IMG/VR virus record: IMGVR_UViG_3300032753_000003
Span: 32,001 to 96,000 of that record
Strand: one strand, 5' to 3'
Origin: a virus
DNA: 64,000 nt
Every line of letters starts with the position of its first letter. Position 1 is the first letter of the stretch. The notes beneath the pieces were generated by a model, which did no database searches, was not told the DNA's origin, and was given only the letters and a program-made list of their open reading frames with translations. This document shows, in pieces, positions 1 to 64,000 of this stretch. A program made the translations under genes and the position numbers.

Positions 1-98
1 TGAACAAGACCGCGGTCTTCGCACCAACAAGTTGCATCTACAGCCAATTGGTCTGTGATATTGCTTCTACCTCTGTGTTCAAACTTCACAACAACCAT
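1..98 (-). CDS. Small WC-family hypothetical protein, truncated by window edge
   Basis: ATG at 98 opens MVVVKFEHRGRSNITDQLAVDATCWCEDRGLV; WC motif shared with other small paralogs. Confidence 0.5.
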   Translation of the reverse strand, partial: MVVVKFEHRGRSNITDQLAVDATCWCEDRGLV

Positions 99-125
99 GT
101 AAAATTCAATGCAACTACAATTCCT

Positions 126-300
126 CTATGCCCATCTCATAATAAACGCGATACGATCCTCGTCAGTCTCAAAGATAAAATATGTTCCAACTCTTGTACA
201 AGGTATACCCTCATCCTAACACCACTGTCGTATTTCTGCTAGTTGATAAACTAGATTGGGTGCATGGTATCTATAGTTGATATTCAAAATTGATATCCAT
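126..300 (-). pseudogene. WC...FxLxW-family gene with in-frame TAG (216-218); 5' end uncertain
   Basis: Frame reads ...LAEIRQWC*DEGIPCTRVGTYFIFETDEDRIAFIMRWA*; nearest ATG (300) is in another frame, TTG at 287 is in frame. Confidence 0.55.
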
Positions 301-317
301 ATTAAAATTATACATAA

Positions 318-325
318 TATAAATA
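318..325 (+). promoter_or_regulatory. T4-like late promoter motif TATAAATA
   Basis: Exact TATAAATA upstream of endonuclease gene at 416. Confidence 0.45.
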
Positions 326-415
326 TGTGGTAATTGAAGATGTATCAGATCTTCAAAACACAGCACGGAGATACTGTGCTGTCCCACATTGTTAATATAT
401 ACGGAGGAAATAATT

Positions 416-1246
416 ATGTCAATGATATTGTGTGCATATGGGTGTGGAAATGTTGCAATATATTTCAATCGGCAACAAGTAGGTAGATGTTCATTTAGGC
501 CTAGCGTTTGTGAAGGTATACGCGCCCGCGCCAAACAATCTATCAAAAATAGATACGCATCAAAAACTGAAGAAGAGAAACAGTTAATTAAAAATCGCAG
601 GTTAGCAACAAATATTAAAAAATATGGTGTTGCTAATGTATCTTCAGTTGAATCAGTTAAACTTAAAAAAGAACAAACTTTTTTAGACAAGTTTGGTACT
701 ACTAACCCGTCCCAAAACACAGATATACGCGCAAAAATTAAAGATAAGATGCCTGTAGTTCTTAAGAAACGTAAAAAAACTAATTTAGATAGATATGGAG
801 TTGAGCACTACTCTAGTACAGAGGAATTTAAATCTAGACGTAAAATAACCTGGACCAAAAGATACGGAGCAGATAATCCAAGTAAAAATAATAATATCAA
901 AGACAAAATTATGAAAGGACAGGATCATAGAAGAACTAACAAGATAATTATTTTAAATGGACAAATTGTTAGAGTACAAGGTTATGAAGATCAAGTTATA
1001 CGAGATTTAATAAAATCTGGAATTTCAGAATCTGAGATAATATGTGATAGGGATAGGATACCAAAGATATCATATACCATAGATAATAAAGTTAGAACCT
1101 ATTACCCTGATATATATCTTCCTAGATATAACATTTTGATAGAAGTTAAATCGTTATACACTTGGAAGAAATATAAGGCTATTAATATTGCTAAAATTAG
1201 TTCTGCTAAACATGCAGGATATAATGTACGTGTGGCTATACGTTAG
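416..1246 (+). CDS. Homing-endonuclease-like protein (YGVxN repeats + C-terminal PD-(D/E)XK domain)
   Basis: GGAGG RBS before ATG 416; CAYGCG N-terminus; repeats KYGVAN, KFGTTN, RYGVEH, RYGADN; YYPDIYLP...LIEVKS nuclease motif. Confidence 0.75.
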   Translation: MSMILCAYGCGNVAIYFNRQQVGRCSFRPSVCEGIRARAKQSIKNRYASKTEEEKQLIKNRRLATNIKKYGVANVSSVESVKLKKEQTFLDKFGTTNPSQNTDIRAKIKDKMPVVLKKRKKTNLDRYGVEHYSSTEEFKSRRKITWTKRYGADNPSKNNNIKDKIMKGQDHRRTNKIIILNGQIVRVQGYEDQVIRDLIKSGISESEIICDRDRIPKISYTIDNKVRTYYPDIYLPRYNILIEVKSLYTWKKYKAINIAKISSAKHAGYNVRVAIR

Positions 1247-2187
1247 ATCTTTTGTCCCGGGTCAAATCCTCTAAATGCAACAAATACAGGAAACCTCAAA
1301 CTATACGTATCAGAGTTCTGATTCTGTGTGAGACAGTCTCCCTTAATTTCAACAATTTGGCCAATTACCTGATCTTGGTTGTTCCAGATCTGATCACGCA
1401 GCTCTTCAGTATAACCGCCACCTACAGTAACTTCAATGATCTTACCTTGATCTTCTCCTCGGCAGATTAGACCACCTAATGTATTTTTGAACTTACTCTC
1501 TGGTTTGCCAGGTTCAACTCCGATAACTTCTAAATCTACAGAATATACCGGTTTAATTTTCAACCAGGCATCTGTACGTTTAGTCTTATATGTGGCATTA
1601 GGGTCCTTGATCATAATTCCTTCTAGTCCTTGGCTTAACGTGTCGTTGTTGAATTCCTTGAACTGCTTCTGACCCTCAGGAGTCTCTAGATCCACAGCCA
1701 TCTTGGGAATAACATACACGCGCTCGCCACAATGCTCTGCCAGCAGCGGCACAAATCCAGTCAACACTTCATGCCGCTGAGTCTGAGTCAGCAGGCATTC
1801 ACCTGCAACAAAGTCCTTGAGCGGGACAATATCAAACAGTGCCAGCTTGGCATCGGAGGTGTCAACATCCTCTTTGCGATTCAGCTGCTTCATCAAAGAT
1901 TGGAAACTGCGGCTGACCATTTCGCCGTCAAACACCACGCTCTGTTTGAGCTTGGGTAGCAGCTTGGCCATTGATGCCGCAATAGTCTCAAAACGATCGT
2001 TCTGCCTACCATCGCGACTGTATTGAGTAACAGTGTTGTTCTCAACATCGAGGATGGTGATCATTCGGCAGTTGTGGACGAGCACATTGTTTGCAAAGAA
2101 ATTACTGACATCATCTACCTCCAGATCGTACCGATCGAGGTTGACATCTAACTCTTCAATCCTGGATATTGCCGCTATGTTTTTCAT
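1243..2187 (-). CDS. lig: ATP-dependent DNA ligase, C-terminal half, preceded by 39-aa split-intein C fragment
   Basis: MKNIAA...FFANNVLVHN then CRMITIL; ligase motifs FDGEM, LFDIV, EGIMIK, WLKIKP, OB-fold LRFPVF. Confidence 0.9.
   Translation of the reverse strand: MKNIAAISRIEELDVNLDRYDLEVDDVSNFFANNVLVHNCRMITILDVENNTVTQYSRDGRQNDRFETIAASMAKLLPKLKQSVVFDGEMVSRSFQSLMKQLNRKEDVDTSDAKLALFDIVPLKDFVAGECLLTQTQRHEVLTGFVPLLAEHCGERVYVIPKMAVDLETPEGQKQFKEFNNDTLSQGLEGIMIKDPNATYKTKRTDAWLKIKPVYSVDLEVIGVEPGKPESKFKNTLGGLICRGEDQGKIIEVTVGGGYTEELRDQIWNNQDQVIGQIVEIKGDCLTQNQNSDTYSLRFPVFVAFRGFDPGQKI
2071..2187 (-). mobile_element. Split intein C-fragment (IntC, 39 aa)
   Basis: Block F/G pattern YDLEV...NFFANNVLVHN ending His-Asn, followed by Cys+1. 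Confidence 0.9.
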
Positions 2188-2188
2188 G

Positions 2189-3070
2189 TTACTCTGTCTT
2201 TCTGGTAAAGGTATTATATAACATCTTGGTGATGTCGTCAAACGATTTCTTTATATCATTCTCCCATAACACAATTACCTTTACACCAAATGATTCTATA
2301 TGAGATTGTCGATGACTATCAATGTCCCATATTTCTTGGGCGGTAGTTAGGCCAATGAACAGATGTATCACATCGCTAGCATAATATATGTTAGGGTTTG
2401 CGTGCCAATAATCCCCGTATATTTCAATCACTGTATTGTAAGCGTCTATCCAAATATCAACTATAGGCGAATATATGCGATTGTTAGCCGCAACAGGTTT
2501 AGGAAATAGGTTAGGCTTCTCGTTTTCATGTTCGATACCAACCGAGGTCAACCAGTTTGATATCTTTCTATGAGGTACAGACAGAGTTGTGTTGCCGCGA
2601 TACCTCGGAAGATATCTGGCATTGGTCACACCATAATTTATAAACATAGTGTCTTTAATTTTAGAAATAATTTCGGGTCTCTGGGATGGGTTATCGACAC
2701 CATATCGTTCTCGGCTGACCGATAGCTTTCTATCTTTAACATGTTGCGACTGCGATACATTGTCCACACCATACGTGTTTCTCACTGTTTCTTTATATTT
2801 CTGCCTTGTTTCCGGGGATCTTGCAGCATCCTTTATCGATAAAGTCTTTACGCCTCTGATTCTACACCAATCACGTAACCAGTCGCCGCTGATTTTCTGA
2901 CCAGCCCATTGTATGCTAGTTGTCTGCAAGCCATAAATGCTTCGACGCTCTATCATCAACCATTGTATCAGTTCTTTTTCAAATGGTTCCAGCTTTTTTT
3001 GGGCTTTCATAGTCCTGCATTCATGTGTGACACTGATGTTTGATTTCCGACAATAGATGCATTCTGTCAT
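2189..3070 (-). CDS. Free-standing Vsr-like homing endonuclease between the ligase halves
   Basis: GAGG RBS before ATG 3070; CxxC N-terminus; YGVDN repeats; VDIWID...IEIYGDYWH Vsr-like motif; own ATAAATA at 3097-3103. Confidence 0.8.
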   Translation of the reverse strand: MTECIYCRKSNISVTHECRTMKAQKKLEPFEKELIQWLMIERRSIYGLQTTSIQWAGQKISGDWLRDWCRIRGVKTLSIKDAARSPETRQKYKETVRNTYGVDNVSQSQHVKDRKLSVSRERYGVDNPSQRPEIISKIKDTMFINYGVTNARYLPRYRGNTTLSVPHRKISNWLTSVGIEHENEKPNLFPKPVAANNRIYSPIVDIWIDAYNTVIEIYGDYWHANPNIYYASDVIHLFIGLTTAQEIWDIDSHRQSHIESFGVKVIVLWENDIKKSFDDITKMLYNTFTRKTE

Positions 3071-3134
3071 TGGCAACCTCTTGTAATTGACAAGAGTATT
3101 TATGCTAGATTCGAAACTAGACGGCGTATATCCA

Positions 3135-3968
3135 TCATGTATCTTGCAACAGTTTATCGCCAATCATCAATAAATCAACTCGTCTCCAACATTTTAATAG
3201 GGGTAACCAAACCAGATGATTTCCAGTCAAAGGTGGCAGCATATTCCCATTTTCAAGCGTTATTCTGTACCATTTAACCGATGTGTCGTTGATATCAGAA
3301 CCGTTCTTTGCCCAATTAAGTATCTTATTGTATTCTATTTTGCCGGTAGATGGATTAAATGATTTGATCCTACCTTCTATGCGGTTTTCAACTACTTCAG
3401 CGATAGTCACACGTCGACCGTCTTCAAACTCAATGGTCCAGCTTGCTGATAAACAGCCGTCCAGCTTGGGATCCAGCAGTTTGATACCAGACAACTTCTT
3501 GGGATGGTCCTCACCATTCTTGGCCAACTGGCAGCTGAATACAGGGATAATGTAATCAACCGCGCCAACCTTCTCGAGAATCTTGTTGATGGTTGCTTCA
3601 GTGACACCGCACTTGAGATCCTTGAGTAGAATTCTACGATACCAACTGTTCCAATCCTTGACTGAACTTGCGTCAGCAGCAGCACGCAGCACATCGCGGG
3701 CACTGTTACCAGTAAGCTCGCGATGCTGTAGCTTGTGAGCAATGTCCTTGAACTTGGTCCAATTCATAGTGGATTTGAAGTTGGGATCGTCAGCGCCTTC
3801 GATCAGCGGAACCTTCTTGACTCCAAATGTAACGAGAGCATCATAGGCCATCTTGGCGCCTTCAAAGAACTCTGTACAGCCTGCATCCCAGGCGGCACGG
3901 ATAATACTCTCCTTGTCCAAACGGCCGCTGGTAGATTCAAGTTTGGCAATGATGTCTGCGGGGGTCAT
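3135..3968 (-). CDS. lig: ATP-dependent DNA ligase, N-terminal half (171 aa) fused to 106-aa split-intein N fragment
   Basis: Ligase DNA-binding domain, then motif I KLDG immediately followed by intein block A CLSASWTI and block B TGNH. Confidence 0.9.
   Translation of the reverse strand: MTPADIIAKLESTSGRLDKESIIRAAWDAGCTEFFEGAKMAYDALVTFGVKKVPLIEGADDPNFKSTMNWTKFKDIAHKLQHRELTGNSARDVLRAAADASSVKDWNSWYRRILLKDLKCGVTEATINKILEKVGAVDYIIPVFSCQLAKNGEDHPKKLSGIKLLDPKLDGCLSASWTIEFEDGRRVTIAEVVENRIEGRIKSFNPSTGKIEYNKILNWAKNGSDINDTSVKWYRITLENGNMLPPLTGNHLVWLPLLKCWRRVDLLMIGDKLLQDT
3138..3455 (-). mobile_element. Split intein N-fragment (IntN, 106 aa)
   Basis: Cys1 at 3453-3455; LTGNHLVW block B TxxH; ends IGDKLLQDT at TGA. 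Confidence 0.9.
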
Positions 3969-3989
3969 GGGATCTCCTTTTGATGATGC

Positions 3990-4019
3990 ACTATAACATC
4001 TGTACTAGAGATGTCAACC
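3990..4019 (-). promoter_or_regulatory. Sigma70-type early promoter, 16-nt spacer
   Basis: GGTTGACA-tctctagtac-AGATGT-TATAGT upstream of ligase N-half. Confidence 0.7.
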
Positions 4020-4026
4020 AAGATGG

Positions 4027-4404
4027 TTATGCCGGCTGTGCTGAAATTACCAACCAGCTGCGCTCGCCAAAGCCGTCGTGGTCTTCAGTCACAGTTACCT
4101 TCAACCCATTGAGCTGCATTTTATAGAGGAAGTCAACCCAAACGGTAAGAAACTTGTTGCTCCGTTCAAACTGAACATCCCTGATCCACTTGATCGTATC
4201 ATAGTCATTGACTTTGATGCTGGGGATCTGTCCAGCTTCAATCGATTCTGTTATTTGGTAAGCTAGATCATTAACCAACCGTTGGACCTTCTTCATTTCT
4301 TTGTCCGATGCCCGTTGCTGAGCCTCTTCCTTGGCCTTTGCAGCACGAGCAGCAGATTCTTCTTTTTCCTGAATAATCAGTTTAAGCTTGTCACCGAGGT
4401 TCAT
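4027..4404 (-). CDS. Hypothetical protein
   Basis: AAGGAG RBS before ATG 4404 (MNLGDKLKLII). Confidence 0.7.
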   Translation of the reverse strand: MNLGDKLKLIIQEKEESAARAAKAKEEAQQRASDKEMKKVQRLVNDLAYQITESIEAGQIPSIKVNDYDTIKWIRDVQFERSNKFLTVWVDFLYKMQLNGLKVTVTEDHDGFGERSWLVISAQPA

Positions 4405-4414
4405 AGTTGACTCC

Positions 4415-4741
4415 TTACGCTGCGATGAGATCAAAGCCAATGCTGGCCACAACGTGCCGCTGACCATTGGGGTCCTCAACAATGTCGCCAACTGAAACAC
4501 TGTGCATGCGACTGATGCGCGTGATCTTGTGTTCAGGGCCCATGTTGCCAATGTGGAACACACCCTCGAGATCGTTGGCTTCAATCTCTGCTACCTTGCG
4601 ATAGAGATCCATCTCAAGTCCCAGCCGCGGATTTCCCAACATGCTGGTCATCTTGGCATGAAATTCGGGTACTTCCTGACCAGCATTAACACGATCAATC
4701 TGGGTGTTGCTAAGCTGAATCTGGTAAATGGAATAGCGCAT
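4415..4741 (-). CDS. YodL-like domain protein
   Basis: YxIYQ N-terminus and MHSVSVGDIV motif; AAGGAG RBS. Confidence 0.65.
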   Translation of the reverse strand: MRYSIYQIQLSNTQIDRVNAGQEVPEFHAKMTSMLGNPRLGLEMDLYRKVAEIEANDLEGVFHIGNMGPEHKITRISRMHSVSVGDIVEDPNGQRHVVASIGFDLIAA

Positions 4742-4768
4742 GTTGCAACTCCTTGCGTTTGATGCTGT

Positions 4769-4798
4769 ACTATAGCATCTAAAACTCGCTTGTCAACC
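4769..4798 (-). promoter_or_regulatory. Sigma70-type early promoter, 16-nt spacer
   Basis: GGTTGACA-agcgagtttt-AGATGC-TATAGT. Confidence 0.7.
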
Positions 4799-5011
4799 AA
4801 AATCTACCAAAACTTTGTCTAATTCTACAGGAGTTATCTGTATAATAGTCCTAGGCTCAGCCAAACCCATAACATAGTGATATTGTGGAAATTGTGCGTA
4901 AAATTCTTTTGCACGCAATTCATCTGAGAATATAGCCAATATGGTTGTGTTGCTAGAACTCCATACATGCGGATTTGTGGTACGTTCAGCAATCCATACT
5001 GTACGGGTCAT
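4793..5011 (-). CDS. Hypothetical protein
   Basis: ATG 5011 directly follows the upstream stop; packed operon. Confidence 0.55.
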   Translation of the reverse strand: MTRTVWIAERTTNPHVWSSSNTTILAIFSDELRAKEFYAQFPQYHYVMGLAEPRTIIQITPVELDKVLVDFG

Positions 5012-5012
5012 A

Positions 5013-5240
5013 TTATTGCCAAACCAACTTGAAGGCAACAAAATCGCTACGCTTTTCAAATCTCACAGTATATTTTCCTAACTTGTAACTGCCTGTACAA
5101 TTGCTATGGCACCAATTCATAGCTTGAGCACGACTATGGTCATCAGAGAAGTTTAAATATTCCACAAACGGCATTTCATGTGTGAGATTTGCATCTTGTA
5201 TAACTTCCAACACAGGACCTAAAATTGAGTATGTCATCAA
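5013..5240 (-). CDS. WC...FxLxW-family small protein
   Basis: AMNWCHSNC...RFEKRSDFVAFKLVWQ. Confidence 0.7.
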   Translation of the reverse strand: MMTYSILGPVLEVIQDANLTHEMPFVEYLNFSDDHSRAQAMNWCHSNCTGSYKLGKYTVRFEKRSDFVAFKLVWQ

Positions 5241-5494
5241 TAAGGGCCCCAGCTGCGATCTGCTGCAATCTCTTCAAACGTAAACGATCCGCCTTGGCGA
5301 TCCACTTGTCCTGCCCAGCTAGAATTTGAACTTTTGAGCTTGGCAATCTCGTCCTTGAGAGCTGCAATCTCACGGTTCTTAGCGTCAAATGCCTGAGCGA
5401 TGATTTCAGCAACACGGTCATGACCATACAAGTCGCCGTGGATATCAGCGCGAATATCCTCTTGAATTAACTGTTGGATTTCAAATTGGTCCAT
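5237..5494 (-). CDS. Hypothetical protein with short coiled coil
   Basis: AGGAG RBS; EIAALKDEIAKLK heptads. Confidence 0.7.
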   Translation of the reverse strand: MDQFEIQQLIQEDIRADIHGDLYGHDRVAEIIAQAFDAKNREIAALKDEIAKLKSSNSSWAGQVDRQGGSFTFEEIAADRSWGPY

Positions 5495-5503
5495 TACCTG
5501 CTC

Positions 5504-5746
5504 CTAACTGTTGTCTGCACCGTTATCAATGCTGTTGGCCCAATCGATCAGTTCAGGGCCGCTCTTGTGTTTGAATTGATATTCGTTATACACATAACCA
5601 GTCTTGGTATCCAATACATGAACCCAGTCGGCACGCCCAATATTGACGATAGCATCGAGCATTGTTTCAAACTTGCCTCGGAAGTCGTGCATACCACCTT
5701 CGGGATAATAATTGTCGCCTGTAAAAAGCCAATAACGGTTGATCAT
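5504..5746 (-). CDS. Hypothetical protein
   Basis: First gene after early promoter; YYPEGGMHDF motif. Confidence 0.7.
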   Translation of the reverse strand: MINRYWLFTGDNYYPEGGMHDFRGKFETMLDAIVNIGRADWVHVLDTKTGYVYNEYQFKHKSGPELIDWANSIDNGADNS

Positions 5747-5779
5747 GTGTCACATCATCTCAAGTTGGTTTATAGCTGC

Positions 5780-5809
5780 ACACTAACACCTATACACAAC
5801 ATGTCAACC
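5780..5809 (-). promoter_or_regulatory. Sigma70-type early promoter, 16-nt spacer
   Basis: GGTTGACA-tgttgtgtat-AGGTGT-TAGTGT. Confidence 0.6.
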
Positions 5810-5847
5810 AATAATTTATAGGTAATTTACAATAATTTTTGTAATGA

Positions 5848-6084
5848 TTACAACAGATTGCGTTCTTGTAATATACGGTATACAATACGCTCTGCTCTGT
5901 CTTCTATATAACGATTTAGAGCAGTTTTTATGTCCTCTCTAGCAGGACCTAAACGTGATTCTCGTATCAACGCCTTGTGATTGTAATTGCAACGATAGTT
6001 TTCTTCCCACATATCATCTTTGGCATCAATTATATTTTCAAGTGCGTTGATGATATCGTCTAGATAGTCAAAAGATTCAGCCAT
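5848..6084 (-). CDS. Hypothetical protein
   Basis: AGGAGG RBS before ATG. Confidence 0.7.
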   Translation of the reverse strand: MAESFDYLDDIINALENIIDAKDDMWEENYRCNYNHKALIRESRLGPAREDIKTALNRYIEDRAERIVYRILQERNLL

Positions 6085-6104
6085 GCTACTACCTCCTAGC
6101 TGGT

Positions 6105-6132
6105 ATTATATAGCATAGATAATCGCAGTCAA
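6105..6132 (-). promoter_or_regulatory. Sigma70-type promoter, 16-nt spacer
   Basis: TTGACT-N16-TATAAT. Confidence 0.6.
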
Positions 6133-6144
6133 CAGATAATTTAT

Positions 6145-6168
6145 GATAGTGGGCTACTGCCCACTATC
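6145..6168. terminator. Hairpin, probable intrinsic terminator
   Basis: GATAGTGGGC-TACT-GCCCACTATC perfect 10-bp stem just downstream of the 6176-7051 gene. Confidence 0.55.
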
Positions 6169-6175
6169 AATTGTT

Positions 6176-7051
6176 TCAAGGTGTCCAACCAGGAGGAGGT
6201 TTACAACCTGTGGTATATCCAGGAAATGGCGATGCTGTACTGTTGTCGTACTTGTTTCTAGCCGTACGAATCTGGATGCCCATTTTCTGAAGATTCTTAG
6301 CAGTATTATAGTAGACTGCTAAAATTGCATCAGGGATATTGGGATTTGCTCTATTAAACACAACCTGAGAAGTGTTGAATTCAGTAGCATCTCCAAATCC
6401 AGTGCCAACATCTTGAGAAACAGTTGATGCTGATCTCACGACTGATGCAGTGGGTTGTACACTGGACAGCGACGACATTTGGTATATACCCATCGCAGCA
6501 GACGCTACAGCATTTTGAGGTGCTGCATTTAGCAATGCTGATGTAGGACTGTTGTACAATCCTGCTACAGGTATACTGCCGTTTGGTGGTGACAGTGTAG
6601 CACCAGAAGTGGTCCACTGTGGATACGCCGCAGCGGTATATTGTAGAGGTTCCTGATAGTAGAGTATTTCTCTGAATACCATAGCACCTATAACACCAGT
6701 GTTGCTGGTGCTGTTACCGCTAGTAGCCACATAACTGCGTCCTGCTTTGCTGAAATAAAATTCAGCGGCAGTTCCGCGGTCTAGAGTCCATCCAGGTACC
6801 TCTATGCTGCTGTTGGCATCAACCACATAGCCATCGCTGTTTGGGCCAGCAGGTTGACCCTTGATGGTATCTAATCCATCCACTGAGAATATCACCATAA
6901 CTCTATTTGGTGATCGATTGGTAAACTTGAGAGTGTACCTGCTGTTCTCTCGACCTTCTATCCAGATAGTGCCTTGATGCAGATATTCGTCTGCAGCTCG
7001 GCGACCATTTGGACAGACTTGTAGTTCAAATTGTGCGCTGGGATCAAACAT
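6176..7051 (-). CDS. Conserved hypothetical protein coupled to the vWA gene
   Basis: 291 aa; beta-rich N-half (YTLKFTNRSPNRVMVIFSVDGLD), low-complexity middle, FPG..GCxPP tail. Confidence 0.75.
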   Translation of the reverse strand: MFDPSAQFELQVCPNGRRAADEYLHQGTIWIEGRENSRYTLKFTNRSPNRVMVIFSVDGLDTIKGQPAGPNSDGYVVDANSSIEVPGWTLDRGTAAEFYFSKAGRSYVATSGNSTSNTGVIGAMVFREILYYQEPLQYTAAAYPQWTTSGATLSPPNGSIPVAGLYNSPTSALLNAAPQNAVASAAMGIYQMSSLSSVQPTASVVRSASTVSQDVGTGFGDATEFNTSQVVFNRANPNIPDAILAVYYNTAKNLQKMGIQIRTARNKYDNSTASPFPGYTTGCKPPPGWTP

Positions 7052-7059
7052 GGCTCACC

Positions 7060-7812
7060 TCACAACATGTTCTTTTTTTCGTCGTCCGAGAACATGGCAG
7101 TAGCATAGATATCCATTGTGCTTGTACCTGCAATCTTAGCGCTACGCATTCTAGTAGTTGTGGCATTGAGGCTGCTGTAGGTACCGCCCATGTTTGCAGT
7201 GCTGTAATTGACTGTGTTGCTGGCATTCATGCCAAATGTGCTGCCAACTGCAAAGCTGTCAATGTTGGCACCCATAATCACAAAGCTCCAGTCTGCCTTT
7301 TCAGCAGCAGCAACCATGGCTTTGATCTGCTCGTTGTTGTATTTGTTGCTGGCGTTTTCATAACCGTCTGTGGTAATAACTACAATTACTCCTGGACGTT
7401 CACTCTTCTTGCGTGCTGCCAATGCGGTATTGACACTTTCGATAGTATATCCGATAGCGTCTAGTAGATTGGTTCCGCCGTTTGGTGTATAGGTTTTGGT
7501 ATCCAGTGCCGGAACTTCTGCAATTGGACGATCGGCAAACACAGTCTTGATGTGAGGCGAATCAAACTTGATCAATGTCATGTATGCTGCTCCAGCATCT
7601 GCTGCGGCTTTCTGACCAGCTACATACTCGTTGAATCCAGCGATGGTAGCAGCTTGGGCATTGTGCATGCTGCCACTTTCATCTAGAATTACAGCGATTA
7701 GAGTACCTGCGGTACCTGCCTTCTTGAACTTGTATTTGGGAGTTAATGTTACCTTTGTGGTAACTTGCACTGCGGTCTGAATGCCAGCAGGAAACGGATT
7801 TGGTAAATTCAT
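7060..7812 (-). CDS. von Willebrand factor A (vWA) domain protein
   Basis: MIDAS motif ILDESGSM, GGTNLLDAIG, ITTDGYEN; AGGAGAG RBS before ATG 7812. Confidence 0.9.
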   Translation of the reverse strand: MNLPNPFPAGIQTAVQVTTKVTLTPKYKFKKAGTAGTLIAVILDESGSMHNAQAATIAGFNEYVAGQKAAADAGAAYMTLIKFDSPHIKTVFADRPIAEVPALDTKTYTPNGGTNLLDAIGYTIESVNTALAARKKSERPGVIVVITTDGYENASNKYNNEQIKAMVAAAEKADWSFVIMGANIDSFAVGSTFGMNASNTVNYSTANMGGTYSSLNATTTRMRSAKIAGTSTMDIYATAMFSDDEKKNML

Positions 7813-7935
7813 ATTTTCTCTCCTGGGGTCTAACACTGCCGCGAATCACCTCGCGGACTTTACTGCCCCTGTGTGATACATGACTATCATGTATCATATA
7901 TATTTATGTAGTGAGTTTATTGATCTGTCAATCTA

Positions 7936-8565
7936 TTATATCGTGGGGAATAGCACTTGAGTCACAAACTCAGTTGCACGCTGCTCACCTAGTAGATTCT
8001 TGATTGCCTTAACAGTATGCTCATTCTTGCGCTGTTGCAGACAATAATGGTTCTGAGCGTTTATAACTTCTTCATACTTTGGATGATAGCGTTTGGATAG
8101 AGATAGGTCATCCAAGTATGTGCGCAATACTCTCTGTACTTCTTCTGCAATGGTTATCATTTCTTCAGCATTGGGTCGGCAGGCTATCCAATGCTGAGAG
8201 AATATATCACCCCATTCTGGCCGCTCGCGCATCTTGCCAAAGTTGAGAGATGTAAATGGTTCAGTGTTATCAATTGTAGGCGACAGGTCCATGAATACAC
8301 CAGTGACCTTGCTTTCTCCGGCAATCACATCAAACCCAAAGATTGGACGAGGATCATATGCATGAGGGAACACACAGAGATGCACAACCATAAATCGATC
8401 TTGATTGAATATTTCCAAGTGTGCCATTCTAAAATGCGGACTGCGCCATCTGTGGTTTTCCCAACCATAGTCATCTGTGGGCACAGTCTCTACATCCGCT
8501 GTAGATTCAATTATGGCCTTAAGCTGGCGAGCTGTTTGGTCCAGAAGAGTAATGTAATTCGTCAT
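7936..8565 (-). CDS. pcyX: Ferredoxin-dependent bilin reductase, PcyX/PcyA-like
   Basis: FRMAHLE...VVHLCVFP...PIFGFDVIAG...GVFMDLSP matches the PcyA catalytic region (His74/Glu76/His88/Asp105 equivalents); adjacent to heme oxygenase. Confidence 0.8.
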   Translation of the reverse strand: MTNYITLLDQTARQLKAIIESTADVETVPTDDYGWENHRWRSPHFRMAHLEIFNQDRFMVVHLCVFPHAYDPRPIFGFDVIAGESKVTGVFMDLSPTIDNTEPFTSLNFGKMRERPEWGDIFSQHWIACRPNAEEMITIAEEVQRVLRTYLDDLSLSKRYHPKYEEVINAQNHYCLQQRKNEHTVKAIKNLLGEQRATEFVTQVLFPTI

Positions 8566-9064
8566 AGATCTTGATTATCCATTCAAAGGCGTTGTTTGCT
8601 TCGGCAGGATCAACATCTGTTATGTTGGCCCTGATGTAATTGATGCATTGTTTTAGGTTGTCAAACTCTAGATGGCTATGCTGCCACGGAATCTTCTTGG
8701 CAAGTATTTGCCCGCCATACATATTGCCTAGATAATGTACATATGCATGTGCCCATGCTCTCTGAACATCTAGCTGATCTATATAGTCAACATATCTATT
8801 GGTGCTGTTGGTAGGTGTACCTGCACCTCGACCTAGAGCAGTTAAATCAGCCTTAAACTTGTCTGCACGCTTAACACTGTCTGGCATAAAATGCAATCGA
8901 CGTTCGATAGCACCGTATATTGCCAACATGTTGAATATAAAATTGTGATATTGCACCTCAGTTAGGGTGCTATTTATCATAGCCTGGGAGAATGCAGTCT
9001 TTTCTGCGGCTTTGTGGTTGTGTGATGTTGCTTCGCGCAGATCAATTGAATTGTTCATAATCAA
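8519..9064 (-). CDS. hemO: Heme oxygenase
   Basis: LREAT..NHKAAE proximal His helix; AHAYVHYLGNMYGGQILAK distal helix; EANNAFEW. Confidence 0.9.
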   Translation of the reverse strand: MIMNNSIDLREATSHNHKAAEKTAFSQAMINSTLTEVQYHNFIFNMLAIYGAIERRLHFMPDSVKRADKFKADLTALGRGAGTPTNSTNRYVDYIDQLDVQRAWAHAYVHYLGNMYGGQILAKKIPWQHSHLEFDNLKQCINYIRANITDVDPAEANNAFEWIIKIYDELHYSSGPNSSPA

Positions 9065-9073
9065 AGTATTTGG

Positions 9074-9643
9074 TCATCGGCGTACCAAATGCAAATTGAT
9101 TGATTCTAAAATAGACAACATCTTTCTGACTTTGGCAGTTTCAGTTGCTTTGGCTTTGGTGCTGAGTTGTTCCCAGGGTAACAATCTGGGATCCATGCGC
9201 AACACTCTATCTCTACGAGGACCATAATTCCAACCTTCTGCCACTCGAGAATTGACGTCGTCTGCATGCAATCTCTTGGCAACTTGTTCAGCTATCTCAT
9301 TGAGAATGTCTTCTTGCAATGCTGCTTTGACAATCTTGCTTTGTTGTGATTGACTGAAGTCAACGATAAAATCACCATCCGGGCAAGCTTTGTCCCAGGC
9401 CACTGCTATGAGACCGGCTTCGTCTTCTGTTAGATCTCTGGTTAATGGTACTACATATCCACCTCTGTTACCCAGCTTGGTAACATAAAACTCGCTTTGT
9501 TTGCGATGACCATTGCTGATGATGTTGGTGCTGCCCTGTACACCGTTGGGCAAATATTTCACCACAGTGTCTCGCCAGCGCTTGGCTAGATCTTTTTCAA
9601 GAGGTTCTGGTGTTATGAGAGTTATATGAGGATGCGTTGACAT
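9074..9643 (-). CDS. RyR (ryanodine-receptor repeat) domain protein
   Basis: C-terminal AKRLH...RVAEGWNYG..RD....DPRLLPWEQL. Confidence 0.75.
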   Translation of the reverse strand: MSTHPHITLITPEPLEKDLAKRWRDTVVKYLPNGVQGSTNIISNGHRKQSEFYVTKLGNRGGYVVPLTRDLTEDEAGLIAVAWDKACPDGDFIVDFSQSQQSKIVKAALQEDILNEIAEQVAKRLHADDVNSRVAEGWNYGPRRDRVLRMDPRLLPWEQLSTKAKATETAKVRKMLSILESINLHLVRR

Positions 9644-9746
9644 GCTGATATTTATTGCAAATGATATTAAACTAATCCGGCTGACTTTAGATCTCCATCC
9701 ATTTCATGTGCCATTAATAACTATGAATTTAATGAAGCTTTCATAG

Positions 9747-9911
9747 TTAATATAAACGGCATGATTTTATCAAAGCTTCAAATTTAGCAAAGTCTCGAAT
9801 GCATTCTTCATCAAATTCTATCCATTGCTTGGCAAATTCTTCTGACACTTCTATCCAACCGTCTCCGGGGCATGTTGGAGATCTAACTATTTTCAACTTG
9901 CTGTGTTGCAT
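9747..9911 (-). CDS. Small hypothetical protein (54 aa)
   Basis: Open frame MQHSKLKIVRSPTCPGDGWIEVSEEF...; below the ORF-track cutoff. Confidence 0.45.
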   Translation of the reverse strand: MQHSKLKIVRSPTCPGDGWIEVSEEFAKQWIEFDEECIRDFAKFEALIKSCRLY

Positions 9912-9947
9912 TGCATAATTTCCAGTATGTTATTATCGTGATATTTA

Positions 9948-10328
9948 TTAGAACAGCTTTAGATGTCCAGTCACAGCATCTATCTTGTCTGCACTGTCTG
10001 GACCAACTGCCACCGTGGTTAGAGTTGGCACTCCGTTAAATTCAGTAAGACCGCTATCTCGGATGATACTGCAGATCAAACCAGCAGCTTGTGCTTTGGC
10101 ATAAATGTCAAGAAGTTCTTGTTCGCTGTCTACGCTAACACAAATCTTCTTGAACAAGCCTGTGATCCACGGCTTCAATCTATCGTCCATGTGCAAGGTT
10201 AGCGTATCACCGTGTACTTCACATTGATCCAATATGGCTTTGAGGCTGGCATGCGCCAACTGGGCCATCATTTTGCCTTTTCGACATTTTAAATCTTTTC
10301 TGACAACTATTACTTGTTTGTGATTCAT
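9948..10328 (-). CDS. pth2: Peptidyl-tRNA hydrolase, Pth2 (archaeal/eukaryotic) type
   Basis: KQVIVVRKDL...GKMMAQLAHA, KKICVSV, IRDSGLTE, TTVAVGP, IDAVTGHLKL. Confidence 0.92.
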   Translation of the reverse strand: MNHKQVIVVRKDLKCRKGKMMAQLAHASLKAILDQCEVHGDTLTLHMDDRLKPWITGLFKKICVSVDSEQELLDIYAKAQAAGLICSIIRDSGLTEFNGVPTLTTVAVGPDSADKIDAVTGHLKLF

Positions 10329-10353
10329 AATATTCCTCAATTATCTAGTTATA

Positions 10354-10770
10354 TCACTCAGGTATAATTCTATACGGAACATTTCCGCCATATTTTGTAA
10401 ACATCAATATCTCTGATTTGGGATATCCATTCTCCACTAGCCATTCCTCAATCCTATCCATTTGATCATCGGGTATTGGTTTGGGAAATCCCCATTTCCA
10501 ACCTCCCGGAGGATCTATCAAGGTGCGAGGACCTTTGCCGTTCCAGGTTAGATTAAACACAGTAGCATCTTGTTGATTACTGAACAACCATGTACTAAAA
10601 TCTCTGTCTGTTACATGCGGCGAACCTGTTAAGGCTGGTCGCCAAGTTATACCACTGTTGTCTATGCCAAACTGATCTATACACCATCCCATGATGTCTC
10701 GATGATGTTCAAGCTCGTACCACCTGCTGATGGTTACACGATAGGGGAATTGTTCATCTAACTTAGCCAT
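10354..10770 (-). CDS. Two-part protein: WC...FxLxW module + IDPPxGWxWGFPK module
   Basis: GWCIDQFG...WLFSNQQDATVFNLTW followed by LIDPPGGWKWGFPKPIP. Confidence 0.7.
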   Translation of the reverse strand: MAKLDEQFPYRVTISRWYELEHHRDIMGWCIDQFGIDNSGITWRPALTGSPHVTDRDFSTWLFSNQQDATVFNLTWNGKGPRTLIDPPGGWKWGFPKPIPDDQMDRIEEWLVENGYPKSEILMFTKYGGNVPYRIIPE

Positions 10771-11043
10771 TTATATTTGCTCTATATCCACGCTGCTCAA
10801 TATAACCCATGTTAACCATTCGGGGTCAATTGGATCAGCATTGTTACCTGTGCTCCTGTTCTTTACGTAACGATATCCGTCACAGTCGGATTGAATTATA
10901 TAATCACAGAGGTTAAACAATTGATACCAATTTCTAGTGTTATATGACGAATCTACATAAGTGCTGGGCACCAAGATGTATTTGTGATTGATGTGATTAT
11001 GCCGTGCGGCGCTATCATTCAAAACGCAATAGAATTGAATCAT
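10771..11043 (-). CDS. Hypothetical protein
   Basis: ATG 11043 overlaps the upstream TGA (ATGA coupling). Confidence 0.6.
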   Translation of the reverse strand: MIQFYCVLNDSAARHNHINHKYILVPSTYVDSSYNTRNWYQLFNLCDYIIQSDCDGYRYVKNRSTGNNADPIDPEWLTWVILSSVDIEQI

Positions 11044-11222
11044 AATACTTTTATCCCATAACAATCGTCAAATATATCAACAACAAGTGTAGGATGATGG
11101 TCTTGATTAACATAAAACCATTCTACTATCTTACCTTTGGTATATCCTACACGGCTGAAATCAATTAACCATAGTTGTATGTCTAGGGTATCTGATGTAG
11201 TGTGTACCTTTAACCTCTTCAT
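11040..11222 (-). CDS. Hypothetical protein
   Basis: Fills operon gap, translationally coupled. Confidence 0.55.
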   Translation of the reverse strand: MKRLKVHTTSDTLDIQLWLIDFSRVGYTKGKIVEWFYVNQDHHPTLVVDIFDDCYGIKVL

Positions 11223-11229
11223 TATTAAT

Positions 11230-11601
11230 TTAACCCCAAGCTAACAAGAATTCTGTTGCATGTTTGCTATCATCGATTCCGACACATACTACCATAAATG
11301 CTCGAGATATAGTCTTACCGTAAGTTGTATCAGAATCTCCGCTTTGTACACCCAACCATTTGATATCGCGTTCTCGCAACCACGAGTCCATATCAGGATA
11401 ATATTTTTCTAGCCAACAATGTATAGCTGCATCATGATGATTGCGATATCCTAGTGCATATAGACCTTCGTAATCATCAGGATAATCAAACTCGTGTCTG
11501 TAATCCCACTCAACTTCAGCCACTACAAAATTGTGCCCACAAAAGTAATTTGGTAGCTTTTTAACCGTATCATATAGTCTGTGATACTTATGAATGGTCA
11601 T
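11230..11601 (-). CDS. WC...FxLxW-family-like protein
   Basis: Ends GIDDSKHATEFLLAWG. Confidence 0.65.
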   Translation of the reverse strand: MTIHKYHRLYDTVKKLPNYFCGHNFVVAEVEWDYRHEFDYPDDYEGLYALGYRNHHDAAIHCWLEKYYPDMDSWLRERDIKWLGVQSGDSDTTYGKTISRAFMVVCVGIDDSKHATEFLLAWG

Positions 11602-11603
11602 AA

Positions 11604-12080
11604 TCAGTCGCTGCTAGAGCTACCACTGTCATAACTGCTAGAGCTACCACTATCCCACGAGCTTGAACTATGGCTGCTGTCATAGCTGCTATGTGAACTA
11701 GAACTTGAATCATAGCTGCTGTCATAGCTGCTATGTGAACTAGAACTTGAATCATAGCTGCTATGTGAGCTAGAACTTGAATCATGGTTGCTGTGCGAGC
11801 CAGCGCTAGAGTGTGCAGTTGAACTATCAGACGAATAATCTACAGAAGTGCCGGCTCCGCCACTGGATCCGCCGTGTCCGGTAAAAGTATCAGTATGATT
11901 GCTGCTAGACTTGCTGGTCATCATGTCATATAGCAACATGTTGTTTACAATTGCAGGCGTATCGGTACTATCATCCGAACTCTTAGTATAAGAGCTACGA
12001 GTGGATACAGTTGAAGTCTTGCGTAGTTCCTCTGGCTTCTTGCCCTTCAATCTATCCCAAACCCATTTAAAACTGTTCAT
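11604..12080 (-). CDS. Ser-rich low-complexity protein
   Basis: FTGHGGSSGGAG motif then repeated SSSSHSSYD; GGAGG RBS. Confidence 0.75.
   Translation of the reverse strand: MNSFKWVWDRLKGKKPEELRKTSTVSTRSSYTKSSDDSTDTPAIVNNMLLYDMMTSKSSSNHTDTFTGHGGSSGGAGTSVDYSSDSSTAHSSAGSHSNHDSSSSSHSSYDSSSSSHSSYDSSYDSSSSSHSSYDSSHSSSSWDSGSSSSYDSGSSSSD
11681..11782. repeat. Three roughly 30-nt tandem units encoding SSSSHSSYD
   Basis: catagctgctatgtgaactagaacttgaat repeated with small variations. Confidence 0.8.
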
Positions 12081-12103
12081 ATTGACCTCCTATGTCAATA
12101 GCA

Positions 12104-12134
12104 TTGATAGCATCTTCAGTAAACGCTGTCAACC
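12104..12134 (-). promoter_or_regulatory. Sigma70-type early promoter, 17-nt spacer variant
   Basis: GGTTGACA-gcgtttactga-AGATGC-TATCAA. Confidence 0.55.
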
Positions 12135-12235
12135 ATATGTTTCTTGATACTGCTAAAATATAGTAGAAACCATTTATTAGTGATAACCATATAGATGTCT
12201 CGTCAATACCCGCAGTGAAATATACGCTAAACCAT

Positions 12236-12243
12236 TATAAATA
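12236..12243 (+). promoter_or_regulatory. T4-like late promoter motif TATAAATA
   Basis: Exact motif 24 nt upstream of GTG 12267. Confidence 0.55.
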
Positions 12244-12266
12244 ATATCAATCATAGAGGTGATACC

Positions 12267-13157
12267 GTGTGTATAGTAGCTGCCAAATATTTTCCTGAGA
12301 CAGGTTGGACAATAGTTAAGAACCGCGACAGGAATTATATTCCAGAAATAAGTTTCAAGCAGACAACTGCAGACGGAGTTGAGATACTCGTGTTCTGGGA
12401 CGATATCACTCAGTACTGCGAGGGAATGAACAGTGGCGGCGTCTGCATATTGAGTGCAAGTTTGATGGTCAAGGACGATGAGAAGGAAATAACCGTCCGC
12501 AGCAAGACCCCCAGCAAGGATGGTGTTAAACTCAAGAAAGCTCTGCGTTTCCCCAATGTCAAAGCCGCTGCTATGAGCCTCATCAAAGCCAAACTACCCG
12601 GTAACACACTCATAGCAGACAAAGAGACTTGCTATCTACTAGAAGGTTGCTGGAAACCAGGTGGATATGATTCCAAAGAATGCGCCTACAAGATCCGTGA
12701 AATACCACATGATGAAACTGTAGTACGTACCAATCACGGTGTATGGTTAGATTGGGCTGGGTATCAGCGTGTTGATGACAACGAGAATCAAACTATGAGC
12801 CGCATAAGCTCAGAGAGTCGCAAGGCCATAGCAGAACGTGTAGTAGAGAAAGCCAAAACTCCAGACGAGATGATCGATGGGTTGGCAGGCACATACATAG
12901 ATAATCCTCAGCTCAATTGTTTACGTACAACTGACAAAAAGAAGATGATGAGGACTACCAGTCAAATCATGATGATTCCCGGTGAGGACACTATGTTTAT
13001 TCGCCCAGTTCAAAGTCATATGACTTTTAACTTCTGGGAACTTAACGATCCAAAACACAAGTTGTGGTTAGAAATATTGGGCAACAGAGTCTTGTACAAG
13101 CGCAAACAGGAAGGCGAGAAAATGCCATTCCCCAAGATGAACCACAAGGCGGATTGA
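12267..13157 (+). CDS. Ntn-hydrolase (N-terminal Cys nucleophile; C45/NRDE-like)
   Basis: MCIV...KNRDR start, EGMNSGG, VVRTNHG. Confidence 0.7.
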   Translation: MCIVAAKYFPETGWTIVKNRDRNYIPEISFKQTTADGVEILVFWDDITQYCEGMNSGGVCILSASLMVKDDEKEITVRSKTPSKDGVKLKKALRFPNVKAAAMSLIKAKLPGNTLIADKETCYLLEGCWKPGGYDSKECAYKIREIPHDETVVRTNHGVWLDWAGYQRVDDNENQTMSRISSESRKAIAERVVEKAKTPDEMIDGLAGTYIDNPQLNCLRTTDKKKMMRTTSQIMMIPGEDTMFIRPVQSHMTFNFWELNDPKHKLWLEILGNRVLYKRKQEGEKMPFPKMNHKAD

Positions 13158-13161
13158 TCAT

Positions 13162-13674
13162 ATGAAACTCATAGATCTGTTGATTGAGACATCTGATCAT
13201 CGTGCAGAATTAGATCAGCTAACAGTTGATCTCAAACGCGGCATGAGCACTAGAGATCCAAATCCTGTTAGGATATTCATAACAGACGCCCTTAGAGCTA
13301 AATTAAATCATTTGGAAATAAAAGCAGTACTAGAGTCTATGAAACCTGAAATATTGGAATGGTTGAGATCTTTTATTTCAGTTAGGAAGAAATATCTCAG
13401 CAATGTGGCTGCACACTTTGTACTGAACATAAAATATTTGCAAAAATCAGCAGGCATCAACTGGAATGAGCTAGATGCAATTGTAGAAGACAACAAATTT
13501 GATATTGTTAAGTATTTGTTGACGTTATTCAAAACCGAACATTATAAATTTGCATTAGAGTTGATCAAGGATATACATACACTGGGGTTTGACTGGGATG
13601 AGCTTTATACCATTAAGAATAGTATAGATTCAATTGTGTCTGGTAAAATTGATCACCATCGCCAGACCCACTGA
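13162..13674 (+). CDS. DWPEL-module protein (two modules), N-terminal MKLIDL tag
   Basis: GINWNELDAI and GFDWDELYTIKNSI. Confidence 0.7.
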   Translation: MKLIDLLIETSDHRAELDQLTVDLKRGMSTRDPNPVRIFITDALRAKLNHLEIKAVLESMKPEILEWLRSFISVRKKYLSNVAAHFVLNIKYLQKSAGINWNELDAIVEDNKFDIVKYLLTLFKTEHYKFALELIKDIHTLGFDWDELYTIKNSIDSIVSGKIDHHRQTH

Positions 13675-14240
13675 TACCCTTGATAGATCATTTCTTTGCC
13701 CATCATAGCCATAACTTCTGCTACATATGTTCCTTTGCCAACGTGTTTGCCTTCGATAATGAGATTGTCGTCAACACACACCAGGGTTCCTGGACGCAAC
13801 GCACCTTTGATAGCTAAAAGCTCATAGATATGATGCTGCGCACTAGGGTGCCAATTGTTGATATCGAGATCATAACTGTCCAAGTAGAGCAAGTCAATCT
13901 TGCGATCTAGCTTATCATATTCTTTCTCTTTGGTAGACAAAAACGCAACACTATCTCCACAATAGATCATAGTGCGATTACTGGTACGAGACGAAGTGAA
14001 GCTACACGCTTCTTGACTGAGATCTACGCTTTGCACAGTGCCATCTAGTTCATTGGCAACTGCATCCCAGATCAGCGAACTCATACCATCTCCAAACCAA
14101 TTGTTCTCCTGACGACTGACACCAGTTTCAACCACAAGTGGATATTTGCAAGTACGCAAGTGATCAACCATCAACCTAAATGCAGGTTCTCTCTTGTCAG
14201 TCTTTGACAGCATCTCTTCTAGAGTTAACTTGTTAATCAT
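13653..14240 (-). CDS. Class I SAM-dependent methyltransferase (Methyltransf_24-like)
   Basis: VVETG, QSVDL, YCGDSVAFL, IDLLYLDS, LVCVDDN, GKG. Confidence 0.85.
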   Translation of the reverse strand: MINKLTLEEMLSKTDKREPAFRLMVDHLRTCKYPLVVETGVSRQENNWFGDGMSSLIWDAVANELDGTVQSVDLSQEACSFTSSRTSNRTMIYCGDSVAFLSTKEKEYDKLDRKIDLLYLDSYDLDINNWHPSAQHHIYELLAIKGALRPGTLVCVDDNLIIEGKHVGKGTYVAEVMAMMGKEMIYQGYQWVWRW

Positions 14241-14451
14241 GCATACTCTCCTGTTGAGTGTCTTGTGATTCTGTATCTAAAAATTGCACTATATATTGTT
14301 CTGTATAGATAGCTTTGCGATCTGGTATAAACCCTCGTTTAGCTGCCGACCAAAGTTTGAACGCTTCCCACAATGGCGGATTGATTTCCCAACAGGGCCT
14401 ATCTCTAGGTTGATCTATAGTGTACCAAAATCTATTGTCTCTATTGCTCAT
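14233..14451 (-). CDS. Hypothetical protein
   Basis: Downstream of TTGACA-N16-TATCAT (14458-14485, minus strand). Confidence 0.6.
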   Translation of the reverse strand: MSNRDNRFWYTIDQPRDRPCWEINPPLWEAFKLWSAAKRGFIPDRKAIYTEQYIVQFLDTESQDTQQESMHD

Positions 14452-14528
14452 AACTAAATGATAAGGGTATTACACTATATGTCAATGGTCTTGACAAATT
14501 CATTAGCTGCATCTTAATATAATAACAT

Positions 14529-14604
14529 GCGCCGTTGGGCCAGATGGATGGCCGGTCAACTCTAAATCGACACAAGGTAGGTTCGATACCTACACGGCGC
14601 ACCA
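14529..14604 (+). tRNA. tRNA with CUA anticodon (amber suppressor type), 76 nt, encoded CCA
   Basis: Acceptor GCGCCGT/ACGGCGC, D stem GGCC/GGCC, anticodon stem GTCAA/TCGAC (one A-C mismatch) with loop CT-CTA-AA, T arm GTAGG-TTCGATA-CCTAC, A73-CCA. Confidence 0.9.
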
Positions 14605-14607
14605 ACA

Positions 14608-15357
14608 TTATTTGCGTTTCAGTTGACCTTTGACCCATCCAGTTGGGCAAACATCGGATAAACAATTATTAACTCCGTTGTTATACCACTTTAGACCTTT
14701 AGTGCTTTTACATTTAAGTTGTCCAGATTTCCAACCATCTGGACAACTTTGTGACATCATACTTTCGATGCCATTGTTATACCATTTCCATCCAATTGGC
14801 TTTCCGGTTTGACCTTTGAGTCGTCCGGGCACCCATCCCGGAGGACATTCTAGTAATTGTTTTGCTTTAATTCCATTATTATAGAACTTTTTACCAGGTA
14901 ATCTTCCATTTACCCATCCAGCTGGACATTCGCTGCACCAGCGCTCCTCAAGTCCATTATTGTACCATGTATGGTGTTGTTTAGTGATACTATAAGCCAA
15001 TTTAATTCTAGAATAATTTCTTGAATTAAGTTGGCGTAGTTGATTACTGCTCGAACGATTAAACGCAATTAATGCATATTCCATTTTTATACGGTAAGAA
15101 CTATTTTTACTCACCATCTTTGGTAATAAGAGATGAAAAATGAAGTGTTCTCGAGCAGTTAATAATACACAATTCCATGGGTGTACAGTTAAGTTTTTAT
15201 ATTCAGGGAATAATGATTCAGGTAGAATATGATGTCTCTCATAATAAACACCTTTACCTTTTGATCTCAATTCTACTAGAGCAGAATTAATAATATTATA
15301 ATACCATCTAGTATATTTGTTATCAGAAAACACGCCATTATGGCTATAAATATTCAT
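14608..15357 (-). CDS. HNH homing endonuclease with four WYNNG...CPxGW repeats
   Basis: YYERHHILP...NCVLLTAREHFIFH; four C-terminal repeats; ends 3 nt from the tRNA 3' end. Confidence 0.85.
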   Translation of the reverse strand: MNIYSHNGVFSDNKYTRWYYNIINSALVELRSKGKGVYYERHHILPESLFPEYKNLTVHPWNCVLLTAREHFIFHLLLPKMVSKNSSYRIKMEYALIAFNRSSSNQLRQLNSRNYSRIKLAYSITKQHHTWYNNGLEERWCSECPAGWVNGRLPGKKFYNNGIKAKQLLECPPGWVPGRLKGQTGKPIGWKWYNNGIESMMSQSCPDGWKSGQLKCKSTKGLKWYNNGVNNCLSDVCPTGWVKGQLKRK

Positions 15358-15496
15358 GCTGTTGCTCCCCAAAGCGATAGAGTAGTTGGGGCGACCAACC
15401 CGCGAACTACATGTTATTTATGTTACATATCAAGTGTAGTTAATTCGTCTAACTGCTAATAAATACACGATATCTTTGTAATAATAGGTACGTGTT

Positions 15497-16339
15497 ATGA
15501 AAATTACAGAATTGAATTATAAATTAGATGAAGATGTAGAAGGTCAAATAGCAGCTAGAGCTAAATTTATTAAAGATAAATTTGGATCACAGTGGCATGG
15601 TGTATCTGGTTATGAAGATATTGATAAATTCATAGAAAAATTGATTCAAGTTGATCCAAGCCTCAAAAAGATTTACATTCCTTGGATGGCTAGGTTGATC
15701 ATCACCAAACCAACTGAGAACCGTGCAGAAGACCTAGACAGAGTAGGACAGGACCTGCAGGCATTTGAAGCCAACAAAGCCAAGATTGCCAACAAAGACA
15801 TCAACTCTTACAAGAGCTTCCAAGATCTATTTGATGTCATAGCTCCATTCCTAGCACCAAAAAAGAAAACTAAAGATGAATTAGCCAAGGAAAAAGAAAA
15901 GGCTGCTCTTGAGAAGGTCAAAGCAGACATCATAACTGTATATCAGGGTCCAGAAGGTTGGATAAGAATTCCAACCACCCAGGCTGCTGCTACATTCCTC
16001 GGACAGGGTACACGTTGGTGTACAGCCGCACAAAAGAACAACATGTTCAGCCATTACGCTAAAGATGATAACCTATTTGTGGTTTATGACAAGACTTCAA
16101 AAGAGCGCTTTCAGTTGCACATACAAAGTGGCCAATTTGCTAGCGAAGATGATCGCAACGAGGGACTTGGTGCAGTTCCAGAATGGGCTGGTAAGATAAT
16201 ATTGGATTATTATCAAAAGCACAATCCCAAATTGACCATGAAGCAACTTATGGCGTTGCAGGGATTTACTAAAGACAATTTGGCTGCGGGAACCGAGCAC
16301 GAAGGACTATTTGATCTTTTTAAACAATATGGAATTTAA
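15497..16339 (+). CDS. PcfJ-like WCT-motif protein, N-terminal MKITEL tag
   Basis: FLGQGTRWCTAA..NNMFSHY, LFVVYDK...RFQLH; ATAAATA at 15459-15465. Confidence 0.65.
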   Translation: MKITELNYKLDEDVEGQIAARAKFIKDKFGSQWHGVSGYEDIDKFIEKLIQVDPSLKKIYIPWMARLIITKPTENRAEDLDRVGQDLQAFEANKAKIANKDINSYKSFQDLFDVIAPFLAPKKKTKDELAKEKEKAALEKVKADIITVYQGPEGWIRIPTTQAAATFLGQGTRWCTAAQKNNMFSHYAKDDNLFVVYDKTSKERFQLHIQSGQFASEDDRNEGLGAVPEWAGKIILDYYQKHNPKLTMKQLMALQGFTKDNLAAGTEHEGLFDLFKQYGI

Positions 16340-16342
16340 TCC

Positions 16343-16693
16343 ATGCGGTTAAATGACATCTTCGAGTATGAGGCCAAACCTATAAATGAAGAGGCTGATG
16401 CAAAACTTGATAAAATAAGCAGCGAATTTACAGACATGTCTGTAATTGGACCTATGACCAAATTGCAAAAATACTATAACCACAATTACAACGTATCGGT
16501 ATCAAGTATACGTACTGTACTTGAGAACAATAAAAACTCCATAATTAAATTTATGTTGTCACATATAAAAATATTCGATAAAAATTCGGTTAGAATGGTA
16601 TTGGTTGATCTTCGCAACTTTGATATAGAATGGCCAGAACTTGATATCATACAAAAAGGTTTAGAAACTATGAATAAAAAGGCAGGACAATGA
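16343..16693 (+). CDS. DWPEL-module protein, N-terminal MRLNDI tag
   Basis: DIEWPELDIIQKGL. Confidence 0.7.
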   Translation: MRLNDIFEYEAKPINEEADAKLDKISSEFTDMSVIGPMTKLQKYYNHNYNVSVSSIRTVLENNKNSIIKFMLSHIKIFDKNSVRMVLVDLRNFDIEWPELDIIQKGLETMNKKAGQ

Positions 16694-17673
16694 AAATATT
16701 GGATATTTTTAAACCAATAGCAGTCCGTACCAAACCAAACACTGTGGCAGCAAATTGGATAAGCGAAAATGAAAATACTCAATCGCAACTTGAGGATTTG
16801 GTAGCCAGTAAATTTGAGGAAATACGACGTTCTAGAGTAACACTTGCATTGAGAGGCCTGTTGGAGACCTTTGTAAGAAACAACCTCAATACCAGTGAAA
16901 TGCGCAGACTACTGGCTCCCTATAATTTGGATATTGTAAAAAAGATTGATGGGGATTTGAGTGGTAGAGCTATAACAATAGGTGTAAGAGATCTTTGGAA
17001 TTTGCACAAATTAGAATTAGTTACGCCTGAGATGATAAACGCTGTAAACAAAAACAAAGTAACGATTATTAGAGAATTATTGACTGTAATAAAAGATACT
17101 GGTTCTCCGCTTAGTGTCATGGGACTGGTTAGAAATCTCAAAAACGTAGGTATTGATTGGCCAGAACTTGATATTATAGAAAACAGTACAAAACCTAGGT
17201 TAGAAGAGTCTGGTGACGAGTCAACTATGACTGTTGAATCAGATGGAGACAAATTGTGGCGCAATAGTGCAGGTCAGCTGCATCGCGAGGATGGACCTGC
17301 GATCATATATCCAGATGGATATCAGGGATGGTATCACGATGGCAAGCTGCACCGCGAGGACGGGCCTGCTGTGACTGAGCCAGATGGTTCACAATATTGG
17401 TATCAAAATGACCGTCTGCATCGAGAAGATGGGCCTGCGGTTGTTTGGCCATCTGGCACTATGGAATGGTGGCACAATGGCAAAAATATAACAAAAGTAG
17501 CACTGATCGAGTTAGCCCGGGCAGGTGACAAAGCTACCGTGTTAAAACAATTGTTGATACCAATTAAAAAGTATATGTCATTTGATCAATCACTTAAATT
17601 AATAAAATTATTAAAAAATGCAGGTATCGATTGGCCAGAGTTTGCAGCTATAGAAAAGAGTGCAAAAAAATGA
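16690..17673 (+). CDS. DWPEL-module protein (two modules) with three LHREDGPA repeats
   Basis: GIDWPELDII and GIDWPEFAAI flank 23-aa LHREDGPA repeats; MKILDI tag. Confidence 0.75.
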   Translation: MKILDIFKPIAVRTKPNTVAANWISENENTQSQLEDLVASKFEEIRRSRVTLALRGLLETFVRNNLNTSEMRRLLAPYNLDIVKKIDGDLSGRAITIGVRDLWNLHKLELVTPEMINAVNKNKVTIIRELLTVIKDTGSPLSVMGLVRNLKNVGIDWPELDIIENSTKPRLEESGDESTMTVESDGDKLWRNSAGQLHREDGPAIIYPDGYQGWYHDGKLHREDGPAVTEPDGSQYWYQNDRLHREDGPAVVWPSGTMEWWHNGKNITKVALIELARAGDKATVLKQLLIPIKKYMSFDQSLKLIKLLKNAGIDWPEFAAIEKSAKK

Positions 17674-18071
17674 AGATAAATGAAATAGTTGAAAATGCCA
17701 AGAAGAAACTTAATCCCGAGCAAGCCGAAATGCTGTTGGATATTGTCAACCATAAAATAAAAAGAGCCGGTATCTTTATAGCATTATATGACATTGACAC
17801 TTGGGGTCTAACTGTATCTATACTTCCTGAACTAGAACAAATATTAGATGCACACAAAGAATTAATCATCAAGCGCATGCTAAAAAGCATAAAAGCAAAC
17901 GACCACGGGTTAGAAGATACAGAACAAGTGTTGTCTAGGTTAGAACATACTGGTATCAATTGGCTAGAATTGGCAATCATACGACGTAGTTTGGATATCG
18001 AACAAGGCAAGAACATCAATCGCATCAACGAAGCATCAATAGTAAATACTATACTTAAAAAAGGTAATTAA
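17670..18071 (+). CDS. DWPEL-module protein, N-terminal MKINEI tag
   Basis: ATGA overlap at 17670; GINWLELAIIRRSL. Confidence 0.7.
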   Translation: MKINEIVENAKKKLNPEQAEMLLDIVNHKIKRAGIFIALYDIDTWGLTVSILPELEQILDAHKELIIKRMLKSIKANDHGLEDTEQVLSRLEHTGINWLELAIIRRSLDIEQGKNINRINEASIVNTILKKGN

Positions 18072-18072
18072 C

Positions 18073-19335
18073 ATGAAAATGTCCGACGTGATAGTCCTAG
18101 AGGAACAACAAAATATCATCAATGAAAATCTTGGTAATTTGGCACAGCTTCATGTTGGTCCTCTTATCAATGTCTTGAAGCAGACAGGCTATCAGGGTGG
18201 TAAGCGTGGTGGTACAATCATATACCCTGCTGGTGAGAAATTTGCCAAATCTTATGGATATCAAATAGGCAGCACAAGTGAGATTGTGAACATTGGTGTT
18301 CTCAAAGATGGTATCAAAACCCTGCGCAAAGCATTCAAGACGCACGAAGGCGCGCGGGGATTTGCTGTATATATTGGCGATCAAGCTGTGATGTTTGGTA
18401 CTACTGATTCAGGAACACTAGCAGGTGCAAGTAGGTCTGGCAAGTTAGCATACGATCTTACTCCATTTGAAGAAAAGTGGAAAGAATTGCATGTCAAAGG
18501 TTATAAAGGTTGGGGAGAACTCCGTATACCGCCAACTACTACTATAAAAGATCGAGAATCATCTGAATGGGAAGGTAGCAAAAGCATTACCAAAGTTAGA
18601 AAATATTACGGTGATATGATTGACACTGCTACACTGGCAGGAATATTAGACAAAATTGTTACTATTGGTAAAGAACTTAACTTGCCTGTAACAGCCAAGC
18701 TGGTTATGGGAGATGTGATAGGGTATGAAAAACGCAAAGAGCGTTACAGTTTAGCTCAAATTGGTGCAGGTGCTAAAGATCTCAGAACTAGACTGGCTAT
18801 CTACAAAAATCAAAAAAATCCAACTGTGGATACAATAGAAGACTTTGTCAAAATGAGTCTTGAGAACCCAGGTAAGAGCGTGCAGTTTGCAGGTACTACT
18901 TACAAATTGGTCCAGGCGTCATATGACAAAATTGGTGTAATTGATCTGCTCAGCGGCAAATCATTTACTACAGATTACAAGAGCGTTGACCCAGGATCAA
19001 CAGATAGTTTGACCATGACCTATAGATATGATAGATCAAGCAATCAACTTGTACCAATCAAGGCCACATGGTATGATAGGAGAGATCCCGCTAACAAGTA
19101 CAAGAGACAGGAAACGGTCCTCGATGCTAAAGGTTATTTAATAAATGAAATTGGTATACGTAAGTTAGACAAGTCAGTTGTAATACCCAAACTATTAGAG
19201 CTCTTCAAAGCTTCTCAATATGAGAGACTCAAGTTGGCAATAGGTTCTCTAAAAAAGATGGGTGCAGATTGGCCAGAACTTGATACTATACAAAATAGTG
19301 TTAATGTAGAGCTAGCCAAGAAAAACGCTACCTGA
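18073..19335 (+). CDS. Large DWPEL-module protein, N-terminal MKMSDV tag
   Basis: C-terminal GADWPELDTIQNSV. Confidence 0.75.
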   Translation: MKMSDVIVLEEQQNIINENLGNLAQLHVGPLINVLKQTGYQGGKRGGTIIYPAGEKFAKSYGYQIGSTSEIVNIGVLKDGIKTLRKAFKTHEGARGFAVYIGDQAVMFGTTDSGTLAGASRSGKLAYDLTPFEEKWKELHVKGYKGWGELRIPPTTTIKDRESSEWEGSKSITKVRKYYGDMIDTATLAGILDKIVTIGKELNLPVTAKLVMGDVIGYEKRKERYSLAQIGAGAKDLRTRLAIYKNQKNPTVDTIEDFVKMSLENPGKSVQFAGTTYKLVQASYDKIGVIDLLSGKSFTTDYKSVDPGSTDSLTMTYRYDRSSNQLVPIKATWYDRRDPANKYKRQETVLDAKGYLINEIGIRKLDKSVVIPKLLELFKASQYERLKLAIGSLKKMGADWPELDTIQNSVNVELAKKNAT

Positions 19336-19336
19336 T

Positions 19337-20566
19337 ATGTCAGCTAAGTCACTACCTTGTTCCCAAATGTGGGAGAAGTTTATGATAAATGCCATAGAAG
19401 GTTATATCAGAACTTGTTGGGATAGAGACAACTCATATGTTACAGTTGACGAGATACGGCACTTGGGTCCCGATCTCTTCACCAAGCATCCTGATATCAT
19501 CAATGATCGTGAATGTTTCATAGATAAAAATAAATTACCATACAAGTGTAAAATATGTATTAACAATTACGGTAATACTAAAGATAACCTACATAACTTA
19601 TGGAAGAATGATGTATTTGATGAAAATAAATTAGATTCGTTACGAGAAGCTGACCTCATTGATAAGATTGACTTTTACTTAGATAGGACCTGTAACCAAA
19701 CATGTTTATATTGTAACAAGGAACATAGCACAGACTGGGCTAGTTTATTAGGTGAGAAAACTTCTAATAAAAATGTAAATCAAGAATGGCACGACGCTAT
19801 ATTAGATGCATTTTATGCATATATAAAGAGGCGGTTGAGCAGTAACAATGCACCTATAGAATATGGATTTGCAGGCGGAGAACCATTTTTAAATTTAAAT
19901 CTTCCTGATATCATAAACAAGATAATAGATCTACATAGAGTCTACGGTAGAGATACTAAATGCGGATTTGAGTTTACAACCAATCTCAATGTCAAACCGT
20001 TGTTAATTGACAGATTTATTGCAATAGCAAATAAAAATCCTAAATTTGATTGGAAAATATCATGCAGCCTCGATGCCCCTGGTCGAGTAGGTGAGGAGAT
20101 ACGGTCTGGTCTAAATTTCAAAGTTTTTGATGCTAATTTTAGGAAATTACTAAAAGAAACAGACATGCATATAGATATATTACCGTCTATTAGTAACGTC
20201 AGCGTGTCTTCAATGCCATCATTACTTACATACATTATAGAAACTATGGAAGAGTATCAAATACCCGATAATAGATGGAACCTCGGTGCAAATTTGATTA
20301 ACCATCCAACCGCTATGCATGTTAGTACATTACCGATCAGTTATAAACATTACATCGATTTATCTATTAAGCTGGTAGAGGGATCTCATATTGACTATTA
20401 TTTCATACCCTATCTCATGAAGATACACCAATTGATCGGCACTAGGCGAGATAAAGATAGTATAACCAATGTCAAAGAGTTCTTTGAATATAATGGTCGT
20501 TTGAGAGGCAAAGATTATTGGTGTATATTTGAGTCGTTGTCAGATATAGTCTCAGAGAATGCATAG
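19337..20566 (+). CDS. Radical SAM protein
   Basis: CNQTCLYC, FAGGEPF, FTTNL, SCSLD; upstream CxxC. Confidence 0.9.
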   Translation: MSAKSLPCSQMWEKFMINAIEGYIRTCWDRDNSYVTVDEIRHLGPDLFTKHPDIINDRECFIDKNKLPYKCKICINNYGNTKDNLHNLWKNDVFDENKLDSLREADLIDKIDFYLDRTCNQTCLYCNKEHSTDWASLLGEKTSNKNVNQEWHDAILDAFYAYIKRRLSSNNAPIEYGFAGGEPFLNLNLPDIINKIIDLHRVYGRDTKCGFEFTTNLNVKPLLIDRFIAIANKNPKFDWKISCSLDAPGRVGEEIRSGLNFKVFDANFRKLLKETDMHIDILPSISNVSVSSMPSLLTYIIETMEEYQIPDNRWNLGANLINHPTAMHVSTLPISYKHYIDLSIKLVEGSHIDYYFIPYLMKIHQLIGTRRDKDSITNVKEFFEYNGRLRGKDYWCIFESLSDIVSENA

Positions 20567-20600
20567 TTGGGCTACCATAAATATTTAAAAAGGATCAGCC

Positions 20601-21023
20601 ATGAAAGACCATAAAACAAGTCCAAGACTACGTAATCCTCATAAGGAAGTGCGTGCCAACCTCAGCCTAAGTGATAAAGTGGCTATGTGGATCACCGAAA
20701 AAGTTGGTACCATGGGATTCTTTGGTATAATATTTGGGTGGACAGTGCTGTGGCTAAGTTGGAATATGTTTGCTCCTGCAGCATATCAATTTGATCCTTA
20801 CCCTGCATTTGTTCTATGGTTGTTCATTAGCAATCTTATACAAATACTGCTAATGCCTTTGATCATGGTTGGGCAGAATGTGCAAGGACAACATAGCGAA
20901 GCTAGAGCACAACATGATTTAGAAGTCAATGTCAAAGCTGAAGAAGAAATACGTACCATACTCGAGCATCTAGAGAAACAGAACGAGATGCTGATAACGT
21001 TGGTAAAGAAACTAGGCGATTAA
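20601..21023 (+). CDS. DUF1003 membrane protein
   Basis: DKVAMWITEKVGT..FF, FDPYPAF.L, PLIMVGQN.Q. Confidence 0.85.
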   Translation: MKDHKTSPRLRNPHKEVRANLSLSDKVAMWITEKVGTMGFFGIIFGWTVLWLSWNMFAPAAYQFDPYPAFVLWLFISNLIQILLMPLIMVGQNVQGQHSEARAQHDLEVNVKAEEEIRTILEHLEKQNEMLITLVKKLGD

Positions 21024-21107
21024 TAATCTTGCATCAATTAAAAACAGAATGTATATTGTAAACATGAGCTACTAGGTTTCAACCACTAACTTTCGCAAAC
21101 ATAGCGT

Positions 21108-21156
21108 AACCCAGGACGCTGAGATACATTGTGATCTCAGGCCTGGGTTTCTTTTT
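21108..21156 (+). terminator. Terminator-like hairpin in the leader of the 21192 gene
   Basis: AACCCAGG/CCTGGGTT outer stem, CTGAGAT/ATCTCAG inner stem, then TCTTTTT. Confidence 0.7.
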
Positions 21157-21191
21157 GACTCAACGCTAACAATCACACAAGGAGAATCACT

Positions 21192-21779
21192 ATGATAGAA
21201 TTAGCATGTCGCGAAGCAGTATTCCATTTCAACAAGCATCACTTAATTGATCCAACAACTCCCATGTGGGTTGTTAAAACAAAAGGCAAGACCTATATGG
21301 TCAACCATGTTACTGCTACTGTACCGTGGAGTACCAAAGAAACACCAGACAACAATCATACCAAAGGTGCTATCAAATTAAAGAATGCACTGCTAACCAT
21401 TGACGATGACAACTGTGCTGTTCTTTTGGCTCTTAGTAAAAATGATATACTGCGCCTCAAAGCTAAGAAGTGGACCAGAATATTGTTTACTGGCAGTTGG
21501 AAAGACAAGATGGTAGAGTTCTTTCAGGAGCAAAGCATCAAGTTTACACCGTTTAAAAGCGTAAGTGGCGGCTGTGGCAGAACCTATTACATATGCGATA
21601 TAAAAGATTCCAATGACATCGCGCTAATGAAACTGAGCTTTGACCAATCAGCATTTAGAATATTACAAGAAAATGAAGCATATTACAAAGCATATGATAA
21701 TGACAAGTTAAGAAATAGCCTAGATGCAGACGAGGTCGATTATTTTGACTTATATGAAGATGATGAGGATGACCAATAA
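21192..21779 (+). CDS. Hypothetical protein with acidic tail
   Basis: AAGGAG RBS; 195 aa. Confidence 0.8.
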   Translation: MIELACREAVFHFNKHHLIDPTTPMWVVKTKGKTYMVNHVTATVPWSTKETPDNNHTKGAIKLKNALLTIDDDNCAVLLALSKNDILRLKAKKWTRILFTGSWKDKMVEFFQEQSIKFTPFKSVSGGCGRTYYICDIKDSNDIALMKLSFDQSAFRILQENEAYYKAYDNDKLRNSLDADEVDYFDLYEDDEDDQ

Positions 21780-21808
21780 ATATTTGCTATAACAAAAGGA
21801 GAAATGAT

Positions 21809-22036
21809 ATGTTATATTCTTTAGTAGTCGTAGTTAGCATGCATTGGGGTGCTGTACCAACTCAAAGCCATGTTATTACACACAATGATGTAAGTTTGTC
21901 ACAGTGCCAAGCTGAAACTACCAGCTGGATAAATTGGCAGAATGAACTTCGCAAGAAGATGAACGGTAAAGGTGATGTTGCAGTTTATCCAAGTTGCCTA
22001 CCAGAAGGAAGTGGCACCAATTGGTGGAATTGGTAA
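21809..22036 (+). CDS. Small hypothetical protein, hydrophobic N-terminus
   Basis: AAGGAG RBS. Confidence 0.65.
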   Translation: MLYSLVVVVSMHWGAVPTQSHVITHNDVSLSQCQAETTSWINWQNELRKKMNGKGDVAVYPSCLPEGSGTNWWNW

Positions 22037-22042
22037 TAGTTT

Positions 22043-22068
22043 AAAGGGCTCTTAGGAGCCCTTTTTTA
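22043..22068. terminator. Bidirectional intrinsic terminator
   Basis: AAAGGGCTC-TTAG-GAGCCCTTTTTT between convergent genes. Confidence 0.85.
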
Positions 22069-22071
22069 TTA

Positions 22072-22470
22072 TCAAGTTCGATTTGCTATCATGTGATACC
22101 CCACTCTAGTAGGATGCACATGATCTGGTCCTCGTGGTATGTTTACTAGATCTATCATACCGTCGCCGTGTTTGGCAGCAACATCTTTAACTACTTGTCG
22201 TATAGTTGGTTTGATAGCCGGTATCAACCATATTACACGATTGGCTTTTATACTACCTCTAAGTTTCTCTATTTCTTCTCTAGTGATGTTGGGATTCCAA
22301 TCGTTCGATCCAAGGCTTATAATGACTTTGTTAGCACTCATAGTATGAGTTAACCAGCGACGATTCCAATCTCTACTGTTAATTCCAACTTTGGCGTGAA
22401 CTTCGCAGTGCGGCTTGTACCACGACGTTCCAACTGCTATGCTATCTCCCAGTACAAGACATTCTAACAT
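22072..22470 (-). CDS. SGNH/GDSL-like hydrolase
   Basis: VLGDSIAVG, ISLGSND, DHVHP. Confidence 0.85.
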   Translation of the reverse strand: MLECLVLGDSIAVGTSWYKPHCEVHAKVGINSRDWNRRWLTHTMSANKVIISLGSNDWNPNITREEIEKLRGSIKANRVIWLIPAIKPTIRQVVKDVAAKHGDGMIDLVNIPRGPDHVHPTRVGYHMIANRT

Positions 22471-22617
22471 TTGTGTTCTCCTGTGTTAACTATAATTATA
22501 CATTTTTATATGAACAGTCAATTATGCATTTGACGCAGGGCTGCTCTGGTACATTGGCTATTGCTGATTGTTGCAATGCAACATAAATATTGCATAGCAA
22601 TAAAGAGGAGAATAAAA

Positions 22618-22794
22618 ATGATAAGACTGTTATCAAAGATATATGTTATGTTTGAAGGATATAATGCCTATCGCAAGGCCATGATCGAGTTGCAGCGTCT
22701 GTCTGACAGAGATTTAGCTGACATTGGAATTTCTCGCTGCGATATCAAATCAATTGCTAAAAACGCCTGCAATAACAAACTAGCTACTGTTTGA
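22618..22794 (+). CDS. DUF1127 (YjiS-like) small protein
   Basis: ELQRLSDRDLADIGISRCDI; GAGGAG RBS before ATG 22618. Confidence 0.85.
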   Translation: MIRLLSKIYVMFEGYNAYRKAMIELQRLSDRDLADIGISRCDIKSIAKNACNNKLATV

Positions 22795-22852
22795 TTAATT
22801 GATAGACATCTGCTAGATCTTTCTGTAATAATAATGAATAGTGAGGAAGATC

Positions 22853-23098
22853 ATGGCAGATTTAATACAAATACAATCAACCAATCCGTATATATTTGAT
22901 ATTACTCAAGTTGATGGTTATGGTGGAAAAACATATTTGATTTCAGCTTCTGATGATTTACAAGAAATGCTGATTTGGTACAACAAATATAAAGATCAGA
23001 TGATCAAGGAAAGCAAAGCTAGAGAGCGATTTGAATCAGTTGCCATTGCATATGAGCAATATCAAATGACTCTCAAGCTAGTCCTTGATCAGATCTGA
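22853..23098 (+). CDS. Hypothetical protein
   Basis: GAGG RBS before ATG 22853. Confidence 0.65.
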   Translation: MADLIQIQSTNPYIFDITQVDGYGGKTYLISASDDLQEMLIWYNKYKDQMIKESKARERFESVAIAYEQYQMTLKLVLDQI

Positions 23099-23199
23099 TA
23101 GCAACGTTAAACCTATGTAATCCAATGAAATCTATTTAGATAAATTTGTACATCTAATTTATAATGTAAATAAATATAGATATATTACGGAGAAATGCA

Positions 23200-23463
23200 A
23201 TGAACGGAAAGAAGATTTTATCTTTGGCGGTAGCAACATCAATAGTATCTATGCTACAGCTTTCGAGTGCAACAGCGTTTGATAGGTACCATTCTCGAAA
23301 CAACGGTAATTGGGTTGCTCCTGTAATAGGCGGTTTGATCGTTGGTGGTATTATAGCAGGTAGCATGTATGATCCAAATTACGGATATTATAGAACCTGC
23401 AATCAGGTACCAACTTATGATCAGTGGGGGCGGTTTATTTCGTATCAAACTGTTTGTAACTAA
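23200..23463 (+). CDS. Secreted BA14K-like small protein
   Basis: Signal peptide ending SSATA, then GNWVAPVIGGLIVGGIIAG and Cys-containing tail. Confidence 0.55.
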   Translation: MNGKKILSLAVATSIVSMLQLSSATAFDRYHSRNNGNWVAPVIGGLIVGGIIAGSMYDPNYGYYRTCNQVPTYDQWGRFISYQTVCN

Positions 23464-23491
23464 GACCAAATAATTTGTATTTGGAGATTGG

Positions 23492-23965
23492 ATGTGTATG
23501 TCAATTATTAAAACTTCGTTATTATTCTTACTAGTAATAGGATTAATGACAGGTGCATTCTATTGGTATTTCCGATACAGCCAAAACAAGATACAAATAT
23601 TAGAAGAAAACAATGCCAAATTAACCGTAGCAGTGCAAGTTCAAACTGAAACTATTAAAGCTCAAGAAGAATTCAATAAGAAACAGAATCAAAACATATC
23701 CGACCTACAGAATGGATTGCAAAAAGCTTATAGTGATAAGGATGCACTAGTGAGTAAATTGTTCAATACTGATCTAAACTCGCAAGCTCAAAAGAATGCA
23801 AAGGCTGTTGAAAATAAGATAAACGCAGATACATCTAAGTTATTTGATGAATTAGAAGCATTAACTGGTTCTAAAACAGTTAACAAATGTAATTCAACGC
23901 ATACTATAAGATGCAAAAAATCTGCCAAAGTTCCAGATTCAACTACTCAGAGGAATCACCAATGA
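23492..23965 (+). CDS. Putative i-spanin (Rz-like)
   Basis: Single N-terminal TM helix followed by long coiled coil; coupled to a downstream lipoprotein. Confidence 0.65.
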   Translation: MCMSIIKTSLLFLLVIGLMTGAFYWYFRYSQNKIQILEENNAKLTVAVQVQTETIKAQEEFNKKQNQNISDLQNGLQKAYSDKDALVSKLFNTDLNSQAQKNAKAVENKINADTSKLFDELEALTGSKTVNKCNSTHTIRCKKSAKVPDSTTQRNHQ

Positions 23966-24330
23966 CCATTATACGCATCCTACCATTACTAACAGCATCT
24001 GTATTAGGTCTATCGGCTTGCAGTAGCGACACTCCTATCGACGTAACATATACGCCTGCACAGATGGTAATTGAGCAACCTCCAGATCCAGCACCTCTAG
24101 AGTTAAATCGTATCAATTTTCATGTTGTTACTAGAGATAACTTTCAAAAATTTGTCAAAGATCAAACTAAAGTCCAAGGTAGTAAGAATCCTGTATTTGT
24201 TGTCATAAACATGAACGGCTATAAATCTATGAGTTTAGATTTAGCCGAGCTAAAACGCTACATTGAACAACAGCAAAAGATTATCGTGTATTATAAAAAC
24301 TCTACTACTGCCACTACACCTACCGAGTAA
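23962..24330 (+). CDS. Putative o-spanin (Rz1-like lipoprotein)
   Basis: ATGA overlap, GAGGA RBS, lipobox LSAC, Pro-rich segment and C-terminal coiled coil. Confidence 0.7.
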   Translation: MTIIRILPLLTASVLGLSACSSDTPIDVTYTPAQMVIEQPPDPAPLELNRINFHVVTRDNFQKFVKDQTKVQGSKNPVFVVINMNGYKSMSLDLAELKRYIEQQQKIIVYYKNSTTATTPTE

Positions 24331-24384
24331 AATAAAAATCCTCTACCAATAAATATATACATAGAATGTGGTTGAGGATTTCCT

Positions 24385-25113
24385 ATGGTAGAAGACAATT
24401 TTTCCCCGCCGCCGGGTGTCCCCGTAAATGAAGTAATCATTTCGCCACCTCTTAACCAAATTCCTAAACCAGGCATTTCTACCGATAAAATATCCATAGC
24501 TGATTCTAGTAGTCCAATTGTACAAAATGCAGAAGCTACTCTAATAGATAGCACTGCTAACAGTGTCAGTGTTGACGACAAGATGGCTGAAAGAAAGCAG
24601 CATCTAGAAGAACTTAAATTCAAACTGGAAGAACGTAAAGTCGTTCACGACATGAAAGTTGAAATGCGCAAAATAGACTTTGCTGAAAGAGAACAACTCA
24701 AACAGGATAAATTAGTTGGCGCTGGCAATGATCATTGGTTGAAGACCTATTGGCGACCTGCTATGGCATGGCTATATGCTATTATATGTACCTGCGACTT
24801 CGTTGTATTTCCAGTATTATGGAATATGATACAGATATATAACAAACAACCAAATGTAACAGCTTGGGCCCCGCTTACTTTACAGGGCAGTGGGTTCGTT
24901 CACGTGGCATTTGGAGCTATATTAGGCGTGTCGGCATGGTCAAGAGGCAGAGAAACAACTACGGCTATGACAAACACCTATAGTAGTTTTCCAATTGGAA
25001 CTAGTTCTATGAGTTCTATAAGCCCTATGAGTTCCATAGGTGGTAACTATGGTAGCAATTATAGCAGTAGTAATAATAGCTACGGCAATTCATATAGCGG
25101 TTTACCTAGATAA
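24385..25113 (+). CDS. Putative holin (DUF3154/3TM-like) with long N- and C-terminal extensions
   Basis: WRPAMAWLYAIICTCDFVVFP and FGAILGVSAWSRGRE; next to spanins. Confidence 0.7.
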   Translation: MVEDNFSPPPGVPVNEVIISPPLNQIPKPGISTDKISIADSSSPIVQNAEATLIDSTANSVSVDDKMAERKQHLEELKFKLEERKVVHDMKVEMRKIDFAEREQLKQDKLVGAGNDHWLKTYWRPAMAWLYAIICTCDFVVFPVLWNMIQIYNKQPNVTAWAPLTLQGSGFVHVAFGAILGVSAWSRGRETTTAMTNTYSSFPIGTSSMSSISPMSSIGGNYGSNYSSSNNSYGNSYSGLPR

Positions 25114-26280
25114 GTTAGTTGCATTACGCCGAGTATTACCCCATTGTATAATAGAAACACTGTCTGTTGGTAATAATTTTCGCCACGGGTATATCACAAC
25201 TGATCCTTTAGCCATCTGTTCTAATTTATTACTATTATCAACGTCATGTGCAAGCAGATAAACAGCAGGGTTGTCTAAGATTGTATCGTAAGTTACTGTT
25301 GATCCATGCTCTATACAGTAATGTCCAACCAACTTGCTATAGCTTCCATCTGTGTACGGTACTCCTGGTTTGAAGCTCTCGCCTAGTATTACGATAGGTA
25401 AACCAACCTTAACCAACGCTTTGGCTATGTGTTCGGCTTGTACTTCTCTAGCGCGCATAATAGCATCAAACAGGTCGTACCCTAGATCCAATTCAGAAGC
25501 TAACCATCTCAATGCAATATTATCCCTGGGATGACAGGGACCACCGTCTCCCATCCCCGGTCTCATATATGAAGGTCCCATAATCCTCTTGGTACTATTA
25601 GCTAATGCATCTGCTACTATGTCTACGTTTATGTTGCCGATCTTCTCTGCAACATCTTGTATCATGTTAACCAAACCTAATTTAGCCGATATAAACGTAT
25701 TATAGAATATCTTTGTGCATTCCATCTCTTCCCAGGTTCCAACAATTATCCTAGGATTGTTTTCCGTAAGAGTTTTATAAAATCCAATCAAATTGTTGAT
25801 TTTATCATCTATAATACCCGACTCGTTACCTATCATTATCATTTCTGGATTTACCATGTCATATTCGACACTTCCCATAGCAATCAAGTAAGGGTTATAA
25901 ACAAAATACGAGTTTGGTATGATATTACTCAATTCTCTGCGAGTAGTACCCGGTAACACTGTGCTGATCAAAACAACTGTTTGATCTACAGTTAAAAGAT
26001 GGCTGATACTGTGTAATACATCTTTTACATAACTATAATCAAAATCTTTGTTTTCTAGATGGCTGCTAGGTTTGCTACCATCATATCGCGGATCGTGAGG
26101 CGTTTGCACAGCTATGAATATTATATCAGTATCTTTTACAACATCATCTAAACTATCAACAATAACAATTTGGTCACTTGTTACAGGTTTTATATCATAC
26201 CCTTTGACAGGATAATTTTTGGACATACATTCTGCTACTATTAACCCAAGTTTACCTAAACCTATAAATCCAATATTCAC
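25102..26280 (-). CDS. ugd: UDP-glucose/GDP-mannose dehydrogenase
   Basis: GFIGLGKLG, YNP, ECTKIFYNTF, GMGDGGPCHPRD, FKPG. Confidence 0.92.
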   Translation of the reverse strand: MNIGFIGLGKLGLIVAECMSKNYPVKGYDIKPVTSDQIVIVDSLDDVVKDTDIIFIAVQTPHDPRYDGSKPSSHLENKDFDYSYVKDVLHSISHLLTVDQTVVLISTVLPGTTRRELSNIIPNSYFVYNPYLIAMGSVEYDMVNPEMIMIGNESGIIDDKINNLIGFYKTLTENNPRIIVGTWEEMECTKIFYNTFISAKLGLVNMIQDVAEKIGNINVDIVADALANSTKRIMGPSYMRPGMGDGGPCHPRDNIALRWLASELDLGYDLFDAIMRAREVQAEHIAKALVKVGLPIVILGESFKPGVPYTDGSYSKLVGHYCIEHGSTVTYDTILDNPAVYLLAHDVDNSNKLEQMAKGSVVIYPWRKLLPTDSVSIIQWGNTRRNATNLSR

Positions 26281-26393
26281 GTTGATCTCCTAATAAATCA
26301 TGCAAACGACATTATGTGTTGTATAAGACAATTCATTTGGAGAATATCTCCCCAAATATCAAATTCACATAATATTTAATAGATATGAAAGTT

Positions 26394-27444
26394 TTATAAA
26401 AGGTCTGCAATCTTTTGGGCATCAGCTAATAATCTAGCCTTAACTTCCTCTGCTCTAGCTTTGGCTTGAGGAGTCTCAGCTTTTTCAAATTTCTTAGCAT
26501 TAGCTGCACCTGTCATCCTAGCTAGATAACTGTTTTTGAACTTTGTTATAAATGCATCGTAATTGGGAATGTCTTTTAGGTTTCGGTAACCAAATAGATC
26601 ATTAGCCTCGAAGCTCTTAGCCAACCCTCTAATTGAAGCCACAAGGTTTTCGGGAGTTATAGCGTCTGGGTCAATGCCCGGATGCGATGCTAATTCTGGA
26701 TCTATCTCAAGTTTGGCAGTTGGATGGATATTCTTTACCATATACTTTAGCAGATCTAGAGCAAAATTATGTATGTCTGTAGTGATAGTTTCTACTTTAT
26801 CTGGATTTCGTTCTTTGGCAAATTCAACTGGTTCGCCATCCTTAATTTTTATCTGCACTCCTGCTCCATATATACTCAAGTGCAGCATTTGTCCGAGTGT
26901 ACTAAACAGATTTCCATATGCAGATCCCTTAACTCCTTGGGCAGGTGTCATTCTGTACCTCTGCCAGTTAGCCAGTTTAGGTTCTGTCCATACTAGATCA
27001 ATTTGCACATATATACCGTTACCAATTGAAACTATAATATGGCCGCCAGATGGTTTGCCAGTATTATAGATTTACATCGCGTATAAATTGGTCTAATAGT
27101 TTATTGATACGACTGGATATTTGCGTCGCAGTTAACCCATCTTCTGGTGGAGACACTACTAACATTTGAAGATCTATATCACCATATGTCTTGTCGTTTG
27201 AATCGGATTTATACCAAGCTGTACTGCCCAATGGATGTCCAACTTGTATTGATATTTCTGTGCCTGATTTCTGTAGATAAGAATTGAAATCTTTAGAGAA
27301 TTTATTAGCTATTGCAAGAGCGGCAGACACTACACCGGGTGTAATGACTGTTTTCTGGGTGATAGGATCTTCCCAACCACCTTCGTTGAATATGAATAAA
27401 GGTAATCTTTGGTTTGGTGTTTCAAATATATCTATCAAACGCAT
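26394..27444 (-). pseudogene. Nucleotidyltransferase-fold protein, frameshifted near 27064-27075
   Basis: GST...YGDIDL Pol-beta motif in ORF1 (MRLIDI tag); reading continues in the +1 frame as IYNTGKPSGGHIIVSIGNGIYVQIDLVW, supplying the third Asp. Confidence 0.65.
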
Positions 27445-27593
27445 AGATTATTTATCGAATGGTTGCCTATTGATATTTGAGAAATCAGTGCATATATAAT
27501 ATTGTAAATGATAGATATATTTTCACTTGACAGCACGACTACGGTATGTTAGTCTTTGATCTACCAATGAGTAAAATCTAGTTTGGTATAACA

Positions 27594-29090
27594 ATGGAGA
27601 TGGAGAACGTCATGAAAACAGCTTCAAAGAACATTAAGAAAACATCTAATAAAAGTCCCGCTGTTACTACTAACAAGACAACCAAACAGTTGGATCCAGT
27701 AAAGTTGTATCTTCGAGATGTTAGCAAAGCTCCTCTACTCAACCACGCTAGAGAGATTGAGCTTAGTCAGACCATTGAGAATTCTAAGCAAACCATAATG
27801 GATACGTTGTTTGCTGTACCGCTCACAATCAAAACTGTATCACAGTGGATTGGCGAGATATCAGCTGGTTCTAAACCAGCAACTGACGTATTTGACGTTG
27901 AACTCGATGATGAAGATCTAATTACCGATAAATTCCGCGAACAACTTAATAAGTTTAATGTACTATGCGGTAGATATCTTGCAGATCTGGATATCAAGAG
28001 CGCCAAAGCTGAGCTAATTGCTGCATTTAATGATCTTCATCTAAACACAGCAGCAATGGGCAAACTTTTGAAAGATATCCAGGATCTTAACAAGAAAGTT
28101 ACTGCATGTGACGGACGCATGCTCAAATTGGCTACAGAATGCGGAATATCCAGAGAAGACTTCATTCAGGCGTATGTTGGCAATGAGCATATGCGTTGGC
28201 TACAGAGTATGAAGGGCAAGTCTTGGCAGAAGTTTGCCAACAAGCATAATGAGATCTTTGATATCGTAGGAGAAATGCAGAAATATGCAGATGATGCCGG
28301 GTTGGGTGTAACAGAACTACGCACAGCGGTTAAAGTTCTAACACAACAGGCGCGTGCAAAGGAAACAGCTATCAATGAAATGGTTACAGCCAATTTGCGA
28401 TTGGTAGTATCTGTTGCAAAGAAGTACAATCAGCAGAATAACAATCAGATATTGGATTTGGTACAGGAAGGTAATATTGGACTGATCAAAGCTGTAGAGA
28501 AATTCAAGTGGCAATTGGGTTATCGATTCAGTACATATGCTACATGGTGGATCCGACAGGCTATCATCAAAGCTGTAAATGAGCAGAACAAGACCATACG
28601 TATTCCAAGCCATGTTATGGATGCTGTCAAAAAGATCAACAAGGCTATCAAGGATCACGTTAACGCTACGGGACATGAACCAACCAATGCCGAAGTTGGT
28701 GTAATGTTGGGCATGTCTGAGGACAAAGTTGCTCGCATGTTGCGAGTAGCCAAAGATCCAATATCTCTAGAAACTCCTGTTGGAGATGAGGACAATGGTA
28801 CTCTAGGCAGCTACATCGAAGACACTGAAAGCGAGAATGCATTTGATCAGATCGCCAAAGCAGATGTCAACAAGGTTGTGGCAGATACGTTGTCTGGTCT
28901 TAGCAGCAGGGAAGAACGTGTGCTGCGTATGAGGTTTGGCATTGGCACAATGGAAGAATATACCCTTGAGGAAATTGGCAATAAGTTTAAAGTAACTCGA
29001 GAACGTGTTAGGCAGATTGAAAGCAAGGCGCTGAGTCGCTTGCGTAGTCCGCAGCGTGCCAAAGATTTGCAAAACGCAATCAACGATTAA
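27594..29090 (+). CDS. rpoD: RpoD-like primary sigma factor lacking region 1.1
   Basis: DPVKLYLR (1.2), non-conserved region, ANLRLVVSVAKKY, DLVQEGNIGL, FSTYATWWIRQAI, VTRERVRQIESKAL. Confidence 0.95.
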   Translation: MEMENVMKTASKNIKKTSNKSPAVTTNKTTKQLDPVKLYLRDVSKAPLLNHAREIELSQTIENSKQTIMDTLFAVPLTIKTVSQWIGEISAGSKPATDVFDVELDDEDLITDKFREQLNKFNVLCGRYLADLDIKSAKAELIAAFNDLHLNTAAMGKLLKDIQDLNKKVTACDGRMLKLATECGISREDFIQAYVGNEHMRWLQSMKGKSWQKFANKHNEIFDIVGEMQKYADDAGLGVTELRTAVKVLTQQARAKETAINEMVTANLRLVVSVAKKYNQQNNNQILDLVQEGNIGLIKAVEKFKWQLGYRFSTYATWWIRQAIIKAVNEQNKTIRIPSHVMDAVKKINKAIKDHVNATGHEPTNAEVGVMLGMSEDKVARMLRVAKDPISLETPVGDEDNGTLGSYIEDTESENAFDQIAKADVNKVVADTLSGLSSREERVLRMRFGIGTMEEYTLEEIGNKFKVTRERVRQIESKALSRLRSPQRAKDLQNAIND

Positions 29091-29156
29091 TAACAATAGG
29101 TGCAAGGTAACACACTTGCACCTATATTTCTATACAAATTGAATTGTATAGTCAGA

Positions 29157-29183
29157 AGAAAAGGGCGACAAGCGCCCTTTTCT
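29157..29183. terminator. Bidirectional intrinsic terminator
   Basis: AGAAAAGGGCG-ACAAG-CGCCCTTTTCT. Confidence 0.85.
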
Positions 29184-29203
29184 AAATATCAGTTGATCAA
29201 TAA

Positions 29204-29485
29204 TCAACGATGTGTATTCTGATCAACCACAAAATATCCAGTAGCAGCGCCAACGCCACCACCAATGATAGCAGTGCCAGCAACCGTTCCTTCAACTGTG
29301 GTGGTACCAAGACCAGTAGCTAGAGCTGATCCAGTTCCTGCTGCTGCGCCAATTGCGCCACCAGCGAGAGTACCAACGCCAGCGAGCTGGAGAGTTGTTC
29401 CAAGCTTAGGCTGAGTTGGCTTAACAGCCGTTCCAGTTCCAAATAGTCCTGCAGCAATAATTGCTACTACAACGAGAGGTGCCAT
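29204..29485 (-). CDS. Gly/Ala-rich glycine-zipper-like membrane peptide (93 aa)
   Basis: AAGGA RBS before ATG 29485; LAGGAIGAAAG and IIGGGVGAATG. Confidence 0.7.
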   Translation of the reverse strand: MAPLVVVAIIAAGLFGTGTAVKPTQPKLGTTLQLAGVGTLAGGAIGAAAGTGSALATGLGTTTVEGTVAGTAIIGGGVGAATGYFVVDQNTHR

Positions 29486-29722
29486 GTTTATTTTCCTTTC
29501 ATGTTTCCTAATGTTAATTACAACAAAAACTTCTAACTGCAATATCTTAAATAAGATTGTGTTAGAAGAACACTGTTATATTACTGATCATTAGAGCAAA
29601 GGTCAATATATGACCGCCGCATATGTTGCATCGCATGATCTCACAGTATTCGCATATACTTAGTCCAGATGTTAAACAAATGCATCTTTACAGACAAATT
29701 TATGTGTAGTATATTTTAAATT

Positions 29723-29980
29723 ATGGGTATTGTGAACACAGAATTTAAGAGGCTAACTGTTAGAGAAGTTATGATATGGGGCACCGTTGTGTTTCCAAAC
29801 GCAACTACATATGACAATTGGCCGCAAGTAGATTGTTCATTTAACTCTTTGTCACAACTGGAAGAAATAGTATCGTGGTGCGATTTGCAGTTTGGACACG
29901 ACAATTGGTTTAGAATTGGTAAAGATTGGTTATTCACAGACACCAACGCTGCAACGTTGTTTAAATTAACATGGACATGA
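29723..29980 (+). CDS. WC...FxLxW-family small protein
   Basis: SWCDLQFG...WLFTDTNAATLFKLTWT. Confidence 0.75.
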   Translation: MGIVNTEFKRLTVREVMIWGTVVFPNATTYDNWPQVDCSFNSLSQLEEIVSWCDLQFGHDNWFRIGKDWLFTDTNAATLFKLTWT

Positions 29981-30219
29981 GAAAAGAAAGGATGCTATCT
30001 AATTTCCCCAAGTTAGATGCCAACCGTAATATAACAGCACAATCATTTAAGGATGCTGGATATTATGGTGTAGAATGGGTTAACGTAGATGTTAGAGTAT
30101 TTGTTAATGCTATAACATGGTGCGACGACAACATGAAAGATCGTTATGATTTTGTTGATCGTTATTTTTGGTTTACAACAATAGAAGATGCAACACATTT
30201 TAGGTTAGTGTTCACATGA
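29971..30219 (+). CDS. WC...FxLxW-family small protein
   Basis: TWCDDNM...FWFTTIEDATHFRLVFT. Confidence 0.75.
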   Translation: MDMRKERMLSNFPKLDANRNITAQSFKDAGYYGVEWVNVDVRVFVNAITWCDDNMKDRYDFVDRYFWFTTIEDATHFRLVFT

Positions 30220-30476
30220 CTGATATTCCAGAGGTTCTATACGGTATACCAATTACCAACATGAGCGATCAACAGATTTACAAAGCAATGAACTTTTCTA
30301 TGACTGTTGAACCATGGTTGAACGCTAACATTGGCGAGTTTGGTAAGGATTGGTTTGTCGAACTAGATAAAGAATTTAACAGTTTAAGATTGTATTTTAA
30401 AGACAACGAAACAGAAGTATATTTTAAACTGGCTTGGTTACACGGAGCAAAGGAAGATTATGAAGTGGAGAGCTAG
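30216..30476 (+). CDS. WC...FxLxW-family small protein
   Basis: PWLNANIG...LYFKDNETEVYFKLAWL. Confidence 0.75.
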   Translation: MTDIPEVLYGIPITNMSDQQIYKAMNFSMTVEPWLNANIGEFGKDWFVELDKEFNSLRLYFKDNETEVYFKLAWLHGAKEDYEVES

Positions 30477-30753
30477 GAAGATTGATAATCGCAATCAAAT
30501 GTTTGGATATATGGATTATCAGGTAATCTGTAGCTTGCCCGAATTTTTTGATGCTAGAGATTGGTGCTGGGAACAATGGGGTCCGGGTATCGAATATGAG
30601 CATTTCCGCAATCATATGAATTATACAGGTCAAACAAAATATTGGGTATGGGATTGCACTAAGTATCAAGGGTCTAGCATAAACAATGGTAAGATATATC
30701 TCAAAGACGAACATGCTATGACATTATTCAAATTGAGATGGACTGAGGATTAA
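30460..30753 (+). CDS. WC...FxLxW-family small protein
   Basis: DWCWEQWG...IYLKDEHAMTLFKLRWTED. Confidence 0.75.
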   Translation: MKWRARKIDNRNQMFGYMDYQVICSLPEFFDARDWCWEQWGPGIEYEHFRNHMNYTGQTKYWVWDCTKYQGSSINNGKIYLKDEHAMTLFKLRWTED

Positions 30754-30756
30754 CAA

Positions 30757-31692
30757 ATGGTAGATAGAATTACAAATGATAAACCCAACAGTTTAAACGT
30801 ATGTTGGGAACCTACCAGCACTTGCAATTATTCATGCTGGTATTGTCCAGAAGAACTGCATGACGGAAAATATAGATGGCCCGATTTAGATACAGCACTT
30901 TCATTCTTCAAAAATATTGCAGCTAAACGTGATACTGTACACATTGATATGGTTGGGGGTGAGCCAACGTTGTGGCCGGATATAGATGAGTTTCTAGATA
31001 AGAAGCCAGACAATGTTCATGTGGAAATCAGCAGCAATGGCGCAAGGACTGTTAGATGGTGGCGTCAAAATTTCTCTAAGATGGCAGGTGCTACGTTAAC
31101 CTTCCATCCCAACTCTGCCGATCCTGATCATTTTTATGACTTATGCGAAGCATTACATGATATGGATAAAGAACTGCATGTATTCATAATGGCAGTTAAG
31201 AGCAAGATTGATGTTTGTCAGTCGCTATTCACTAGGCTCAAAGAGTCTGGATTTAAGATCAGTGTAAGTACCAAGATGCTAGATGTACGACATGACGATG
31301 CTAGAATGCCAATAGCTGAAATAAATTCAGATGCAGACATAGTACATTTACTTAAAACCAATAGATTCAATAGACGCAAACACGGCAAATATGTTAGTAA
31401 GCCTAACATATCGTATTTGAACGGCGAAGAATTTGACCATCTGCTAGCACCTTTGCATAAGAAAAATTTATTCAAAGGTTGGACTTGCTGGGCAGGTGTT
31501 ACTAGATTATATATTAAACCAAACGGAGACATATATAGGGGATCTTGTCGCAACGGTGGTGTAATAGGTAATATCAACAACAATTTAGACATATTAGATA
31601 TTAAACCTGAGATTTGCCAACTAGCACAATGTAACTGTATTGATGAGATATTGATAGAAAAACATTATCCACTAAATGAGAATGAATCATGA
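30757..31692 (+). CDS. Radical SAM protein with C-terminal twitch/SPASM-like domain
   Basis: CNYSCWYC, GGEPT, SSNG; CWAG...RGSC...CQLAQCNC. Confidence 0.9.
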   Translation: MVDRITNDKPNSLNVCWEPTSTCNYSCWYCPEELHDGKYRWPDLDTALSFFKNIAAKRDTVHIDMVGGEPTLWPDIDEFLDKKPDNVHVEISSNGARTVRWWRQNFSKMAGATLTFHPNSADPDHFYDLCEALHDMDKELHVFIMAVKSKIDVCQSLFTRLKESGFKISVSTKMLDVRHDDARMPIAEINSDADIVHLLKTNRFNRRKHGKYVSKPNISYLNGEEFDHLLAPLHKKNLFKGWTCWAGVTRLYIKPNGDIYRGSCRNGGVIGNINNNLDILDIKPEICQLAQCNCIDEILIEKHYPLNENES

Positions 31693-32060
31693 CTGCTGCG
31701 GTTCACCCGGTTATCGTATCAATGATGAATAATATAATATACAATAGTGGAATGATTATTGATCAAAGATCTAGTCATGTAATAGAAAATTGGTATCGCT
31801 GTCGTACCCGTGTAAGTTCAGCAATTTATAAAGTATTTGTGAGGCTCAATAACCGTCGCAAAACACAAGGAATTGAGGATTTTATATCCGCTGAATATCC
31901 AACTTATAAAAGTGAACAGTTTCTTTTGAAATTGTCTGAATGTACAGAATGGTGTAATGACCAATTTGGTAAAAATGGTTATTTTAGAATTGGTAAAGAA
32001 TTGATATTTAAAAACTCCAAAGATCTAATGCTATACAAGCTAAGATGGGAAAATGAATAA
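31689..32060 (+). CDS. WC...FxLxW-family protein
   Basis: EWCNDQFG...LIFKNSKDLMLYKLRWENE. Confidence 0.75.
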   Translation: MTAAVHPVIVSMMNNIIYNSGMIIDQRSSHVIENWYRCRTRVSSAIYKVFVRLNNRRKTQGIEDFISAEYPTYKSEQFLLKLSECTEWCNDQFGKNGYFRIGKELIFKNSKDLMLYKLRWENE

Positions 32061-32085
32061 ATTCAAATCAATAGTTAGGTAAATT

Positions 32086-32340
32086 ATGTTCAAATATCAG
32101 CTAGCAATAATAGATATATTAACAAGTAACGATCCTCCACTATTAACTACAGACGATTACACAATTGATCTCAAAAATCTCACCAATCTCCTTAAAGAAC
32201 TATGTCCTGGCAATTTTGAATTAAAATGGAAAGATCCCAACAAGAGAATGGGATTATTCGACGGGGTAGATATTCATCTGATAGAACCAGTTTTTGAAAA
32301 TGATTATGATAGAATGGAGTGGATGCTGCGTTATGAGTAA
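32086..32340 (+). CDS. CPG subfamily of the FxLxW small proteins
   Basis: LKELCPG...VFENDYDRMEWMLRYE. Confidence 0.7.
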   Translation: MFKYQLAIIDILTSNDPPLLTTDDYTIDLKNLTNLLKELCPGNFELKWKDPNKRMGLFDGVDIHLIEPVFENDYDRMEWMLRYE

Positions 32341-32578
32341 ACCTTATTTTGTCAAAGTGATTGAAAACATAGCGTGGGACACTGTAATTGAACCCGGGTC
32401 ATATAATATCAATAAAATATGCGCTAAACTTAAAAGAGTTTGTCCAGGAGATTATGAAATTGAAATCAATCCAGATATCTCCAAAATGGATTTATGTGTA
32501 AATGGAAAGAGTTTTGGCATATACTTGGTGTTTAGTGACATATATTCTCGTTTAGAATGGTTATTGAAATATAGCTGA
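32333..32578 (+). CDS. CPG subfamily of the FxLxW small proteins
   Basis: LKRVCPG...VFSDIYSRLEWLLKYS; paralog of the preceding gene. Confidence 0.7.
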   Translation: MSKPYFVKVIENIAWDTVIEPGSYNINKICAKLKRVCPGDYEIEINPDISKMDLCVNGKSFGIYLVFSDIYSRLEWLLKYS

Positions 32579-32633
32579 TTGACTAACCTTTTGCTAGCTG
32601 CTATTCTAACTTAGAATAATTTGGAGAAATATT

Positions 32634-32843
32634 ATGGTACCAGATAATATTGTATGTGTTGATTTTAACCTCAATCCAAACTTAGATAATAGGTCAAAGT
32701 TCTTGAACATCTGCAAAACTGAGCTTTGTGAAGATGATTATGTTGACCTGTTAGAAGCTATTATTAGTCCATATTATTACAATAAATGTGACGAAGTTAT
32801 ACAAGATTTAGTTAATATCTATTATGATAGATACCATACCTAG
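32634..32843 (+). CDS. Hypothetical protein
   Basis: GGAG RBS; TTGACT-N17-TATTCT upstream. Confidence 0.65.
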   Translation: MVPDNIVCVDFNLNPNLDNRSKFLNICKTELCEDDYVDLLEAIISPYYYNKCDEVIQDLVNIYYDRYHT

Positions 32844-32927
32844 TTAACTTTTATAATGAAAATAAATGATATTAGACTTTTTGGATAAACTGCATATAAT
32901 CATTGTAGTTTAATCAAGAGGTTATCT

Positions 32928-33152
32928 ATGAATCTTCTCAAAGATCGTCCAGACAAGAACCGTGTTTACATACAATGCAGTGAGACTGAGAGAAAAGTAA
33001 AAGCCACAATCCTTAAAAAGGATGATAGGTTATTACAAGTAGAGATGCCAACCGGATTTGTATTGACAATGCAAAAACGCAACCGACGTACTCACTATTC
33101 ATTCAAGGTAGGTATAGTTGAATTTCATAGCGACGGTAAACCAGTAGTTTAG
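32928..33152 (+). CDS. Hypothetical protein
   Basis: GAGG RBS. Confidence 0.7.
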   Translation: MNLLKDRPDKNRVYIQCSETERKVKATILKKDDRLLQVEMPTGFVLTMQKRNRRTHYSFKVGIVEFHSDGKPVV

Positions 33153-33457
33153 TAAGAGTTGCCAGCGAACGTGAAACTGGTAGTACCGTTTGTGCTGTAT
33201 ACAAAAATACCTTGTAGCAAACCAAGTGCTATATTTTGTAGTGTTACTGTATGATTGGGTGGTATGATAGTATTATATAGTAACCAAGATGTTTCGTCCG
33301 GTTGAAGGTTAGCATTGGTATTAACGCCGACATTAATAATGTCGGCAGTTGATGATTGATTAACTAGGAAGAGGTTGCCTAAGACACCATTTCCATTTGG
33401 CACATAGTATAATAAAGATATATCATTTGCTACTGGTATAATATCAGCTAAAATCAT
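33149..33457 (-). CDS. Hypothetical beta-rich protein, possibly structural
   Basis: TAAATAC upstream; downstream of the fibre gene. Confidence 0.6.
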   Translation of the reverse strand: MILADIIPVANDISLLYYVPNGNGVLGNLFLVNQSSTADIINVGVNTNANLQPDETSWLLYNTIIPPNHTVTLQNIALGLLQGIFVYSTNGTTSFTFAGNSY

Positions 33458-33513
33458 ATAGTATTTACTCTAATACAAATCTAAAAATTGTACAATCACA
33501 AATGCACACCTTA

Positions 33514-35010
33514 TTAAGGGTGAGAATTTTTGTAAGTGTTAAATTCCAAAGTCAGCGCGTCTAGCTTTTCACTGAGCTCTTGTATAGCCTTAGTCAATAA
33601 CGGTACCAAGCTAGATTCGCGAATGCCCAATGATGTTTGCACAGTTCCGTCTTCTGTAATAGAATCACTACTTTCTATTACAGAACCAACATAATTGGTA
33701 TTAGCCAAGGTCGTTTGGACTTCCTGTGCTATGAAACCCACATGAGTTCCATCTGAGAAATCATGTTTACTGTCGTCAACAAACTCAAATGTAACTGGTC
33801 TCAATTGGTTAACTAAATCAAGTGTGCTATCTAAATCTGTTATATTTTTCTTATATTGCTGATCAGAAACATATATGATAGAATTAGCAACCCATATAGT
33901 TCCGTTTACTTGCAACGGGTATGCTCCGTTACTACTTGTGTATCCTATTAGTGTAGTTCCTGTTAATGTAGCACCAGAGGCCAGTATATTGCCGTCTATT
34001 TGTAATAGATATCCGCCCGAATTAACTACAGTATAGCCCATCAAGGTAGTTCCGCTAACAATTAGGTTTCCACCAATGATTGCATACCCATATGAAACGT
34101 TAAGGTTGCCCCCTTCTATGTAGACATTGCCGCTTACACCTAACCCACCGCCGACTGTTAACGCGCCAGTGTCATAGCTGGTGCTAGGAGTATTATTGAT
34201 TATGTTGAGTATATTTGATATTTGTCCGCCATTGAACTCTGGTCCAGTTGGACCCTGTGGACCGGTATATCCAATTGGTCCCATAGTACCGGCTATACCC
34301 TGACTTCCTGTAGGACCGGTAGGGCCGTTAGCAGGTCCTGTTGGACCTGTTGCACCAGTGTTAGCTGCAGTTCCGTCTGCACCTGTCGGACCAAAAGGAC
34401 CGGTCGGTCCGCCGGGTCCAGTTGGCCCGGGATATCCTTGTTCTCCAGTAGGACCAGTAACAACGCTCGGTGCACCTGTAGCACCTGGATATCCTGTTGG
34501 ACCTATTGATCCAGTTGGACCGGTACTACCCATAGGACCAAGCGGACCTATAATACCTGTTGGACCTGTAACACCAATAGGACCTGTAACACCAATTGAA
34601 CCAGTTGGTCCTGTAACGCCAGTTGGTCCAGTTTTACCTATACCAGTTGGTCCAAACGGCCCAATTGGTCCGGTTGCACCTGTTGGACCTGTTGCACCAG
34701 TGTTAACTGCTGTTCCTGGTATTCCCGTTGGACCGGTTGGACCTCCTGCGGGTCCTGTAGGACCTGTTGCACCAGTGTTAACTGCTGTTCCTGGTATTCC
34801 CGTTGGACCGGTTGGACCGGTAGAACCTATTTGGCCATAAGCGCCTGTTGGGCCAGTTGAACCAGACGGACCTCGGTTTCCAGTTGGCCCTGTTGCGCCC
34901 GTATTAACAGCATAACCTGCTGCTCCAGTCGGGCCAGTTGGACCTCCTGCGGGACCTTGCGGACCAGTTGGTCCCATTTGATTTATAACCGGATATGTGT
35001 AAACGCTCAT
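33514..35010 (-). CDS. Collagen-like (Gly-Pro-Thr) fibre protein with C-terminal peptidase S74 intramolecular chaperone
   Basis: About 250 aa of G-X-T triplets; SDQQYKKNI...LRPVTF...GFIAQEVQ...AIQEL chaperone motifs; ATAAATA 35038-35044. Confidence 0.9.
34685..34818. repeat. Exact 59-nt direct repeat within the collagen region
   Basis: 34685-34743 identical to 34760-34818 (75-nt period). Confidence 0.85.
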
Positions 35011-35081
35011 GATGTCACTTTTGTCTGGTGGTATCCATATTTATGTTAGATATTGCGCAATGAGATTCAGATAAATATGTC

Positions 35082-35540
35082 ATGACTCTTGCTCCTAGCG
35101 TTTGGCCTTTACCTTATGGCGTAACTATTAGAACTGATTATAGCCCTGACCATAATTATGCTATACCCCGCAGTCAGACACAGTGCTGGCCTGTTCAACT
35201 AAACGAATATCAACAAGTTAATATAGCCGCTATACATAACGGCTGGATAGGACATCAAGCATGGACTCTAAGAGCTTGGTTAAGTCCTGATCCAAGCGGC
35301 GGCAATGTTCTTCCGTCAGCGTACGGTGTAAGACAAAATGTACATTTAACCTATGCAGGAAATACCTGGGACTTTTATGCAGTTGGATTGCCACCAAATT
35401 TAATACAAAATGCAAACACAGCATATGTAATAAATCCTGCTCAAATCTATTATTTTAATATACAGAATATTTCAAATACAGACGACGGATATTATTGTAG
35501 ATTTACTTTCACAGGTGCTGGCACTACACTAGTGATATGA
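35082..35540 (+). CDS. Hypothetical protein, late-promoter driven
   Basis: ATAAATA at 35071-35077; aromatic beta-rich sequence. Confidence 0.7.
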   Translation: MTLAPSVWPLPYGVTIRTDYSPDHNYAIPRSQTQCWPVQLNEYQQVNIAAIHNGWIGHQAWTLRAWLSPDPSGGNVLPSAYGVRQNVHLTYAGNTWDFYAVGLPPNLIQNANTAYVINPAQIYYFNIQNISNTDDGYYCRFTFTGAGTTLVI

Positions 35541-36352
35541 ATCAGATAGAAATATTCAAACGATCGATAACAGTACTAGACACTGAAACTACTAATCTAT
35601 TACCAGACCTTTGCGAAATTGTTGAAGTAGCTGGTACGCTATGGCAAGATGGCAACTGGGAAGCAAGTAGCATGTTGCTAGGTGCTCACAAAGGTATACC
35701 ACCAGAAGCCAGTGCAAAAAACAACATTTCAAATCGTATGATACATGGTCTTTCAACATTTGATCGCAGTGCAACAGCAGTTAAAAATATATTAAACTGG
35801 CCTCGTTCAAAATGGTATGTAGCTCATAATGCAGATTATGATATGATAGCTCTGAAGACTGCGTTTAGCCGTATTGATAGACAAGAGGATGCGGCGTTAT
35901 GTACAGACAAATCTCGATGGATATGTACATGGAGACTGAGCAAACAGATACTATCGCATGAGTTTAATGACATACAATATGGTCTCAGTTACCTACGATA
36001 TAAATTAGATCTGCCAATAGCCGATACAGTTGGTGTACATAGAGCAGATGCAGATACTTTGGTTTGCGCAAAATTGCTAGATAGATTGATAGATATTGCT
36101 ATCAAAAATGGTCAAATTGATCAATCTAAAGATATAGGTGTTCAGCTAAACGAGTTGTGTTGGGGACACATACCTGTTAAGACGTGGCCGTTTGGCAAGC
36201 ATAAAGGTCAACGTTTAGAAGATCTAGATAACGACTATTATAGTTGGGCTCTCAAGAACTTACCACAACTTAATGAAAAAGATTCTTCATATGACGATGA
36301 CTTAGCTGAGAGCATCAGACAAGTATTAGAAAAAAGATTTGTTGTTTCTTAA
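35537..36352 (+). CDS. DEDDh 3'-5' exonuclease (ExoX-like) with C-terminal WPFGKHKG domain
   Basis: LDTETT, AHNADYD, ICTWRL, HRADAD. Confidence 0.9.
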   Translation: MNQIEIFKRSITVLDTETTNLLPDLCEIVEVAGTLWQDGNWEASSMLLGAHKGIPPEASAKNNISNRMIHGLSTFDRSATAVKNILNWPRSKWYVAHNADYDMIALKTAFSRIDRQEDAALCTDKSRWICTWRLSKQILSHEFNDIQYGLSYLRYKLDLPIADTVGVHRADADTLVCAKLLDRLIDIAIKNGQIDQSKDIGVQLNELCWGHIPVKTWPFGKHKGQRLEDLDNDYYSWALKNLPQLNEKDSSYDDDLAESIRQVLEKRFVVS

Positions 36353-36373
36353 TTCCAATTAGGAAGGTATATC

Positions 36374-37030
36374 ATGAGTGTAAAGATTGCGGTATTGTTC
36401 AGAGGTCCTGTTAGGCCAAATCCCAGCAGAGTAGTAGATAGAGTTAAAGAGTTCATGAGTCATTTTGCAGGTGCTCAAAATGTAGAGATACATACTTATT
36501 TGGCTACTTGGAGAACCTGGAAGCAATACAATGCAGCAGAATTATTGGCATTAGATATGTTTGACAACGTAATCATGCAGACTGCACCAACTGCAGAGCA
36601 TTGGGGCCGTTGCACGTCGTTAACGAAGTTGCCGAATGGTGCCGATATTGAACCGGTGTTTAAGATGTATTATCAGTCTAAGACAGCGTTAGATTTAATT
36701 ACTAAGGCAGACACATATAGCTATATCGTACATACTCGAACAGACTTACAAATGATATTAGGTGAGCATATTAATCAATGGTTTGATCCCACATTCTATG
36801 TAGCACCACATGTGCATCCTAATCCGTTTATGAATGACCAATTTGGTATAGCTCCTGCACATATCATGCATAAAGCTTGGGATTATTGGGATATGAGTAA
36901 TTTCAAACGACTAATAGAATCTGCCGATAAGCCAGAAGCTATTTTACAGAATATGATAGATGAAGCAGGTATAAAGGTTAGAACCGCACCATATATAGCA
37001 TGGAATTTGGATCCGATGCGCAATCACTGA
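36374..37030 (+). CDS. Glycosyltransferase-like (WavE/DUF7796-like) protein, paralog A
   Basis: KIAVLFRGP start, YSYIVHTRTDL, NDQFGI. Confidence 0.55.
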   Translation: MSVKIAVLFRGPVRPNPSRVVDRVKEFMSHFAGAQNVEIHTYLATWRTWKQYNAAELLALDMFDNVIMQTAPTAEHWGRCTSLTKLPNGADIEPVFKMYYQSKTALDLITKADTYSYIVHTRTDLQMILGEHINQWFDPTFYVAPHVHPNPFMNDQFGIAPAHIMHKAWDYWDMSNFKRLIESADKPEAILQNMIDEAGIKVRTAPYIAWNLDPMRNH

Positions 37031-37099
37031 CCATATAGCTATTGTTTACCATATTTGTTCTCTGTTTAAATATTAAAAAACAAACAGAGAATAATAAAA

Positions 37100-37744
37100 A
37101 TGAAAATAGCACTGTTGTTTAGAGGCCCAATACGACCAAATCCAAACAAGGTTAAAGAGCTAACTCTTGAAAGTATGGAAGATGTTAGATCTTCAGGTCA
37201 CGAGGTACATACATATCTAGCCACTTGGATGACTCACGAAGAACACCATGCCAGTGACCTAGTCAACAACAAGATATATGATAACATTATTGTTCAATAG
37301 CCGACAACGGAAGAATTCATGCGCAAGTATGTGAAGCGCGAAACATATGGTGTTTATCCTGTGAGCAATATCTTTAGAATGTATTATCAAAGCTTAACTG
37401 CTATTAAAGTGATAACAGGTGCAGCCGATTATGACTATATCATACACAGTCGTACAGATATGAACATGCTATTTGGTGATAAATTAGAACAATGGTTTGA
37501 CAAAGAACACTACGTATCCCCGCACAATAATCCTCCCTGGATATGTGATTGGATTGGTGTAGCTACACCTGAGAATATGTTGAAATCTTGGGATTATGGT
37601 ACTTTAGAAAATCTAGGTAAGTTGATAGACGAAACAAATGTACCGGAACATATTGTTACCAATATTATAGACACTGCCGGTGTGAAACGTCGCATAGGGC
37701 ATGCCCATAAGTGCTATATAGAACCTCATCAACTGTACCAATAA
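37100..37744 (+). pseudogene. Paralog B of the preceding gene, interrupted by in-frame TAG (37298-37300)
   Basis: KIALLFRGP...DNIIVQ*PTTEEF...YDYIIHSRTDM is colinear with paralog A (DNVIMQTAPTAEH) across the stop. Confidence 0.8.
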
Positions 37745-37807
37745 GGTTGACAGCTTATATCATCCCAAAGGTATAATAAGTTATCATATACTTTGCGGTG
37801 ATACAAA

Positions 37808-37996
37808 ATGCCTCAATTGTTATTTAAAAATCAGTTTTACGGTGATAATGCATTAAATCCCACTTGTTATTTTAAAGATGCTAGATGGATAGCAGGATAT
37901 CATAGCTATTGGAAGTTTGATATCAAAGAAACATATCCTTATGAAATATACATGCATCTAGATACTGATGATAAAAAATTACCAATGAAATCATGA
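37808..37996 (+). CDS. Hypothetical protein
   Basis: Coupled to the next gene by ATGA overlap. Confidence 0.5.
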   Translation: MPQLLFKNQFYGDNALNPTCYFKDARWIAGYHSYWKFDIKETYPYEIYMHLDTDDKKLPMKS

Positions 37997-38280
37997 TTGA
38001 TTTACGTAAGTTTGTGGAAAGGCGAGCTCTAGGTGACGTAATCGTTAGTGAACTAGATATGTCACATGTGTGGTGTTGGAATGCTGACATGACTAATAAT
38101 ACTTGGGATAAAAAATGGTCTCAGATACAGCATAGATATTTGGTTCTAAATTTTGAATGTGCAGAAGACACAATAACATGGAAACTGATGTATCCAGATT
38201 ATGTTACAGAACAGACTTCGCAGTGGCATCCAAGATATGTAGATCATGCTGAAAATTGTCAAAAGACCAATTGGGGTTGA
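37993..38280 (+). CDS. FxLxW-family-like small protein
   Basis: LNFECAEDTITWKLMYP. Confidence 0.6.
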   Translation: MIDLRKFVERRALGDVIVSELDMSHVWCWNADMTNNTWDKKWSQIQHRYLVLNFECAEDTITWKLMYPDYVTEQTSQWHPRYVDHAENCQKTNWG

Positions 38281-38336
38281 CACTATTGAAACTTGGTGTT
38301 ATTGTTGTCTAGAATACAATGAGGAAATAATTTATA

Positions 38337-38831
38337 ATGCAAGAAATGAAAAAAGATTATCCAGTATTGTACGTATTTGTTAGAAGTGATATGCCAAGTT
38401 TAGGGTCATCTTCAGGAAAAATGGCTGCACATAGCGGTCACGCTGCTAACGCATTTGTGCATGAAAATGTAGTCAAGAAGCTGCTCAAGGGCAAGAAGCT
38501 TGATCCTGCTGTACAGGAATGGATGGACAGCACTGAGCACGGATTTGGCACACAAATCAATCTCAAAGGTGCGTGGTCAGAAGTTTGTGATGCTCACGAC
38601 CATGCGTTAAAGAATGGTTTCCCTGCCGATCTAGTTACTGACCCAACTTATCCTTATGTTGTAGACGGTGAAATTGTTGGTCTAATTGAAAATATCCGAC
38701 ATACGCTAAATCCTGTTGATATTGGAAATGATAAGTTCATGTGTTTTCGTGCAGAACATACCGCTGCATATATCTTTGGTATGAAGAGTCAGCTTGTTGA
38801 CATTGTTGGAAAGTTTCAGTTGCACCCATGA
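38337..38831 (+). CDS. Divergent Pth2-like peptidyl-tRNA hydrolase
   Basis: LYVFVRSDM...GKMAAHSGHAAN, VTDPTY. Confidence 0.7.
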   Translation: MQEMKKDYPVLYVFVRSDMPSLGSSSGKMAAHSGHAANAFVHENVVKKLLKGKKLDPAVQEWMDSTEHGFGTQINLKGAWSEVCDAHDHALKNGFPADLVTDPTYPYVVDGEIVGLIENIRHTLNPVDIGNDKFMCFRAEHTAAYIFGMKSQLVDIVGKFQLHP

Positions 38832-38901
38832 CTTGTTAATATCAGAAACACATATTAGACATAAGACTAAATACACTACAACTATTAATCATGGTGGTTT
38901 T

Positions 38902-39755
38902 ATGTCTATTAAATTTATTTGTGATAAATGTGGAAATATAGGAGAAAAAAATTTAAATCTTCAATTAAATTAAAAAATTATTGTTCGGCTGCATGCGGTA
39001 ATGCCGCTAAATCGCGGCCGGGACCATTGAACAGTAGATTTGGATATAAATGGTCAGATGAAGAAAAACTGCAACAGTCTAATCTAATTAAATCTAAAGT
39101 AGACGATGTTTATCGATTTAATGCAGGTACAGCAAATCGAGGTAAAAAGTTCTCAAAAGAAAGAATATCTGCTATGCATGATCATCGCAGTGTAGACAGT
39201 TATAGGCATTATCCAACTGATGAAACTAGAAAACTAATAGGTAAAAAATCTGCCGAAAAGTTTAAGAAACCAGGATTTAAAGAAAAAATTAGAAAATCTA
39301 TGGAAAAATCCAAACGTTGGGTACCTTTAGAAGATTTGGATGCATTTGTAATATACAAACGCGAGTGTTATTGGGCGGGACCTATGTGGAATTTAATTTC
39401 GGATCCTGCTCAGTTAAAGTTGTTAAATGAGAAAAAGGTATTTCATCCAACTAAAAACAGCAAGGGATGCGTGAGAGATCATTTATTTACAAAGGTTGAC
39501 GGATTTACGTTAGGTGTGTATCCGGAAATATTAAGACATCCCGCGAACTGCAAAATAATAACACACGGCGAAAATGCCAGGAAAGGATCGAAGTCTGATA
39601 TATCGCTTGACATGTTATTTGAAGAAATTTACAATTATGATGGAAATTGGTTCGAGCATAATTCAGTTATCGAGTTAATAAAAAAGTACAAAGAAGGATT
39701 TAGGTGGTCTAAATCTGAGTATATCTTTTATAAGAAAGGAGGTCGTCATGAGTGA
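38902..39755 (+). pseudogene. HNH-like endonuclease with N-terminal zinc finger; frameshift in A7 run (38945-38951)
   Basis: ATG 38902 gives MSIKFICDKCG; adding one A joins it to FKSS...YCSAAC; C-terminal RDH...HPANC...HGEN. Confidence 0.65.
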
Positions 39756-40306
39756 AAACATTTGGTTCATTAGTGACACACACTTTTTCTCACGCTAATT
39801 TTCTCAACTTTGTTGATGAGAAGGGTGACAAGATCCGCAAGTTCAATTCTGTTCAGGAAATGGACGACTGCATGATCACTCGATGGAACGAAAGAATCAA
39901 ACCCAGCGACCGAGTATATCATCTTGGTGATGTTGGGTTTGATAGCACCGCTAACCATAAAATCCTAAGCAAGTTAAATGGAAGCAAGCGACTGATTCTT
40001 GGTAATCACGACATTATTAAAGGTGATTTAATTAATCATTTCAAGAAGATCAGCATGTGGCGCATCTTCAAAGAGTATGATTTTGTTTGCAGTCATGTAC
40101 CGTTGCGAGAAGATAGTATGTTTAAGATCACGTTTAATTTGCACGGACATATTCATCAGCAACCTAGCCCTAGTATTCGACATATGAATATGTGCGTTGA
40201 GCACACCAACTATGCGCCCGTACATCTTGATGAGGTACTGGCAGAACTTGCTCGTAGGCGTGCTAGTGAAGAATTTGCCAAGTTGAGTACAGCACATGAT
40301 CGCTAA
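39748..40306 (+). pseudogene. Calcineurin-like metallophosphoesterase; frameshift in T5 run (39784-39788)
   Basis: AGGAGG + ATG 39748 gives MSENIWFISDTHF; deleting one T joins it to SHANF...HLGD...GNHD...SHVP...HGHIH. Confidence 0.85.
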
Positions 40307-40616
40307 AACTTCTGATGATGCTAAACTGGAAGCGTTGGATATTTTACAGGAAGAATGTGCCGAACTTATCCAAATTGCCAGCAAGATGATTAGATTTGGT
40401 GAGATGGATACACACGAAGGCAAGCTTCCTACCGTTAGATATAGGATGATGCAAGAGATTGCTGATGTTCTTGCTATGATAAGCATAGTAAATGCGCAGA
40501 TGGGCTACACCAAAACAGAACTAGATGTAGCTATGGAAAGCAAATACAAAAAGCTTAGGAAATATAGCAACCTACTAGAACCAGATGAAGTTAGCCAAGA
40601 CCCATATATTTCTTGA
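40296..40616 (+). CDS. MazG-like nucleotide pyrophosphohydrolase
   Basis: LQEECAELIQ...QEIADV. Confidence 0.7.
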   Translation: MIAKTSDDAKLEALDILQEECAELIQIASKMIRFGEMDTHEGKLPTVRYRMMQEIADVLAMISIVNAQMGYTKTELDVAMESKYKKLRKYSNLLEPDEVSQDPYIS

Positions 40617-41316
40617 ACCATTCAGTACGTTCTGGTAAGCCTAGCATACCGGGATTTATGAACTTGGTTACATTCTTGACATCAGTAAAGTCTTTGACAT
40701 TTGGTCTAACATGATTTAGCCAATACCAAACTGATACTTCTGCTGCAACTCTTAGATTTTTCTCTGCTAGATCTGGATGTAACTCTAGAGGTAAGTTGAG
40801 TTCATCTCCTGCCGTACTATAATTATCGCGACCGGTTATCTGTATAAATCCGCGACCTCTGTATCTAATACCGTCGCCTTTTCTAGTATTGCCAAGCTCT
40901 TCTGCCTTGTCAGGATTGTACTTGATATCATACTTCTTTGCGAAATATTCGGGTGTACCCTTTTCTCGCAAAGTACTAAATCCACTTGTCTCATGCGCGC
41001 ATTGTGCCATAAACGCTGCCAATTCTGTACCTTTTATACCGTTGCGAATGGCAATATTCCTTAAGATTCTTTCATAGGTTCTATTGCGTATACTTGGAAT
41101 TTGTACATGCGCAACAGGTTTTTTATCTGCAGCCTGTTGAGTAATAGCCGTTGGTTCTGTTGGCACCTTTCCAGTATTTGGATTCAATGCTACAGTTGCA
41201 CCAAATGCACCAGATAATCCACCTATTACCGCAGCCTTTTTCATCCAACTGGGCATAGCTTCATCTAATGCAGATTCTAATAATTGATCAGTTTGGTAAA
41301 ATTCTTTTAATCGCAT
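40591..41316 (-). CDS. Glycoside hydrolase family 19 lysozyme/chitinase-like protein
   Basis: AFMAQCAHETSGF, YRGRGFIQITGRDNY, SVWYW, FINPG..GL.ER; MRLKEF tag and hydrophobic segment at N-terminus. Confidence 0.92.
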   Translation of the reverse strand: MRLKEFYQTDQLLESALDEAMPSWMKKAAVIGGLSGAFGATVALNPNTGKVPTEPTAITQQAADKKPVAHVQIPSIRNRTYERILRNIAIRNGIKGTELAAFMAQCAHETSGFSTLREKGTPEYFAKKYDIKYNPDKAEELGNTRKGDGIRYRGRGFIQITGRDNYSTAGDELNLPLELHPDLAEKNLRVAAEVSVWYWLNHVRPNVKDFTDVKNVTKFINPGMLGLPERTEWFKKYMGLG

Positions 41317-41385
41317 GCACAGTTATTTATTTTAAAATAACCTATTGCATTATTGTGTCATCTGTTGTATAAATATGTTGTGGAT

Positions 41386-41394
41386 GGATAGACC
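41386..41394 (+). promoter_or_regulatory. GGATAGACC hairpin motif upstream of nadM
   Basis: GATGG-ATAGA-CCGTC, 31 nt before ATG 41426. Confidence 0.5.
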
Positions 41395-41425
41395 GTCCGC
41401 TCAAAAATACGTAGTAGGATTTACT

Positions 41426-42496
41426 ATGACACACACTTATGATATTGCCGTATTCATCGGCAGGTTTCAACCGCTACATTTAGGACACTGTCACGTTATT
41501 GAAAGTGCGCTTGATCGAGCAGATCATGTATGCATCTTGGTTGGATCGTCGTATATGCCTCGCAGCTATCGCAATCCTTGGCTCTTTGAAGAGCGCAAGG
41601 AAATGATCCTAGAAAGTTTTGCTAGCCAGCGCGATCGCATCACGGTTCTAGCCCTAGAAGATACTATCTACAACGATTCTCAGTGGGTACAGAATGTACA
41701 ACATCTGGTATCTAATGTAGTGGTTGACCAGTTTGGTCCCAATATCGTGCATACTGGCAGATATCCTAGGATCGCATTAATCGGACATAGCAAGGACAAT
41801 TCCAGCTACTATCTCAAGCTATTCCCACAGTGGGAGTCAGTCAACGTCCCAGGTTACGTCAATGAGGAATTTGTACTGGCTGCTACCAACATTCGAGATT
41901 GGTACTTCAGCAAGGACAGCGACTACTTCCTTAGAATTGAAGCTCGGCATCTGACACCAGCTGTTAGCAAGTTCTTGGCTAAGTTCAACAAGACCGAAGT
42001 ATTCAAGAACATTGTTGAAGAATACGAGTTTGTGCAGAGCTACAAGAATGCGTGGGCTGCTGCTCCATATGCACCAACGTTTGTGACTACAGATGCTGTT
42101 GTTGTGCAGAGCGGACACATCTTGCTAGTCAAGCGCAAGGCTCGTCCCGGTAAGGGGCTGTGGGCGCTGCCGGGTGGCTTCCTCAATGCTAATGAGCGCA
42201 TTGAAGATGGTGTACTCAGGGAACTGCGGGAGGAAACTAAGATCAAGGTACCTTTGCCAGTACTTCGAGGCAGCATTGTTGCAAACAGGGTGTTTGATGA
42301 TCCCTATCGCAGTAGCCGCGGCAGGACCATTACACATGCGCATCTGATCAACCTAGCACCCGACACAGTTCTACCTCAAGTCAAGGGGTCAGATGATGCT
42401 GAAAAGGCTCGTTGGGTTCCTCTTGCAGAAGTTAAGCGCGAAATGATGTTCGAAGATCACAAAGATATAATTGATTGCCTTACAGCGTTGATCTGA
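41426..42496 (+). CDS. nadM: Bifunctional NMN adenylyltransferase / Nudix ADP-ribose pyrophosphatase
   Basis: FIGRFQPLHLGH, NPW.FEER; Nudix box ALPGGF...EDGVLRELREET; GSDDA. Confidence 0.95.
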   Translation: MTHTYDIAVFIGRFQPLHLGHCHVIESALDRADHVCILVGSSYMPRSYRNPWLFEERKEMILESFASQRDRITVLALEDTIYNDSQWVQNVQHLVSNVVVDQFGPNIVHTGRYPRIALIGHSKDNSSYYLKLFPQWESVNVPGYVNEEFVLAATNIRDWYFSKDSDYFLRIEARHLTPAVSKFLAKFNKTEVFKNIVEEYEFVQSYKNAWAAAPYAPTFVTTDAVVVQSGHILLVKRKARPGKGLWALPGGFLNANERIEDGVLRELREETKIKVPLPVLRGSIVANRVFDDPYRSSRGRTITHAHLINLAPDTVLPQVKGSDDAEKARWVPLAEVKREMMFEDHKDIIDCLTALI

Positions 42497-43055
42497 GAGA
42501 AATAATATGTTTATATGTATAACCGGCCTTCATAGCGGCAGAATAAGTTGGATATTCGATACCATCGATGGTAATCGACTTAGCCCTGAAATGTTTTGCA
42601 CCACTAATAGAAGCAGCTTGCTTAGCCCGTGCAATCGGATCTTTAGACGATTTTTTACCATTCAAAGAAACCGCCTTTCTGGTACGATCAGATACAGGAT
42701 GCCCAAGTTGAGATTGTCTCATTCTCTCTCTTGTTTCAAGGGTATGTTTTTTACCTGCAAACCCTCTGGTAATACTACCTTTACCTCCATCAGTGAGGTT
42801 GTACCAATTGGGATCAGAAACAGCATTATAAAATTCAATATAATGCTTTTCAGCTCTATTAAGATCAGCAAGGTCAATGGCTTCATAGATTATAGTTCTG
42901 GAAAAGTTTTCAGAACCATATGCTTTGATGGCCTTTTTCAAAAGTTTACCCGAACCAAGATAATATTTCCATCGACCGTTATAAACACGCTGCCCGATAT
43001 ATTTTTTACCGTTAATATGATTTTTGGTAATATAGATAAATCCATAGTAATTCAT
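42480..43055 (-). CDS. GIY-YIG homing endonuclease with NUMOD3-like motif
   Basis: GFIYITKN.INGKKYIGQ, YLGSG, YNLTDGG, GKKHTLETRERM. Confidence 0.9.
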   Translation of the reverse strand: MNYYGFIYITKNHINGKKYIGQRVYNGRWKYYLGSGKLLKKAIKAYGSENFSRTIIYEAIDLADLNRAEKHYIEFYNAVSDPNWYNLTDGGKGSITRGFAGKKHTLETRERMRQSQLGHPVSDRTRKAVSLNGKKSSKDPIARAKQAASISGAKHFRAKSITIDGIEYPTYSAAMKAGYTYKHIISLRSTL

Positions 43056-43095
43056 AATGTATTTAGTAATGAAAATACATTATGACATAATAAAT

Positions 43096-43116
43096 CCTGA
43101 AATTAATAATTTCAGG
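43096..43116. repeat. Perfect 21-bp palindrome
   Basis: CCTGAAATTA-A-TAATTTCAGG between divergent GIY-YIG and nadV starts. Confidence 0.8.
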
Positions 43117-43126
43117 TCAGTATATG

Positions 43127-43135
43127 GGATAGACC
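43127..43135 (+). promoter_or_regulatory. GGATAGACC hairpin motif upstream of nadV
   Basis: GGG-ATAGA-CCC, 33 nt before ATG 43169. Confidence 0.5.
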
Positions 43136-43168
43136 CTACACTGCAATATGATGTAAAGGAGATTTACA

Positions 43169-44551
43169 ATGTTTAAGAACTTACTTTTGAATACAGATAG
43201 TTACAAGCCAAGCCACACATTCCAGTACCCACCGGGCACTGAATATGTTTACAGCTACATTGAATCACGCGGCGGCCGCTTTGACCGCACAGTGTTCTTT
43301 GGGCTGCAGATGTGGTTGAAGGAATATCTCAGCAACCCGATCACTCGCGCGGATATCGAAGAGGCGGCTGAATTTTGGGCAGCACACGGAGAACCATTCT
43401 ATCGCGAAGGCTGGGAGTATATCCTAGAAAAGCACAACGGACATTTGCCAGTTGTGATCAATGCAGTTCCCGAAGGTACTGTGGTACCAGTCAAGAACGT
43501 GCTGGCTACGATTGTCAACACAGATCCCAAGTGCTGGTGGCTGCCCGGCTTCCTTGAAACTGCAATGCTGCGAGCTGTTTGGTACCCAACTACGGTTGCT
43601 ACCAACAGTTGGTACTGCAAGCAGATCATCAAGGCTGCACTGGAAAAGAGCAGTGATGATCAAGCTCAGGTAGTGTTCAAGCTGCATGACTTTGGCGCCC
43701 GTGGTGTTAGCAGTCAGGAATCGGCGGCTATTGGCGGTGTTGCACATTTGGTTAACTTCATGGGTTCAGACACGGTTGCAGGGGTACTAGCAGCACGCAA
43801 GTACTATCATGAGCCAATGGCTGCGTTTAGTATTCCTGCTGCTGAACACAGTACCATTACCAGTTGGGGTCGTGAACATGAAGTAGATGCATATCGCAAC
43901 ATGCTCAAGCAGTTTGCCCGGCCGGGCTCACTGGTGGCAGTGGTCAGCGATAGCTATGACATCATGAATGCTACTAGCAATATCTGGGGCGGTGTACTCC
44001 GTGATGAGGTCGTTGCATCCGGTGCCACAGTGGTTGTGCGTCCTGACTCCGGCAATTCTCTCACAGTGCCAGTAGACGTAGTTGCTGCTCTTGCTGACAA
44101 GTTTGGTTATACTGTCAACAGCAAGGGTTACAAGGTGCTGCCCGGGTGTGTTAGGGTAATCCAGGGAGACGGTATCACACCAGATACTCTACCTGTTATC
44201 CTAGACAACTTGCTAGCTGCTGGATTTGCAGCAGACAACATTGCATTTGGTATGGGTGGTGGCTTGCTACAGCAGGTCAATCGCGACAGTCAAAGGTTTG
44301 CAATGAAGTGCAGTGCTGTGATGATCAACGGTACTTGGCGAGAAGTGTTCAAGGATCCTGCGGGAGACCACAGCAAGGCCAGCAAGCGCGGGCAGTTGGC
44401 ACTGATCAACGACGGCGAAGGTTGGCAGACAGTGTCTCGAGAGGGCAATGCATGGAGGGATCAGTTGCTACAAGTATGGCGCAACGGCGATCTACAGCAG
44501 GAGTGGACACTGGCTGAAATCCGCGAACGTTCTAACTCAGTATCAATGTAA
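43169..44551 (+). CDS. nadV: Nicotinamide phosphoribosyltransferase (Nampt)
   Basis: LNTDSYKPSH, LHDFGARG, SIPAAEHS, VVSDSYD, VRPDSG, QGDG, FGMGGGLLQ. Confidence 0.97.
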   Translation: MFKNLLLNTDSYKPSHTFQYPPGTEYVYSYIESRGGRFDRTVFFGLQMWLKEYLSNPITRADIEEAAEFWAAHGEPFYREGWEYILEKHNGHLPVVINAVPEGTVVPVKNVLATIVNTDPKCWWLPGFLETAMLRAVWYPTTVATNSWYCKQIIKAALEKSSDDQAQVVFKLHDFGARGVSSQESAAIGGVAHLVNFMGSDTVAGVLAARKYYHEPMAAFSIPAAEHSTITSWGREHEVDAYRNMLKQFARPGSLVAVVSDSYDIMNATSNIWGGVLRDEVVASGATVVVRPDSGNSLTVPVDVVAALADKFGYTVNSKGYKVLPGCVRVIQGDGITPDTLPVILDNLLAAGFAADNIAFGMGGGLLQQVNRDSQRFAMKCSAVMINGTWREVFKDPAGDHSKASKRGQLALINDGEGWQTVSREGNAWRDQLLQVWRNGDLQQEWTLAEIRERSNSVSM

Positions 44552-44564
44552 AATTACCAAAATG

Positions 44565-44594
44565 CAATAGCTGCCCAAGGGCAGCTATTGTTTT
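44565..44594 (+). terminator. Intrinsic terminator after nadV
   Basis: CAATAGCTGCCC-AA-GGGCAGCTATTG-TTTT. Confidence 0.8.
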
Positions 44595-44649
44595 GAATTT
44601 GCACTATATAACATTTTGAAATAGTACATAAAAATTTTGCAAAATTAAC

Positions 44650-44679
44650 GGTTGACAATCTTTGTATAGATGCTATTGT
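44650..44679 (+). promoter_or_regulatory. Sigma70-type early promoter, 16-nt spacer
   Basis: GGTTGACA-atctttgtat-AGATGC-TATTGT. Confidence 0.75.
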
Positions 44680-44708
44680 ACGGAATAAGCAATGCATGGG
44701 GAACCACA

Positions 44709-45107
44709 ATGGCCTACATGAATCAAGAACGCAAGACACATATTGCTCCCAAGGTCAAGGAGATTCTCAAACGCTATGGCATCAAGGGTTCGCTTGCTGT
44801 ACGAGATCACATGACGCTGGTGTTGAATATCAGCGAAGGATCAATTGACTTCATCAGCAACTATGCTGATACTATGGGTGCCAGTCGCCATCTAGGACAC
44901 AAGCCCAATGGTTACCTCAACGTCAACTGCTATCACTATCGCGATCATTTCTCTGATGTTGCTCGCAAGTGCCTCGACGAAGTGTATGCTGCTATGATGG
45001 AAGGCAATTGGGACAAGAGCCAAATTGAGTACGATATTCATGATGTTGGCTGGTATGTTGACATCAACATTGGCCGTTGGAATAAGCCTTACCGTTTGAC
45101 AGCTTGA
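44709..45107 (+). CDS. Hypothetical protein
   Basis: ATG 44709 (MAYMNQERK); DVGWYVDINIGRWNKPY C-terminus. Confidence 0.75.
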   Translation: MAYMNQERKTHIAPKVKEILKRYGIKGSLAVRDHMTLVLNISEGSIDFISNYADTMGASRHLGHKPNGYLNVNCYHYRDHFSDVARKCLDEVYAAMMEGNWDKSQIEYDIHDVGWYVDINIGRWNKPYRLTA

Positions 45108-45119
45108 GGAACAACCGTC

Positions 45120-45794
45120 GTGAGCTATCGCATCAATCGTGCTATGGGATATGGTATGCCATATGAACAATTTAAAGACGTGTGTATCCTTCCCAAAGAT
45201 AACGATGATGTACTTGACGGGGTACTTAACGTCTTATACAATGCCTTCGAAAAGCTCACTGATGCAGATCTCACAGTAGACGACAAGCTATATCGAGCAT
45301 TGTTCTACGGCGACGGAGTAAAGCCCGCCCCAGTTCTTCAAACTAGATTGTTGGCAGAAGATTTCACGAGAGTTTCTAACAAGCCCTGCACAATTGGAAA
45401 GGCAGAAGATCTATTTGTTACTGTAACGACTCCCGACGAAACAACAGACATCATCTTCTTTCCAAATTTGTACTTTCGTAAGAAGTGGTATCGCTGGGAT
45501 GATGAGCTAGATTATGCATTTGAACAGTGGAGATCTGGTTCAGGCGATAGAAGTTCTGCACAGGGTCCGCAAGATTTTACAATCTATACAGAATACGGAC
45601 ATCATCCATTTTCATATGACATTATGGACATTAACGGTAATCCCTTAAAATGGGAGCCCGCTAGGCTAAATCAACACAGCAATTGGATACCCGCTGTTCC
45701 CAGCGAGATTAGATGGTATTTGACTCAACATGGGATTATGTTCAATGAAGGTGTAAACCAGTTGCGACCCGTAGTTGCGCAGTGGTGGAGTTGA
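45120..45794 (+). CDS. Hypothetical protein
   Basis: GAGGA RBS + GTG. Confidence 0.7.
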   Translation: MSYRINRAMGYGMPYEQFKDVCILPKDNDDVLDGVLNVLYNAFEKLTDADLTVDDKLYRALFYGDGVKPAPVLQTRLLAEDFTRVSNKPCTIGKAEDLFVTVTTPDETTDIIFFPNLYFRKKWYRWDDELDYAFEQWRSGSGDRSSAQGPQDFTIYTEYGHHPFSYDIMDINGNPLKWEPARLNQHSNWIPAVPSEIRWYLTQHGIMFNEGVNQLRPVVAQWWS

Positions 45795-45800
45795 TCGGTT

Positions 45801-46088
45801 ATGAAGATCACCAACAAGTGGATCACAGTATTCAAAGAAGTTGCAGAAGATTGGTATGGAAATTATCGCATAGCAGATGACGTTAGATATACAGGAAAAT
45901 ATGTCAGCGTTGGTATAACCAAACTGTCCAACGGAATGTATCGTGTTGCAGTATGGGGCAATGACGATTTTGGAATGGAATATGATACCAAGACCAAAAA
46001 CCGAGCTGTGCTGATATTTCAGCGTTGTGTGATGGAAGATCTCTTAACCAAACAATGGTTATTGGACAACGGATTTGCGAATTGTTAA
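45801..46088 (+). CDS. Hypothetical protein
   Basis: GGAG RBS; VAVWGNDDFGME. Confidence 0.7.
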   Translation: MKITNKWITVFKEVAEDWYGNYRIADDVRYTGKYVSVGITKLSNGMYRVAVWGNDDFGMEYDTKTKNRAVLIFQRCVMEDLLTKQWLLDNGFANC

Positions 46089-46150
46089 TCTTTTGATCAT
46101 ACCTACCTTCTCCTCTGATAACTAATGTTGTGTATTAGAGGAGAGTTACT

Positions 46151-46348
46151 ATGACTTATCTAGAACAGTTTATAGGACAATATTGGCCAGGTCAGGTTCA
46201 GGATGCTATAAATCAGTGGGCCGCCCAAAATGGATATGACACTAACATTATACCCGATGGTGTAGACAACATTGATGTTGAACCTCGCAGGTTGAACGTA
46301 TGGTTGGACGGTAACACCAGTACTGTCATCCGTTTCACAGTAGGGTGA
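46151..46348 (+). CDS. Small protein resembling I78/potato-inhibitor-I serine protease inhibitors
   Basis: D..PRRLNVWLD....V.....G C-terminal pattern; GAGGAG RBS. Confidence 0.5.
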   Translation: MTYLEQFIGQYWPGQVQDAINQWAAQNGYDTNIIPDGVDNIDVEPRRLNVWLDGNTSTVIRFTVG

Positions 46349-46381
46349 TGATCAGTAGATCATTAACACTCTACTAAATAA

Positions 46382-46837
46382 ATGATGACAGACAAAGACA
46401 GATTCCTCTATTGGGTTATCACGATGTGCTGCTTGGTACTTGCAGCATTACTCGCTCAGAATTTCAATCTTTGGGAAACAATGAATTCCAAAGATGCTAC
46501 AAAGATAAGCTGGCTGATATGTACTATAACAGCTGGCACTAGTTTAGCTATAGGTTGGTGCTCATTGCAACCAACAATTAGCCAAAACATCATGAACAAA
46601 TTTTGGTTTATAGCTGATGCTATGTTTACTTTGGGAATGATAGGATCGGTATCAGGATTCTTGCTGATGACTGGCGACGGATTAACCAGTATTAACACAT
46701 CCGATCCTTCTAGCATACAGAAGACTCTCAATCTCATTGTGACGGGTGTTGGTACCACAATGGTCACAACACTACTGGGCTTGATTAGTAGCTTACTGTT
46801 GAGATTGCAGTTGGAAATCATATACCATGAGGAATAA
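46382..46837 (+). CDS. MotA/TolQ/ExbB-like proton-channel subunit
   Basis: Multiple TM helices; LGMIGSVSG and GVGTTMVTTLLGL channel helices. Confidence 0.75.
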   Translation: MMTDKDRFLYWVITMCCLVLAALLAQNFNLWETMNSKDATKISWLICTITAGTSLAIGWCSLQPTISQNIMNKFWFIADAMFTLGMIGSVSGFLLMTGDGLTSINTSDPSSIQKTLNLIVTGVGTTMVTTLLGLISSLLLRLQLEIIYHEE

Positions 46838-47495
46838 ATTTCGACATGGTAGCTTACTTGGCTATGTTGACATATGCGTAAACATGCTGATGTTTTTTAC
46901 AGCCATGTTTATGTTAGCTATGGTACTGATCAAAGTACAGGAAAGTACCAATGACAAATCTGGACTAACTCCAAAAGGCAAACTCATAATACATCTAAGT
47001 TGGGATCCCAAGAGCAATACTGACTTAGACTTGTGGGCTAGAACTGACAATCCAGTTAGCATTGTGAGTTTTAGACAAACTGATAGCAGCAACATGTGGT
47101 TGGATCATGATAGCCGCGGTGCAGCAAGTAACAAGGTCAAGATGGCTGATGGTACCTATAAGACTACCTTTGGTAACGATGAGATAATACAATTTAAGGA
47201 ATGCACTAAAACTAGGGTAACTGTTAATGTGCATGCATATCATCTAGATCTAGGTCTACCTGTTGCTGCAACAGTTGATATAATCTTGCCACCTAGCTAC
47301 AAGACAATACACACAGCGCAACTTGACATTAAAGTAAACGGTCAAGAATCCACCGCATTTAGCTTTGATCTTGATGAAGATTGCAATGTTTCTAACTTTG
47401 ATGATACATTAATACCGTTTGTCTATAGCGTTATTACGCCTAATTCATCAACATTGCCTGGCTCCCCACCTTACGAACAACACGGAGAACAATAA
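46827..47495 (+). CDS. ExbD/TolR/MotB-like subunit with YfaP-like periplasmic domain
   Basis: Single TM with conserved Asp (YVDICVNMLMFF); LSWDPKSNTDLDLW and LDHDSRG. Confidence 0.65.
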   Translation: MRNKFRHGSLLGYVDICVNMLMFFTAMFMLAMVLIKVQESTNDKSGLTPKGKLIIHLSWDPKSNTDLDLWARTDNPVSIVSFRQTDSSNMWLDHDSRGAASNKVKMADGTYKTTFGNDEIIQFKECTKTRVTVNVHAYHLDLGLPVAATVDIILPPSYKTIHTAQLDIKVNGQESTAFSFDLDEDCNVSNFDDTLIPFVYSVITPNSSTLPGSPPYEQHGEQ

Positions 47496-48028
47496 TGCTT
47501 TGGCTATTATCCTTACATGAAGTGCAGTTCCTGTTGGCAATTTGGTTAATTCAGTTGATGTATGCCGCTGTTGTAACTGTAGGATGCAAATGGAATTGGA
47601 AATCCAAAGCTATAGCTATACCTATTTTATTTGCCGCTTGCTATCAAACCATAATGGTAAGTAACAGTCTATTGGGAACTCCCAAATTTACCAACGATGA
47701 AATTACTGGAACGCTAGCTGGATATGCTGAATTTAAAAATGGGGATCAAAAGGAATTAGCAGTTCTGCTAATTACCAAAACTGGTCCTATCATGTTTGCA
47801 GTACCGTATGATCCAAAGTCTGAGACAGACCTAAGGCAAGCTATGAATCAATTAGCTACCACAGGAAAACCCACGTTGGTTAGAAAGAAATCCAATAATC
47901 AGCTGCAGAATGCAAAACAAACTAATAAGAACGGCAAAGAAGGTCAAGGCAATCAAGTTTCTGGGAATTTAGAATTGTATGATTTCACAGACCAATTGCT
48001 AGTTCCTAAAGGCCAGAAGGATCAATAA
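47495..48028 (+). CDS. Membrane protein, third gene of the ExbBD-like cassette
   Basis: Two N-terminal TM helices; coupled start/stop at 47495. Confidence 0.7.
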   Translation: MLWLLSLHEVQFLLAIWLIQLMYAAVVTVGCKWNWKSKAIAIPILFAACYQTIMVSNSLLGTPKFTNDEITGTLAGYAEFKNGDQKELAVLLITKTGPIMFAVPYDPKSETDLRQAMNQLATTGKPTLVRKKSNNQLQNAKQTNKNGKEGQGNQVSGNLELYDFTDQLLVPKGQKDQ

Positions 48029-49061
48029 CCTTAAATGTAAACACCTTGTGTTCGCCATCGCGCAATACACTGAGTTCTACGGTATCGCCTGGTTTGGTTA
48101 ATTGCGTCTCGTAAATTAACTCTTCTGGTAATTTTACATCTACCCACTGTCGATTTGATGCAGGAGTTCTTATTGCAATTATTTCATCATTTGGTAGTAA
48201 CCCTGCAGCCACAGCCGGGCTATTTTTAGATACAGCTGAAACAGCAATATGATGCTGATCTTTACTGGGACCTAATAGCAACCCTATCTTACCAACTTTG
48301 ATCTTGCCGCCATCTAATAGGTCATTTACTACCTTCTTGGCATAATCGCTTGGTATAATAAGGCCAAAATATCCTTCTCTACCAAAAATAGCTGTGTTAA
48401 TACCTATCACATTTCCTCTGCTATCAAATAGAGGTCCTCCACTGTTGCCCGGATATATCGGAGTTGTGGTCTGCATATAATATTCAGGACTGTCATCATC
48501 ATGTCTAAGCTTATTGCTAATGATGCCCTGTGCTACAGTCCAAGATAGTCCATACGGGTGTCCTATGCTCCATACTATGTCGCCAACATTCAACGCTCTA
48601 CTACTACCCCACGACAATATAGTTGGATGCTCAACTGCCACAAAGTCATCCCATTCATCAATCTTTATTACAGCAATGTCTGCGTTTGCATCAGTTGCTA
48701 TAACAGTCGCGTTATAGGGTTTCATATCATCATAACCAATTACCTTTATCTTGCGGTCTTTACCTGCAATAACATGATTGTTGGTAACGATTATGTTCGG
48801 AGCTATTATAAATCCAGTACCCAAACTGGAATGATGGTCGGGATCATTATCTTTATCATTATTATGATCTTTATCGGCATCTGGTTTTATGGGTTCTTCT
48901 TTTTTAGGCGTGGGAACCGCTGGTAATTTATCATCAGTATTTGGTGGAAGATTACTCACCAAAACTACACTTGAAAGCCGTTGATTGCTCATGGTGCTTA
49001 TCGTGTCAGAGCATGAAACTAGAGACAAGCAAGCTAGCATCATTGTGATAAATTTAATCAT
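48006..49061 (-). CDS. htrA: HtrA/DegP-like serine protease lipoprotein (trypsin + PDZ)
   Basis: Lipobox LVSC; TNNHV, DIAVIK, GNSGGPL triad; C-terminal PDZ; TATAAATA 49066-49073. Confidence 0.92.
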   Translation of the reverse strand: MIKFITMMLACLSLVSCSDTISTMSNQRLSSVVLVSNLPPNTDDKLPAVPTPKKEEPIKPDADKDHNNDKDNDPDHHSSLGTGFIIAPNIIVTNNHVIAGKDRKIKVIGYDDMKPYNATVIATDANADIAVIKIDEWDDFVAVEHPTILSWGSSRALNVGDIVWSIGHPYGLSWTVAQGIISNKLRHDDDSPEYYMQTTTPIYPGNSGGPLFDSRGNVIGINTAIFGREGYFGLIIPSDYAKKVVNDLLDGGKIKVGKIGLLLGPSKDQHHIAVSAVSKNSPAVAAGLLPNDEIIAIRTPASNRQWVDVKLPEELIYETQLTKPGDTVELSVLRDGEHKVFTFKVIDPSGL

Positions 49062-49089
49062 ACTTTATTTATAATAGTAGATATCTATT

Positions 49090-49119
49090 GGTTGACTTAA
49101 ATCTGTGCGATGTTATTAT
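49090..49119 (+). promoter_or_regulatory. Sigma70-type promoter, 16-nt spacer
   Basis: GGTTGACT-taaatctgtg-CGATGT-TATTAT. Confidence 0.6.
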
Positions 49120-49153
49120 GGCTAATCATAAACGCACTGAGATAGGATGTGAT

Positions 49154-49816
49154 ATGAAATATGGAGCATTTCGCCGGCGTATTAGGCACAATACTGCAGT
49201 GTTGAAGAAGGCACTTGATCAGCGAGAAAAGTTGATCACCATCCTACCCAACCTATATACAATGACAACTGGTCCGGGAGAGTTGCACAGTTCGGTAATG
49301 ATCCGTAATGCTCATGATATATTGCCTTCTGCGTTTATTGGCGCACTAGCCAGCATCAATGCTAACGGTACTGATGCCTATCAGATCACACCCAATGACG
49401 AAGAAATTCAAATTGAACTTAAGACCAGTGAGATTGATAGCAGAAAGGTTTGGAAAGGTGTAAGAGGCGGACTGTATACCGGAAAATGCAACTCGAAAGC
49501 CAGCAAAGTTGCAGTTACCAGTCATCTTAATGCATCATATCAGTTTGATTCAGAAGCTATTAAAAATGAAAAGAGAGTCAAAACTGTACTCATAGTCTGC
49601 GATACTGCTAGTGAAATTGATACCTATTTTGATGCATGGGAAATTGACGGCAATATTCTAGTTGACGAATATCTACACAACAAGACCACTGCTGCAATTA
49701 AATTGGGTAGCTTTATGCTACACGGCAAGCGAGCCAAAACAGTAGTAGATCTAGAAGGCATTGACACATGGAAGAAGCGCGTTGGTGCCAATGCCCCTAT
49801 CAAGTATCCAGTCTAA
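49154..49816 (+). CDS. Putative PD-(D/E)XK restriction-endonuclease-like protein
   Basis: GTDAY...IQIELKTS pattern; upstream ATGs overlap the promoter. Confidence 0.5.
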   Translation: MKYGAFRRRIRHNTAVLKKALDQREKLITILPNLYTMTTGPGELHSSVMIRNAHDILPSAFIGALASINANGTDAYQITPNDEEIQIELKTSEIDSRKVWKGVRGGLYTGKCNSKASKVAVTSHLNASYQFDSEAIKNEKRVKTVLIVCDTASEIDTYFDAWEIDGNILVDEYLHNKTTAAIKLGSFMLHGKRAKTVVDLEGIDTWKKRVGANAPIKYPV

Positions 49817-49821
49817 TTAAA

Positions 49822-50631
49822 TCAACGACGAGGAAGTGACCTGCTTGGGCGCCTAACTGGCTCCTGAGCGGGAGCTTTATTACCTATCTGAGGTGTAGCA
49901 CCTATGCTATCGGCTTCAGGCCAACAATATATGTAATCCCCAAACTGATCTTTAACGATCTTGAATCTAATACCGCCAACCACATAGTGTTTGACGTCTG
50001 CCCTGTATCCGGGTATAGTTGCTCCAAAATCTATGCTGGCTGTGTCAACCGGACGACCGTGCTCAACTACCCAATTTGCAACTGATCGAACTTCGCGGGT
50101 GGTGTTAGGACCCTGTCCGCCAACATTGCCTATCATCACAATATCCTCAGTAGGTGTACGAGTAAATGCGCGGAACAATGCCTTACCTAGTGTAAGTATA
50201 GCTCTTGACATGTTACCAGGTAAGTTGGCCACGGTATGCCAAGTTGGATTTACAGCATGTGGATCAGTCATAGCTATCTCTCTGCTGATTACTGCTGGTA
50301 AATGTTCCGGTGTAATGCGTTGTGTAGAAGGTAGGTTATCAGTCGGTTCATCTACACCCGTATCATCTACAGGCACATTGATTCTGCTCATCATGTCTCT
50401 CATTGCATCAGTAGGTGACATCTTTGCAGTTGCCTTTGCTGTATCTGCAGCACTGCCTATCTTCATATGAGGTACTTCTGCAGCACCTGCAGATGGTTTC
50501 AGTGAGCTGCTCTTAGTATCAGTGCTCAACTCTCCGCCAGCGGGCTCATCAAAGATGTTATCCCAATCGATACCAGTCTTGTCTTTGACATCGGTTGGTT
50601 TTTCAGCTTCATTTTGTATATCGTTTGCCAT
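49822..50631 (-). CDS. Hypothetical protein with disordered N-half, late-promoter driven
   Basis: ATAAATA 50663-50669; PxWHxVxNLPG motif. Confidence 0.7.
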   Translation of the reverse strand: MANDIQNEAEKPTDVKDKTGIDWDNIFDEPAGGELSTDTKSSSLKPSAGAAEVPHMKIGSAADTAKATAKMSPTDAMRDMMSRINVPVDDTGVDEPTDNLPSTQRITPEHLPAVISREIAMTDPHAVNPTWHTVANLPGNMSRAILTLGKALFRAFTRTPTEDIVMIGNVGGQGPNTTREVRSVANWVVEHGRPVDTASIDFGATIPGYRADVKHYVVGGIRFKIVKDQFGDYIYCWPEADSIGATPQIGNKAPAQEPVRRPSRSLPRR

Positions 50632-50748
50632 TTTGATCTCCGCGGCGAATGTCTCGTTAGATTATTTATCTATTCATTGCTGTAAAATAATTGCAAATAT
50701 ATCGGCTAAAAGTTTATAATTAAACTATTATAGTCTATAAGGTTTATC

Positions 50749-51705
50749 ATGATTGATCATCAATACATTCGCTTAGAACATTCTAATCCAGATAGCAAAA
50801 ATTGGTTTGTAGTTAACTGGTGTCTCGGTAACACTTGTAATTTCTCTTGTAGTTATTGCCCGTCTGGATTACACGATGGTTCAACCAAATGGCCCGAACC
50901 AGACACCATAAAGAATTTTATAGATAAGGTAAAACTAACACACAACGACAAGAACATTTATTTTGAGTTTACAGGAGGCGAAGTAACTGTTTACAAGCAT
51001 TTTATCGACATATGCAAATATTGTACTGAACTTGGCATTAAGGTTGGTATGATATCAAATGGCTCTAGAACTCTGCGTTATTGGGAACAAAACAAACATT
51101 TCTTTGATCATGTTTGCCTCAGTTTTCATCCTGAGTTTACTGACAAAGATCATTTTGTAGAAGTAGTTAAGATATTACACAACGAGTTGCGAGTACATGT
51201 TAACATCATGATGAGTCCATCTAAGTTTGATTATTGTTATGATGTAGCAAACACTGTAAAAGATTTAGGTAATATCAGCATGGCATTACAACCTCTAATA
51301 CATGACTTTGGAGATAAACTCTTTGACTATACACCAGAGCAGAAAGATATATTAACAAACCAATATAAATTAATAATCAGACATATTAAGTTTACTAAAA
51401 GTTTTCAATTCTACCGCGGCGCAATGAAAAAAGTAAATTCAGATGGAACCTCAGAGGTTCAACCCGCACATAAATTCATATCAACTAATACAAACGATTG
51501 GTCTGGATGGAATTGTTATGCCGGAGTTGAACAGTTAATAGTAGATATGGACGGTAGTGTACATCGAGGTTGGTGCAAAGTAGGGAAACCAATAGGTCGC
51601 ATAACAGATAATGATCTCCAGCTACCAACGAATCCAATACTTTGCGACAAGACCATGTGTCATTGTAACTATGATATCATGAGTACCAAGGAAAAAATTA
51701 TATGA
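50749..51705 (+). CDS. Radical SAM protein with C-terminal twitch/SPASM-like domain
   Basis: CNFSCSYC, FTGGEVT, ISNG; CYAG...RGWC...CDKTMCHC; paralog of 30757. Confidence 0.92.
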   Translation: MIDHQYIRLEHSNPDSKNWFVVNWCLGNTCNFSCSYCPSGLHDGSTKWPEPDTIKNFIDKVKLTHNDKNIYFEFTGGEVTVYKHFIDICKYCTELGIKVGMISNGSRTLRYWEQNKHFFDHVCLSFHPEFTDKDHFVEVVKILHNELRVHVNIMMSPSKFDYCYDVANTVKDLGNISMALQPLIHDFGDKLFDYTPEQKDILTNQYKLIIRHIKFTKSFQFYRGAMKKVNSDGTSEVQPAHKFISTNTNDWSGWNCYAGVEQLIVDMDGSVHRGWCKVGKPIGRITDNDLQLPTNPILCDKTMCHCNYDIMSTKEKII

Positions 51706-52970
51706 GACAATTAATTTCGCTAGATGAGTCTAATACCAATAAACAAGTTAGGCATTACGACAAAGACGGATATTACATAAGACTAAGTGTAGATGAAACC
51801 ATAGCAAATAATCTCAACGAATGGCAAGGATGGCATTGCAGTGCCGGTATAAGTGGTTTATACATAGATTATGATGGTAATGTATGGACATGCAATACCG
51901 CTGGATCAAAACTTGATAGGTTTAATAGTACTGAATGGGAAAAAACTTTTAAACCATATATTGACCCATTTGGTCCAAATATACCGCTCGAATGGCAAGG
52001 CGATGGCAAAAAATGGTTAAATCTTCTCAAAAAGTTTAACGCACGTGATATTGCATTTGCAAAATTAGTACCTGCAACAAAAGAAAATAAAGAAAAGTAT
52101 CCTGGGTTTTTAGGAAATATCAAAGAAGGTTTTGAATTACCAACTACTTGGTTTAAATGCCCTTGGCAAGCATGCGGGTGCGGCGCAGATGTATTTCTAG
52201 CTAAATCAAAATCAAAACCAACCCAAGATAATTTACCTGTATTTTTTAAAGGGGATCTGGGGCAAGCTGAAACTAAAAATAAATTAGTAAAAGATATTCC
52301 AAAAGAGGACATCATAGGAATTGAAATAAATTTTCATAAACCCTATCAAATATTGTGGGATTTAGGTAGGCGATGCAATTATGACTGTTCTTATTGTTGG
52401 TCGGGCGTACACAATCGAGACGGTGCTCATTTAACCCTAGACGAAATGGTTAATACAGCAGATAAGATAATTGCCAAATGGTCAAAAGGAGAATCAATAA
52501 GGTGGAACTTTGGCGGCGGCGAACCTACACTAAATCCAAACTTCTTAGATTTTTTGAAATACCTAAAATCTAAAAACCAATGGGTATTGGTAACCACCAA
52601 CGGCAGCAGACCCAATACATATTGGAGCAAGGCTGTTGAATATGTCAACAGCATAAATCTCAGTGTTCATTTTGAATTTGCTGATGAAAATAAAATGTTG
52701 CTCAATATAAAAGCAATATGCGAACATTTCGATCAGCATGATGACGATCATTGGCTAGAAATAAAATTAATGGCGCCGCCTGCATATGTTGAACAAGCAG
52801 TTAATTTTAAAAAGACAATATTATCAAAAACTGATATATTAAATACCGGAGCTAATGGTCGTTTAAAAGGTACTGTTAGTATTGTTCCTATCAGAGGCAT
52901 TGACGATAGTAGTCATATTATTGACTACAACAACACACAACTCGAACTATTGAAGAGTCAAGATACATGA
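51702..52970 (+). CDS. Radical SAM protein with N-terminal twitch-like domain (permuted order)
   Basis: WHCSAG...WTC...CPWQACGC first, then CNYDCSYC, FGGGEPT, TTNG. Confidence 0.9.
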   Translation: MRQLISLDESNTNKQVRHYDKDGYYIRLSVDETIANNLNEWQGWHCSAGISGLYIDYDGNVWTCNTAGSKLDRFNSTEWEKTFKPYIDPFGPNIPLEWQGDGKKWLNLLKKFNARDIAFAKLVPATKENKEKYPGFLGNIKEGFELPTTWFKCPWQACGCGADVFLAKSKSKPTQDNLPVFFKGDLGQAETKNKLVKDIPKEDIIGIEINFHKPYQILWDLGRRCNYDCSYCWSGVHNRDGAHLTLDEMVNTADKIIAKWSKGESIRWNFGGGEPTLNPNFLDFLKYLKSKNQWVLVTTNGSRPNTYWSKAVEYVNSINLSVHFEFADENKMLLNIKAICEHFDQHDDDHWLEIKLMAPPAYVEQAVNFKKTILSKTDILNTGANGRLKGTVSIVPIRGIDDSSHIIDYNNTQLELLKSQDT

Positions 52971-55291
52971 ACCAATCAGAATTAGATAAAATCTATTTAG
53001 AAAAATTAAAATCTTGTGAAAATTATATTGAGCGAATATCGTTACTCAACAACAGCGATTGTCCTCTATGGTTGATTGAATTATATTGCACTGCTGACAT
53101 AGAGTTTGATGTTGCAAAAGCCGCAGCGCTGGATCCAAGAGCCTTACATTCCTGGGTTATGGTTGCAATCAACAGATTTCCAAACCTCAATAACGACAAC
53201 TTTTGGAAAACTAAAAAAAATCGTTTAGAAGTATATAATCGACTTCTCGAAATAAAACAGCTTGAAGACGAAGCAGGCCCAAACATGTCTGGTGATCGAG
53301 ATCAGATTATCATGGAACATATAAAGAAAGTAGATGATATTAAAAAGACCATTGGACATGCAGAAGCGCATCTTGGTACTTTCGAATTAAAAAATGATTT
53401 AACATTAGTAAATTCAGATATACCTTGGGCCGAAACTGATAAATTTAGAATAGCTTTGGTAATGGCACCTGCATGGGGTATTTTATTTCCCCCGTATAAC
53501 ATAGCAAAATTAACTGGGCTTTTGAGAAATGATGGTTACAGTGTTAAAGTATATGACCTCAATATAGAATCATATTATCATTTGTTAAAGCAAACCAATC
53601 AAGATTTTTGGAGATCTGAAAAATATTTTCTTTGGGTAAATGAACAAAATTTTGAAAAATATATTTTACCTTATTTAGAGTCACTTTTTTTTGAAACTAT
53701 AAAAAACATTGTCAGTTCAAACCCAAAAGTCATTGGATTTAGTGTATACAATACCAATTTATATGCAACATGGTATTTGATTAAAGAAATTAGACTAGCA
53801 TTGCCCGATGTATGTATAATAGTAGGTGGTCCTGAAATCGCTACAATGCCGGGGTCAATGGCGCGTTCATTGGTTAATTATATATTTGTGGGCGAAGCTG
53901 AAGAAAATCTATTAAATGTATTAAAAGAAATAGCTGATCAAACAACTTATCCGATAGATAAAACTATTGGGTCTACTGCAAGCCGACTCAATTTAGATCA
54001 GTTTCCCTATCCCGACTATACTGATTATAATTTAAATAATTATTTGCATCAGGACGGCGTTAGCATAGAAACGTCTCGAGGATGTGTTGCACAATGCAGT
54101 TTTTGCGCAGAAACATATTTTTGGAAATTTCGCAGTATGTCACCCGAAAGAGTAGTTGATGAGATAGAATATCAACTAAACAAACACGGTATAAAAAGAT
54201 TTTGGTTTGTTGATAGTTTGGTTAATGGAAATCTTAAAAATTTCTCAAAGGTAGTAGATTTGATAATAGAAAGAAATTTAAAGATTGACTGGAATAGCTA
54301 TGCTCGATGTGATGGTAGAATGACTGCAGATTTCTTAAAACGTGTAAATCAAAGCGGATGTACTTGTTTAAGTTTTGGTGTAGAGTCTGGCAGTCAAAAA
54401 GTACTAAATGATATGCGTAAAAAAATAGAAATTTGGGAAATAGAAAACAATCTTAGAGACGGACACAACGCTGGCATGTTTAATCATGTCAATTGGATTG
54501 TGGGATTTCCCACAGAAGAACCAATTGATTGGTTACATAGTCTGCAATTGCTCTATAATTGCAAGGATTGGATAAGCTCAATAAGTCCCGGCTTCACCGC
54601 TGGACCTGCCGAATCTAGTCATACACATACACATTGGCAACTGTATGATATACAATGGAAAGAAAAACCCTGGGACAATAAATTTTTAGACTCTTGGTAT
54701 ACTGGTGATTATAACAATACAAAATTACATAGATTTATAAGACTTAAATTAACACATGTCTGGTTAGAACTAATTGAAAACCATACTTCGGGTATCATTG
54801 TAGATGGCCAAAAAGATGAAAGAATTAAAGACTTTTTTACATTTTCAGTTTCAAAACCTACGTCGGTCGTTTACATACCATGTGAAAATTTTGTCAAGTT
54901 AGATAGGGTATCTAATGATACTTTTAGCAAGAAGATTATGAATGAGTATTTTGCATTCCTTTACGCATTATACATATACTTTGGTGAATGTGAGTTTGAA
55001 TTTACTTGCGATAAAAATAGAGATTTAACTGTGTTTGGTAATTATCTAGCATCAGTATATAACTGTAACCTAAAATTCAAAATTGATTCAAACGGAAATT
55101 ATAAAATTAATATCAAACACAACCTAATACATGACACAGACGATGATAGACTCAAACAAATATATGCTATCGAAAGAGAAAGAAAAGATATGAGTTTTAA
55201 TGATTCATATTTTCATGTAGGTAATATTAACGATTGGAAAACAACTATAAATCAAACTAAAGAAACTATACACGCTGCATATAGAAAATAA
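52967..55291 (+). CDS. Cobalamin-binding (class B) radical SAM protein
   Basis: PPYNIAKL...IGFSVY...IVGGP B12 domain; TSRGCVAQCSFC; FGVESGS; IVGFPTE. Confidence 0.92.
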   Translation: MNQSELDKIYLEKLKSCENYIERISLLNNSDCPLWLIELYCTADIEFDVAKAAALDPRALHSWVMVAINRFPNLNNDNFWKTKKNRLEVYNRLLEIKQLEDEAGPNMSGDRDQIIMEHIKKVDDIKKTIGHAEAHLGTFELKNDLTLVNSDIPWAETDKFRIALVMAPAWGILFPPYNIAKLTGLLRNDGYSVKVYDLNIESYYHLLKQTNQDFWRSEKYFLWVNEQNFEKYILPYLESLFFETIKNIVSSNPKVIGFSVYNTNLYATWYLIKEIRLALPDVCIIVGGPEIATMPGSMARSLVNYIFVGEAEENLLNVLKEIADQTTYPIDKTIGSTASRLNLDQFPYPDYTDYNLNNYLHQDGVSIETSRGCVAQCSFCAETYFWKFRSMSPERVVDEIEYQLNKHGIKRFWFVDSLVNGNLKNFSKVVDLIIERNLKIDWNSYARCDGRMTADFLKRVNQSGCTCLSFGVESGSQKVLNDMRKKIEIWEIENNLRDGHNAGMFNHVNWIVGFPTEEPIDWLHSLQLLYNCKDWISSISPGFTAGPAESSHTHTHWQLYDIQWKEKPWDNKFLDSWYTGDYNNTKLHRFIRLKLTHVWLELIENHTSGIIVDGQKDERIKDFFTFSVSKPTSVVYIPCENFVKLDRVSNDTFSKKIMNEYFAFLYALYIYFGECEFEFTCDKNRDLTVFGNYLASVYNCNLKFKIDSNGNYKINIKHNLIHDTDDDRLKQIYAIERERKDMSFNDSYFHVGNINDWKTTINQTKETIHAAYRK

Positions 55292-55316
55292 ATCAAACAA
55301 CAGGTTGAGATAATAT

Positions 55317-56630
55317 ATGACTAATACTATTTGTTCGTTACCGTGGCACCATCTTTCATTACAACAAAACGGAGATTATAGAATCTGTTGCCAGATGATA
55401 CATCATCCTTTTGGAAAATTAAATACTGATAACAACGATTATTTGAATATTAAAAACACCAGCATGAATGATGTTAGAAACCATGAGATATTGAAAGAAC
55501 TTAGAAAAAGCATGTTGAATGGAGAACAACACAGTTTGTGCAATTTGTGTTGGACGGAGGAAGCAAGCGGGTTAAATTCGAAAAGAATTTTTATGAATAA
55601 TCAAATACCGAGCGATCATATACAATATATGATCAATAATACTGATCAAGATGGATAAATAGATCCAAATTTATTTCCAATTAGTTATTATGATATAAGA
55701 TTTGGAAATCTCTGTAATCTAAAATGCAGAAGTTGCAGTGCAAGTGATAGCTCGCTGTGGTATGAAGACCATGAGAAGTTAACTGGTTCAAATAATTTTT
55801 GGTTTTATGGTAGAGAAAATTACTATAAAATAATCAATAACAACAATACCTATGATGTAAATTTTGATGATTTCAAATGGTATGAAGATGAAAACTTTTG
55901 GAATGAATTTAAATCAAATATACATAATACAGAAATTGTTTATATAACAGGTGGCGAACCAACAATAAACAAAGCACATTTTAGATTGTTAGATTTGTGC
56001 ATATCAGAAGGTGCTGCACATAATATCAAACTTGAATATAATTCAAATATGTTTGCTGTACCTGATAAACTTTATAACCTATGGAAAAATTTTAAACATG
56101 TATCTATTGGGTGCAGCATCGATGGTAAAGACAAAATGGCAAATTATCTCAGACCGCCAAGCACCTGGGATAGATTAGAAAAAAATCTAAATAAATTAGA
56201 TTCAAGTGATAATCAAAATATAACTGCCGCTATAAGCACCACAGTGAGCGTGTATAATGTTTTACATTTTTTAGATTTCACTGATTGGCTATTGTCTAAG
56301 GAATATAAAATTATAGGGAATATACCAGTATTTCATATGTTAGACGGTCCGCATCGTTATAGCGTACAGGTGCTACCAAAAGACGTAAAAAAGAAAATCA
56401 CTAAAACTTATGAAAATTACTACAATCGAGTAAAAAGTAAATTTGGTATTACAATATCTAGAGAAATTGAAAGCACGTACTCTGGTATTATCAACTATAT
56501 GAACTTAGAGGATAAATCCAACCTATTACCTAAACTAGCAGATTCAACCTATCGTTTGGATGCAATAAGAAATCAACAACTAGCAGATGTAATTCCTTGG
56601 TTAGATGAAATACTAAAAAATTTTGTATAA
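55317..56630 (+). pseudogene. Twitch-domain radical SAM protein with one in-frame TAA (55656-55658)
   Basis: Frame is continuous: CSLPW...CC...CNLC...TDQDG*IDPN...FGNLCNLKCRSC...TGGEP...YNSN. Confidence 0.88.
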
Positions 56631-56690
56631 TACGTGGTTGACCTCTTAACATTCAGATGCTAGTGTTCATCATAGTTAAGAGGACAGCAC

Positions 56691-57107
56691 ATGAAGTTCG
56701 ATGTACCGTTGATTATATACGAGCATCCTACTAAGGAATATTGGAAAAGCATGTATTCCAATGCCTTCCAAGCAAAAGAGGCTGCGTGAAGTAGAACTGA
56801 TCCCATGCACGAAACTGATGAAGAGCGAATCCGTCGTCTCATAAAATATGTTAAAAGCCAGTCTGTCAACTTTGATAGGAGGAAAAACGACATTCTAGCT
56901 GCTAAAAAGTGGTGTTTGGAAAACGTAGGCGAACAGCGAAGCCAGCATCCAATTTGGGAGGCAGCAGAAGGGTGGCTGGATTTCTTTGAGGGCGACTGGG
57001 CTGTAGATTCATATTACTACCTCGAACCCAATCAAAATAATATTGCATCATTTTGGTTTTCTCGTACAGAAGATCGCGTGCAGTTTCAGTTGATATGGGG
57101 TAGTTGA
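56691..57107 (+). pseudogene. WC...FxLxW-family protein with in-frame TGA (56787-56789)
   Basis: GAGGA RBS + ATG 56691, same frame as 56805-57107 (KKWCLENVG...FWFSRTEDRVQFQLIWGS). Confidence 0.65.
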
Positions 57108-57161
57108 CATTGCTTCATATTAAAATTATCATTAATTCTAACAGTAGAGAGGTAATATCAA

Positions 57162-57509
57162 GTGTGGGTATTCATTAATGACGCATTTTACAGTATTGTA
57201 GATCCCAGCCGAGGTTCGGGTGACAAGCTATTAGTTAGGGCTAGATTTCCGGGCGATATCAAAAGGAATTTCCCAAACGCAGTTGAAGTACAGTTGCCCA
57301 ACAGGGATTATGCCTATCGAGCAGAAGTTGACAGAAACCAAGTTGCTGCTGTTATTGCTAACCATGTTGCTAATATCAAGTATGACAATTTCAAAGACAG
57401 TGTGAGAGAACACTGGCGTCACGATGCATATGCAGATGTGTGGGCAGTGTTGTATCGAGAACAGCACCGTCGCAGCATGAAGAATAAGGAACTCAATACG
57501 GTAGGATGA
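57162..57509 (+). CDS. Hypothetical protein
   Basis: GAGG RBS + GTG; MWVFINDAFYSIV...LLVRAR. Confidence 0.75.
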   Translation: MWVFINDAFYSIVDPSRGSGDKLLVRARFPGDIKRNFPNAVEVQLPNRDYAYRAEVDRNQVAAVIANHVANIKYDNFKDSVREHWRHDAYADVWAVLYREQHRRSMKNKELNTVG

Positions 57510-58003
57510 TAACTCATATATTGCATACAGGAGTGGTGCATGCCAGCACCATTCAACCATCATCTGATACCGTAGTGATTAGCATATTAGATTATAACAG
57601 CCGGCATCCTAGACCCAACTTCTCAGGTTTTAGAGACTCGCTGTCACTGTGTTTCAAAGATCGTTGCGAAGAAGATTATGGGGTCAAATCCCATTGGCCT
57701 GACGAGATACCAGACAACTTGCAGGCGTTCTATACGGGAGACGAGTTAGAACGTATATGTAATCTAAGTGATGCAGAGAAGATCTTGAGATTCTTTGACA
57801 AACATCACCGTGATCCTCAACCTATAAATTTGGTTGCGCATTGCAAAAGTGGAGTTGGTCGTAGTGCTGCTATCGCACATTGGTTTGGAACAGTATATGG
57901 CATTAGCTATCACGGAACAGATTTGAGAAAACGTTTCAATCCCAATCCCAGGGTAATTCGTATGCTCAACAAAGCGTACAATCAATTACACAAAACAGTG
58001 TAA
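57506..58003 (+). CDS. Protein tyrosine/dual-specificity phosphatase-like protein
   Basis: CX5R P-loop HCKSGVGRSAAIA; PNPRV. Confidence 0.85.
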   Translation: MITHILHTGVVHASTIQPSSDTVVISILDYNSRHPRPNFSGFRDSLSLCFKDRCEEDYGVKSHWPDEIPDNLQAFYTGDELERICNLSDAEKILRFFDKHHRDPQPINLVAHCKSGVGRSAAIAHWFGTVYGISYHGTDLRKRFNPNPRVIRMLNKAYNQLHKTV

Positions 58004-58010
58004 ATACTGT

Positions 58011-58481
58011 ATGCTGATAAATGAGATAATGAAAGAGCCTTTCACCAATTGGTCCTTCCCAAATGAAGCAACCATGCAGGCAGATTTCAAAGAATACAAA
58101 AAGAAGGAAACTAGCAAATGGCAAGGTCGTGCCAGCAGTATGGGGTTCCGTTTCCCTATCTTTGATACCTTTGACGATTTCTCAAATGCTCTAAGATCAG
58201 CCGAAGTTATCACGCTAACTCCCCAGCATGATTCGCGTATAGCCAATCGTAGTCATACCAGTAATATAGACGACCTTAAATCTCTAGTTGGCAGCTATGT
58301 TAGACCGAGAGATGTAGATAGGATCGTGCATGGATTTGAGAGCAATGCACCAATTCCCATGCCCATTGTGTTAAAAGGTCGCAAAGGTGAATGGATAATG
58401 GCAGGTAATACACGTTTAGACACTGCATTTATTCTAGGCGTAAATCCCATTAAAATTTTGTTAGTTGACGTCAGCGCTTAG
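58011..58481 (+). CDS. ParB/Srx-like domain protein, MLINEI tag
   Basis: PMPIVL...IMAGNTRL; TAAATA at 58001-58006. Confidence 0.6.
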   Translation: MLINEIMKEPFTNWSFPNEATMQADFKEYKKKETSKWQGRASSMGFRFPIFDTFDDFSNALRSAEVITLTPQHDSRIANRSHTSNIDDLKSLVGSYVRPRDVDRIVHGFESNAPIPMPIVLKGRKGEWIMAGNTRLDTAFILGVNPIKILLVDVSA

Positions 58482-58520
58482 TGGTGCTATATTCTGCTCA
58501 CATTGCTACAGAGGTGAGCT

Positions 58521-58700
58521 ATGCTGTTGACCGAAAAACGCTTGCAGACGCTGGTTGATCTTGCTACTGAATACGCCAAAAGCAAGAATCTCTGTGTTAC
58601 AGAATATCTACGTGGAATACTCAACCCCGATACGCTGGGCAATGTAGATGCTGGCGTTATTGTTGAGACGCTAATCCGTTATCACAAAGAATGGAAGTGA
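58521..58700 (+). CDS. Small hypothetical protein (59 aa)
   Basis: GAGG RBS, open frame MLLTEKRLQ...; TTGACG-N17-TATATT upstream. Confidence 0.6.
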   Translation: MLLTEKRLQTLVDLATEYAKSKNLCVTEYLRGILNPDTLGNVDAGVIVETLIRYHKEWK

Positions 58701-58712
58701 AAGGACTCTAAC

Positions 58713-59047
58713 ATGCCCTGCCGTACAGATGATTATTATTATGATGACTCTACTCGTATTTCAGCTTTTGAGCTCCGTGAATATAAGATTGCCAAAGCAA
58801 CTTTGTGCATGTTGTTTACCCATTACGGTATCCACACGCTGATTAATGAACAGATTACGCCTGCTGAATTAAAGGAAGCCGGTGTTAAAAAGGGAGAAAT
58901 TTTTGGTTGGTGGAACCGGCACGAAAAAGAAGATCGGGCGCGGCGCGAACGCGAGCGTGTGCTGAGCATGAAAAGCGCGAGAAGACCAAAGCTGCTCTTG
59001 CCAAACTTACACCGGAAGAACGTGCTTTGCTGGGCCTTAAAAGCTAG
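58713..59047 (+). pseudogene. Hypothetical protein with probable frameshift near 58956-58963
   Basis: Removing GT from cgtgtgct gives ERAEHEKREKTKAALAKLTPEERALLGLKS*, a natural helical tail. Confidence 0.55.
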
Positions 59048-59079
59048 TAATTTACGTTGATAAGCAGTGCTGTCTTTTT

Positions 59080-59109
59080 GGTTGACAGCACCGCTACAGA
59101 TGCTATTGT
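59080..59109 (+). promoter_or_regulatory. Sigma70-type early promoter, 16-nt spacer
   Basis: GGTTGACA-gcaccgctac-AGATGC-TATTGT. Confidence 0.75.
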
Positions 59110-59134
59110 GGGACATCAAACGAGGAGCTAGGTC

Positions 59135-59626
59135 ATGAAGCATACCGTTGAAAGCATCAAGCATCTTCTCGCTACCAATGACAAGGCAGTGGGCCGCGCG
59201 CTGATTGTGCTGCGCAACCGCCAGACTGTTGACGAACGTAGCTCCGAAACTACCCGGCATCTCAACGGCCGTGGGTTCCGTCCCTGCCATGCGCGGATGG
59301 GTACTTCGATGGCTAACTTTTTTGAGAGCCGCGGGTATCTTACTGCCAAGCAGGTTGCCTATTGGCGAGTGGCTATGGCTGACGGCAATAGCCGCATTGA
59401 GATCTACGCTCGCCAGTTGCTGGAAGAGGCTGAAGTCAAGGCCAAAGCTGCTGCTAAGGTTCAGCAGGATGCAATTGATCCCGATACCATGAACAAGATG
59501 CAGTGGGACGCTATGCGCGCGGAACGTGAGATGCAGAGCATGGAAGCCGAGTGGGATCGTGCCCAAACTGTTCGCGATGAAATGAACAAGTGGGCTGCGC
59601 GCGAATACATGGAAAGGGCTGCCTAA
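59135..59626 (+). CDS. Hypothetical protein (GC-rich codons)
   Basis: GAGGAG RBS; QTVDE...T..LNGRGF. Confidence 0.8.
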   Translation: MKHTVESIKHLLATNDKAVGRALIVLRNRQTVDERSSETTRHLNGRGFRPCHARMGTSMANFFESRGYLTAKQVAYWRVAMADGNSRIEIYARQLLEEAEVKAKAAAKVQQDAIDPDTMNKMQWDAMRAEREMQSMEAEWDRAQTVRDEMNKWAAREYMERAA

Positions 59627-59659
59627 TGAATACTTCGGCGTTCAGGTGGTATTGTTTTT

Positions 59660-59962
59660 ATGCGTGGGAAAGGCAGCATAACTTTCCCAACGATGCAAAC
59701 GACTGTGATTACATGCACAGTATTGTCTGGTGCTAGGAGAAGCAACATGCTCAAGGACCACACTCATAACAATATACAAGAAGCATTTGTACGTGTCTGC
59801 CAAGACAGTGGGTGGAAAATGAGTCATATTGATGCGGCTATATTCACCGCAAAAGTTCTCAACATACATCCACTTGAAGTATGGATTGCATTCTCTTCTC
59901 TTGATGCAATGGCACAGATAGCCAATCATTCTCACCCATACGTTGCACAAATGCGCAAATAA
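59660..59962 (+). CDS. Hypothetical protein (start uncertain)
   Basis: ORF track; real start may be MLKDHT. Confidence 0.5.
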   Translation: MRGKGSITFPTMQTTVITCTVLSGARRSNMLKDHTHNNIQEAFVRVCQDSGWKMSHIDAAIFTAKVLNIHPLEVWIAFSSLDAMAQIANHSHPYVAQMRK

Positions 59963-59977
59963 TTAGCGCATAGGATC

Positions 59978-60005
59978 TTGACAAATCCGCAACAAATGCT
60001 AATAT
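59978..60005 (+). promoter_or_regulatory. Sigma70-type promoter, 16-nt spacer
   Basis: TTGACA-aatccgcaac-AAATGC-TAATAT. Confidence 0.65.
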
Positions 60006-60032
60006 TATCCTACGGTAGAAGGAGAACCAATC

Positions 60033-60257
60033 ATGCATTACAAATATAATGGTCTAAACCCGATTGCCGAAGCTGAATTCACTGTGGCCCAGCGCATGGC
60101 AGCATACGATGCTCTACCTGCTGAAGTTCGACGCTTGCTGTGGACTCTCAATGACCTGTTGGACTACGGAAACAATACGCAGTCTGATATCGTTGATCTT
60201 CTCTTGGTCAATGAAAATATCAATCCCAGCATCAACCGCAGAGAGATGCAGGAGTAA
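60033..60257 (+). CDS. Hypothetical protein
   Basis: AAGGAG RBS; MAAYDALPAEVRRLL. Confidence 0.7.
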   Translation: MHYKYNGLNPIAEAEFTVAQRMAAYDALPAEVRRLLWTLNDLLDYGNNTQSDIVDLLLVNENINPSINRREMQE

Positions 60258-60271
60258 ATGCGAGTGTAAAA

Positions 60272-60526
60272 ATGGCGTATCAAATCGTCCAGTGCGAGGT
60301 TCTTTGGGACGCTGTCTACTATGTCAGCGGCAATGAAAGTGTAGGTACGCCGTATTCGTTAGGGTATTTTGAAACAGAAGGCGATGCATGCCGTGCATTT
60401 GCCGAAGCTGGGTTTACCCGACACGAAAATAATTCTTGGCGCAGACCATATTCGAGTGGTTATGTGTCGAGAATATTGAGGGAGATTAAAAGATGTGGCG
60501 GAAACCTTATGGATATGAATCGTTAA
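60272..60526 (+). CDS. Hypothetical protein
   Basis: Packed operon. Confidence 0.6.
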   Translation: MAYQIVQCEVLWDAVYYVSGNESVGTPYSLGYFETEGDACRAFAEAGFTRHENNSWRRPYSSGYVSRILREIKRCGGNLMDMNR

Positions 60527-60750
60527 GTACCAGTGAATTATCTAAACATGTTGCTGAAGGTAAGGCAGAATTAGAAAAAGTTGCAACAAAAGCCGTTAAG
60601 GTTGATGATATGATTGCGAATCTAGAACAAAAACTTAGAGAGTTCAAACTTTTAAAACTCAGTTTGTTTGAAGATACGAAAAATATCGTCATGGACCTAG
60701 ACGAAGTGTCAGAGCTTTATAAACTTAGGAACGCATTTAAGGATTTATGA
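60493..60750 (+). CDS. Coiled-coil hypothetical protein
   Basis: GGAG RBS; heptad pattern. Confidence 0.6.
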   Translation: MWRKPYGYESLSTSELSKHVAEGKAELEKVATKAVKVDDMIANLEQKLREFKLLKLSLFEDTKNIVMDLDEVSELYKLRNAFKDL

Positions 60751-60753
60751 TCA

Positions 60754-61128
60754 ATGGCCAAGGAAGTTAAACCTCGGGAACGAGGCTATCTCAAGCGATC
60801 CAATCTAGAATTTAATGGTGTTTGGACGGTTGACGGAAATAGTATTCATTCTGTCATCGTTCGAGCACTGGAATTCTTTGAAACACATCGCATCGTCAAA
60901 GACAAGGATGTTACAGAATATTTTAATGTAGCATACACAATCGAGCGGCTACATGCTAGTGAACGTCATTGGAACCCAGATATCATTAGGTCGTGGATTG
61001 ACATGTTCCACGACTATATGTCTAGTGCAGTGTATCTAGACGCATTCCATGGTACACAGGGTGGTGAGAAACCAAAGTTCAAAGCTGCAGAGTCTGTGTT
61101 TGCAGAGTTCCAGAAAACATTTGCCTAA
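60754..61128 (+). CDS. Hypothetical protein
   Basis: Packed operon. Confidence 0.7.
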   Translation: MAKEVKPRERGYLKRSNLEFNGVWTVDGNSIHSVIVRALEFFETHRIVKDKDVTEYFNVAYTIERLHASERHWNPDIIRSWIDMFHDYMSSAVYLDAFHGTQGGEKPKFKAAESVFAEFQKTFA

Positions 61129-61136
61129 GGTAAACT

Positions 61137-61559
61137 GTGATGAAGTTAGTGGTTTGTTACGGCCATGGATCAGAAGGATCCGGATGTTGGACAGAAAATA
61201 TCTGTGTGGAATATGAAAGCAAGGATCACTTCCTTGTGGCATTTATTGACGGATTTGAAGCTTGGGGCAAGCGCCGCAAGCTAGAGAATCAATACCGGTC
61301 CAAGATTGCCCTTGTCCGAGCATCTCGCAATCAGGACAAGGTTAGTGCTGCCATAGATGAATATTCAGAGTTTTTGAAGTCTAAAAACAGCTACGATTAT
61401 GACTTAATTGTAGACGGGGCTGTCTTTGACTATTTTGAAGACTACGAATACGATAGCAAGACAGGCGAATACACTATTATATCATTACCAAATGTTTATG
61501 ATCTTGACGAATGGTTTGAACTCAATCGACCAAAGACAATACAAGGGGCATCTAAATGA
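61137..61559 (+). CDS. Hypothetical protein
   Basis: Packed operon. Confidence 0.7.
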   Translation: MMKLVVCYGHGSEGSGCWTENICVEYESKDHFLVAFIDGFEAWGKRRKLENQYRSKIALVRASRNQDKVSAAIDEYSEFLKSKNSYDYDLIVDGAVFDYFEDYEYDSKTGEYTIISLPNVYDLDEWFELNRPKTIQGASK

Positions 61560-61741
61560 CTGACAAAACAGATACATCAACCGAGACCGTGTTGTCGCAG
61601 ATTGCAATGATGAAGGACGGCTTGCTGCCTTGGACTGTAAATGTGATACGTGCTCTGTTGACTGAACGAGATGCGCTAGCAGCTCAGCTAGCAGTAACAG
61701 AACAAACTACTTTTGAAAAAAGTACAAAAGAAAACAAGTAA
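61556..61741 (+). CDS. Hypothetical protein
   Basis: Start overlaps upstream stop. Confidence 0.6.
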   Translation: MTDKTDTSTETVLSQIAMMKDGLLPWTVNVIRALLTERDALAAQLAVTEQTTFEKSTKENK

Positions 61742-61769
61742 TTACAATTTAAAATTGTATAATTTTTAT

Positions 61770-61799
61770 GGTTGACAAACGGTCTATAGATGCTATTGT
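61770..61799 (+). promoter_or_regulatory. Sigma70-type early promoter, 16-nt spacer
   Basis: GGTTGACA-aacggtctat-AGATGC-TATTGT. Confidence 0.75.
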
Positions 61800-61822
61800 T
61801 CCTAAACGATAGGGAGAGCACG

Positions 61823-62038
61823 ACGGAACGCACCGTTCATTTTGTGGGATTTAGAGGCGATGAATACACAGCCGCAGTGCGTGTTTTTGGTCGTCCAAAT
61901 TTTATCCATCGCATTTGGGATATTAGGGCTGCGGCTGAGATTCAGCCCGAAGATCTTGTGGTATTCGCGCGCGAAAAAGACTGGGCAAACCTGCGGAAGC
62001 CCAACAAATTCGCGTTCGATGACAGTGCAGCGATGTGA
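61823..62038 (+). CDS. Hypothetical protein (VHFVGFR motif); apparent ACG start
   Basis: The ORF-track ATG (61790) lies inside the promoter; AGGGAG RBS sits 6 nt before ACG 61823. Confidence 0.6.
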   Translation, partial: TERTVHFVGFRGDEYTAAVRVFGRPNFIHRIWDIRAAAEIQPEDLVVFAREKDWANLRKPNKFAFDDSAAM

Positions 62039-62093
62039 ATAGTAATTCACAAACTGTGCTGTTTAATCTAAAAGTAAAAATCCGCAGAATAGT

Positions 62094-62123
62094 GGTTGAC
62101 AAAATGCGTTAAGATGCTAATGT
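62094..62123 (+). promoter_or_regulatory. Sigma70-type early promoter, 16-nt spacer
   Basis: GGTTGACA-aaatgcgtta-AGATGC-TAATGT. Confidence 0.75.
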
Positions 62124-62156
62124 ACAGCATAGGCGCTCAAACTTAGGAGTTAATGA

Positions 62157-62657
62157 ATGGATAAGGTATTTGCAGTTGCCGGTGTTTCCACCCTTGAGGG
62201 TGTTGTTAAGGCTCGCTTTGCCAAGGACTTGGCTCGCGTGAAGGTGCTTGAGAAGAACGGCCATACGGCAATCCGTTTGGTCGAGCTCCCCAATGAGATG
62301 ACCAAGGATGCTGCGCTGTCGTGGCTGCGCGGCCACAAGGACTTCCAGGATGCTGCCGCACAGGCTGCGCTGGTTCCCGAGGACACGGCTGCTGCTAAGC
62401 CTGTCAAGGCTGCTAAGCCGTCGTCGGAACCTAAGGCCAAGGCTGAACCCAAGGCCAAGCCCGAGAAGGCTGTTGCCAAGGCGGCGGCGCCCAAGGCCAA
62501 GACTGAGCCCAAGGTGACTTCGGATGTTGAGGCTATCCGTGCTAAGAATCGCGAGGCCATGAAGGCTGCATTCGACAAGTTCAAGGAACAGCAGGTTGAG
62601 GCAACCGAAGGTACTGATGCTGCTGCAACTGATCACATGCCGGGCGTCCTCAAGTAA
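62157..62657 (+). CDS. Protein with globular N-domain and histone H1-like Lys/Ala/Pro tail
   Basis: AAKPVKAAKP...KAKAEPKAKPEKAVAKAAAPKAK; AGGAG RBS; very GC-rich codons. Confidence 0.8.
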   Translation: MDKVFAVAGVSTLEGVVKARFAKDLARVKVLEKNGHTAIRLVELPNEMTKDAALSWLRGHKDFQDAAAQAALVPEDTAAAKPVKAAKPSSEPKAKAEPKAKPEKAVAKAAAPKAKTEPKVTSDVEAIRAKNREAMKAAFDKFKEQQVEATEGTDAAATDHMPGVLK

Positions 62658-62671
62658 GGTCCTTAGCAATC

Positions 62672-62694
62672 AAGGAGGGACTAGATCCCTCCTT
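62672..62694. terminator. Hairpin after the H1-like gene
   Basis: AAGGAGGGA-CTAGA-TCCCTCCTT. Confidence 0.5.
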
Positions 62695-62714
62695 CCTCAT
62701 GGACGAATGGTCAA

Positions 62715-63344
62715 ATGAGTCAAGACTTAGAGCAACTGTTAGAACAGTATAAACACGCTCTGCAGCACTATGCAGCTATCCCGGGCGAAGTTGGTGCTAG
62801 GGCTAGGGTAGCTCTAGATGGGCCTTTGGCTGTCATGGACAGTCCTTACCTCATTAGATATAACGCTGAACTGAATTACAATCCCAATTTTGGCGACAAT
62901 CGCAAATGCAAATGTGGTCATCCATACTTCAGACACTTTGATCCATATGAAGACAATCGTGCAGTTGGATGCAAATACTGTCACTGTTATACATTTGTAT
63001 GTGAATCAATTGACACTACCTGGAAGCTGTTCCTAGATGATGAACGCGATCCAGTTGATGACAGTTGGATAGTGTGCCGTACTGTATTAACTGCTATAGG
63101 TGAATGTACTGCAAGAGGCTTACCAACCTATATCAACTTTGATCATGATCTCGGTAACAGCGGTAACGATCATCCCATGTTCAAAGACGGCATAGGATTT
63201 GCTCACTGGATGATTGAAGAGGTGCTAAATGACAGATGGACTTTGCCCAAAAACTTTGATTGGTATGTGCATAGCCAGAACCCCATTGGTGCAGAAAACA
63301 TCAATGCGTTGATGCACAATTGGATGCGATCGCTGGGGAGATAA
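62715..63344 (+). CDS. Cys/His-rich domain fused to a cyclic-phosphate-processing receiver-like (cREC) domain
   Basis: CKCGH...H...CKYCHC; LFLDDERDP, FDHDLG, VHSQNPIG. Confidence 0.7.
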   Translation: MSQDLEQLLEQYKHALQHYAAIPGEVGARARVALDGPLAVMDSPYLIRYNAELNYNPNFGDNRKCKCGHPYFRHFDPYEDNRAVGCKYCHCYTFVCESIDTTWKLFLDDERDPVDDSWIVCRTVLTAIGECTARGLPTYINFDHDLGNSGNDHPMFKDGIGFAHWMIEEVLNDRWTLPKNFDWYVHSQNPIGAENINALMHNWMRSLGR

Positions 63345-63351
63345 ATATTCC

Positions 63352-63798
63352 ATGAAGCTTGAAGAGATCACTAGCAAACGCTATTACCACGGTAGCTACA
63401 CTCAACTACCGGTTGGTACTATTCTAAATGCTCGTAACGAGGATTACGAAGCCGATTGGAAGGGTACAGATTTTTATAATATCCTGGAACGCTATCGTCC
63501 GGAAGGACAGCTATCCCATAAACAGTCTGTATTCATGTGTGATAATCCCGACGACATTGATGCTGCTGGCGGTGGTACTGATTGGATGTTCACTCTCAAA
63601 GCTCTTGGTCCTGTTCAACGCCACGACCTAAATTGGAGCAGTGAGATTAGCGTGCTAATTAGTGATGGATATGCAGCTGATAGCCCAGAGGTAAAAGAAG
63701 CTGCTGAAAACTATTGGGCAGGTGTACCTCATCACAACGAATCGTTATGGGAGTACCTTACTCCTTCTGCACAGATTATAGCTGTTGAACCCTTCTAA
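63352..63798 (+). CDS. Arr-like ADP-ribosyltransferase-fold protein, MKLEEI tag
   Basis: YYHGS...LPVGTIL resembles the Arr FYHGT..L..GDLL start; ATAAATA at 63341-63347. Confidence 0.6.
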   Translation: MKLEEITSKRYYHGSYTQLPVGTILNARNEDYEADWKGTDFYNILERYRPEGQLSHKQSVFMCDNPDDIDAAGGGTDWMFTLKALGPVQRHDLNWSSEISVLISDGYAADSPEVKEAAENYWAGVPHHNESLWEYLTPSAQIIAVEPF

Positions 63799-63805
63799 AA
63801 TTTTT

Positions 63806-63835
63806 GGTTGACACTGTCGTTAGAGATGCTATTAT
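63806..63835 (+). promoter_or_regulatory. Sigma70-type early promoter, 16-nt spacer
   Basis: GGTTGACA-ctgtcgttag-AGATGC-TATTAT. Confidence 0.75.
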
Positions 63836-63868
63836 GCATCATAAACGCCAATGACAGGAACAGTCTCT

Positions 63869-64000
63869 ATGAACACTGAAGTTTTTGATTATAACTGTAC
63901 TGTTATCGGCAAGTCCGAGCTGAAGGTTGTTGAACTTACCAACGACCTCCATGCCTATTCGTTAACTGTACAACACACTGAAGTAGATTCAACTGGCACG
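63869..64000 (+). CDS. Hypothetical protein, truncated by window edge
   Basis: AGGA RBS + ATG 63869, open to the end. Confidence 0.55.
   Translation, partial: MNTEVFDYNCTVIGKSELKVVELTNDLHAYSLTVQHTEVDSTGT

Follow-up and report, generated by a model that had tools for sequence, protein, structure and literature searches.

What a giant lake phage would make with four consecutive radical SAM genes is the question raised by a 5.9-kb stretch (50749-56630) of the DNA analyzed here, a window of 64,000 nucleotides taken from the 200-kb contig on record, which represents ~39% of the phage genome. We approached this question by examining the domain architecture of the encoded proteins, their conservation in other viral genomes, and the genes that accompany their relatives.

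Layout of the operon and related genes in the same phage

The four genes, designated g1 through g4, are close-packed on the + strand (Table 1), with 4-nucleotide overlaps at g1/g2 and g2/g3 and a 25-nucleotide gap between g3 and g4. Each carries a CxxxCxxC motif, located at C30/C34/C37 in g1, C225/C229/C232 in g2, C373/C377/C380 in g3 and C133/C137/C140 in g4 (read-through numbering), and each exceeds the PF04055 gathering cut-off of 29.5 bits (45.7, 55.3 and 61.0 bits for g1 to g3, and 42 bits for the g4 core). On the basis of this score and motif, all four proteins are assigned to the radical SAM superfamily. The coordinates, overlaps and motif positions thus bear out a preliminary description of this locus as four coupled genes with one such motif apiece, and its impression of AT-richness was also correct. 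The GC content of the operon is 33.1%, compared with a contig mean of 40.1% (sd 2.6), and is the lowest among 388 segments of equal size, so that no other 5.9-kb segment of the 200-kb contig is richer in AT. Sigma-70-like sites occur in the region at the number expected from shuffled sequence, and therefore the promoter match upstream of g1 is weak evidence for a transcription start.

The operon is flanked in the window by genes for an HtrA-like protease and NAD salvage and by genes without annotation, none of which was matched in the related g3 loci described below. No precursor peptide, transporter or protease resides inside the operon, in agreement with the preliminary description. Two additional radical SAM genes noted previously, starting at 19337 and 30757, are both present, and the contig has a seventh outside the window; an intact NF033640 paralog is located within a tRNA array (C1:110656-111771). 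The gene at 19337 is translationally coupled to a 420-aa gene without annotation at 18073-19335, and its product is 16% identical to g4 in our alignment of twitch proteins (alignment A2). The same phage encodes a carbamoyltransferase (C1:103541-104995), an NAD-dependent sugar epimerase (C1:6283-7029), an A-type Fe-S carrier and, on the contig on record, 37 tRNAs.

Table 1. Positions of the operon features and of related genes in the window.
Feature	Coordinates	Strand	Description
Sigma-70-like promoter match TTGCAA-18-TATAAT	50691..50720	+	28 nt upstream of g1; 10/12 matches
g1	50749..51705	+	318 aa; radical SAM core, C-terminal twitch-like domain
g2	51702..52970	+	422 aa; N-terminal twitch-like domain, then radical SAM core
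g3	52967..55291	+	774 aa; predicted class B (cobalamin-dependent) radical SAM enzyme
g4 N-terminal part	55317..55658	+	Twitch domain; ends at in-frame TAA 55656-55658
g4 C-terminal part	55659..56630	+	Radical SAM core; 323 open codons, start codon absent before cluster motif
Distant N_Twi_rSAM-like paralog	19337..20566	+	409 aa; NF033640 135.9 bits, below 170
g1-like radical SAM paralog	30757..31692	+	311 aa; phrog_13987 E 1.1e-15; PF04055 50.4 bits
UDP-glucose/GDP-mannose dehydrogenase	25102..26280	-	PF00984 + PF03721

A predicted cobalamin enzyme and its twitch partners

The g3 protein carries a B12-binding domain (PF02310, 43.7 bits versus a cut-off of 32.1, residues 230-317) ahead of its radical SAM core (residues 367-528), and it is extended by a helical N-terminal domain (approximately residues 1-125) and an alpha/beta C-terminal domain (approximately 540-774). 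An AF2 model (pLDDT 84.5) yields OxsB, TsrM, AprD4, CysS, MgmA and TokK as the top Foldseek matches. This fold likeness, together with the placement of the B12-binding domain before the core, assigns g3 to the class B enzymes and leads us to predict that it uses cobalamin. AprD4 has a B12 domain but uses no B12, and the class B enzymes OxsB and BchE illustrate that not all members are methylases. All 23 NCBIfam matches of g3, which include the characterized class B equivalogs TIGR03975, PhpK, BchE, HpnR, BzaD, the MCR Gln methylase and others, fall below their cut-offs, and the best of these, the RiPP C-methyltransferase family TIGR03975, reaches 130 bits of the 281.85 required. The 200-kb contig (~39% of the genome) yielded no CobS_N domain (PF12556), and no Rfam family reaches its gathering score across the window, hence no cobalamin riboswitch was observed. 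Homologs of g3 form more than 120 clusters with E<1e-200, nearly all of them metagenomic. A sequence search of solved structures returned nothing useful, and tblastn against cultured phages yielded just partial matches of 23-26% identity (Streptomyces phage SF3, fecal contigs).

The first two genes appear to encode rearranged versions of the same protein. BLASTP aligns residues 20-170 of g1, which lie in its core, to residues 215-373 of g2 (E 9e-19), and aligns the C-terminal domain of g1 (244-316) to residues 34-170 of g2 (E 2e-7 and 0.017). Each twitch-like domain contains five cysteines (C256, C276, C299, C304 and C306 in g1; C46, C64, C153, C158 and C160 in g2), and as judged by these alignments g2 is a circularly permuted paralog of g1. 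The best NCBIfam matches of g1 are both far under their cut-offs: viperin_w_prok (NF038283), the prokaryotic viperin family, at 57.5 bits for g1 and 56.1 for g2 versus 180, and the STM4011 family (NF038073) at 56.4 and 26.1 bits versus 200. The viperin matches of both proteins span just the first ~100 residues of the core. Despite its matching domain order, g2 is not an NF033640 member (31.6 bits versus the 170 cut-off). At 50% identity, homologs of g1 (E<=1e-30) fall into 355 clusters, most of them 310-330 aa in length, with one viral ortholog (locus L018) being 63% identical, and those of g2 comprise more than 120 full-length clusters at 43-58% identity. For g1, searches of solved structures returned no useful match, and for g2 they returned weak viperin matches only.

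When read through its internal TAA, g4 matches NF033640 (N_Twi_rSAM) with 359.9 bits over positions 2-397 (cut-off 170), its N-terminal part covering positions 2-103 (91 bits) and its C-terminal part 109-397 (263 bits). By score and domain order, read-through g4 is therefore placed in NF033640, with which it shares the succession of a 4-Cys twitch domain at the N terminus and a radical SAM core, and from which it differs in that its open reading frame is cut by TAA at the domain junction. The family is computationally defined, and our literature search found no described function and no tested member. The N-terminal match to PF13186 is partial (27.1 bits), and in this domain C6, C24, C75 and C78 are invariant among the 40 sequences of alignment A2, with one further cysteine nearly so. 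The seven-cysteine SPASM motif (CX9-15GX4C...CX2CX5CX3C...C) is absent from g1, g2 and g4, and the number of conserved cysteines (four, plus one, in g4 and five each in g1 and g2) points to a one-cluster twitch domain rather than a two-cluster SPASM domain. Of the earlier description of three twitch/SPASM enzymes and one B12 enzyme, the B12 assignment and the twitch domains were retained and the SPASM label was dropped; moreover, the twitch domain is C-terminal in g1 only, and is N-terminal in g2 and g4.

The fourth gene had been taken as intact, which it is not. Its TAA codon occupies the Ser/Thr column of the motif DG[S/T]ID conserved in full-length homologs, and a change of one base would convert TCA to TAA. 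The homologs, with identities of up to 57% across 99% of the length, are all uninterrupted, and among those listed 120 of 120 are single proteins of 408-585 aa. An AF2 model of the read-through protein has a pLDDT of 94.7 and a pTM of 0.91. A functional split of g4 is unlikely because the first ATG, GTG or TTG past the stop is 109 codons on, beyond the CxxxCxxC motif. Systematic recoding of TAA was rejected as well, given that, among 22 pairs of same-frame ORFs separated by a single stop, g4 alone lacks a nearby restart, and given that both g3 and g4 end in TAA. Either g4 has been freshly inactivated, or the stop is a sequencing error, or the gene is rescued by read-through, and consequently the pathway may be incomplete in this assembly.

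These features raise the prospect that this phage acquired the cassette recently and now retains it as a non-functional remnant, which would be compatible with a sugar-related role for the family as a whole while counting against such a role here. The broken g4, with no restart codon ahead of the cluster motif, and the location in the most AT-rich stretch of the contig suggest decaying cargo. Both release factors recognize UAA, the 200 kb contain no tRNA whose anticodon is UUA, and the g3 homolog of another viral locus (L029) also looks frameshifted. Against this, there is a single lesion, g1 to g3 are intact, and 323 codons remain open past the stop in DNA of 31% GC. Read-through g4 retains 25 of the 25 invariant residues of alignment A2, a list that was defined with g4 as a member. 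Furthermore, the lesion might be a one-base assembly error, and an ochre suppressor might be encoded in the remaining 61% of the genome; the phage does have an amber suppressor tRNA. On balance, we consider decay unlikely, albeit an option of some weight.

Conservation and gene neighborhoods of the cassette

Homologs of g3 with 43-56% identity were examined at 22 IMG/VR loci, and at 21 of these one or more NF033640-type genes lie within ~3 kb. The sole exception is a 6.8-kb contig (L020) that starts inside the g3 homolog. In a large protein database, the homolog clusters of g2, g3 and g4 repeatedly show equal longest-contig sizes (9, 8 and 24 coincidences), from which we infer that these homologs lie on the same contigs. 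As evident from these comparisons of sequence, the genes constitute an accessory cassette that is conserved among large uncultured aquatic phages and is inserted between unrelated flanks. Megablast of the operon against cultured phages gave nothing, and g4 and g1 have distant matches only in such phages (KVP40-like Vibrio phages, Ralstonia phage RsoM2USA, Campylobacter CP220 and HTVC008M). RsoM2USA was rejected as a direct model because it has one distant N_Twi-like gene (PF04055 27.6 bits, below cut-off) among unannotatable ORFs and is absent from the g3 tblastn matches. None of g1 through g4 reaches the cut-off of any characterized family or has a close solved structure. Thus the operon is conserved and its members do not fall into characterized families, leaving the idea of undescribed chemistry in place.

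Several of the relatives embed the cassette among genes for sugar metabolism. In one such arrangement, a gene for a GT9-like glycosyltransferase separates the twitch genes from the B12 gene (Pfam E 0.004, below cut-off; ESM Atlas score 0.97, TM 0.69 to GT9). One set of cassettes, group B, adjoins a UDP-glucose dehydrogenase (phrog_9148, E 3e-91) and contains an Asp/Asn-hydroxylase-like cupin, and relatives also carry a carbamoyltransferase, a DUF6071 gene, a Glyco_transf_7C plus LamG protein and a nearby tail sheath gene. On a contig from a marine metagenome-assembled genome (L032), radical SAM genes of three kinds (g2-like, N_Twi and B12-dependent) share a single co-directional run with two sulfotransferase-like genes and with genes for a 2OG oxygenase, a CMP-sugar cytidylyltransferase, a HAD/nucleotidyltransferase and a carbamoyltransferase. 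A contig from an Oligoflexia metagenome-assembled genome (L034) combines approximately seven radical SAM genes with one MBOAT gene and three genes of weak GT-C likeness. PMT_2 matches in relatives are below cut-off. For the accessory families c27 and c7, profile searches of the PDB were empty, and c7 also gave no lead in ESM Atlas. Group A cassettes sit between genes for DNA ligase and the UvdE endonuclease.

Within the window, no glycosyltransferase or sugar-activating gene lies in or adjoins the operon, which counts against a sugar-related role. The 200 kb likewise lack GT9 and GT2 genes, a weak negative because the contig covers just ~39% of the genome. The dehydrogenase at 25102-26280 is 55% identical to the dehydrogenase that adjoins group B cassettes, and this co-occurrence makes it a possible pathway partner.

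Some of the same neighborhoods could be interpreted as signs of peptide or protein modification, wherein the enzymes would cross-link, methylate or epimerize a ribosomal peptide or a virion protein such as a fibre. SPASM/twitch RiPP maturases and PoyC-type class B C-methyltransferases modify peptides in this manner. The nearest solved folds of g4 are the peptide-modifying SPASM/twitch enzymes CteB, anSMEcpe, SkfB and SuiB, the best NCBIfam match of g3 is a RiPP methyltransferase family, the cupin within group B cassettes resembles an Asp/Asn beta-hydroxylase, and a tail-fibre-like protein and tail sheath gene adjoin some cassettes. However, all of these matches are far under family cut-offs or of low TM (0.35-0.45 for the g4 folds, and a sequence search of solved structures with g4 gave nothing useful). 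No small ORF is conserved beside the cassette across lineages in a search that was systematic for >=45 aa, and no RiPP recognition element (RRE) or transporter match in or beside the operon, and no protease in it, was found with Pfam and NCBIfam. The precursor, RRE and protease or exporter that define a RiPP biosynthetic gene cluster were thus not observed within this scope, and four unrelated contexts bring sugar enzymes instead. We regard a peptide or protein substrate as improbable.

Hypermodification of nucleic acid, either phage DNA bases or the phage's own tRNAs, is the reading to which we assign the smallest chance. The abundance of phage tRNAs and the NF033640 paralog within their array would suit it, as would the ligase and UvdE genes flanking group A cassettes, the action of OxsB, the top fold match of g3, on a nucleotide, and the weak viperin-like matches of g1 and g2. 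These last resemblances (57 bits versus 180 for viperin and 15% identity for OxsB) amount to generic core similarity, and no thymidylate-synthase/hydroxymethylase-family gene exists in the 200 kb (~39% of the genome). Moreover, no DNA-modification hallmark gene occurs near any cassette, and the neighbors in relatives are sugar enzymes.

Candidate function and comparison with known systems

The neighborhoods of the relatives favor tailoring of a sugar or glycan over modification of DNA, tRNA or peptides. The previous proposal of a multi-step phage pathway with uncharacterized chemistry holds, as evident by conservation and by scores below the cut-offs of all characterized families; it had left four product classes unranked, and among these the glycan or sugar class is now preferred. 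Radical tailoring of a sugar or glycan is accordingly our leading candidate function, held tentatively and at somewhat less than even chance, with the sugar link drawn from guilt by association in other genomes, where some annotations are weak.

In the mechanism we envision, the core is the phage-clade cobalamin-dependent g3 traveling with the N-terminal-twitch g4, accompanied in this lineage by g1 and g2, the permuted twitch pair. The four enzymes would act in sequence on a carbohydrate, either a nucleotide-activated sugar or a glycan, that would end on the virion (fibre or capsid) or the host envelope. Each CxxxCxxC-bound [4Fe-4S] cluster would reductively cleave SAM to generate a 5′-deoxyadenosyl radical that abstracts hydrogen from the sugar. 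Using the auxiliary cluster as an electron sink, the twitch enzymes would then oxidize, epimerize, dehydrate or rearrange the sugar, whereas the B12 enzyme would methylate, or rearrange, an unactivated carbon. A bolder version, which is doubtful, holds that the B12 enzyme and the N-terminal-twitch enzymes it travels with constitute an obligate multi-enzyme system for an undescribed radical sugar transformation that decorates virions or remodels the host surface, with g1 to g4 as its minimal core. This system would C-methylate or branch the sugar or rearrange its skeleton, and richer versions would then carbamoylate or sulfate it.

Radical SAM enzymes, above all those dependent on B12, are a main source of newly discovered enzyme chemistry, and the g3 clade comprises hundreds of metagenomic sequence clusters that are essentially confined to large uncultured phages. 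If sugar editing is true, unknown monosaccharides should exist on virions or infected cells, and they would matter for the recognition of hosts, for superinfection exclusion and for the survival of phages in lakes and oceans. Sugar editing would further account for the Fe-S carriers and the host-cobalamin dependence of such phages.

When compared to the solved class B enzymes OxsB (5ul3), TsrM (6wtf), TokK (7kdy), CysS (9n1b) and MgmA (9ccb), g3 exhibits the same order, the B12-binding Rossmann domain preceding the radical SAM core, with Foldseek probability 1.0 and E values from 5e-13 to 2e-10. It differs in sequence (13-18% identity) and in overall structure (TMq 0.36-0.42), and these matches offer no counterpart to ~125 residues at its N terminus and ~235 at its C terminus.

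The chemistry proposed here, namely hydrogen abstraction from a sugar carbon leading to oxidation, dehydration or C-methylation, is that of BtrN, DesII and AprD4 (twitch or related) and of GenK (class B). AprD4, DesII and BlsE are among the fold matches, and aminoglycoside tailoring sets combine twitch types such as BtrN, DesII and AprD4 with the class B enzyme GenK and a TobZ-type carbamoyltransferase. This resemblance, which extends to the carbamoyltransferase of the relatives, could instead indicate a free small molecule, such as an aminoglycoside-like compound or nucleoside analogue, made for anti-defence or competition rather than as a surface or virion glycan. Neither a scaffold synthase nor an exporter or resistance gene was observed, and the cassettes tend to sit near fibre or sheath genes and polymer-acting glycosyltransferases (GT9), and thus we judge a free product rather improbable. 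The phage enzymes also differ from the aminoglycoside and deoxysugar enzymes by the lack of sequence-level membership, by the N-terminal auxiliary domain of g2 and g4, and by being phage-borne in the absence of aminocyclitol or scaffold genes.

For the preferred role in sugar or glycan tailoring, the cassettes of T4-like pelagimyophages and cyanomyophages are among the closest precedents. Our literature search yielded no described function for a phage B12 radical SAM cassette. Pelagimyophages carry radical SAM cassettes with glycosyltransferases and tail fibres in a host recognition cluster (Zaragoza-Solas et al. 2020, PMC7029224), and radical-SAM-rich T4-like environmental genomes carry Fe-S carriers (Nishimura et al. 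2017, PMC5332604). Both reports mention the cassettes without family assignment, B12 partner, domain permutation or function. The T4-like cassettes and those described here share their occurrence in variable islands of large aquatic phages, the presence of Fe-S carriers, and the company of glycosyltransferases, UDP-glucose dehydrogenase, Asp/Asn hydroxylase and fibre genes. In contrast, the operon of this lake phage consists of four bare genes with no adjoining sugar or fibre genes, a form that defines a minimal set for heterologous reconstitution.

Architecture of the operon and its enzymes

Four coupled radical SAM genes occupy positions 50749-56630, each with a CxxxCxxC motif, as the preliminary description of this DNA had it. 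Neighboring frames overlap by 4 nt at g1/g2 and at g2/g3, and 25 nt separate g3 from g4. Matches to PF04055 exceed the cut-off for g1 through g3 and for the g4 core. The AT richness noted from the sequence is pronounced, with a GC content of 33.1% that is the minimum among 388 equal-sized windows of the contig (mean 40.1%, sd 2.6). A promoter-like site lies 5′ of g1; matches of this kind are not commoner than in shuffled sequence. An Rfam scan at gathering thresholds reveals no cobalamin riboswitch, nor any other family (tRNA included) anywhere in the window, and a tRNA gene with a CUA anticodon is located there by ARAGORN.

Positions of the features discussed (C1, whole contig of the source record in its own coordinates; all other positions are window coordinates)
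Feature	Position	Strand	Remarks
g1	50749-51705	+	318 aa; CxxxCxxC at C30/C34/C37
g2	51702-52970	+	422 aa; CxxxCxxC at C225/C229/C232
g3	52967-55291	+	774 aa; CxxxCxxC at C373/C377/C380
g4	55317-56630	+	open except for one TAA (55656-55658); CxxxCxxC at C133/C137/C140
Intact NF033640 paralog	C1:110656-111771		beyond the window (~window coordinate 78656); 221 bits, above cut-off
tRNA-Ser	C1:110445-110537		flanks intact paralog
tRNA-Gly	C1:114277		flanks intact paralog
Distant NF033640 paralog	19337-20566		135.9 bits
420-aa protein	18073-19335	+	
UDP-glucose dehydrogenase	25102-26280		55% identical to cassette-linked enzyme
Carbamoyltransferase	C1:103541-104995		46% identical to cassette-linked enzyme
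A-type Fe-S cluster carrier	C1:179551-179856		PF01521
tRNA, CUA anticodon	14529-14604		
RpoD-like sigma-70 factor	27594-29090	+	
Collagen-repeat protein	33514-35010	-	
NadM-type fusion	41345-42496	+	
NAMPT/NadV	43169-44551	+	
HtrA-like protease	48006-49061	-	
cREC_REC protein	62715-63344	+	

The operon had been read as encoding three twitch/SPASM-type enzymes and one B12-dependent enzyme. The latter assignment holds for g3, which carries a B12-binding domain (residues 230-317) followed by the core (367-528), whereas the former needs amendment for g2 and g4, where the twitch domain is N-terminal. The domain order is core then twitch in g1, and twitch then core in g2. In a BLASTP comparison, the g1 core (20-170) matches g2 residues 215-373 (E 9e-19) and the C-terminal Cys domain of g1 (244-316) pairs with g2 residues 34-170. 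Because the two domains align in swapped order, g2 is a circular permutation of g1. This permuted form recurs across more than 120 clusters (43-58% identity), almost all of them spanning 94-100% of the query, and the g1 family is likewise large (355 clusters at 50% identity, E<=1e-30). The g3 protein has two additional domains, a helical one at the N terminus and another at the C terminus, and its predicted structure (pLDDT 84.5) is nearest to OxsB, TsrM, AprD4, CysS, MgmA and TokK.

All matches to NCBIfam equivalogs fall far under their cut-offs, including the top match of g3 (TIGR03975, 130 bits versus a cut-off of 282) and the viperin model on g1 and g2 (about 57 bits, cut-off 180). A PDB sequence search with the operon proteins yielded no close match, and for g4 the best-matching folds are those of SPASM/twitch enzymes and viperin, with TM of 0.3-0.45. 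With equivalogs below cut-off and the cassette conserved in relatives, the operon is neither a set of characterised family members nor an unconserved assemblage.

An in-frame stop in g4

The proposal of a four-gene operon stands for the frames of g1 through g3 and requires qualification for g4, whose frame is interrupted by a TAA codon and then remains open for another 323 codons. The Cys-rich SPASM/twitch domain precedes this stop and the radical SAM core follows it. The two parts cover positions 2-103 and 109-397, respectively, of the NCBIfam model NF033640 (N_Twi_rSAM, an N-terminal twitch domain followed by a radical SAM core), and the read-through protein, at 359.9 bits, lies well above the cut-off of 170. 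It is also predicted to form a single compact unit (pLDDT 94.7, pTM 0.91), and its best 120 homolog clusters comprise single proteins of 408-585 aa at no more than 57% identity, nearly all with 98-100% query coverage. In a 40-sequence alignment, where g4 keeps every invariant residue by construction because it is itself one of the rows, the stop occupies a Ser/Thr column within a nearly invariant DG-x-ID motif. A single base change suffices to convert TCA to TAA.

A designed split of the protein was judged unlikely, since no ATG, GTG or TTG codon is present between the stop and the CxxxCxxC cluster motif. Recoding was rejected as the cause: the contig holds 22 same-frame ORF pairs with a single intervening stop, and only for g4 is the next start distant (109 codons). 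Together, the lone distant restart and the lack of a start before the motif point to an isolated nonsense codon. This codon may represent a fresh mutation, a minority allele or an assembly error, or a suppressor encoded in the 61% of the genome that lies outside the record may rescue it. There are 37 tRNA genes on the contig, among which one has the amber-reading CUA anticodon and none has UUA. A related locus (L029:8001-10039) matches g3 in two frames (8001-8738 and 8720-10039); its g3 homolog is apparently frameshifted, so a broken cassette gene would occur in more than one contig.

The phage of the window carries an intact NF033640 paralog, located within a tRNA array. The related gene noticed earlier at 19337 proves to be N_Twi-like, a distant paralog of the same family. 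A 420-aa protein with zero matches in Pfam, PHROG and NCBIfam is encoded immediately before it, ending 1 nt ahead of its start, and is a possible partner.

Conservation of the cassette and its phage setting

An IMG/VR scan identified g3 homologs at 43-56% identity in 22 loci, 21 of which have one or more NF033640-type genes (often two) within about 3 kb; the lone exception (L020) is a 6.8-kb contig that starts inside its g3 homolog. Ten loci, the window itself included, have a g1/g2-type gene. The genomic contexts are of at least five different kinds, and the genes flanking the operon in the window have no match in any g3 locus. An HtrA-like trypsin-PDZ serine protease is encoded on the opposite strand 1.7 kb upstream of the operon and, being without a match in related cassette loci, is probably unrelated to it. 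In a collection of 5.8 billion proteins, g3, g4 and g2 each have more than 100 close clusters, nearly all metagenomic. Many of these clusters agree in the length of their longest contig, which we read as a probable sign that the homologs are co-located on the same contigs. Among the cultured phages of INPHARED, no close homolog of g3 was found. Ralstonia phage RsoM2USA has a single distant N_Twi-like gene and lacks a B12 partner, and so is not a four-gene version of this cassette.

The source record (199,865 bases, of which the window is bases 32001-96000) is 39% complete by CheckV, which implies a phage genome of roughly 500 kb, and CheckV on five relatives' contigs again gives genomes of several hundred kb. 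This phage also encodes an RpoD-like sigma-70 factor of full length (region 1.2, the non-essential region and regions 2, 3 and 4), an NAD salvage pair (a cytidylyltransferase-like/Nudix fusion and NAMPT/NadV) and a product bearing the cyclic-phosphate processing receiver domain cREC_REC. Another gene product combines collagen repeats with a C-terminal Peptidase_S74 (endosialidase chaperone) domain, which we take to be an architecture of phage tail-fibre and tailspike proteins.

Sugar enzymes beside related cassettes

The recurrent partners of the cassette act in sugar activation, transfer or decoration, and they arrive independently in four of the unrelated contexts. In one phage group, a GT9-like glycosyltransferase (a weak Pfam match with ESM Atlas support by features, 0.97, and structure, TM 0.69) is flanked by the twitch genes on one side and the B12 gene on the other, with a fibre-like protein next. 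The g3 homologs of a second group carry a fusion of about 460 additional residues, and the cassette there includes an Asp/Asn-hydroxylase-like cupin, DUF6071, a UDP-glucose dehydrogenase and a carbamoyltransferase; in two members, these are joined by a tail sheath gene and a Glyco_transf_7C-LamG protein. On a marine MAG contig (L032), genes for a g2-like protein, an N_Twi protein and a B12 enzyme form one co-directional stretch with a 2OG oxygenase, two sulfotransferase-like genes, a carbamoyltransferase, a CMP-sugar cytidylyltransferase and a HAD/nucleotidyltransferase. A possible cellular counterpart of the cassette is found on an Oligoflexia MAG contig (L034:1-19762; CAJXPQ010000006.1), where an MBOAT acyltransferase gene and the genes for three weak GT-C-like membrane proteins are interspersed among roughly seven radical SAM genes of g1-like, N_Twi and two B12 types. 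A carbamoyltransferase is encoded on the same record in nearly every sampled lineage with a g1/g2-type gene, the exception being L034, with no match within the 20 kb examined. The phage studied here encodes its own UDP-glucose dehydrogenase and carbamoyltransferase as well as a sugar epimerase; a glycosyltransferase was sought in the recorded 200 kb and not found.

Signs of a peptide product (a conserved small ORF, recognition domain, protease or exporter) were sought and none was found, nor was a hydroxymethylase-type gene that would indicate DNA hypermodification. These results, together with the recurrent sugar-enzyme partners, favor radical tailoring of a sugar or glycan, a reading from genomic context to which we give slightly less than an even chance. 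Under such a scheme, the twitch enzymes would catalyse redox steps, epimerisation or dehydration, with methylation or rearrangement as the task of g3.

Our literature search found neither a paper on what NF033640 proteins do nor one on a B12 radical SAM cassette in phages. In the host recognition cluster of pelagimyophages (PMC7029224), radical SAM cassettes accompany glycosyltransferases, UDP-glucose dehydrogenase and fibres, and T4-like environmental genomes carry up to 12 radical SAM genes plus Fe-S carriers (PMC5332604); both reports mention the phenomenon and leave it unexplained. The A-type Fe-S carrier of the present phage agrees with this reported association of Fe-S assembly genes with phages rich in radical SAM genes. 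In contrast to the pelagimyophage cassettes, which lie beside glycosyltransferases and fibres, the operon in the window has no sugar gene touching it. The cassette is a real, conserved system and a novel form of the radical SAM cassettes known from phages, represented here by a copy with one broken gene.
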